Virus record (IMG/VR): IMGVR_UViG_3300032330_001471
Span: 1-27,195 of that record
Source of the DNA: a virus
Taxonomy: Duplodnaviria > Caudoviricetes
Strand: one strand, 5' to 3'
Length of the DNA stretch: 27,195 nt
Notes under the pieces: model-generated
Database searches by the model: none
What the model was told of the DNA's origin: nothing
What the model saw: only the letters and a program-made list of their open reading frames with translations
Translations under genes and position numbers: made by a program
Part shown: positions 1 through 27,195 of the stretch, in pieces
How the letters are laid out: each line of letters begins with the position of its first letter
Position numbering within the stretch: the stretch's first letter is position 1

Positions 1-3000
1 GCATCTTCTGGTGGTGCTGGCGGTAATGGGTCATCTTCATCAATTTCTGGTTCATCCGTAACTTATGCTGGCGGTGGTGGCGGTGGTTCAAATGGAGGAA
101 CTGCTGGCACAGGCGGTACAGGCGGTGGTGGAAATGGCTCAACTGGTGGTGGTGGAACCGCTTCTTCTGCAACTGCAAACACAGGCGGTGGCGGAGGCGG
201 TGGAGGCGGAAACATAGCCATTACTCCAGACAATGGAGGAGCTGGTGGCTCAGGCATTGTCATTATTTCTTATGCTGGCGCACAACAATTTGGTGGCGGT
301 GTCGTCACATCCGTGGGTGGTAACACTATCCACACCTTCAATACATCAGGTACGCTTTCCCCATTAAATCAATTGTCAGCAAGCTATTTAATCGTAGCTG
401 GTGGTGGTAGTGGTGGCTATAATGGTGGTGGAGGTGGAGCTGGGGGTTTATTAACTAGCTCTGGTTTGACTATTGACACCAACTCAACATACCTAGTAAC
501 CGTTGGTGCAGGTGGCACAGGAAACGGAACAAGGGCAGCAACAGGCGGTAATGGCGGTAATTCTTCTTTTAGTATTGTATCTACAGCAGCTGTAGGTGGT
601 GGTGGAGGTTCTGGAGATTTACTCGGAGCTGGTGCATCGGGCGGTTCTGGTGGTGGTGGAGCTAACTCTACAGGTGCTGGTGGCGCTGGAACTTCTTCAC
701 AAGGTAATGCTGGTGGCGCTGCTGGCGCTCTTGCAAGTACAACTGGAGGCGGTGGAGGCGCAAGCGCTGTAGGTGGAAGTGCATCCGTAACTACTGCTGG
801 TTCAGGTGGCGCTGGTACAGCATCTTCAATAAGCGGTTCTAGCGTTACTTACGCTGGTGGTGGTGGCGGTTATTGCGATAATTCTGGAACAGCTGGCACA
901 GGCGGTGCTGGTGGTGGTGGTAATGGTGGTAAAGGAAATACCACATCAGGAGTTGCTGGAACAACTAATTTAGGTAGTGGTGGAGGTGGTAATGGTATTG
1001 GTGGATCAGGAGCTAATGGCGGTTCAGGCATCGTAATCATTAGCTACGCTGGCTCTACTCAGCTCATGGCTGGCGGTTCAGTCACAATTACTGGTGGCTA
1101 TGTAATCCATACATTCACCTCAAGCGGATACTTAACACCTCTGACATTGGTTGGTAACTCTTTAAGATTCCGTGGCTCTGCTAACGGTTATTTATCACGC
1201 ACACCAACAGCAACAGCGACAAGTAATAAAATATTTACTATAGCATTTTGGTTCAAGCCTAGTTTAGCTCTTACAGTATCAAATGAAGCTTGGTATTTTG
1301 ATGCTTACAATCAAAGTTTTGGTTTGTATTTCAACATCAATTCAAAGCTCTCTTTACAGCTTACTGGCGGTGCTGGATACATTGTTCCAACACAGGTGGT
1401 GCGTGACCCTGCCGCTTGGTATCACATTGTTATTGCTGTAGATACAACTCAAGCAACTGCAAGTAACCGTATTAAGTATTACTTAAATGGCTTGCAAGTT
1501 ACTTCGTTTGTACAAGCTGATTATCCTGCTCAAAATACCACATACAACTGGAATCAAGCTGGTTCTGCTCAATATATTGGCACTAACTCTAATGCAACAA
1601 CCAGAAACTATGATGGTGAAATGACGCAGTTCTATTCCATTGATGGTCAACAATTAACACCAAACAGCTTCGGTACATTTAATAGCTACGGTGTATGGCA
1701 ACCTATCACCTACGGTGGTAGCTACGGTACTAATGGATTTTATTTGCCGTTTAGTCAAGGTTCGTCTACTTATGCTGGTAGCTTTAATGGTTCTAGTCAA
1801 TGGCTGACTTGGCCCGCAAACTTAACTTTTGGAACAAATAACTTTACCGTTGAGTGCTGGGTTTACTTTACAGGATTCCCAAATGCCGCTGGTGGTTTTG
1901 GGGCAACTCTTTTCCGTCAAGACCCAGCTACTGGTCGTACTGTTGATATTTTTGTTGAACAGTACAAACTTAAGTTTTATAGCCCAACAATCGGTGTTGA
2001 TGCATTTTTAGGCACTGAGACATTTACAACTGGTCAGTGGTATCACGTTGCTGTTGTTAAAAACGGAAATACAATAACTGGATATGTTAACGGAACAGCT
2101 TTAAGCTCTCCGCAAACAGGAAATGGTTCAAGCATTGGAACTATGGCTGTTGTTTCAACTGGTAAGGGTGATAACTATACTCAAGGATATGTTTCTAACT
2201 TGCGAGTTGTTAACGGTACTGCCGTTTACACAACCGCTTTTGTACCAACAACATCTCCGTTAACAAACATTTCCAATACAAATTCATTGATATTGCAAAG
2301 TGCAACAGTAATTGATAATAGCCCTAACGCTTGGACAATTACAAATAATGGTGGCGTAACAATGGCTGCCAATACAATTGTATTTGCTAATCCAAAGTCA
2401 TTGTGTGTTGACGCTGGTCCTGTAGGAAACAATTGGACACCAAATAATATTAGCAATAATACAAACTCAACCTACGACAGCATGACCGACGTCCCAACGC
2501 TGACTAGCGCAACTGTGGCTAACTATGCTGTGTTGAATCCGTTAGATGTAACAAGCCAAGGCGTAAGAAATGGTAATTTACAATGCTACGGAGCAGGTGC
2601 TTGGGGTCATAGACGCTCAACAATCCAAATGACAACAGGTTCTTGGTATTGGGAAGTTACTCCATCTTTCTCTGGCGGTAGCTACATATTTACTGGCGTT
2701 GTAACGCCTAGTGCAAGTTTATCTCAGTATGTTGGTCAAAATGCTAATGGTTGGGGTTTTAGTACCAATGATGGCACAATTGTTAATAATGGATCATCAA
2801 CAGCGTATGGTTCAGCCGTTGCGTCTGGAGTAGTAATTGGTGTAGCTTTTGATGCGGCTACAGGGAAGTTATATTTTAGAAATGCTTCTGGATGGTTTAA
2901 CTCTGGAAACCCAGCAACCGCTACAAACCCTGCCGTAACTATTGGCGCTGGCTCTTTCTTTGCTGCTGGTTCTGGATATGATTCTACAGACATCAATAAC

Positions 3001-3075
3001 TTTAACTTCGGTCAACAGCCATTTGCCTACACACCACCGTCAGGCTTCGTAGCCCTTAACACTTACAACCTATAA
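1..3075 (+). CDS. Tail fibre / receptor-binding-like virion protein, 5'-truncated: two Gly-rich repeats, two LamG/concanavalin A-like domains and a SPRY/B30.2-like domain
   Basis: Frame 1 is open from base 1, so the GTG at 313 in the ORF track is internal. Two copies of SISGSSVTYAGGGGG...GGSGIVIISY...IHTF; LamG motifs RDPAAWYHIVIAVDTT and FTVECWVY...WYHVAVV...GYVSNLRVV; SPRY motif GSWYWEV...IGVAFD...NFGQQPF. Confidence 0.8.
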   Translation, partial: ASSGGAGGNGSSSSISGSSVTYAGGGGGGSNGGTAGTGGTGGGGNGSTGGGGTASSATANTGGGGGGGGGNIAITPDNGGAGGSGIVIISYAGAQQFGGGVVTSVGGNTIHTFNTSGTLSPLNQLSASYLIVAGGGSGGYNGGGGGAGGLLTSSGLTIDTNSTYLVTVGAGGTGNGTRAATGGNGGNSSFSIVSTAAVGGGGGSGDLLGAGASGGSGGGGANSTGAGGAGTSSQGNAGGAAGALASTTGGGGGASAVGGSASVTTAGSGGAGTASSISGSSVTYAGGGGGYCDNSGTAGTGGAGGGGNGGKGNTTSGVAGTTNLGSGGGGNGIGGSGANGGSGIVIISYAGSTQLMAGGSVTITGGYVIHTFTSSGYLTPLTLVGNSLRFRGSANGYLSRTPTATATSNKIFTIAFWFKPSLALTVSNEAWYFDAYNQSFGLYFNINSKLSLQLTGGAGYIVPTQVVRDPAAWYHIVIAVDTTQATASNRIKYYLNGLQVTSFVQADYPAQNTTYNWNQAGSAQYIGTNSNATTRNYDGEMTQFYSIDGQQLTPNSFGTFNSYGVWQPITYGGSYGTNGFYLPFSQGSSTYAGSFNGSSQWLTWPANLTFGTNNFTVECWVYFTGFPNAAGGFGATLFRQDPATGRTVDIFVEQYKLKFYSPTIGVDAFLGTETFTTGQWYHVAVVKNGNTITGYVNGTALSSPQTGNGSSIGTMAVVSTGKGDNYTQGYVSNLRVVNGTAVYTTAFVPTTSPLTNISNTNSLILQSATVIDNSPNAWTITNNGGVTMAANTIVFANPKSLCVDAGPVGNNWTPNNISNNTNSTYDSMTDVPTLTSATVANYAVLNPLDVTSQGVRNGNLQCYGAGAWGHRRSTIQMTTGSWYWEVTPSFSGGSYIFTGVVTPSASLSQYVGQNANGWGFSTNDGTIVNNGSSTAYGSAVASGVVIGVAFDAATGKLYFRNASGWFNSGNPATATNPAVTIGAGSFFAAGSGYDSTDINNFNFGQQPFAYTPPSGFVALNTYNL
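31..1122 (+). repeat. Internal duplication of the Gly-rich module (protein-level repeat)
   Basis: SISGSSVTYAGGGGG at ~40-87 and ~826-870; GGSGIVIISYAG at ~244-279 and ~1018-1053; IHTF follows each copy. The copies differ mostly at synonymous positions, consistent with an old duplication. Confidence 0.75.
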
Positions 3076-3079
3076 GACT

Positions 3080-4150
3080 ATGCCAACAACATACGCAATC
3101 CCCAACGGTCGGACAGTAATGGATGCTACCCTGTATACGGGTAACGGCTATCCAACGGCAGGCACACAGTCTATTGTTAACTCTGACTTAGGCAGTGGTG
3201 GATTTAAGCCCGACTTTATTTGGATTAAACAAACAAATGGTGTTGGAAACCACACACTTACCGACTCAGTTCGTGGTACCAACAGTCAGTTATTTTCTGC
3301 CCAAACTGTTGCACAAGAAACTGTAACCGATGCCGTAACCGCATTTAACACAAATGGCTTTAGTTTAGGCTCAAACACACAAGGCACATTGCCATTTGTT
3401 AATACAAACAATCAAAGTTTTGTAGCATGGCAATGGCAAGCTGGACAAGGTACAACTTCATCAAATACCGCTGGTTCTCAAACAAGCACAGTAAGCGTTA
3501 ATGCTACCGCTGGATTTAGTATTGTTACTTTTACAGCTACTGGGGTAAATGTTAATGGTACAGTTGGTCATGGGCTTGGTGCTACACCAAGTTTAATTAT
3601 TGTAAAAAATAGTGCCTCAGCATCAAATTGGGTTGTTTATTCTTCTGCTGTGGTTACCAATGTAAACCAATTTTTAAGATTAAATGATACAAGTGCTTTG
3701 ATTACATTAAGCCAAGTGTGGGGCAGTACATTACCAACTTCTACGGTATTTGGAATTAGAGGTGATGTTACCGTTGCTGCTAGTACAGCTTGTGTAGCTT
3801 ATTGCTGGACACCTATAGCTGGCTTCTCCCAGTTTGGTAGCTACACAGGCAACGGCTCTTCTGATGGTCCATTTGTATATACAGGGTTTAGACCAGCGTT
3901 TATGCTTACCAAAAGAACAGATACCACTTCGGATTGGGTAATTATTGATACTTCTCGTGCGCCATATAATGCCGTTAGTCCATACATTGTTGTTAATACA
4001 AATGCCGCAGAAAATAATTACACAGGATGGGATTTATTATCTAATGGTATTAAATTAAGAAATACCGATGCTGGAATTAATGCTAATGGTGGTACTTATA
4101 TATACATGGCATTTGCCGAAAACCCTTTTAAATACGCTAACGCACGATAG
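3080..4150 (+). CDS. Tail-fibre-associated virion protein (beta-rich repeat module)
   Basis: Motifs LYTGNG, FKPDFIWIK, GFSIVT, HGLGATP, FGSYTGNG, GFRPAF and YIYMAFAENPF are typical of the module that follows SPRY domains in aquatic phage tail proteins. Confidence 0.7.
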   Translation: MPTTYAIPNGRTVMDATLYTGNGYPTAGTQSIVNSDLGSGGFKPDFIWIKQTNGVGNHTLTDSVRGTNSQLFSAQTVAQETVTDAVTAFNTNGFSLGSNTQGTLPFVNTNNQSFVAWQWQAGQGTTSSNTAGSQTSTVSVNATAGFSIVTFTATGVNVNGTVGHGLGATPSLIIVKNSASASNWVVYSSAVVTNVNQFLRLNDTSALITLSQVWGSTLPTSTVFGIRGDVTVAASTACVAYCWTPIAGFSQFGSYTGNGSSDGPFVYTGFRPAFMLTKRTDTTSDWVIIDTSRAPYNAVSPYIVVNTNAAENNYTGWDLLSNGIKLRNTDAGINANGGTYIYMAFAENPFKYANAR

Positions 4151-4161
4151 GAGAAGTAAAA

Positions 4162-4509
4162 ATGTCACATTATGCTAAAGTAGAAAATGGCATCGTAACG
4201 CAAGTTATTGTTGCCGAAGCTGATTTCATCGCCACAGGCGCTCTAGGCGACCCTGCTGGTTGGGTTCAGACTAGCTACAACACCATTGGTGGACAACACA
4301 CTCAAGGTGGTGAACCACTTCATAAGAACTATGCTGGAATTGGTTACATATGGGATGGCACAGGTTTTCATGCCCCACAACCATACGCAAGCTGGACATT
4401 AAACCAAGACTCTTATACTTGGGAAGCTCCAGTAGCAATGCCGAGCGAAGGCGGTCAATATTCTTGGAATGAGGAAACTCAGGCTTGGGATGCAGTAGAA
4501 ACTGTTTAA
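4162..4509 (+). CDS. Conserved phage tail-associated protein
   Basis: SD GGAG upstream. MSHYAK..VTQVIVA..WVQTSYN..KNYAGIGY..PQPYASW..WEAP is a pattern commonly found next to tail-fibre genes. Confidence 0.65.
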   Translation: MSHYAKVENGIVTQVIVAEADFIATGALGDPAGWVQTSYNTIGGQHTQGGEPLHKNYAGIGYIWDGTGFHAPQPYASWTLNQDSYTWEAPVAMPSEGGQYSWNEETQAWDAVETV

Positions 4510-4524
4510 TAAAAAGGAAAACAC

Positions 4525-4680
4525 GTGGAAAAAATTACATTGTCAGTCAATTTAGTGAATCAGCTTTTAGGCTATTTGGGCTCACGTCCTTACCAAGAAG
4601 TATTTCAAATTGTTGAAGCGGTTCAAAAAGAAGCTCAAAATCAACCTAAAGACGAACCGATTGAAGTAGCGAGTGAATAA
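4525..4680 (+). CDS. Small hypothetical phage protein (51 aa, GTG start; not in ORF track)
   Basis: AAGGA SD, then GTG; MEKITLSVNLVNQLLGYLGSRPYQEVFQIVE...; its stop abuts the ATG at 4681. Confidence 0.7.
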   Translation: MEKITLSVNLVNQLLGYLGSRPYQEVFQIVEAVQKEAQNQPKDEPIEVASE

Positions 4681-4890
4681 ATGGATATGGAAACTGTTGT
4701 AGCTGAAAACGACAAACGACTCTCAATTCATGAGGCGGTTTGCGCTGAACGCTATGAGGGTATTCAAGACTCTTTCAAAAAAGGAGTTGAACGCATGCAG
4801 AAGATTGAACGTCTTCTGTATGCGGTGATTGCTTGCGTATTCCTTGGTCCAACTTTCGCTGTTGAAGTTATCAAACATATAATTAAGTAA
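4681..4890 (+). CDS. Small membrane protein, XhlA/holin-like
   Basis: HEAVCAERY coiled-coil followed by a C-terminal hydrophobic helix; first gene of the lysis cassette. Confidence 0.55.
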   Translation: MDMETVVAENDKRLSIHEAVCAERYEGIQDSFKKGVERMQKIERLLYAVIACVFLGPTFAVEVIKHIIK

Positions 4891-4909
4891 GGGATGAAAA
4901 CAGTGCGAT

Positions 4910-5365
4910 ATGTCAGATCCATTAGGATTGTCGGAGGGCGTAAAGGGTCTTAGCGCTGGATTAGATAGTAGCCGAGAAGCTGCTAAATCCGTCTCTAAGA
5001 GTATCGAAAATATACAGCAAGACGCGGTAGACGTAGCTCAAAAGAAAGCTAACGAGCGCATTAGAGCAAGACGTGAAGCAGAGTTTAAGAAGCAACGAGC
5101 ATTAATCAAGGCTTTAGAGTCATGGCAGAAAAAGAAGCAAATAAGTGATGAAGAAGCCAAACTGAAAATAGATTTTGTAAAGAAATACGGTGCAAAAGAG
5201 TGGGAAGCAGTGCTGAAGATTAAATTAGATATTGAGAATATGGAGCGCAAAGATAACGAAGAGTTCCAGCATGATTTAAAAGATGTGAGACGAGTACAGT
5301 TTTACTGTTTTGTTGCAGCGTTGATTGTTACGTTATGGTTAAAATTTATATTGGGCGCGTTTTAA
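4910..5365 (+). CDS. Hypothetical coiled-coil protein with C-terminal TM helix
   Basis: Highly charged helical body and a terminal hydrophobic segment (VQFYCFVAALIVTLWLKFILGAF). Confidence 0.6.
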   Translation: MSDPLGLSEGVKGLSAGLDSSREAAKSVSKSIENIQQDAVDVAQKKANERIRARREAEFKKQRALIKALESWQKKKQISDEEAKLKIDFVKKYGAKEWEAVLKIKLDIENMERKDNEEFQHDLKDVRRVQFYCFVAALIVTLWLKFILGAF

Positions 5366-5411
5366 TGTTTGTTTATTTAACTTTTTGTTTTAGTTACTGG
5401 GGAGCGTTGGC

Positions 5412-5819
5412 ATGTTTGGCGTAGATGATATCATTAATGTAGGCATGAAAATATTGGATAAAGTTATTCCTGATCCAGCAGCGAAAGCAGAAGCACAAGC
5501 AAAATTATTAGAAATCCAACAGCAAGGGAGACTTGCGGAACTACAAGCAGATACAGCAGAAGCGCAAGAGTTAACAAAACGGCAAGAATCAGATATGGCA
5601 TCGGATAGCTGGCTTTCTAAGAATATTCGACCAATGACTTTGATTGCTATTTTAGCTGGATATTTCACCTTCGCGATGCTTTCCGCGTTCAACATTGAAA
5701 CTAATAAGTCTTACGTTGATCTCTTAGGTCAATGGGGTATGTTAATTATGTCGTTCTATTTCGGTGGTAGAACCCTTGAGAAAATTATTGACATGAAGAG
5801 CAAACAGAATGATAAATAA
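5412..5819 (+). CDS. Holin (3-TM, GTA-holin-like family)
   Basis: ILDKVIPDP..., SDSWLSKNIRP, hydrophobic helices and FYFGGRTLEK; SD GGAG; lies just upstream of the endolysin. Confidence 0.75.
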   Translation: MFGVDDIINVGMKILDKVIPDPAAKAEAQAKLLEIQQQGRLAELQADTAEAQELTKRQESDMASDSWLSKNIRPMTLIAILAGYFTFAMLSAFNIETNKSYVDLLGQWGMLIMSFYFGGRTLEKIIDMKSKQNDK

Positions 5820-6039
5820 AGAATCAGTTCCTGGGTTCGTAACCGTAGTAGTAACGCTTACCCTCTGCATCGTTGTAATTGGCATGGTCGGTACAATGAT
5901 GGTTGGAATGTTTGACAGCGACATTAGTAACGATAAAATATTTGAAGCGATTACTCCAGCATTTCAAACCATCATCGGTGGTTTTATTGGCTTAATCACA
6001 GGTATCAAAATAGGACAAGATAGCAATGAATCTGACTGA
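5809..6039 (+). CDS. Small two-TM membrane protein in the lysis cassette
   Basis: Two hydrophobic stretches; overlaps both neighbouring genes. Confidence 0.6.
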   Translation: MINKESVPGFVTVVVTLTLCIVVIGMVGTMMVGMFDSDISNDKIFEAITPAFQTIIGGFIGLITGIKIGQDSNESD

Positions 6040-6454
6040 ACATTTCACTCTTGAAGAATTAACACACACTGACCACAGGGAGTTTAGTAATGAACCTAAC
6101 GAATCTGAAATTGAAAATATCAAGCGTCTTGCAGGGTTTCTTGAGCAAGTTAAAACAGCTTTGGGCGGTAAGCCTGTCATGGTTAACAGCGCGTTTCGGT
6201 CCAAAGAAGTAAACGACGCAGTCGGCTCTAAAGACAGCAGCCAACATCGCGTAGGTTGTGCAGCGGACATTCGTGTTCCAGGAATGACGCCAGACGAAGT
6301 AGTAAAAACGATCATGGCTTCTGATCTTCAATATGATCAAATTATTCGTGAATTTGATCGCTGGACACATATTAGTGTTCCGAACAAAAAAGATACCCCT
6401 GCTCGTAAACAAGCACTTATAATTGACAGAACAGGAACAAGGGCTTACTCATGA
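6026..6454 (+). CDS. Endolysin, peptidase M15 family (Zn peptidase)
   Basis: HFTLEEL, SAFRS..VN.AVG, SQH..GCAAD and WTHIS supply the His/Asp/His zinc ligands. Confidence 0.85.
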   Translation: MNLTEHFTLEELTHTDHREFSNEPNESEIENIKRLAGFLEQVKTALGGKPVMVNSAFRSKEVNDAVGSKDSSQHRVGCAADIRVPGMTPDEVVKTIMASDLQYDQIIREFDRWTHISVPNKKDTPARKQALIIDRTGTRAYS

Positions 6455-7083
6455 CAGTCTCATTCGTACTCACATATGACTCGTTGACTACAACTGTGTT
6501 ACAGTATCTGGAGCGTAACGACCCAGCTACAGTAAACCAGATTCCGACTTTCATTACGATGTGTGAGTTTGAGATTTCACAGCAAATAAAAACGCTAGGT
6601 CAGATGCAAGTTGTTGAAAGCACGATGTTAGCAGGAAACCCTGTTATTCAAAAGCCTGCTCGCTGGCGCAAAACAGTCTCATTTAATGTAGTCGTAAACG
6701 GATCTCGTCAGCCTGTTTATTTGAGAAAATACGAATATCTTAAATCTTACACACCTAATTCTTCAACAACAGGTATTCCTCTTTATTATGGTGATTATGA
6801 CTATGAACATTGGACCGTAGCTCCAACACCTAGTCAAAATTACGATTTTGAAGTTTTATTTTATGAGCGTATCGCTCCTCTATCTACTGAGAATCAAACA
6901 AACTGGCTAACGCAGTACGCGCCTAACGCGATGTTATTTGGAACTCTATTACAAGCAATGCCGTTTTTAAAAAACGATCAACGCGTAATATTTCAACAGA
7001 AATATGATCAAGCGATGCAGATGTTGAAAACAGAAGATATTGTGCGCATTGCTGACCGTCAAGCTATTGCTATCGAAAGTTAA
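6451..7083 (+). CDS. Head-tail adaptor/connector protein
   Basis: TYDSL...YL.R.D....IPTFI..., P.YY, APTP, NWL...PN.ML.G.L..A..FLKND; size and position match podoviral adaptors; ATGA overlap with the endolysin. Confidence 0.65.
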   Translation: MTVSFVLTYDSLTTTVLQYLERNDPATVNQIPTFITMCEFEISQQIKTLGQMQVVESTMLAGNPVIQKPARWRKTVSFNVVVNGSRQPVYLRKYEYLKSYTPNSSTTGIPLYYGDYDYEHWTVAPTPSQNYDFEVLFYERIAPLSTENQTNWLTQYAPNAMLFGTLLQAMPFLKNDQRVIFQQKYDQAMQMLKTEDIVRIADRQAIAIES

Positions 7084-7085
7084 TT

Positions 7086-8315
7086 ATGACCTCTTATGTA
7101 AATCCGTTCACAGGACAAACTATTCAGCCAAGCCAAGTTGGTTATGAACAGTTAACGATTTCTACCGACACAACATTACAATGGCCAGTAAATGGCAATA
7201 CGAATGATGTAGTTGCTAATATTATTGAAATTACCGCGACACTTAATACAAACCTCAAACTCATTATGCCTGCAGCTACGCAGGTATCTACTGGTCAAAG
7301 CGTATTAATTAAGAATATAGGTTCATATCCATTTACAGTTGTTAAAAGCGATGGCAGTACGATTGTTTCAGTAGCTTCAGGTATTGCTCAATATATTTAC
7401 CTTACTAATAATTCAACAATACCAGGAACATGGGCTACTGTTACTTTTGGTGCAGGAACAAGTTCCGCGAATGCATCTGCTCTTGCAGGTTACGGATTAA
7501 AGGCAATTAGCACCACGCTCAATCAATCTTATCAATTAGCAACTTATGCGTCAAACTATTCTTTAACTGCAGCCGACCGAGCTAAATTCCTTCTATGGAG
7601 CAGTGGTGTAGGTACATTTACATTACCACTCGCTTCTGATGTTGGAAATGACTGGTTTGCAATGATCAGAAATAACGGTACAGGTATTTTAACTGTACAA
7701 CCTGCTGGCGCAGATACGATAAACGGAAATGCAAATCAACAACTTCAGATTACCGAATCATTTGTTATTGTATCCAATGGTTCAACAGGGTTTAACACTT
7801 TCGGTTATGGACAAGCAACTCAGTTTTCTTATACTCAACTTGCATTAGATGTTACAGGTCTTGGACCGACAATTACTCTTTCTGCAGCTCAAGCGGCAAA
7901 TCAAATTCAAGAGTATTTCGGTGTACTTGCAGCAAATACAACCGTCATAGTACCTCCAACAGTTCAGTTATATACAATCACAAATAATACAACTGGCGCG
8001 TATAGTTTAAAATTCTCAACTGGCGCAGTTGGTGCATCAACTGTTACTGTTAGTCAAACTCAAACATTGATTATTATTTGCGATGGAACAAACGTATACA
8101 ACGCAAATAGCTCAGCAATTTCAACTCTTCCTAGTCTAACACTTAATGCTGGTTCAGCAGTTGCACCTTCATTAAACTTTACAGGTAACACAAATACTGG
8201 TTTTTATCAACCCTCGTCAGGTCAACTGGGCTGGTCATTAAATGGCGTAAATAAAATGACATTAACGTCATCTGGATTAGCTGTCATCAATGGTATTTCC
8301 GGAGGAACTTTTTGA
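7086..8315 (+). CDS. Virion structural/tail protein
   Basis: Thr/Ser/Gly/Asn-rich beta-strand composition, with TFTLPLA...G.W and GSAVAPSLNF.G.TNTGFY motifs of tail proteins. Confidence 0.55.
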   Translation: MTSYVNPFTGQTIQPSQVGYEQLTISTDTTLQWPVNGNTNDVVANIIEITATLNTNLKLIMPAATQVSTGQSVLIKNIGSYPFTVVKSDGSTIVSVASGIAQYIYLTNNSTIPGTWATVTFGAGTSSANASALAGYGLKAISTTLNQSYQLATYASNYSLTAADRAKFLLWSSGVGTFTLPLASDVGNDWFAMIRNNGTGILTVQPAGADTINGNANQQLQITESFVIVSNGSTGFNTFGYGQATQFSYTQLALDVTGLGPTITLSAAQAANQIQEYFGVLAANTTVIVPPTVQLYTITNNTTGAYSLKFSTGAVGASTVTVSQTQTLIIICDGTNVYNANSSAISTLPSLTLNAGSAVAPSLNFTGNTNTGFYQPSSGQLGWSLNGVNKMTLTSSGLAVINGISGGTF

Positions 8316-10147
8316 CAGCTAAAGTAATATCCCTTCAGATCAAGCCTGGAATTCAGCGGGACGGAACATTATTTGATGCACCGTCATACGTTGATGGTCG
8401 CTGGGTAAGATTCCAACGCGGACGTCCGCGTAAGATGAAAGGTTACAGAGGCATTTTTCTAAACGCTTCTGGAATTTCACGCGGTATGATTATGAACTCA
8501 GAGAATGGTTTGAATTACATTTACTCTGGAACCAATAATGCATTGCAAATGTGGACAACCGACAATAATAATGGTGTTGGTACTGGTCCTTACAATATTG
8601 CTTTTGGCGGTGGTGCGCTCACACTTACAGGTAGAGTTGCTGGAACTTTATATACTAACGGAACTTATACCGCAGTAAGTCTTACAGGTGGAACAGGATC
8701 AGGTGCAAAAGCAACGATTGTTGTTTCTGGTGGCGGTGTTTCTTCAGTAACATTAACAGCAGCTGGAACAGGTTATACAGTAGGTGATGTATTAAGTGCA
8801 ACTTCCGCGAGTATTGGTGGAACAGGTTCTGGGTTTACCATTAATGTTGCAACTGTAATTACCTCTTTTACTGCTAATAGCAGCAATCTTTGGCAGTTTG
8901 ATATTGGTTATGATGTAGGCGGTGGTATATCATATTTGATTGCACATCCAGGACAAAATTTAATAAACATCGATAGTACTGTAGATACGCCAGTTCTTTA
9001 TGGTGATTTTCCAGGCGGTACGATGGCATCGCTCACAGATTCACAAGGTTCAACTCCGTCAGGCGCTACGATTGAAGTGTCAGGTGGATGTGTCATGCTT
9101 CACCCATATCTTTTTGTTTACGGAAATAATGGGCTTATCAAAAATAGTTCGGCAGGTAATTTCTTTGATTGGAATTCTGCTGACGCAAACGAAACAAACG
9201 TCTCAACAGGTAAGATTGTAAAAGGTTTACCAGTCCGTGGCGGTACGACTGCACCTTCTGGATTATTTTGGTCTACTGATTCTTTAATTCGTGTTTCTTA
9301 CACTCCGACGACTGTAGGTGCTTCTACTCTTTATTGGCGTTATGATATCATTACGAGTCAATCTTCAATTTTATCTAGTCAATGTGTTATTGAGTATGAC
9401 GGTATCTATTATTGGATTGGCGTAGATCGTTTCTTATTATACAATGGTGTTGTAACTGAAATACCGAACTCAATGAATTTTAACTATTTCTTTGACAATG
9501 TAAATTATACGCAAAGACAAAAAGTTTGGGCAAGTAAAATTCCTCGTTGGGGTGAAATTTGGTGGTTTTTCCCTAGCGGTGACTCTGAAGAATGTAACGA
9601 TGCAGTTGTATTTAATGTTCGTGAACAAGTTTGGTACGATGCTGGCACTGCTCTTGGAGCACGTAGATCAGCAGGTGTATTTTCTGAAGTTTTCCGCAGA
9701 CCTGTTTGGGCAGGGAACGAAGAAAATACGACAGGAAGCTATACTCTTTGGCAACATGAAACAGGTACTGATCAAATATATTTAAACAATCAAGACGCGA
9801 TTCAAAGTTATTTTGAAACGAATAACCTTGGTTGGATAACAGGTGGTCCTGGAGCAGACGATCCTACTGGACCAAATCGTTGGATTCATTTAGAAAGAGT
9901 TGAGCCAAACTTCAATCAAGCTGAAGATATGAACATGTATGTAACTGGTCCAAGTTATGCGCAAGGTCCAGATGATTTGAGCGATCCTTATGTATTTTCT
10001 CCTGACACTCTTAAAATTGACTTACGCGAACAAAGACGTGAGATGCGAATCAAATTTGAAAGCAATACTGTAAGAGGTGATTACGAAATGGGTCAAATCA
10101 TACTCTCAGCAGACTTCGGAGACGAGAGAGGAACAGGTAACCCATGA
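8312..10147 (+). CDS. Tail nozzle / DNA stabilisation protein (P22 gp10 / T7 gp12-like position)
   Basis: 611 aa with TTG start; WVRFQRGRPRKMKG, beta-propeller-like pattern, YWIG..F..Y.G.V and EIWWFFP...ECN..V.FN.....W; lies downstream of the adaptor. Confidence 0.6.
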   Translation: MTAKVISLQIKPGIQRDGTLFDAPSYVDGRWVRFQRGRPRKMKGYRGIFLNASGISRGMIMNSENGLNYIYSGTNNALQMWTTDNNNGVGTGPYNIAFGGGALTLTGRVAGTLYTNGTYTAVSLTGGTGSGAKATIVVSGGGVSSVTLTAAGTGYTVGDVLSATSASIGGTGSGFTINVATVITSFTANSSNLWQFDIGYDVGGGISYLIAHPGQNLINIDSTVDTPVLYGDFPGGTMASLTDSQGSTPSGATIEVSGGCVMLHPYLFVYGNNGLIKNSSAGNFFDWNSADANETNVSTGKIVKGLPVRGGTTAPSGLFWSTDSLIRVSYTPTTVGASTLYWRYDIITSQSSILSSQCVIEYDGIYYWIGVDRFLLYNGVVTEIPNSMNFNYFFDNVNYTQRQKVWASKIPRWGEIWWFFPSGDSEECNDAVVFNVREQVWYDAGTALGARRSAGVFSEVFRRPVWAGNEENTTGSYTLWQHETGTDQIYLNNQDAIQSYFETNNLGWITGGPGADDPTGPNRWIHLERVEPNFNQAEDMNMYVTGPSYAQGPDDLSDPYVFSPDTLKIDLREQRREMRIKFESNTVRGDYEMGQIILSADFGDERGTGNP

Positions 10148-10389
10148 TAAGTTATGACCCTCGTTATATGAAATGGGATCAGTGGTGCGCGTTGATGGCA
10201 GAGCTTTTTGCTCCAAATCAACTCGGAACTGTTCCCGAAGATAAATGGGTAGATTGGGCAGCAGGTATGAACGGTATAGGTTACTTCATGGAATCTGGTG
10301 TTCCTGATCCGCGTGTATTTAAAACTTGGCAAGACTGGGCTTCCGCCCTTTGCGGTATTCTTTCAATTACTCCTCAAGCAAAACCATGA
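10144..10389 (+). CDS. Small Trp-rich hypothetical virion-region protein
   Basis: ATGA coupling at both ends; DPR..W..W repeated twice. Confidence 0.65.
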   Translation: MISYDPRYMKWDQWCALMAELFAPNQLGTVPEDKWVDWAAGMNGIGYFMESGVPDPRVFKTWQDWASALCGILSITPQAKP

Positions 10390-10751
10390 CACCATCAGAA
10401 ATTATACAAGCGGATGCGCAAGCCAGAGGCTATGATGCCGATGCTGTGCTTAGGAAAATAGCGAAAGTTGTTAAGTCGGGCGCAGGATTGCTCTTACAAG
10501 AAGGTAATTCTTTATTGCTTCTTATAGGACTTGAAGGAAATAACGCTGAACTTCATCTTTATACCGCGGATAAATCTCCTTTAACTATTTACAAAGCTAT
10601 TACAAAATTTGTTAGCAAAATTCGTGAATCTGATTTGAATGCGGTTTACGGTAGCGGTGATGTTCCCGACCTTTTGCAAATGTTGAAAAAACTAGACGTA
10701 GACGTTCAATCGTCTGACATTCCTGGTTATAAATGGATGGCTCCAGTATGA
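10386..10751 (+). CDS. Hypothetical protein (position of P22 gp14 / T7 gp13-like proteins)
   Basis: Start moved to ATG 10386, which gives an ATGA overlap. Function is inferred from synteny only. Confidence 0.5.
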   Translation: MTPSEIIQADAQARGYDADAVLRKIAKVVKSGAGLLLQEGNSLLLLIGLEGNNAELHLYTADKSPLTIYKAITKFVSKIRESDLNAVYGSGDVPDLLQMLKKLDVDVQSSDIPGYKWMAPV

Positions 10752-12400
10752 GATATACATTAGACTCAATGCTTCCACTCGGTGCTTTTGAGCACTGCGG
10801 TAATGGTAAAATACGTCTTCATGGAGGTGGTGGAGGCGGTTTTATTGAAGACATTGGCAATTTTGTCAGTGATACTTTTCAAGGTGCAAGTGACATGTTG
10901 TCACAAATTGATCCAGGTCCAACAATTGGAAATGTAGGCGAAGAAATTGACAAAGGCGTTAATAATGCAGTTCCTGGTGGTTGGGGAACTGTAGCTGCTG
11001 CAACCGTAGCAGTACTAACTGCTAATCCTGAAATTTTAGCTGCTGCTCTTCCTGAGGAAGCTGCTGCATTGACGACTGAAGAAATTCTAGCGTCTCAATT
11101 TGGTGATGCTGCATTTCAATTGTCTCCTGAATTTTCAGCTCTTGCACCAGATGCAGCTGCTGAAGCGTTAGCTAATGGAGAAATATCAGGTTTAACATCT
11201 AACGCGACAGACATGATGTTGAACGGGAATCCGTCACTTAATCCGATTGATTTAGCGAATGCCTCTGTTGATCCGATTCAAACTTTGAACGCAGCCAACA
11301 ATTGGACTGGACCGATGACTCAAAACATTGGGCAGATTGCTACTGACATGGCTGCTCAAGGTATTCCTTCTGATGTTATCGCTAATCAGTTAATGCAGAA
11401 TTATGGCATTGATCAATATGCAGCTGCAAATGCTGCAGGAATTGCGACAGCAGGTGGTTCTGTATCAGATATTGCTTCAACTTTAGCGTCTGATTATGGC
11501 GCTAATATGACAGGTCTTGAAGCCTCATCAGCTTCAGCGCCATTAGGTCTTAAAGATGTATTGAACGCTGCTAATACCGCGCGTCAAGTATATGGGTTAG
11601 GTAAAACAGCAGCGAATATTTTAAACCCTTCAAACGCATTAAGAACATCTTCAACAGCACCAAAAAGTGGGTTATCAGGTGTAACAGGTTTATCAGATAT
11701 ACTTGGAGGTTCAAGTTCTTCTGGTGGTAGCGGTGCACTTCCAGGAAATTTACAAGCTACATCGTTAGCTGCAGCTCCAGTAACACAAGGAAATTCAAAT
11801 ATGAATTTAAATCAATTAAAACAACTCTACCCACAACTCTCAACTGTTGACCCGCGCGTATTAAGCGCATTGACAGGAAAAACTAATTCGACTCCAAATT
11901 ATTACTCTTATGGGTCTGGTCAAGGCGGTGGTCCAACTGGGCTCTCTTTACAAGGTCAAGGCGGTACTCCTTCTGCTGGATATCCTGCTCGAGCAGCTGA
12001 CGAAAAAGCTACTTCTACTGGTTTTTCTAGACCTACAAGTTCAAATGCAAGTTATAATGCGTTAGCTTCAGCTGGTTTATCCTCGTTGAATTCAGGTTCT
12101 TTACCAATGACTTTTAAAGATGGCGGTGATGTTCATATTCCACAGTTTAAAACAGGAACTACAGGGCATTTCGTCCAAGGTCAAGGCGACGGTCAATCAG
12201 ATGATATCCCTGCTATGCTCGCTGATGGAGAGTATGTTTTTGATGCCGATACGGTTGCAGCACTTGGTAATGGATCTTCTAAAGCAGGTGCGCTTCAGTT
12301 GGATAAAATGAGAAAAGCGATACGTAAACACAAACGAGCTGCATCTGTTGATAAAATTCCACCTAAAGCTAAATCACCTTTAGAATATTTGAAAGGTTAA
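10748..12400 (+). CDS. Probable ejection/pilot (internal virion) protein
   Basis: Start moved to ATG 10748 (ATGA overlap). N-terminal leader ends RLHGGGGGG; Ala/Gly/Ser-rich body; C-terminal G.GDGQSDDIPAMLADGEYV motif. Confidence 0.6.
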   Translation: MRYTLDSMLPLGAFEHCGNGKIRLHGGGGGGFIEDIGNFVSDTFQGASDMLSQIDPGPTIGNVGEEIDKGVNNAVPGGWGTVAAATVAVLTANPEILAAALPEEAAALTTEEILASQFGDAAFQLSPEFSALAPDAAAEALANGEISGLTSNATDMMLNGNPSLNPIDLANASVDPIQTLNAANNWTGPMTQNIGQIATDMAAQGIPSDVIANQLMQNYGIDQYAAANAAGIATAGGSVSDIASTLASDYGANMTGLEASSASAPLGLKDVLNAANTARQVYGLGKTAANILNPSNALRTSSTAPKSGLSGVTGLSDILGGSSSSGGSGALPGNLQATSLAAAPVTQGNSNMNLNQLKQLYPQLSTVDPRVLSALTGKTNSTPNYYSYGSGQGGGPTGLSLQGQGGTPSAGYPARAADEKATSTGFSRPTSSNASYNALASAGLSSLNSGSLPMTFKDGGDVHIPQFKTGTTGHFVQGQGDGQSDDIPAMLADGEYVFDADTVAALGNGSSKAGALQLDKMRKAIRKHKRAASVDKIPPKAKSPLEYLKG

Positions 12401-12403
12401 ATC

Positions 12404-13447
12404 ATGGCATTAACACAAGGCGCTGCATTACCAAATATCACCACTAATCAAACGCAAGCAACAACTGCGCCAAGTTGGTATACCGATTATTTGAGCAACA
12501 TAGCTCAACAGGGAACGCAAGCTGGACAAAACGCGCAATACGTTGGGGCTACTCCTCTACAACAGCAAGCATTTCAACAAACTGCTCAGAACGTAGGTAA
12601 TTATCAACCTTCGCTTCAAGCTGCAACTAATCTAGCGCAACAAGCGGGAAATACTGACGTTTCTCAAAGCGTCAATAATTTCATGAACCCATACACTAAT
12701 CAAGTTGTTGGTGCATTGGGTGATGTTGGTCGTCGCAATATTGAGCAATATCTCGCTCCAGGAGCTACTGCAGCTGCTGTAGGTTCAGGTCAATTTGGTT
12801 CTAAGCGTGGCGCTGAGGTTCTTGGTCAAGCTATGAATACAGGTTTACAGAATTTAAATTTAGAACAATCAAAAGCATTACAAACTGGTTATAGCCAAGC
12901 ACTCCAAGCTGCTCAAAATCAAGTCGCTAACCAACTCGCTGGAAGCCAGCAGTTAGGTAATTTGGCTACAAGTACTCAAGGTCTAGGTCTTGGTGATATT
13001 AATGCGCTCTCAACAATGGGTGGTCAACAACAAACTATTGCTCAAAATCAAGAGTTATTTCCAATGCAAACTGCAAATCAACAAGCTGCTCTTCTGCGTG
13101 GTTACACTGTTCCAACCGCAGTTCAATCTAGCTACACTGGTCCGATTCCTGGAGCGTATTCCGCTTCTCCTCTCTCACAGATCGCTGGTATCGGTTCGTT
13201 GCTTGGAGCATTGAATCAAACTCCTGCAGGTGGTGGAAAAACTCCAACTGAAAATATTATAAATATGATTGGAAAATTGATACCTTCTGATTTGAGCTTT
13301 TCTAATGATCAAAGTCTACCTCTTGACCCGTTCACTGGTCAACCTCTTGATTTGACTACTGTCGCAGGTGTTGGCAATACAAGTCCGTCACAACTTTATC
13401 AAGACTTTTTAACAGGGTCTAACGGCTTCGGTAATTTCGGAGAATAA
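12404..13447 (+). CDS. Probable ejection (DNA transfer) protein, Gln/Ala-rich
   Basis: FMNPYT and GQFGSKRG motifs; Q-rich helical composition; position after the nozzle. Confidence 0.6.
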   Translation: MALTQGAALPNITTNQTQATTAPSWYTDYLSNIAQQGTQAGQNAQYVGATPLQQQAFQQTAQNVGNYQPSLQAATNLAQQAGNTDVSQSVNNFMNPYTNQVVGALGDVGRRNIEQYLAPGATAAAVGSGQFGSKRGAEVLGQAMNTGLQNLNLEQSKALQTGYSQALQAAQNQVANQLAGSQQLGNLATSTQGLGLGDINALSTMGGQQQTIAQNQELFPMQTANQQAALLRGYTVPTAVQSSYTGPIPGAYSASPLSQIAGIGSLLGALNQTPAGGGKTPTENIINMIGKLIPSDLSFSNDQSLPLDPFTGQPLDLTTVAGVGNTSPSQLYQDFLTGSNGFGNFGE

Positions 13448-13450
13448 TAT

Positions 13451-15040
13451 ATGGCAACTACTGCAGGCGCACTCCCTTCTTTTCCTGATGATACCGCGAA
13501 AAAAGAGTATTTCGATGCTCTAAACAAAACATTACAAGCATTAGAAGCTCGTGGTAATGGTAATATTAATCTTTACAACGTAGCTGGTCAATTTTTCAAT
13601 CCTGGACGTACTGGAAGTTTTGGTGAATCTTTAGGTAACGTGGCAACTTCAGTTGGGCGCGATATTGAAAAAGGGCAAGAAGCAGCAGTTCCTATCGCTC
13701 AAATGCGCGCTCAAATTGCAGGTCAAAAATACACTGTTCAAGCGGATGATAACGCGTTCAGAATGCTTGCTGACAATTTAGGTATGAGTCAAGGCGACTT
13801 CAATCAAACGCTTCAGAGCGGCTCTTTCAGTCAGCCTCAACTCAAACGTATGATGCAACTCTACCCTATGATTGAGAAAAGCTCACCAACAGTTGGTAAA
13901 ATGGTCAATAATATGATTGATCAAGCTATCAAAGCTGGTGATTTGTCAATCAAAGAGGGTGAATTCAGAGGCAAATACGATCCTAACTTTAGCATATCTG
14001 GATCCGCGCCATCGGCAACCCCTGCTCCTGTCAATAAGCCAGTCATTGAAAGCAGCGCAAATGTTTCTTCACCTTCCGCGGAAAAAGACGTTTATCGTTT
14101 TGAAAACTTGAGCGATTCAGCTAAACAAAAACTACAAACTTATGCTAGAGACACTTTAGGTCTTCAAGGTGACACTTTTAATCGACCCGATGCTGCTGAA
14201 TTGTTTAACAAAATGCCTTTTGATCAACGCAGAACTGCATTTATAAAATCAGGTGAAGCCAAACCATCTGAAGCTGCACCTGTCAGACAAGACGTTATCA
14301 CTTCACCTGCGGCAGCTGCTCCTTCGTCTGGTATTTCATCTAGACGTCCAGGAGAAACTCTTGATGCTTATAACGCTCGTATTAAGAAAGAGTCTGAAAC
14401 TGAATTAGCTATCTCTCAAAAATCAGCAGAAGCACGTGAGGCTAGTCCTCAAAAGAGATTTGATGTAATCGCTTCTTACGATGAAGATACCGTAGGTAAT
14501 ACAAATAACAAATTAGATTATTTGTATAAACAAGCTAATACTGAGACTGGTAAAAAAGTTTTATCGTTAATGAATCAACAGAACTATATGACCGCGATTG
14601 GTGAAGCTGCCGAAAAAGGTATTCTAACTCCTGTTGGAAGTTTGAGTCTTCCGTATAATGATTTCATCAGAAAAGTTAAATTGAATCCACAAGAGCAAGC
14701 ATATGCTCGTTTGATTGACCAGACTATTTCTGAATTAAACCAGACTGTTATGAAAGAAGGCAAAGCTATTTTTGGTCCTCAAATCAGCGTATTTGATGCA
14801 CAGAAAATGGCAGAGCCTGGATTCAAAAACACTGATCCTCCTGCTGTGATTTCAACTTTGGTTAATAAATTCAAAATCATGAATCATTTCCAAGGTGAGT
14901 TGAATAAAGCACAACAAGATTATTTTGAAAGAAACCCAGCTGCTAAAACTTCTCAATTTTTCAAATCTCAAGAATACAAAGATGTATCTAAACAGTATAT
15001 TGAGACTATGAAAAAACTGAACCAACTCTCTCCATTCTGA
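13451..15040 (+). CDS. Probable internal virion/ejection protein
   Basis: 529-aa helical protein with SD GGAG; assigned by synteny with the ejection-gene block. Confidence 0.5.
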   Translation: MATTAGALPSFPDDTAKKEYFDALNKTLQALEARGNGNINLYNVAGQFFNPGRTGSFGESLGNVATSVGRDIEKGQEAAVPIAQMRAQIAGQKYTVQADDNAFRMLADNLGMSQGDFNQTLQSGSFSQPQLKRMMQLYPMIEKSSPTVGKMVNNMIDQAIKAGDLSIKEGEFRGKYDPNFSISGSAPSATPAPVNKPVIESSANVSSPSAEKDVYRFENLSDSAKQKLQTYARDTLGLQGDTFNRPDAAELFNKMPFDQRRTAFIKSGEAKPSEAAPVRQDVITSPAAAAPSSGISSRRPGETLDAYNARIKKESETELAISQKSAEAREASPQKRFDVIASYDEDTVGNTNNKLDYLYKQANTETGKKVLSLMNQQNYMTAIGEAAEKGILTPVGSLSLPYNDFIRKVKLNPQEQAYARLIDQTISELNQTVMKEGKAIFGPQISVFDAQKMAEPGFKNTDPPAVISTLVNKFKIMNHFQGELNKAQQDYFERNPAAKTSQFFKSQEYKDVSKQYIETMKKLNQLSPF

Positions 15041-15047
15041 GGAAGAT

Positions 15048-15896
15048 ATGAGCGACGAAAATAAAAAATTTGATCCAGAAGAAAAATTAAAAGAGCTTCT
15101 GCCAAATGCTTTTGATAGCGAAGGTAAATACATTCCTGTTTACACTCCGTCTTCTAATGAACCTGTAAGCGCAGTCAGTGTTGAAGCAGCGCCAAAAGAA
15201 TATGACGATTACCCATCTTTACTGATTGGCGCTGGAGCTGGAACTTTAGGTATGTTGGGTGGTCGTAACGTAGAACGCGTAACTTCTAAGCTCGCGCCTC
15301 CTATGCCTTCAAGAGTCGATGTCCCCCCTGCTACAGTTCCACCTTCTTCTGCAGGATCAGTTCCAATAGATCCTAAAACAGGAATGCCTTACTCTGGTGA
15401 TAAATGGAGTACTAAAGTTGTAGGTAACATGGGTCCAGGAGGAAACTCTGTAACCGAAGCAGCACGTAACTATCAAATACAACAAGGGTTATCCCCTACT
15501 GAGTCAGCGCGGTATAAAACTAATCGCGAAGGAATCATTCTTCCAAATAAAACTGAAGCCGAACAGCGTTTGATGCAAGAAGCTAAACAGAAAGCTATGG
15601 CGGAGAGAGCAAAGAAAGCTATGCAGACTGTAGGTAAGGGAACTCAAGTAGCTACTAATATTTTCCCAAGACTGATGACTGGTTTAGGTGCTTTTGGAGT
15701 TGGTGCTGAAGGAACTGAAGCTGTAAATCGTTACAACAGAGGAGATTATCCTGGAGCAGCAATCTCAGGAATGGGCGCATTAGGAAGTGCTGCCTCCATG
15801 ATGCCCCACCCTTTGACTAGAGGTATTGGAACTGCTGCAGGAGTTCTTTCACCTCTTATGCTTCAAGGTTATGATTACCTAAGGAATAAAGAATAG
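15048..15896 (+). CDS. Hypothetical virion-associated protein, last gene of the late operon
   Basis: SD GAGG; Gly/Ala-rich amphipathic C-terminus; followed by the terminator. Confidence 0.5.
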   Translation: MSDENKKFDPEEKLKELLPNAFDSEGKYIPVYTPSSNEPVSAVSVEAAPKEYDDYPSLLIGAGAGTLGMLGGRNVERVTSKLAPPMPSRVDVPPATVPPSSAGSVPIDPKTGMPYSGDKWSTKVVGNMGPGGNSVTEAARNYQIQQGLSPTESARYKTNREGIILPNKTEAEQRLMQEAKQKAMAERAKKAMQTVGKGTQVATNIFPRLMTGLGAFGVGAEGTEAVNRYNRGDYPGAAISGMGALGSAASMMPHPLTRGIGTAAGVLSPLMLQGYDYLRNKE

Positions 15897-15908
15897 TAGT
15901 CCTCGCCT

Positions 15909-16079
15909 TCACGTGGCTTCCCCTACTTCGGTAGGGGTTTTTTCTTTTCCAAGATGAAAAACTGCAACTGTGAAAGCCTCTAACCAAATATTGTAAGGAT
16001 CCTCTAGTAGGTCTTCGTTATTGGTTCTTTTTAGAAGGGCGCGCCATTCTTTGTATTCTTTTTCAATATCAATTGTCAT
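15909..16079 (-). CDS. Hypothetical protein (56 aa; not in ORF track)
   Basis: MTIDIEKEYKEWRALLK...DPYNIWLEAF...; ATGA overlap with the upstream gene; its 3' end runs through the + strand terminator. Confidence 0.55.
   Translation of the reverse strand: MTIDIEKEYKEWRALLKRTNNEDLLEDPYNIWLEAFTVAVFHLGKEKTPTEVGEAT
15920..15943 (+). terminator. Rho-independent terminator of the late operon
   Basis: CCCCTAC-TTCG-GTAGGGG perfect 7-bp stem with a cUUCGg tetraloop, followed by TTTTTT. Confidence 0.92.
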
Positions 16080-16261
16080 ATCTCAATTTCCTGTCTAGCT
16101 TTCATCATTTCATCTGCATATTCGTAAGCAGTTACTGAAGCTGACGTTGTTGACTCACCTTTATATGCAGAGATTATAGCGGTTAGAGCCTGAGCAGCAA
16201 AGTAATCTCTCAGAGTCATTCCCTCTTGGTTACCGAATGGGTAGGCTAATTTTTCTGGCAT
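16076..16261 (-). CDS. Conserved small phage protein (GMTLRDYFAA family)
   Basis: AYPF...GMTLRDYFAAQAL...AYEYADEMMKAR; SD GGAG. Confidence 0.75.
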   Translation of the reverse strand: MPEKLAYPFGNQEGMTLRDYFAAQALTAIISAYKGESTTSASVTAYEYADEMMKARQEIEI

Positions 16262-16262
16262 A

Positions 16263-16391
16263 TCATTTCTCCAATGTTGTATTAACTGCTTTGACAGTGA
16301 CTAGACCTTTTTCTAGAATCTCAATCACACCTGTTACTCCGCTAGTAGATAAAAATAAACCTACAATTATTCCGATTATAAAATTAATCAT
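16263..16391 (-). CDS. Small membrane peptide (42 aa)
   Basis: Start moved to ATG 16391, MINFIIGIIVGLFLSTSG; SD GGAG; overlaps the upstream stop. Confidence 0.5.
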   Translation of the reverse strand: MINFIIGIIVGLFLSTSGVTGVIEILEKGLVTVKAVNTTLEK

Positions 16392-16581
16392 TTCTGCTTC
16401 TCCATGGTTTAAAATGTTGGTAAGTGGACTGCCACCAGCGGATAGGATTTTTTCGCCCATTTTTCACTCTTAGTTTAAAAGATTGAAAACGATCAAAAAC
16501 ACCGCGCATGAACAACGCGCCTCTACGACGAGTAGCCAAAGCATTTCTATCGCGTCTAGGTTGCAGTTTACGACTTAACAT
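16384..16581 (-). CDS. Small Arg-rich basic protein (65 aa)
   Basis: AAAGGA SD; tiles between its neighbours with short overlaps. Confidence 0.45.
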   Translation of the reverse strand: MLSRKLQPRRDRNALATRRRGALFMRGVFDRFQSFKLRVKNGRKNPIRWWQSTYQHFKPWRSRND

Positions 16582-16732
16582 CGAACTTTTCCTTTATAAG
16601 TTCATCGGTTAATTGATCAAGAAGCCTACGAGCCTGATTAACGTCTTCAAGCGTAGGTTCGTTTTGAAAACAAATCCACACTCCTCTAGCCATAATTGCT
16701 AGCTGAGCGTCTTTTAAGCCTTTTTCTATCAT
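16568..16732 (-). CDS. Hypothetical protein (54 aa; not in ORF track)
   Basis: MIEKGLKDAQLAIMARGVWICF...; ATGA overlap with the resolvase stop. Confidence 0.55.
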   Translation of the reverse strand: MIEKGLKDAQLAIMARGVWICFQNEPTLEDVNQARRLLDQLTDELIKEKFDVKS

Positions 16733-17211
16733 TTACGCTCTCTCATCAAAAACAGAGCCAATAACGCGGATTCAGCTCTACCGTCATCTTTCTTACGTTT
16801 GAATAAATCTGCTTTACTTGGCCAAATACGCATAGCCATTTCCCTAGCTCCGTCCTTGCTTGAATTCGCGCCCATCTTGCGTTTCCAGAGAGCGGGAGGG
16901 AAAAGGGTATACGGTATATCTAAACCTGCGAGAGCTCCTTCTAGGATGCCTAGCGACCTACCGAAAGAGAACATTGACGTTACTCCTTGATTGGGCATCG
17001 CATTCACTTGTTCAATCGCGCCTTCGATACGCTCATCTTTGAATAAACGTAGTTCAGCTACGATAGCCTGAGGGTTTACCCTTTGCTTCTTTGATTTACC
17101 GCTAACGTATTCAGTCGTTGGCATATCAAAGATTTGAACGATGTCCTCGTTCTCGTCTAGAACCGCGATTGCACCGCTGATTCCTGGATCAATACCTAAG
17201 TAGTATCTCAT
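16729..17211 (-). CDS. ruvC: RuvC-like Holliday junction resolvase
   Basis: LGIDPG.SGAIA, IEQV, MFSFG, P..WK and DDGRAESALLA carry the RNase H-fold catalytic motifs. Confidence 0.85.
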   Translation of the reverse strand: MRYYLGIDPGISGAIAVLDENEDIVQIFDMPTTEYVSGKSKKQRVNPQAIVAELRLFKDERIEGAIEQVNAMPNQGVTSMFSFGRSLGILEGALAGLDIPYTLFPPALWKRKMGANSSKDGAREMAMRIWPSKADLFKRKKDDGRAESALLALFLMRERK

Positions 17212-18075
17212 TTATTTACCTTTCTGCTCGTAGCTGTCGCAAGCTGCAAGCTGATCATTCAAAGTGAGGGTCTGGTTCTTCAGCGTACAGAGCCAATCAC
17301 CATTCTTGAATGGTTTAGAGTGCTCGCATGATCTACAAGTTTTGATCGGTGGTTTCTTGTCATAGCAAACATCTTTGTAATCGCACCAACGACAGGGATA
17401 ACCCTCATAATCTTCGCTGATACCTGCTGGACGTAGCTCTGCTTGAGTCAAAATTTCAATACGCTTGTAAATCTCGTTTTGAACTTCAGGATCAGGTTTA
17501 AGTCGCCTTACGTAATATTGCTCAGTATCTTTATTTAGAGCTATGTAGAATCCTCGGTCAACTTCCGCAAAAAGCATTCCTGCTTGAACTTGGAAATAGT
17601 GGGTTGGTTTCGAATTGAGCAGTCCTTTCTTTTCAAGGTCAGCAAAGGACTTTGAGCTGTGGGTTTTGACTTCAAGGATATGGGGTTTTGACTCTGATCC
17701 TGGGATACCTTTGATGATTCCGTCAACTTTGGCGACGAAATGCCCTGTCTCGTCCGTGTAAGCAAACTGCAAACCATTTTCGTATTCTGCCCATACGCCA
17801 TATCCCGCTCTCCTTAAGTCTTCGATAATTCGTTTCTCTTGAAGATTTCCAGTTTCAAACAAACGAAGCATTCTTCCATCGAAAGAAGCAGTGTCGTAAC
17901 CGCGCCAAGAGAGCCAGATTCTTCGGATGCAATCGTCACCTATTGACGAAGCACCGAGTCTTGAGAGTCTAAACTCTCTTTTCTCTTTTTTCTCTATGGA
18001 CTGATAAATACGATCAATTACTTCTACTTCTTCAACTGGAATAGGGATTGATACTGGTTTTTTAGTTGCCATCAA
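17212..18075 (-). CDS. Cas4-like PD-(D/E)XK exonuclease
   Basis: ASSIG..C.R, G...E, DG...LEVKT and QVQ; C-terminal CRWCDYKDVC (Fe-S ligands) and an extra CRSC...C...C cluster. Confidence 0.8.
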   Translation of the reverse strand: MMATKKPVSIPIPVEEVEVIDRIYQSIEKKEKREFRLSRLGASSIGDDCIRRIWLSWRGYDTASFDGRMLRLFETGNLQEKRIIEDLRRAGYGVWAEYENGLQFAYTDETGHFVAKVDGIIKGIPGSESKPHILEVKTHSSKSFADLEKKGLLNSKPTHYFQVQAGMLFAEVDRGFYIALNKDTEQYYVRRLKPDPEVQNEIYKRIEILTQAELRPAGISEDYEGYPCRWCDYKDVCYDKKPPIKTCRSCEHSKPFKNGDWLCTLKNQTLTLNDQLAACDSYEQKGK

Positions 18076-18347
18076 AATATCCTGAATCTAGGAATGCATT
18101 GAATATCGATAATAATATCTGAGAGCAGACCTGAGACTTGACGTTTAGTCATGACTGGTGATGCGCGCATTCCTGCACTCTCGCAATCCATGGTAGCTTG
18201 AATAACTTCCTGTCTGCTCATCTGTTGAACTTGTGCCTCATAACGAAGTTGAACGATTGGCGCATTAATATTCATAGGAATACTTTGCGGTGGCGCTGAA
18301 CTGCATGCAGCAAGAAATACGGGTATTGCGATTATTACTTTTTTCAT
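18072..18347 (-). CDS. Putative lipoprotein
   Basis: MKK + hydrophobic core + LAAC lipobox; SD AAGGA. Confidence 0.65.
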   Translation of the reverse strand: MKKVIIAIPVFLAACSSAPPQSIPMNINAPIVQLRYEAQVQQMSRQEVIQATMDCESAGMRASPVMTKRQVSGLLSDIIIDIQCIPRFRIF

Positions 18348-18368
18348 GATTATTCCTTTTATGAAGGT

Positions 18369-18435
18369 GGGGTACTCGCTGCGTCTAGTTTGATCGGCAT
18401 GTGAAGTTCCGTCGCGCTAGCATCCGCTTTCCCCC
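18369..18435 (-). ncRNA. Candidate structured RNA element (extended hairpin with a loop-E/bulged-G motif)
   Basis: GC-rich intergenic sequence GGGGGAAAGCGGAUGCUAG...CUAGACGCAGCGAGUACCCC: closing G/C stem, GAA opposite AGUA, then GC/GC, UGC/GCA and UAG/CUA pairings. Confidence 0.5.
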
Positions 18436-18441
18436 GAAAAA

Positions 18442-18579
18442 TTATACCTGTTTACTTATATACTCGTCAGCAAGATCGCACGCGATTCTATAAACATACT
18501 TAGCATCGGTACAAGTTACGTTTCCGTTAGCAGCAAGAGCTGTCATAAACTGGAGTATCAATTCATTTCTGGTAGGCAT
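18442..18579 (-). CDS. Small hypothetical protein (45 aa; not in ORF track)
   Basis: Strong AAGGAG SD; MPTRNELILQFMTALAAN...ACDLADEY. Confidence 0.65.
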   Translation of the reverse strand: MPTRNELILQFMTALAANGNVTCTDAKYVYRIACDLADEYISKQV

Positions 18580-18588
18580 ATTTTCTCC

Positions 18589-19092
18589 TTAATCCCAAGG
18601 GTTCTTTTTCTTACCAGCTTTTTCCTCTTTAGCTTCTGGCTCATCATCTTCGATATCCATCAAAGATTTAGCTGGAGCTTTAGGTTTTGCTGGCGCACTG
18701 TCTGGAGAGTTGTATCCGACGATACGGTTCTTGTCCGCATAACCATCTTTACCCTTTTCAATATCCACAACAGCAGTGAACTTACGCTCTAAGAGCTCAT
18801 CAAAGCTATTAGCGTTAGGCTTGCCGCAAGCGCGTGCCCAAGCTGCAACTTGCTCACGACCGATCTTTTGAGCGGTAGCGCTAGCATTATGAATGTTGAA
18901 GTTATTCCAGATCTTACGACCAGTACCTTCACCAGAAGCAACTTCAAAAGTAGCAGCAATCATTTCACCACCACTCTTGGTTGTTTTCACTTCGGCTTCG
19001 GTGCATTTGAGAACATAGTCACCTTTAGGTAGTGGGCTGTAATCGCGTTGTTCTGACGCGTATTCGTTTAAGTCAAATCCAAATTTAGACAT
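18589..19092 (-). CDS. DUF669 family protein, putative single-stranded DNA-binding protein
   Basis: PLPKGDY...AE.K.TKSG.EM...FEV..G...GRKIW; charged tail ending PWD; directly downstream of the AAA_24 ATPase. Confidence 0.75.
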   Translation of the reverse strand: MSKFGFDLNEYASEQRDYSPLPKGDYVLKCTEAEVKTTKSGGEMIAATFEVASGEGTGRKIWNNFNIHNASATAQKIGREQVAAWARACGKPNANSFDELLERKFTAVVDIEKGKDGYADKNRIVGYNSPDSAPAKPKAPAKSLMDIEDDEPEAKEEKAGKKKNPWD

Positions 19093-19105
19093 AATATTTC
19101 CTTTA

Positions 19106-19843
19106 TTAAGATACGATTGGGATGTGTTTTGAGATTTCCTCGATATTCATGTCGAACGAGTCTGGGCATGCATAACGATTCTTCGCAATATACGCTGGGT
19201 TCTCAACTACGTGGAGTAGTCGCTCACCTGTCGTAATTCCACGGTTTACAGTGTTATTGAAGCCAACATCAGATTTCTTTACGATTACTTTGAAACCTGC
19301 GTAGGCGATCACATCACACCATTCTTGCAACAAAGCATTACAACGATTCGGCAACTTAGGCGAAAATCTGTCATAAGGTTCGGTTAGAGGGTTTTCATAA
19401 CGAACTACGTTAGCATGCGCGAGTAAAACAATGTTCATACCACGCTTACGACGTAACGCGTCAAGACCTTGAAGGATCTCACGGAATGCCTCAGCTACAA
19501 ACACTTGACCTTTGCCGTAGCCTAGATCTTTCGCGTCATGTGAGCCTTCAATATCTTTTACGATGAGCGGTTCAACGAGCCAGTCAACTGAGTCAATCAC
19601 CAGAGTTTTAAACTGATGCTCTTCTTTCAATAATGTTTTGATAGCTTCAACAACGTCACCGATTTCACCAGCACGAGGAAACGAAGTAACATCCAGAGAA
19701 TCCAAACCATCTTCAGTATTGATAAATACAGGATCAGGGAACTGAGAAGCGATTGTAGATTTACCGATGCCGTGGTTTCCGTAGATACAAAGTCGGGGAG
19801 GTAATTCTTGCTTGCCCTTAACAAGCGTCTTTATAAAACTCAT
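19106..19843 (-). CDS. AAA_24 / Sak4-like ATPase (single-strand annealing recombinase)
   Basis: Walker A IYGNHGIGKST, TEDG, Walker B TLVIDSVDW, GYGKG and AKNR. Confidence 0.85.
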   Translation of the reverse strand: MSFIKTLVKGKQELPPRLCIYGNHGIGKSTIASQFPDPVFINTEDGLDSLDVTSFPRAGEIGDVVEAIKTLLKEEHQFKTLVIDSVDWLVEPLIVKDIEGSHDAKDLGYGKGQVFVAEAFREILQGLDALRRKRGMNIVLLAHANVVRYENPLTEPYDRFSPKLPNRCNALLQEWCDVIAYAGFKVIVKKSDVGFNNTVNRGITTGERLLHVVENPAYIAKNRYACPDSFDMNIEEISKHIPIVS

Positions 19844-19856
19844 AGTATTTCCTTTA

Positions 19857-20225
19857 TTAAAAATTTAATGCGATTTCATTGTAACGAAATGTCCTTGAGT
19901 CAAATTGAAGAAGTCTCAACTCTTCTCCTGGACGGTTTTGCGCGATGACACCTACGCATACTGCTGCCAACTTCGGATCTCCAATGAGGCACAAATAATC
20001 GTTCTCTCGAAAATCCTTTAAAACATCTCTAGCATATTCTACCAAATCAATGTGGTCAACACTGACATCGGTAAAGACGTGCTCGATCGTTCCAAACCTT
20101 ACTGCGTCTTTGATAGTCTTATTCAGAGAGTTATCAACGACCCATACAACGGAATGATCGTCTTCCATATACACTCCTTCCTTTTCATTTGTAATGCCGA
20201 ATCCGAGCTGAATTTGCTTATTCAA
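19857..20225 (-). CDS. Conserved hypothetical phage protein (DYL..IGDP motif)
   Basis: Start is probably the TTG at 20225, which has the same AAAGGAAATA-NN-start leader as the next two genes. An alternative is ATG 20168 with GAAGGAG. Confidence 0.6.
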   Translation of the reverse strand: MNKQIQLGFGITNEKEGVYMEDDHSVVWVVDNSLNKTIKDAVRFGTIEHVFTDVSVDHIDLVEYARDVLKDFRENDYLCLIGDPKLAAVCVGVIAQNRPGEELRLLQFDSRTFRYNEIALNF

Positions 20226-20235
20226 ATTATTTCCT

Positions 20236-21996
20236 TTATAAATACTTACTAGCGCCAATGTCTTTGACAGTTTTTATTATAGCTTGAAAATACCAATCAA
20301 AGTTCAAATCTTGGGGAATATTTTTTGGCAAAGTCATGCATGCTTTTGCGCCATCAGTCTTAGCAACTTTGTTTCCGTTAGTAGCATAAACGATCGGAGG
20401 TAACTGCTCTGTGGTTTGATACCAACGAACCACTCTGCCCAAATACTGATCATCTTGAACTCCACCGCCAGTCACATTTCTAACACTGATGAAATCATTA
20501 AGCGAAGCACTCTTGAGAGTTTCCTCAAAAGAAGTTCCATTAGCCAGCCAATTAGCAACTGCCATAGAAACGACAGGCGCAGTTGGGTTCTTGCTTAATG
20601 TTGGTGCGCTGTAAATACCTTTTATTTTGACACTACGATCTCCTTTCACCGCGTAATAATTATTAACATCTTTCAGAGCTACACAACGATACGGAGTAGC
20701 TTCAAAAATAAATCCTGTTTTCTCGCTGAACTGCTTGATGATGTTGTCAACGACTGGTTGCCCATACTTACGATAATAGAGCATGATTCCGTCAGTATTC
20801 GCTGAGACGACTTCAATTTTATGATACTCAAGAATCTCAATTAAATTCAATAAAGTCAACTGTCCTGTCAAAGTAATGTTAATCATTACGTCTGGCGAGT
20901 AGAGCGGAGAGAACTTGTTCGCGGTCTTACCAAAAGTTCCGTTCAGAGCGATTCGTAATGAATCCGCGATGACCATATTCTTAGCGCGCTTGCCTTCCAA
21001 TCGTCTGTGGAATACTTTACGATACTCTTCAAGAAACTTTACTCCTGTGTTCATGGGTATGAGGTTTCCGTTAAGCATAATCGCAGGGTAATACGAAGCT
21101 ACATCATAATCAACTACGCAGAACTCATCGTCAGAGATATGACAAATCTTTCTGTCGTGCTGAGAATGAAGACCGCCTACACCCATCTGATAAACACCCT
21201 TCCCAATCTTAACGAGATCGTCCTTCAAGAAGTCTGGTAGATCAACGTGACCACTTTCCTTTACGTCAAACTGATGCGCTTCCATACGTGCTTTAAGGTC
21301 TCTCAGCTCAGGTGATCTGAACTCAATAAACTCAGGTGCTTTATATCTTACGAACGGAGGAATCTTAGGTTCTTTTCGCTTGAGACCCAGCTTCTTGACG
21401 AACATTTGTTCAGCTACTTGAGAGTCTGACTTAGAACGAGCGTCAAATCCATACTCTTTGCTGATTTCAACGCGCAACTGCAACTGACCTTGAAGGCGAT
21501 TATAGAGCTCTGCCGTAGTGTCTAAGTCGTTATGACAATATTTCAATACGATATCAAAGTCGTCATCCGCGATGATAGAGTCGTGATGAAATGGTAAGTC
21601 TTGAATGACAGGCATATTCATACGAGCGCCATATGTTTTCAAACTAACAAAACTGGGCGCGACTTCAATAATATCAATATGATCAACCATTGGAATTTTG
21701 AAACCATATTCTTTCTCCGCTTGCCACGGCATCAGGTTTTCCTGAATGATTTTATCGCCCAATGCTTTCGCTTCAAGCGTAGTCTTCCCTGTCATGAAAT
21801 ATGAGATGACTGGCATGTCGTATCGGTTTCCGTTGAAAGTAACGAAAGTATTATTTGACTTCATCAATTCTTTTAATCGTTCGCAAGCATCTTCCTGATG
21901 ACCCCAAATGTGAAAGCGGTCACCAGTCTCAAGAATCAATCCGCAGAGCAGAAACAGATTTTTAAACACTTCGGTATCGATTACGATTGTTTTCAT
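20236..21996 (-). CDS. polB: Family B DNA polymerase with 3'-5' exonuclease
   Basis: ExoI DTE, ExoII FNGNRYD, ExoIII YCHND; motif A DVASYYP, motif B RIALNGTFGK, motif C NTDG; DVNNY and KG. Confidence 0.9.
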   Translation of the reverse strand: MKTIVIDTEVFKNLFLLCGLILETGDRFHIWGHQEDACERLKELMKSNNTFVTFNGNRYDMPVISYFMTGKTTLEAKALGDKIIQENLMPWQAEKEYGFKIPMVDHIDIIEVAPSFVSLKTYGARMNMPVIQDLPFHHDSIIADDDFDIVLKYCHNDLDTTAELYNRLQGQLQLRVEISKEYGFDARSKSDSQVAEQMFVKKLGLKRKEPKIPPFVRYKAPEFIEFRSPELRDLKARMEAHQFDVKESGHVDLPDFLKDDLVKIGKGVYQMGVGGLHSQHDRKICHISDDEFCVVDYDVASYYPAIMLNGNLIPMNTGVKFLEEYRKVFHRRLEGKRAKNMVIADSLRIALNGTFGKTANKFSPLYSPDVMINITLTGQLTLLNLIEILEYHKIEVVSANTDGIMLYYRKYGQPVVDNIIKQFSEKTGFIFEATPYRCVALKDVNNYYAVKGDRSVKIKGIYSAPTLSKNPTAPVVSMAVANWLANGTSFEETLKSASLNDFISVRNVTGGGVQDDQYLGRVVRWYQTTEQLPPIVYATNGNKVAKTDGAKACMTLPKNIPQDLNFDWYFQAIIKTVKDIGASKYL

Positions 21997-22241
21997 TGAC
22001 TAACGTAGGCAGAGCTGGCATCTTCGCCAGAGTCTTGATTAGAATTGACGACCTCGATATATTTCTCAAGGAAATGCTGCGCTTTCAACAAGTCAGTGAT
22101 TCCGTTCTTATTTTTCCAACGCGTCACATATTTAGTGATTTGACCTTGAAAATAATCAAGATCATTCGCTACGACGTAATCCCAATGTTCTATCGTTGAT
22201 TTGTAATGATTGCCTGCTACTTGCTTTTCATTCGCTTTCAT
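21993..22241 (-). CDS. DUF3310 (SaV-like / T7 gp1.7-related) protein, possible nucleotide kinase
   Basis: QVAGNHYK, G..TKYV.RWK.KNG..DL.KA..FL. Confidence 0.8.
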   Translation of the reverse strand: MKANEKQVAGNHYKSTIEHWDYVVANDLDYFQGQITKYVTRWKNKNGITDLLKAQHFLEKYIEVVNSNQDSGEDASSAYVSQ

Positions 22242-22431
22242 TTGTGATCCTTTCTTCTTGCGCCTTTTTAAAAGCTATGACTGTTTCTAAATCCGCTATT
22301 TGATCTGCTTGATTTTTTATGACCCAAGCAGCAGTAGCCACATTTTCAGAGCCAGCAATCGCCTTGTCTTGCATATCGTTAAATAGCTTGTCAAGATCTT
22401 TTACAAATAATTCTATGTCAAAGTGTTTCAT
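22228..22431 (-). CDS. Hypothetical protein (67 aa)
   Basis: Start moved to ATG 22431, an ATGA overlap with the hydroxymethylase stop; SD AAGGG. Confidence 0.55.
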   Translation of the reverse strand: MKHFDIELFVKDLDKLFNDMQDKAIAGSENVATAAWVIKNQADQIADLETVIAFKKAQEERITNESE

Positions 22432-23402
22432 TTTGTATCCCTTCTCATGATCCATTGTTGAACTGCAATTTTCCAATCAGAAGCCATAATCTGATTCGCG
22501 TAGACTGCTCCGTTGCTAATTTTATTTCTGCGGTCATAACTTACTTGAGCCATTGGCTTCGCTACATATCTAAAGAACTCATTCTTATAGTCATAATCAG
22601 ATATAGGTGCTTCACAGAATACTTCGCATTCCTCTAAAAACCTTTCCCAATTTCCGTAGTAAAGATCGAGTGGCTCAACTGTGCCAGTAGAGTAGTAATC
22701 AAAATCTTCAGATGAAGTTGGTGGTTGCATCATAATCGGAATCGCATCATACAGCTTCGTGTAAAGATGAAGATTATTTGAAACAGTGTAGTAATTACCT
22801 ACAGGAATACCTAGAGCGATAGCAATGAACTCTTGAATAATTGAGAAGTGAACAGGGTTAGCACCGCAGTATCCCCACCAGAAATCATTTGAGCGATTCG
22901 TGATCATCATGTCAAGACGACCATTCACAATTGAGAACATTACAGAAGTATTGCACGCTTTGTCAAGAGTGCTCTTGTTGAAGTCAGCAGTGTCCCAGAG
23001 TTGCATCACAGCCTGACGAGAGTTCGGATTGAGCTCAAGATGTTCAATGATTGCTTTCAATTGATCAAAGCCAAACTGATGGCGTATCCTGTAACCATAC
23101 GGAGCATTGAATCGCTCTCCGTCATCGCTGAACTGACCGATCTTTGAATTGAACTGTTGTAAGAACGCTACGTCATTACGACCAGCGAGCATCCAAATAC
23201 TTTCCATCAGATGAAAGATTGGGTTAGCATCGCGCTTTCCGTAGAACAGAACACGCTCAATCGGATTTTGAATCTTAGTCAAGACTGGTTCATCAATGCG
23301 ATACGCTTCACCATTTCTAGTTTGAGTTAACGTACCACAAGTTTTGAATCGCCAGAGTCCTTCTACGAAGAGGTTATTTACGTTTATTGCGGTTATTTCC
23401 AT
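22428..23402 (-). CDS. Thymidylate synthase-family dUMP hydroxymethylase (5-hmdUMP synthase)
   Basis: SRQAV..LWD, catalytic Cys in DKACN, RSNDFWWG..GAN.VHFS (Asn at the position that specifies dUMP) and NNLHLY. Start moved to ATG 23402 (SD GGGAG). Next to hypermodification genes. Confidence 0.8.
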   Translation of the reverse strand: MEITAINVNNLFVEGLWRFKTCGTLTQTRNGEAYRIDEPVLTKIQNPIERVLFYGKRDANPIFHLMESIWMLAGRNDVAFLQQFNSKIGQFSDDGERFNAPYGYRIRHQFGFDQLKAIIEHLELNPNSRQAVMQLWDTADFNKSTLDKACNTSVMFSIVNGRLDMMITNRSNDFWWGYCGANPVHFSIIQEFIAIALGIPVGNYYTVSNNLHLYTKLYDAIPIMMQPPTSSEDFDYYSTGTVEPLDLYYGNWERFLEECEVFCEAPISDYDYKNEFFRYVAKPMAQVSYDRRNKISNGAVYANQIMASDWKIAVQQWIMRRDTK

Positions 23403-23403
23403 T

Positions 23404-24261
23404 TTAAAACTCCCACGTTGGTCTATAAGTCTGCTTAGGTTTTCCTTCATTGAATTTGACTCGCAGATATTTATCAAACTCACACATCACATTCTGAACA
23501 TCGTGAAGAGTTAAATCTTCAAACTCTTGATTAGATGAGATAATTTTTTCTCTAGCTTCAACCAATTCATCAGTGAACTGACTCTTCACGACTGACGCTT
23601 TCAAAGCTCTTTCATGAAGTCGATTGAGACCGCGTTGACTTCCTGGACCTTTGGGCGCGTAAGTATATAAATCTTTCGCGGTAAGTAATTGACCCATGAT
23701 ATATGTCAAATCAGCAGAGACTTGTCCAGCGATGAACGTCTTTATCCCAAAGCAAGTAGCCAGAGTGTCAGTAACGAGTTCAATAGAGTTCTGTTCTATT
23801 GCTTGACGAATGTTTTCAGCTTTTTCTGATAGAGGCGCGATGATATGCTTACTCATATTTTGAGATTTTGTTCCTTCGATACGAGTTGGATAAACTACGT
23901 ATGCGCTAGTGAACATTTTGATATTGCGCTCTTTGAGTTCCTCTAAACATTTGATGAAATAGTCAACGTCAAACTCTTCAACGCGGTGAGGTATTGCATC
24001 TTTCTCAAGAAGATATTTCAGAGTCGGTGGCCAATTTATCAAACGAGCAATCATGGACTTAAACCAAACATCACCAATATTGTTGGTATAGTAATGCTGA
24101 AGAAGCCAACGAGTAACGCGGTCATCTTTCCTACGAACATTACAAAAACGATATTTATTCAAAATCTCATTTTGAGTATATGGTTGGTGTCCCGCTTCTT
24201 TGTTCTTACGAATCAATTCGCGTTCATTCACGAACTCAATCAAATATTCATAGAGTGCCAT
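23404..24261 (-). CDS. aGPT-Pplase1 family / 5-hmdU DNA kinase helical-domain protein
   Basis: ERE.IR..K..G..P.T...IL..YRFCNVRR.DDRVT, R.INW, GPGS.RGL and QN..CEFDKY. Start moved to ATG 24261. Confidence 0.82.
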   Translation of the reverse strand: MALYEYLIEFVNERELIRKNKEAGHQPYTQNEILNKYRFCNVRRKDDRVTRWLLQHYYTNNIGDVWFKSMIARLINWPPTLKYLLEKDAIPHRVEEFDVDYFIKCLEELKERNIKMFTSAYVVYPTRIEGTKSQNMSKHIIAPLSEKAENIRQAIEQNSIELVTDTLATCFGIKTFIAGQVSADLTYIMGQLLTAKDLYTYAPKGPGSQRGLNRLHERALKASVVKSQFTDELVEAREKIISSNQEFEDLTLHDVQNVMCEFDKYLRVKFNEGKPKQTYRPTWEF

Positions 24262-24838
24262 TTTCAGCTTTCTTAAAGATGTCAAGAGTCTGATTGAATG
24301 CATCAGTATGATCAATGGTAACGACAGTGACACCGCCCATCTCGTGGAGGTTCTTGCACGCAGCATAAGTAGACTTGTGCGCGCTAATCGTATTTTCAGG
24401 ATTGAATGGTCGCTCGTCGCCTCTTTCTTTCCTGCGTGCAAGAACTCGGTCAAGACAAACCTCAAGCGGAGTGTCTAAATATGCTGCAACGTAAGCACCA
24501 GTCGGCTTCAACATTTGCGTAGTGATCGCATTGGGTCCAACTTTGCTTAACAATAATCCTTCTAACAAGACGTGCCCACGAGGATGAGCAGCAAGGGCGC
24601 GGTCTGCGATCTCTTCTTGCGTGCTGATGCCGTCAGTTCCACCGCAAGTGTTCTCGTAAGAGCCAATGACATATAGCTTCTCTTTGATACCTTCGCTTGA
24701 CAGGTCAACTTCGTATCCCCAATGTTTCTTTTTGTTTGGGTCAGGAAGAACCTTGACTGGGTAGTCAGTAATGAATTTGCGAGCGACAGTAGTCTTACCA
24801 GAGCCTGAAGTCCCACGTAGTGAAAGTATCGCGTTCAT
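24248..24838 (-). CDS. P-loop kinase, candidate 5-hmdU DNA kinase catalytic domain
   Basis: LRGTSGSGKTT Walker A, G.Y...CGGTD, EG, and LDTPLEVCL.RV..RR lid. Start moved to ATG 24838. Flanked by aGPT-Pplase genes. Confidence 0.75.
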   Translation of the reverse strand: MNAILSLRGTSGSGKTTVARKFITDYPVKVLPDPNKKKHWGYEVDLSSEGIKEKLYVIGSYENTCGGTDGISTQEEIADRALAAHPRGHVLLEGLLLSKVGPNAITTQMLKPTGAYVAAYLDTPLEVCLDRVLARRKERGDERPFNPENTISAHKSTYAACKNLHEMGGVTVVTIDHTDAFNQTLDIFKKAENGTL

Positions 24839-24865
24839 TTCTCTTGTGCCTTTCTTAGTATTGCT
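24835..24865. repeat. 31-bp direct repeat, copy 1
   Basis: tcatttctcttgtgcctttcttagtattgct; 29/31 identical to 25049-25079. Confidence 0.9.
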
Positions 24866-25052
24866 CTTGGGATTCATGGAAACCAAACTTATTCACCCAC
24901 ATTAAATTTCTTTCGTTGCAAGTTACTCGCACTTCACCTTGCGTATAAACCCAAATAGTCTTTGGCTTTAAAAATTCACGCAAATGTCTTGTTTGTTCTT
25001 TGCGATACAACTCTGTTTGCCTTAATTCTGCAAATGTTATTGTGTCTTTCAT
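24855..25052 (-). CDS. Hypothetical protein (65 aa) within the repeat-bounded cassette
   Basis: Its ATG lies in repeat copy 2 and its stop in repeat copy 1. Confidence 0.55.
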   Translation of the reverse strand: MKDTITFAELRQTELYRKEQTRHLREFLKPKTIWVYTQGEVRVTCNERNLMWVNKFGFHESQEQY

Positions 25053-25079
25053 TTATCTTGCGCCTTTCTTAGTATTGCT
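25049..25079. repeat. 31-bp direct repeat, copy 2
   Basis: tcatttatcttgcgcctttcttagtattgct; on the - strand it encodes AILRKAQDK-stop plus the next gene's ATG. Confidence 0.9.
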
Positions 25080-25378
25080 TTAGCAAATTCGATGAACCCA
25101 ACAGTTTTCATGCTGTGTCCGCAAGGAACTTCATCAATATATTCTTGATGTAATTCCCATATTTCCTCATCTGTTAGCTCTTTTATTGCTGGCACTTCTT
25201 GCCAAACTGGTTTGAAATTAGCCAATGGGTCATCTGTTGGTTCTTTTACTGGATGGGTATAGAGTGGTGTAGTAATGCCCATGTTATCCACTTTGTTTTC
25301 TGAAACACAATCCGCTAAATACAATGCCTCATCCTTAAACCTATCCAAGTTAATCCACGCTACTGGTTCATTGTTCAT
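25049..25378 (-). CDS. Hypothetical phage protein (EPVAW...PLYTHP...LTDEEI...FAKAI type)
   Basis: Recognisable mosaic small-ORF motifs; ATGA overlaps at both ends; SD GGAG. Confidence 0.7.
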   Translation of the reverse strand: MNNEPVAWINLDRFKDEALYLADCVSENKVDNMGITTPLYTHPVKEPTDDPLANFKPVWQEVPAIKELTDEEIWELHQEYIDEVPCGHSMKTVGFIEFAKAILRKAQDK

Positions 25379-26379
25379 ATTTTCTCCAATAGATACTCAC
25401 CACGAAAAGGTTTTCCTGTTTCAGCGAACATGCTAGCTTTGATCTTACGAGGGACGACCTTTTCCTCGCATTCTTCCCTAAGCCAGTCAGGTAGATGCTG
25501 CGCACGAATTGCTTTGAATGGTTCTGTATATTTTTCCATATTACGATTATCATACCACTTGATTCTATCCCAGCCCATATCCGCATAAACTCCTGGATAC
25601 CGACGACTAAAAAATCCATTCTTGAACTGACACAAACAAGACTCAAGAGTAAACTTTGAAGTATGTAAATTATAACCGTACTCTTCTGTGAACTCACGAA
25701 TAAATTTATCAGCTTTATTTTCCAACATTATGCACGTGTCTTCAAAATATGGATACTTTCCATCGTGTGAGTTTGGCTGGCGCTTATCAAACACCAACTC
25801 ATCTCTACCTAGCAGAAAGAACATGCCATTACGATGCGAACGAGAACCATCAAAGTCATTGAACATTAATGATGTGCAATCTGCTCCGTAACCATTAATT
25901 TGAATATATTCTAAATATGAAAATGTTGAAAGACGACCAAAACTTCTAATGGAATTAGCAACTTCCCAACACTCCATATAAGTTCTACCTGACCAGAGCT
26001 CGACTTGCGGTCTATGGTTGACCAACTCAGCGTAAGAGTAAAGACCGAGCAGAGTATCTTTCTTCTGCTTGTTGCGGTCAGTATCAAAAGAGAGGTTAGC
26101 CCATTCCGCATTGAATATCTCATCAGCTTTTTTCCATTCCGCTTTGCTCATCTCGGGAGAGGGCATAAACTCAAGGATCTTCAGAGAGGTAATAGGGTTT
26201 TGGGTATGACCATTGATTGTAGCAAACCAGAGAGCTGTCTCGTCATCCCAGTCGTAGTATTTTCTGAGCTCAGGTAAATACATATAGACGAGTCCAGGAT
26301 GAATTCTGAAAACTAGATTCAAATTGTAGAGGGACTTGAAATAGTCCATCCTGTTTTCAGGTTTGCGATAGTCAATCAT
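25375..26379 (-). CDS. Amino acid:DNA transferase (aGPT-Pplase2/ADDT family), thymidine hypermodification
   Basis: DYR..ENR, LW....G, F.TD, FGR.S.F.YLE (HhH-like), GSRSHRNG, and LESCLC.FK....RYPG.Y.D. Confidence 0.8.
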   Translation of the reverse strand: MIDYRKPENRMDYFKSLYNLNLVFRIHPGLVYMYLPELRKYYDWDDETALWFATINGHTQNPITSLKILEFMPSPEMSKAEWKKADEIFNAEWANLSFDTDRNKQKKDTLLGLYSYAELVNHRPQVELWSGRTYMECWEVANSIRSFGRLSTFSYLEYIQINGYGADCTSLMFNDFDGSRSHRNGMFFLLGRDELVFDKRQPNSHDGKYPYFEDTCIMLENKADKFIREFTEEYGYNLHTSKFTLESCLCQFKNGFFSRRYPGVYADMGWDRIKWYDNRNMEKYTEPFKAIRAQHLPDWLREECEEKVVPRKIKASMFAETGKPFRGEYLLEKI

Positions 26380-26648
26380 TGACTCACCTGAGAAGCCAAA
26401 CGATTGTCAACTGCGTCAGCGATCTGGTCTAAATCGAGGTCGCCTTCCCATTCACGAACCAGCTTTGAACATTCGCTTCTTTCAATGCGAATTGCAGTCT
26501 TGGTTGTATCAATCGCTACTTTCATAATCTCTGCTTTACCCAGTGCCAGCGCGTCATCAAATTCACTCTGCGTGAACAAGTCAACAGCTCCAGAACCAGA
26601 CAGCAACTGCTTAGCCAATGGGCTTAATTCTTTCTTTTCTTTATTCAT
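26376..26648 (-). CDS. Hypothetical protein (90 aa)
   Basis: Start moved to ATG 26648 (SD AGGAGG); ATGA overlaps. Confidence 0.6.
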   Translation of the reverse strand: MNKEKKELSPLAKQLLSGSGAVDLFTQSEFDDALALGKAEIMKVAIDTTKTAIRIERSECSKLVREWEGDLDLDQIADAVDNRLASQVSQ

Positions 26649-26758
26649 TTCCTGCCTCCTAACCATATCATAAGAACAATAACAAATGTGCCGAGGATTG
26701 TGAAGAATCCTACAATACATGCTGCGAATAAAATACCACCCCAAATTGCTTCAATCAT
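26645..26758 (-). CDS. Small single-TM membrane peptide (37 aa; not in ORF track)
   Basis: MIEAIWGGILFAACIVGFFTILGTFVIVLMIWLGGRK; SD GGAGG; overlaps both neighbours. Confidence 0.55.
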   Translation of the reverse strand: MIEAIWGGILFAACIVGFFTILGTFVIVLMIWLGGRK

Positions 26759-26906
26759 TGCGCTCCTCCAGATTTTTGATTTTGGTTTTCAAACGAATGA
26801 TTTCCCCGTTCATAACGCGAATCTGTTCACGAAGAAGATCAATGGTGTCTTCTCTTTGATCAATGATTCGCAGCAACTGAGCGTTTAAAGGTTCTTGATC
26901 GCTCAT
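26751..26906 (-). CDS. Small coiled-coil protein (51 aa; not in ORF track)
   Basis: MSDQEPLNAQLLRIIDQREDTIDLLREQIR...; ATGA overlap with the upstream gene. Confidence 0.55.
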   Translation of the reverse strand: MSDQEPLNAQLLRIIDQREDTIDLLREQIRVMNGEIIRLKTKIKNLEERND

Positions 26907-27195
26907 AGTTCTTGTGACTTATGAATTACATAATGTGCCAAGATTGGACCATCCATCAATATTCCTTCACGAACTTCAACAATGAAATGCTCTTCAGGAT
27001 TTTTCAATCCATTACGAAACGCATGCGCCATTTGAATCGTAGTAAAACCTCTGCGCACTACGTTTGCACCTTTTGGAGTTGCAGCTACGTCTACCATTCC
27101 TGGTTCTGGTGGATCGTTCAATGCTGCCCAATCAGTCGGAGTGAATTCAGATTCAGGTTTGATCCACTCTTTCGCTTCTTCAATCGCTTCTTCAA
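26903..27195 (-). CDS. Hypothetical protein, 5'-truncated by the window edge
   Basis: The frame stays open from the window end (EEAIEEAKEWIKPESEF...) to the TGA at 26903. Confidence 0.55.
   Translation of the reverse strand, partial: EEAIEEAKEWIKPESEFTPTDWAALNDPPEPGMVDVAATPKGANVVRRGFTTIQMAHAFRNGLKNPEEHFIVEVREGILMDGPILAHYVIHKSQEL

Follow-up and report, generated by a model that had tools for sequence, protein, structure and literature searches.

Salmonella phage ViI makes 5-NeOmdU with the kinases gp67/gp243, the serine:DNA transferase gp247 and the PLP decarboxylase gp226 (PMC8989533). The Pseudomonas phages M6/YuA and PaMx11 carry 5-NedU and 5-AcNmdU, respectively, and the diamine:DNA transferases of Delftia phage phiW-14 and Acinetobacter phage SH-Ab 15599 allow completion without a decarboxylase (PMC13458397). 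Tailoring enzymes described for these pathways are PLP decarboxylases, radical-SAM isomerases, flavin lyases and acetyltransferases (PMC8989533, PMC13458397). Here, we describe a 27,195-nucleotide stretch of a caudoviral record (IMGVR_UViG_3300032330_001471, positions 1 to 27,195; hereafter the window) from an uncultured phage that encodes an intact thymidine-hypermodification gene set, by which an amino-acid-decorated base likely replaces part of the thymine in its DNA. A pathway of this kind had been assigned in an original prediction from the nucleotide sequence, and is supported by profiles, catalytic residues, fold and synteny.

Profile searches found all five expected genes, for an amino-acid:DNA transferase (AADT, aGPT-Pplase2), a P-loop kinase, aGPT-Pplase1, a thymidylate-synthase-fold (TS-fold) enzyme and a DUF3310 protein, co-oriented on the minus strand ahead of PolB (Table 1). 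Four matched their profiles, and the kinase fell below the cut-off for PF18748 (21.5 bits against 27), as does the proven kinase PaMx11 gp49 (18.1 bits). The genes had been described as translationally coupled and directly upstream of PolB. This holds for most junctions, with 4-nt ATGA overlaps (AADT/109-aa ORF, 109-aa/65-aa ORF, TS/67-aa ORF and DUF3310/PolB), 14-nt overlaps (kinase/Pplase1 and 67-aa ORF/DUF3310) and a 1-nt gap between Pplase1 and TS, but three small ORFs without annotation are interspersed and break the chain; a 16-nt gap precedes the kinase. The content of the AADT-kinase gap differs among relatives, and in both copies of a 32-nt repeat found here a purine run like a ribosome-binding site occurs together with an ATGA stop/start. 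All reading frames of the cluster are intact and conserved across many relatives. The order AADT-kinase-Pplase1-TS-(DUF3310)-PolB recurs in relatives, and the kinase-Pplase1-TS order is that of M6 and PaMx11, so the arrangement is not a product of chance. In M6/YuA and PaMx11, as here, DUF3310 and a polymerase follow, but their polymerases are A-type rather than B-type and the window lacks their HD nucleotidase.

Table 1. Features of the window, with strand and basis of assignment.
Feature	Position	Strand	Basis or remark
SU10-type adaptor	6451-7083	+	PF24175, E 1.3e-22; adaptor 7Z47
Nozzle-like protein	8312-10147	+	PDB nozzle 8ZKK/8ZKM, E 4e-6
DNA polymerase, PolB	20236..21996	-	B-type exonuclease profile, phrog_1252
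DUF3310 protein, possible 5-hmdUMP kinase	21993..22241	-	PF11753; PHROG 'nucleotide kinase' families; 52% to M6 gp61 over 62 aa
Small 67-aa ORF	22228..22431	-	Occupies HD nucleotidase place of M6, PaMx11 and P26218; no Pfam or PHROG match when read from upstream start
Predicted dUMP hydroxymethylase, thymidylate-synthase fold	22428..23402	-	PF00303; Cys, RSND, Asn and HxY motifs
aGPT-Pplase1 (Pfam HMUDK_hel), helical AADT paralogue	23404..24261	-	PF18723, 139.6 bits, E 1.7e-40
Predicted 5-hmdU DNA kinase (5-HMUDK, P-loop)	24248..24838	-	Homology to PaMx11 gp49 and M6 gp54; P-loop, EG and LDTP motifs
Small 65-aa ORF, variable insert	24855..25052	-	No Pfam or PHROG match
Small 109-aa ORF, in variable insert between AADT and kinase	25049..25378	-	No Pfam or PHROG match
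Amino-acid:DNA transferase (aGPT-Pplase2/AADT)	25375..26379	-	PF18724; 27% to ViI gp247; alignment, tree, predicted fold
32-nt repeat, two copies	24834-24865, 25048-25079	.	Copies 94% identical

Among proven systems, those of M6/YuA and PaMx11 have the closest counterparts of the window's kinase, Pplase1 and TS-fold enzyme. The TS-fold enzyme is 39-40% identical to M6 gp58 and PaMx11 gp51 by blastp, with E values of about 1e-77 to 1e-83 for the M6/PaMx11 enzymes; matches to CMP hydroxymethylase (E 8e-21) and ThyA (E 6e-13 at best) are weaker. The dUMP-type Asn predicted for it lies in a GANPVHF motif, where CMP hydroxymethylase has Asp, and together with the fold and catalytic Cys marks it at the sequence level as a predicted dUMP hydroxymethylase. 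The kinase (35% identity to PaMx11 gp49 and 31% to M6 gp54 by blastp) has its P-loop, EG and LDTP motifs in common with these proven enzymes, a homology that points to a 5-hmdU DNA kinase; TTG at 24886 was rejected as its start in favor of ATG at 24838. aGPT-Pplase1 is 29% identical to M6 gp55 (blastp) and contains a conserved CEFDKY motif.

The AADT scores 44.6 bits against PF18724 (cut-off 26.2) and shares FDTD and FGRLS motifs with ViI gp247. Its catalytic residues E246, S247 and C250 are the same in all 117 homologues aligned; they correspond to YuA E243/T244/C247 and 15599 E222/T223/C226, which have been shown to be essential (PMC8989533, PMC13458397). Profile, alignment and model agree on a catalytic Cys with a metal-binding Glu-Thr/Ser, the site also present in the diamine enzymes. 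The AlphaFold model (pLDDT 96) has PaMx11 gp46 (8Z2M) as its top PDB match in Foldseek (TM 0.59/0.67, E only 0.017), and blastp gave no match to M6 gp51 or PaMx11 gp46 at E 0.01. A phylogeny against the known enzymes, proposed earlier as a check and run here for the AADT, places it in a 24-row clade (support 97/99) sister to ViI gp247 and apart from the glycine and diamine enzymes, with phiW-14 and 15599 in the other half of the tree. The nearest cultured AADTs (34-37%), Mycobacterium phage JAMaL (Coopervirus) gp3 and Glutamicibacter phage Montesquieu MONT_42, fall in the same clade and have a similar pocket (T/S/R), but are paired with a TET/JBP enzyme in JAMaL and with a PLP enzyme in Montesquieu; no report of the modified base of either phage was found in the literature searched.

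The donor pocket of the window AADT reads Q251/N254/R260, as mapped by sequence alignment at below 30% identity that is unsure around positions 257-265, and differs from those of glycine, serine and diamine enzymes. ViI gp247 has W288/K291/R299 instead (alignment at 27% identity), the glycine-binding K/Y are missing (S154, Q251 and R260 against YuA K159, K248 and Y257), and the acidic G227/H230/D238 pocket of the diamine enzymes is absent. R259 and R260 are invariant among the aligned homologues. By alignment and tree, this is a clade without a characterized member and with a donor pocket unlike those described. Relatives with an identical pocket carry a PLP decarboxylase resembling ViI gp226 (36% identity), which means that the donor should bear an alpha-carboxylate. 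An amino acid is the likely donor, resembling serine by descent of the enzyme but bound in a different pocket.

No PLP decarboxylase was found in the window (a fragment), in a 73% complete relative with 91% AADT identity (G001) or in a complete 54.8-kb relative (G003). Likewise, no radical-SAM/PLP or FAD lyase/acetyltransferase was found among 30 window proteins scanned, and no tblastn match to M6 gp52/gp53 or PaMx11 gp47/gp48 (radical-SAM, PLP, FAD, acetyltransferase) in G001-G003. Upstream of the AADT, the nearest relatives (L008, L009, L010, L012 and L043-L052), unlike ViI, carry a 245-aa gene with a class I SAM-methyltransferase fold, and the window stops about 0.5 kb before this slot. G003 has the gene. 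It is absent from four genomes, complete or nearly so, that have the PLP enzyme, and L013 (75% AADT identity) has the PLP enzyme instead. The tree branch grouping the window with methyltransferase carriers beyond L008 has support of only 90/87. In a possible source run of the window, a contig of similar depth (9.2 vs 9.0-10.1) holds the first 100 codons of the methyltransferase gene in the same gene order. The 245-aa protein has no Pfam or PHROG match, and is recognized as a class I SAM methyltransferase by its model (pLDDT 93), Foldseek (with RNA methyltransferases among the top matches), motifs and Atlas features, which together show a Rossmann-type fold in which motif I is rich in glycine and strand 2 is followed by an acidic residue. 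Of 44 loci with the family, 33 (12 of 16 clusters at 90% identity) have hypermodification genes next to it, in TS-based and TET-based operons, counts that are not independent because they come mostly from related phages and from a search seeded inside such a cluster. Only one protein in 50,697 phage records matches the family: Pam3 gp39, encoded about 3 kb away from the hypermodification cluster of that phage.

In the pathway we propose, the TS-fold enzyme would form 5-hmdUMP, as its orthology to M6 gp58 and its Asn and RSND motifs suggest. DUF3310 and host kinases would carry this to the triphosphate for incorporation by PolB, probably only in part because the nearest complete relative yielded neither a dCMP deaminase nor an HD nucleotidase (nor the former in any of G001-G003, nor the latter in the other nearest relatives). 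The P-loop kinase would phosphorylate 5-hmdU on the polymer to 5-PmdU, as its proven homologues do. AADT C250 would then attack C6, assisted by the metal site E246/S247, the phosphate would leave and the donor would join the exocyclic methylene, a mechanism published for homologues and applied to the catalytic residues identified here. These three steps, up to the amino-acid adduct, very probably take place as described. Without a PLP decarboxylase, the SAM-methyltransferase-fold protein would likely methylate the free amine. The most likely product is an amino-acid-thymine adduct that keeps its carboxyl group and is possibly N-methylated; the full chain, including methylation by the neighboring enzyme, is put forward tentatively. 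The finished base may be undescribed, because the AADT branch lacks a characterized member and a predicted methyltransferase replaces the usual decarboxylase in the nearest relatives, and these two features give concrete support to the earlier suggestion of possibly new chemistry. Protection from host nucleases is its likely purpose.

Alternatively, the bare adduct (O-Ser-T or another) could be the final base, with the methyltransferase acting elsewhere (on adenine or cytosine in DNA, or on a small molecule) or absent from this phage. Its gene lies outside the window and no contig joining the two was seen; at locus L065 no core gene lies within 7 kb of it on either side, and L105 lacks both tailoring genes over about 8 kb upstream of its AADT, with no methyltransferase anywhere in a record that is 73% complete. 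Motif I of the protein resembles that of DNA amino-methyltransferases. The canonical motif IV of Dam-like enzymes, however, is of the DPPY type, and in this family 34 of 35 rows have DFPx(F/M), one has EFPTF and none has DPPY, which speaks against a Dam-like DNA adenine methyltransferase. Motifs I and IV are only about 60 residues apart and therefore leave no room there for a Dam-type recognition domain, and no Dam-like enzyme is among the Foldseek matches listed. Since operons of several kinds, among them AADT-MT-PLP-kinase (L080) and TET-AADT-MT (L082), also show the gene in tight linkage, we regard the bare adduct as a rather unlikely end product.

A known end product, the 5-NeOmdU of ViI, would require that serine is the donor and that a PLP decarboxylase comes from the host or from a gene in the half of the genome beyond the window. 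The sister position to gp247, the gp226-like enzyme in close relatives (L013, G002 and L086-L093) and the extent of the window, about half a genome, fit this reading, but it is made improbable by the absence of the PLP gene from G001 and G003 and by a Q/N/R pocket where ViI has W/K/R. Slightly less probable again is an AADT that needs no decarboxylase because its donor, whether ethanolamine, a diamine or some other metabolite, is already an amine or alcohol: phiW-14 and SH-Ab 15599 use diamines directly, and two pocket changes can switch the donor in the diamine family (PMC13458397), but the window AADT lacks the acidic G/H/D set and has two invariant arginines, and its pocket is identical to that of relatives retaining the decarboxylase. 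Equally improbable is a phage with little or no hypermodified base, its TS-fold enzyme being a thymidylate synthase (the database name of the family) or its pathway ending at 5-hmdU; the deaminase and nucleotidase missing from the relatives would fit, but the conserved, intact frames and a TS-fold enzyme far closer to the M6/PaMx11 enzymes and CMP hydroxymethylase than to ThyA argue against it.

The methylated amino-acid adduct that we favor would belong to a phage that is of short-tail type by its genes. The predicted adaptor/nozzle layout is upheld by the SU10 adaptor profile and by matches to nozzle and adaptor chains of known structure; both SU10 and VP1 are podophages. No tail tube or sheath family was found among the G003 ORFs scanned, a part of the set (38 against Pfam, 25 against PHROGs), and a 76-aa stretch of the window ORF at 10733-12400 matches a tape-measure PHROG. 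Where ViI (Ackermannviridae) is a 157-kb myovirus, the operon here is compact and the genome roughly 55 kb. The podovirus setting is thus supported by genes, but it is not unique at the gene level. The cultured freshwater Rhodoferax phage P26218, with a tail that is short by TEM, already has a single cluster encoding an AADT, a kinase, a TS-fold enzyme and DUF3310, and the parts of its description consulted do not mention DNA modification (PMC4657236). Its AADT is on the M6 side of the family, and P26218 has an HD nucleotidase, an A-type polymerase and no Pplase1 among gp14-gp18.

It is possible, if doubtful, that thymidine hypermodification in this lineage has gained a further step, a SAM-dependent methylation, with three modular outcomes from one AADT clade. 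If so, the decarboxylase alone would give a 5-NeOmdU-like amine, the decarboxylase with the methyltransferase an N-methylated, up to choline-like, ether, and the methyltransferase alone, the state of the nearest kin, an N-methylated amino-acid-thymine that could go as far as a betaine-like zwitterion; the methylated bases among these were not found in the literature searched. The methyltransferase and an AADT clade with a distinct donor pocket would add new DNA bases, and the former would be a new enzyme that acts on the polymer to methylate a base already modified. P26218, JAMaL-type phages, Montesquieu and Pam3 offer cultured stand-ins for the lineage, in which the swap of decarboxylase and methyltransferase among close relatives provides a natural test of modification-dependent nucleases as a driver of chemical diversification.

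In the 27,195-base virus record, virion genes occupy the plus strand and replication genes the minus strand. All five genes of the predicted thymidine hypermodification cluster were found with intact frames (table below), and only the kinase fell short of its profile cut-off, as does the proven kinase PaMx11 gp49; it is 35% identical to PaMx11 gp49 and 31% to M6 gp54. The translational coupling originally proposed is mostly borne out: of nine junctions from an upstream 90-aa ORF to the polymerase, seven have overlaps of 4 or 14 nt and two have gaps (16 nt and 1 nt), and three small ORFs without assigned function break the chain. Those between the amino-acid:DNA transferase (AADT) and the kinase are flanked by a 32-nt repeat that includes a ribosome-binding-like run and ATGA. 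Many unrelated metagenome contigs pile onto this repeat, which could thus serve as a common recombination module for small genes. Both phrog_800 and RefSeq label the family of 5-hmdU DNA kinases 'terminase small subunit', an annotation error that conceals the pathway.

Features of the window and of related loci
Feature	Location	Strand	Profile result
AADT (transferase)	window 25375-26379	-	PF18724 passed
Kinase	window 24248-24838	-	PF18748 21.5 bits, below cut-off of 27
aGPT-Pplase1	window 23404-24261	-	PF18723 passed
TS-fold enzyme	window 22428-23402	-	PF00303 passed
DUF3310 protein	within window 21993-26379	-	PF11753 passed
32-nt repeat	window 24834-24865, 25048-25079		
Ejection-like protein	window 10733-12400		
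Fibre-like and DUF7483 proteins	window 1-4150		
Rhodoferax phage P26218 cluster	L004:9773-13265		
Pam3 gp39	L005:5604-6230		
2OG-Fe(II) oxygenase	L012:2468-3049		
CHASE2 cyclase	L065:10896-14482, L072:8559-9680		
PLP enzyme-AADT fusion	L067:289-2424, L068:542-2680		
Very large ORF	L028:6096-11738 (G001), L031:10416-14057 (G002), L034:17893 into L035:3299 (G003)		

According to PMC8989533, the 5-hmdU DNA kinase is a P-loop protein (M6 gp54, PaMx11 gp49), the transferases are clade 2 aGPT-Pplases with an essential active-site Cys and nearby Glu, and M6 gp55, a homologue of the window aGPT-Pplase1, is dispensable. The thymidylate-synthase (TS)-fold enzyme is 39-40% identical over its full length to M6 gp58 and PaMx11 gp51, and keeps the catalytic Cys, an RSND motif resembling RAND of CMP hydroxymethylase, unlike RSAD of ThyA, and Asn at the site of the CMP hydroxymethylase Asp, which together support a putative dUMP hydroxymethylase. 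It was matched in 428 of 50,697 phage records (E 1e-20), M6-like phages on top. No dCMP deaminase was found in three of three related genomes and the HD nucleotidase of M6 is missing from the nearest relatives, so T may be replaced only in part.

The window AADT has no blastp match to M6 gp51 or PaMx11 gp46; it shares 27% identity with ViI gp247 and 34-37% with proteins of mycobacteriophages and of Montesquieu. Its E246, S247 and C250 align with proven catalytic residues and occur without exception in 117 of 117 aligned homologues (116 of the 120 matches listed were included). The confident predicted model (pLDDT 96) has PaMx11 gp46, whose structure is reported in PMC11472151, as top PDB match (TM 0.59/0.67, E 0.017). 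The 32-row tree places the AADT in a 24-row clade (support 97/99) sister to ViI gp247, with a long-branch warning for ViI and outgroups. PMC13458397 gives E222/T223/C226 as catalytic residues and G227/H230/D238 as cluster-specific donor determinants. The window specificity positions are Q/N/R, versus K/S/Y in glycine, W/K/R in serine and G/H/D in diamine enzymes. An identical pocket occurs in relatives that carry a PLP-dependent decarboxylase like ViI gp226; the donor therefore probably has an alpha-carboxylate. AADT homologues from the same side of the family (L107, L108, L112; 36-37%) lie on long Acidobacteriota MAG contigs, and two loci encode a PLP enzyme-AADT fusion of 711/712 aa adjoining TET/JBP and ParB genes.

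The window ends 816 bases upstream of the AADT, within an ORF whose counterpart in the nearest relative (L008, AADT 91%) lies directly downstream of a 245-aa gene. Its product matches no Pfam or PHROG family and has the predicted fold of a class I SAM methyltransferase (MT). Among 41 AADT- or kinase-seeded loci, several from the same contig and many short upstream, five distinct contigs show the MT gene but no visible PLP gene, another 12 show PLP without MT, and two whose upstream flanks are long lack both. Searches of whole records agreed, with MT and no PLP enzyme in G003, and PLP without MT in G002, G007, G008 and G009. MT-seeded searches placed core genes nearby in 33 of 44 loci, duplicates of earlier contigs included, and, after clustering at 90% identity, in 12 of 16 clusters; the other four have <1.1 kb of downstream sequence. 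A marine-type group has both genes (PLP-MT-AADT-kinase-Pplase1-TS), and MT also occurs within TET-based operons (L080, L082); the exception is L065, with 7 kb on each side clear of core genes. Pam3 gp39, upstream of that cyanophage's M6-type cluster, is the sole homologue in 50,697 phage records and the only one from a cultured phage. Sequencing run X1, a possible source of the window, yielded a 5098-nt contig of matching depth that holds the genes further upstream as well as the beginning of the MT gene, with no join to the window seen. We consider it quite likely that this phage carries the gene.

A 2OG-Fe(II) oxygenase gene, a possible further tailoring step, separates the AADT and kinase genes of one relative (L012) and directly precedes MT in L065. 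CHASE2 adenylate/guanylate cyclases occur on phage-like contigs L065 and L072; L065 additionally has curlin-repeat and FecR genes.

The podovirus-like setting originally proposed drew support from an adaptor matching PF24175 and solved adaptors, a 611-aa protein matching solved nozzle chains, and the same layout in G003 (complete, 54.8 kb, terminal repeats), among whose scanned ORFs no tube or sheath family was found; counting against a short tail, residues 456-531 (76 aa) of the ejection-like protein match a tape-measure PHROG. This protein keeps its N-terminal part in relatives and ranges from 555 to 1069 aa. In G001, G002 and G003 a very large ORF (1,200-1,900 aa) sits between terminase large subunit and portal, and the window opens with a glycine-rich, fibre-like protein with laminin-G and SPRY domains, followed by a DUF7483 protein. 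All phages tabulated in PMC5889632 are myo- or siphoviruses, but at gene level a podovirus with such a cluster is already on record: cultured Rhodoferax phage P26218, short-tailed by TEM (PMC4657236), has a minimal cluster (gp14-gp18: AADT, kinase, TS-fold enzyme, HD and DUF3310; no Pplase1 among them) with an AADT pocket, V/Q/Y, that differs from the glycine enzymes. This makes the short tail a setting that has been under-reported rather than a novel one.

The analysis establishes the genes, their residues, folds and linkage. In the pathway predicted from them, 5-hmdUMP would be synthesised and incorporated into DNA, phosphorylated, and then subjected to amino-acid transfer and methylation. 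The common MT target is more likely an amine than a carboxylate, because MT co-occurs with decarboxylases and is present in Pam3, for whose base a primary amine but no carboxyl group is predicted. The MT motif DFP occupies the site of the D/N-PP-Y/F motif of amino-methyltransferases. PHROG labels and the link to T7 gp1.7 are the basis for reading DUF3310 as a possible nucleotide kinase.

The thymidine hypermodification system itself is already known, and the AADT clade may already appear in Supplementary Fig. S6B of PMC13458397 and Fig. 2 of PMC8989533. The suggestion of possible new chemistry draws support from the AADT pocket and the decarboxylase-methyltransferase swap in relatives, which set this system apart, with the MT gene itself beyond the window; the literature searched, which largely excludes subscription journals, described neither an MT tailoring step nor the donor of this clade. 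An anti-restriction role for the hypermodified base would follow from the resistance of M6, ViI and phiW-14 DNA, as cited in PMC13458397.
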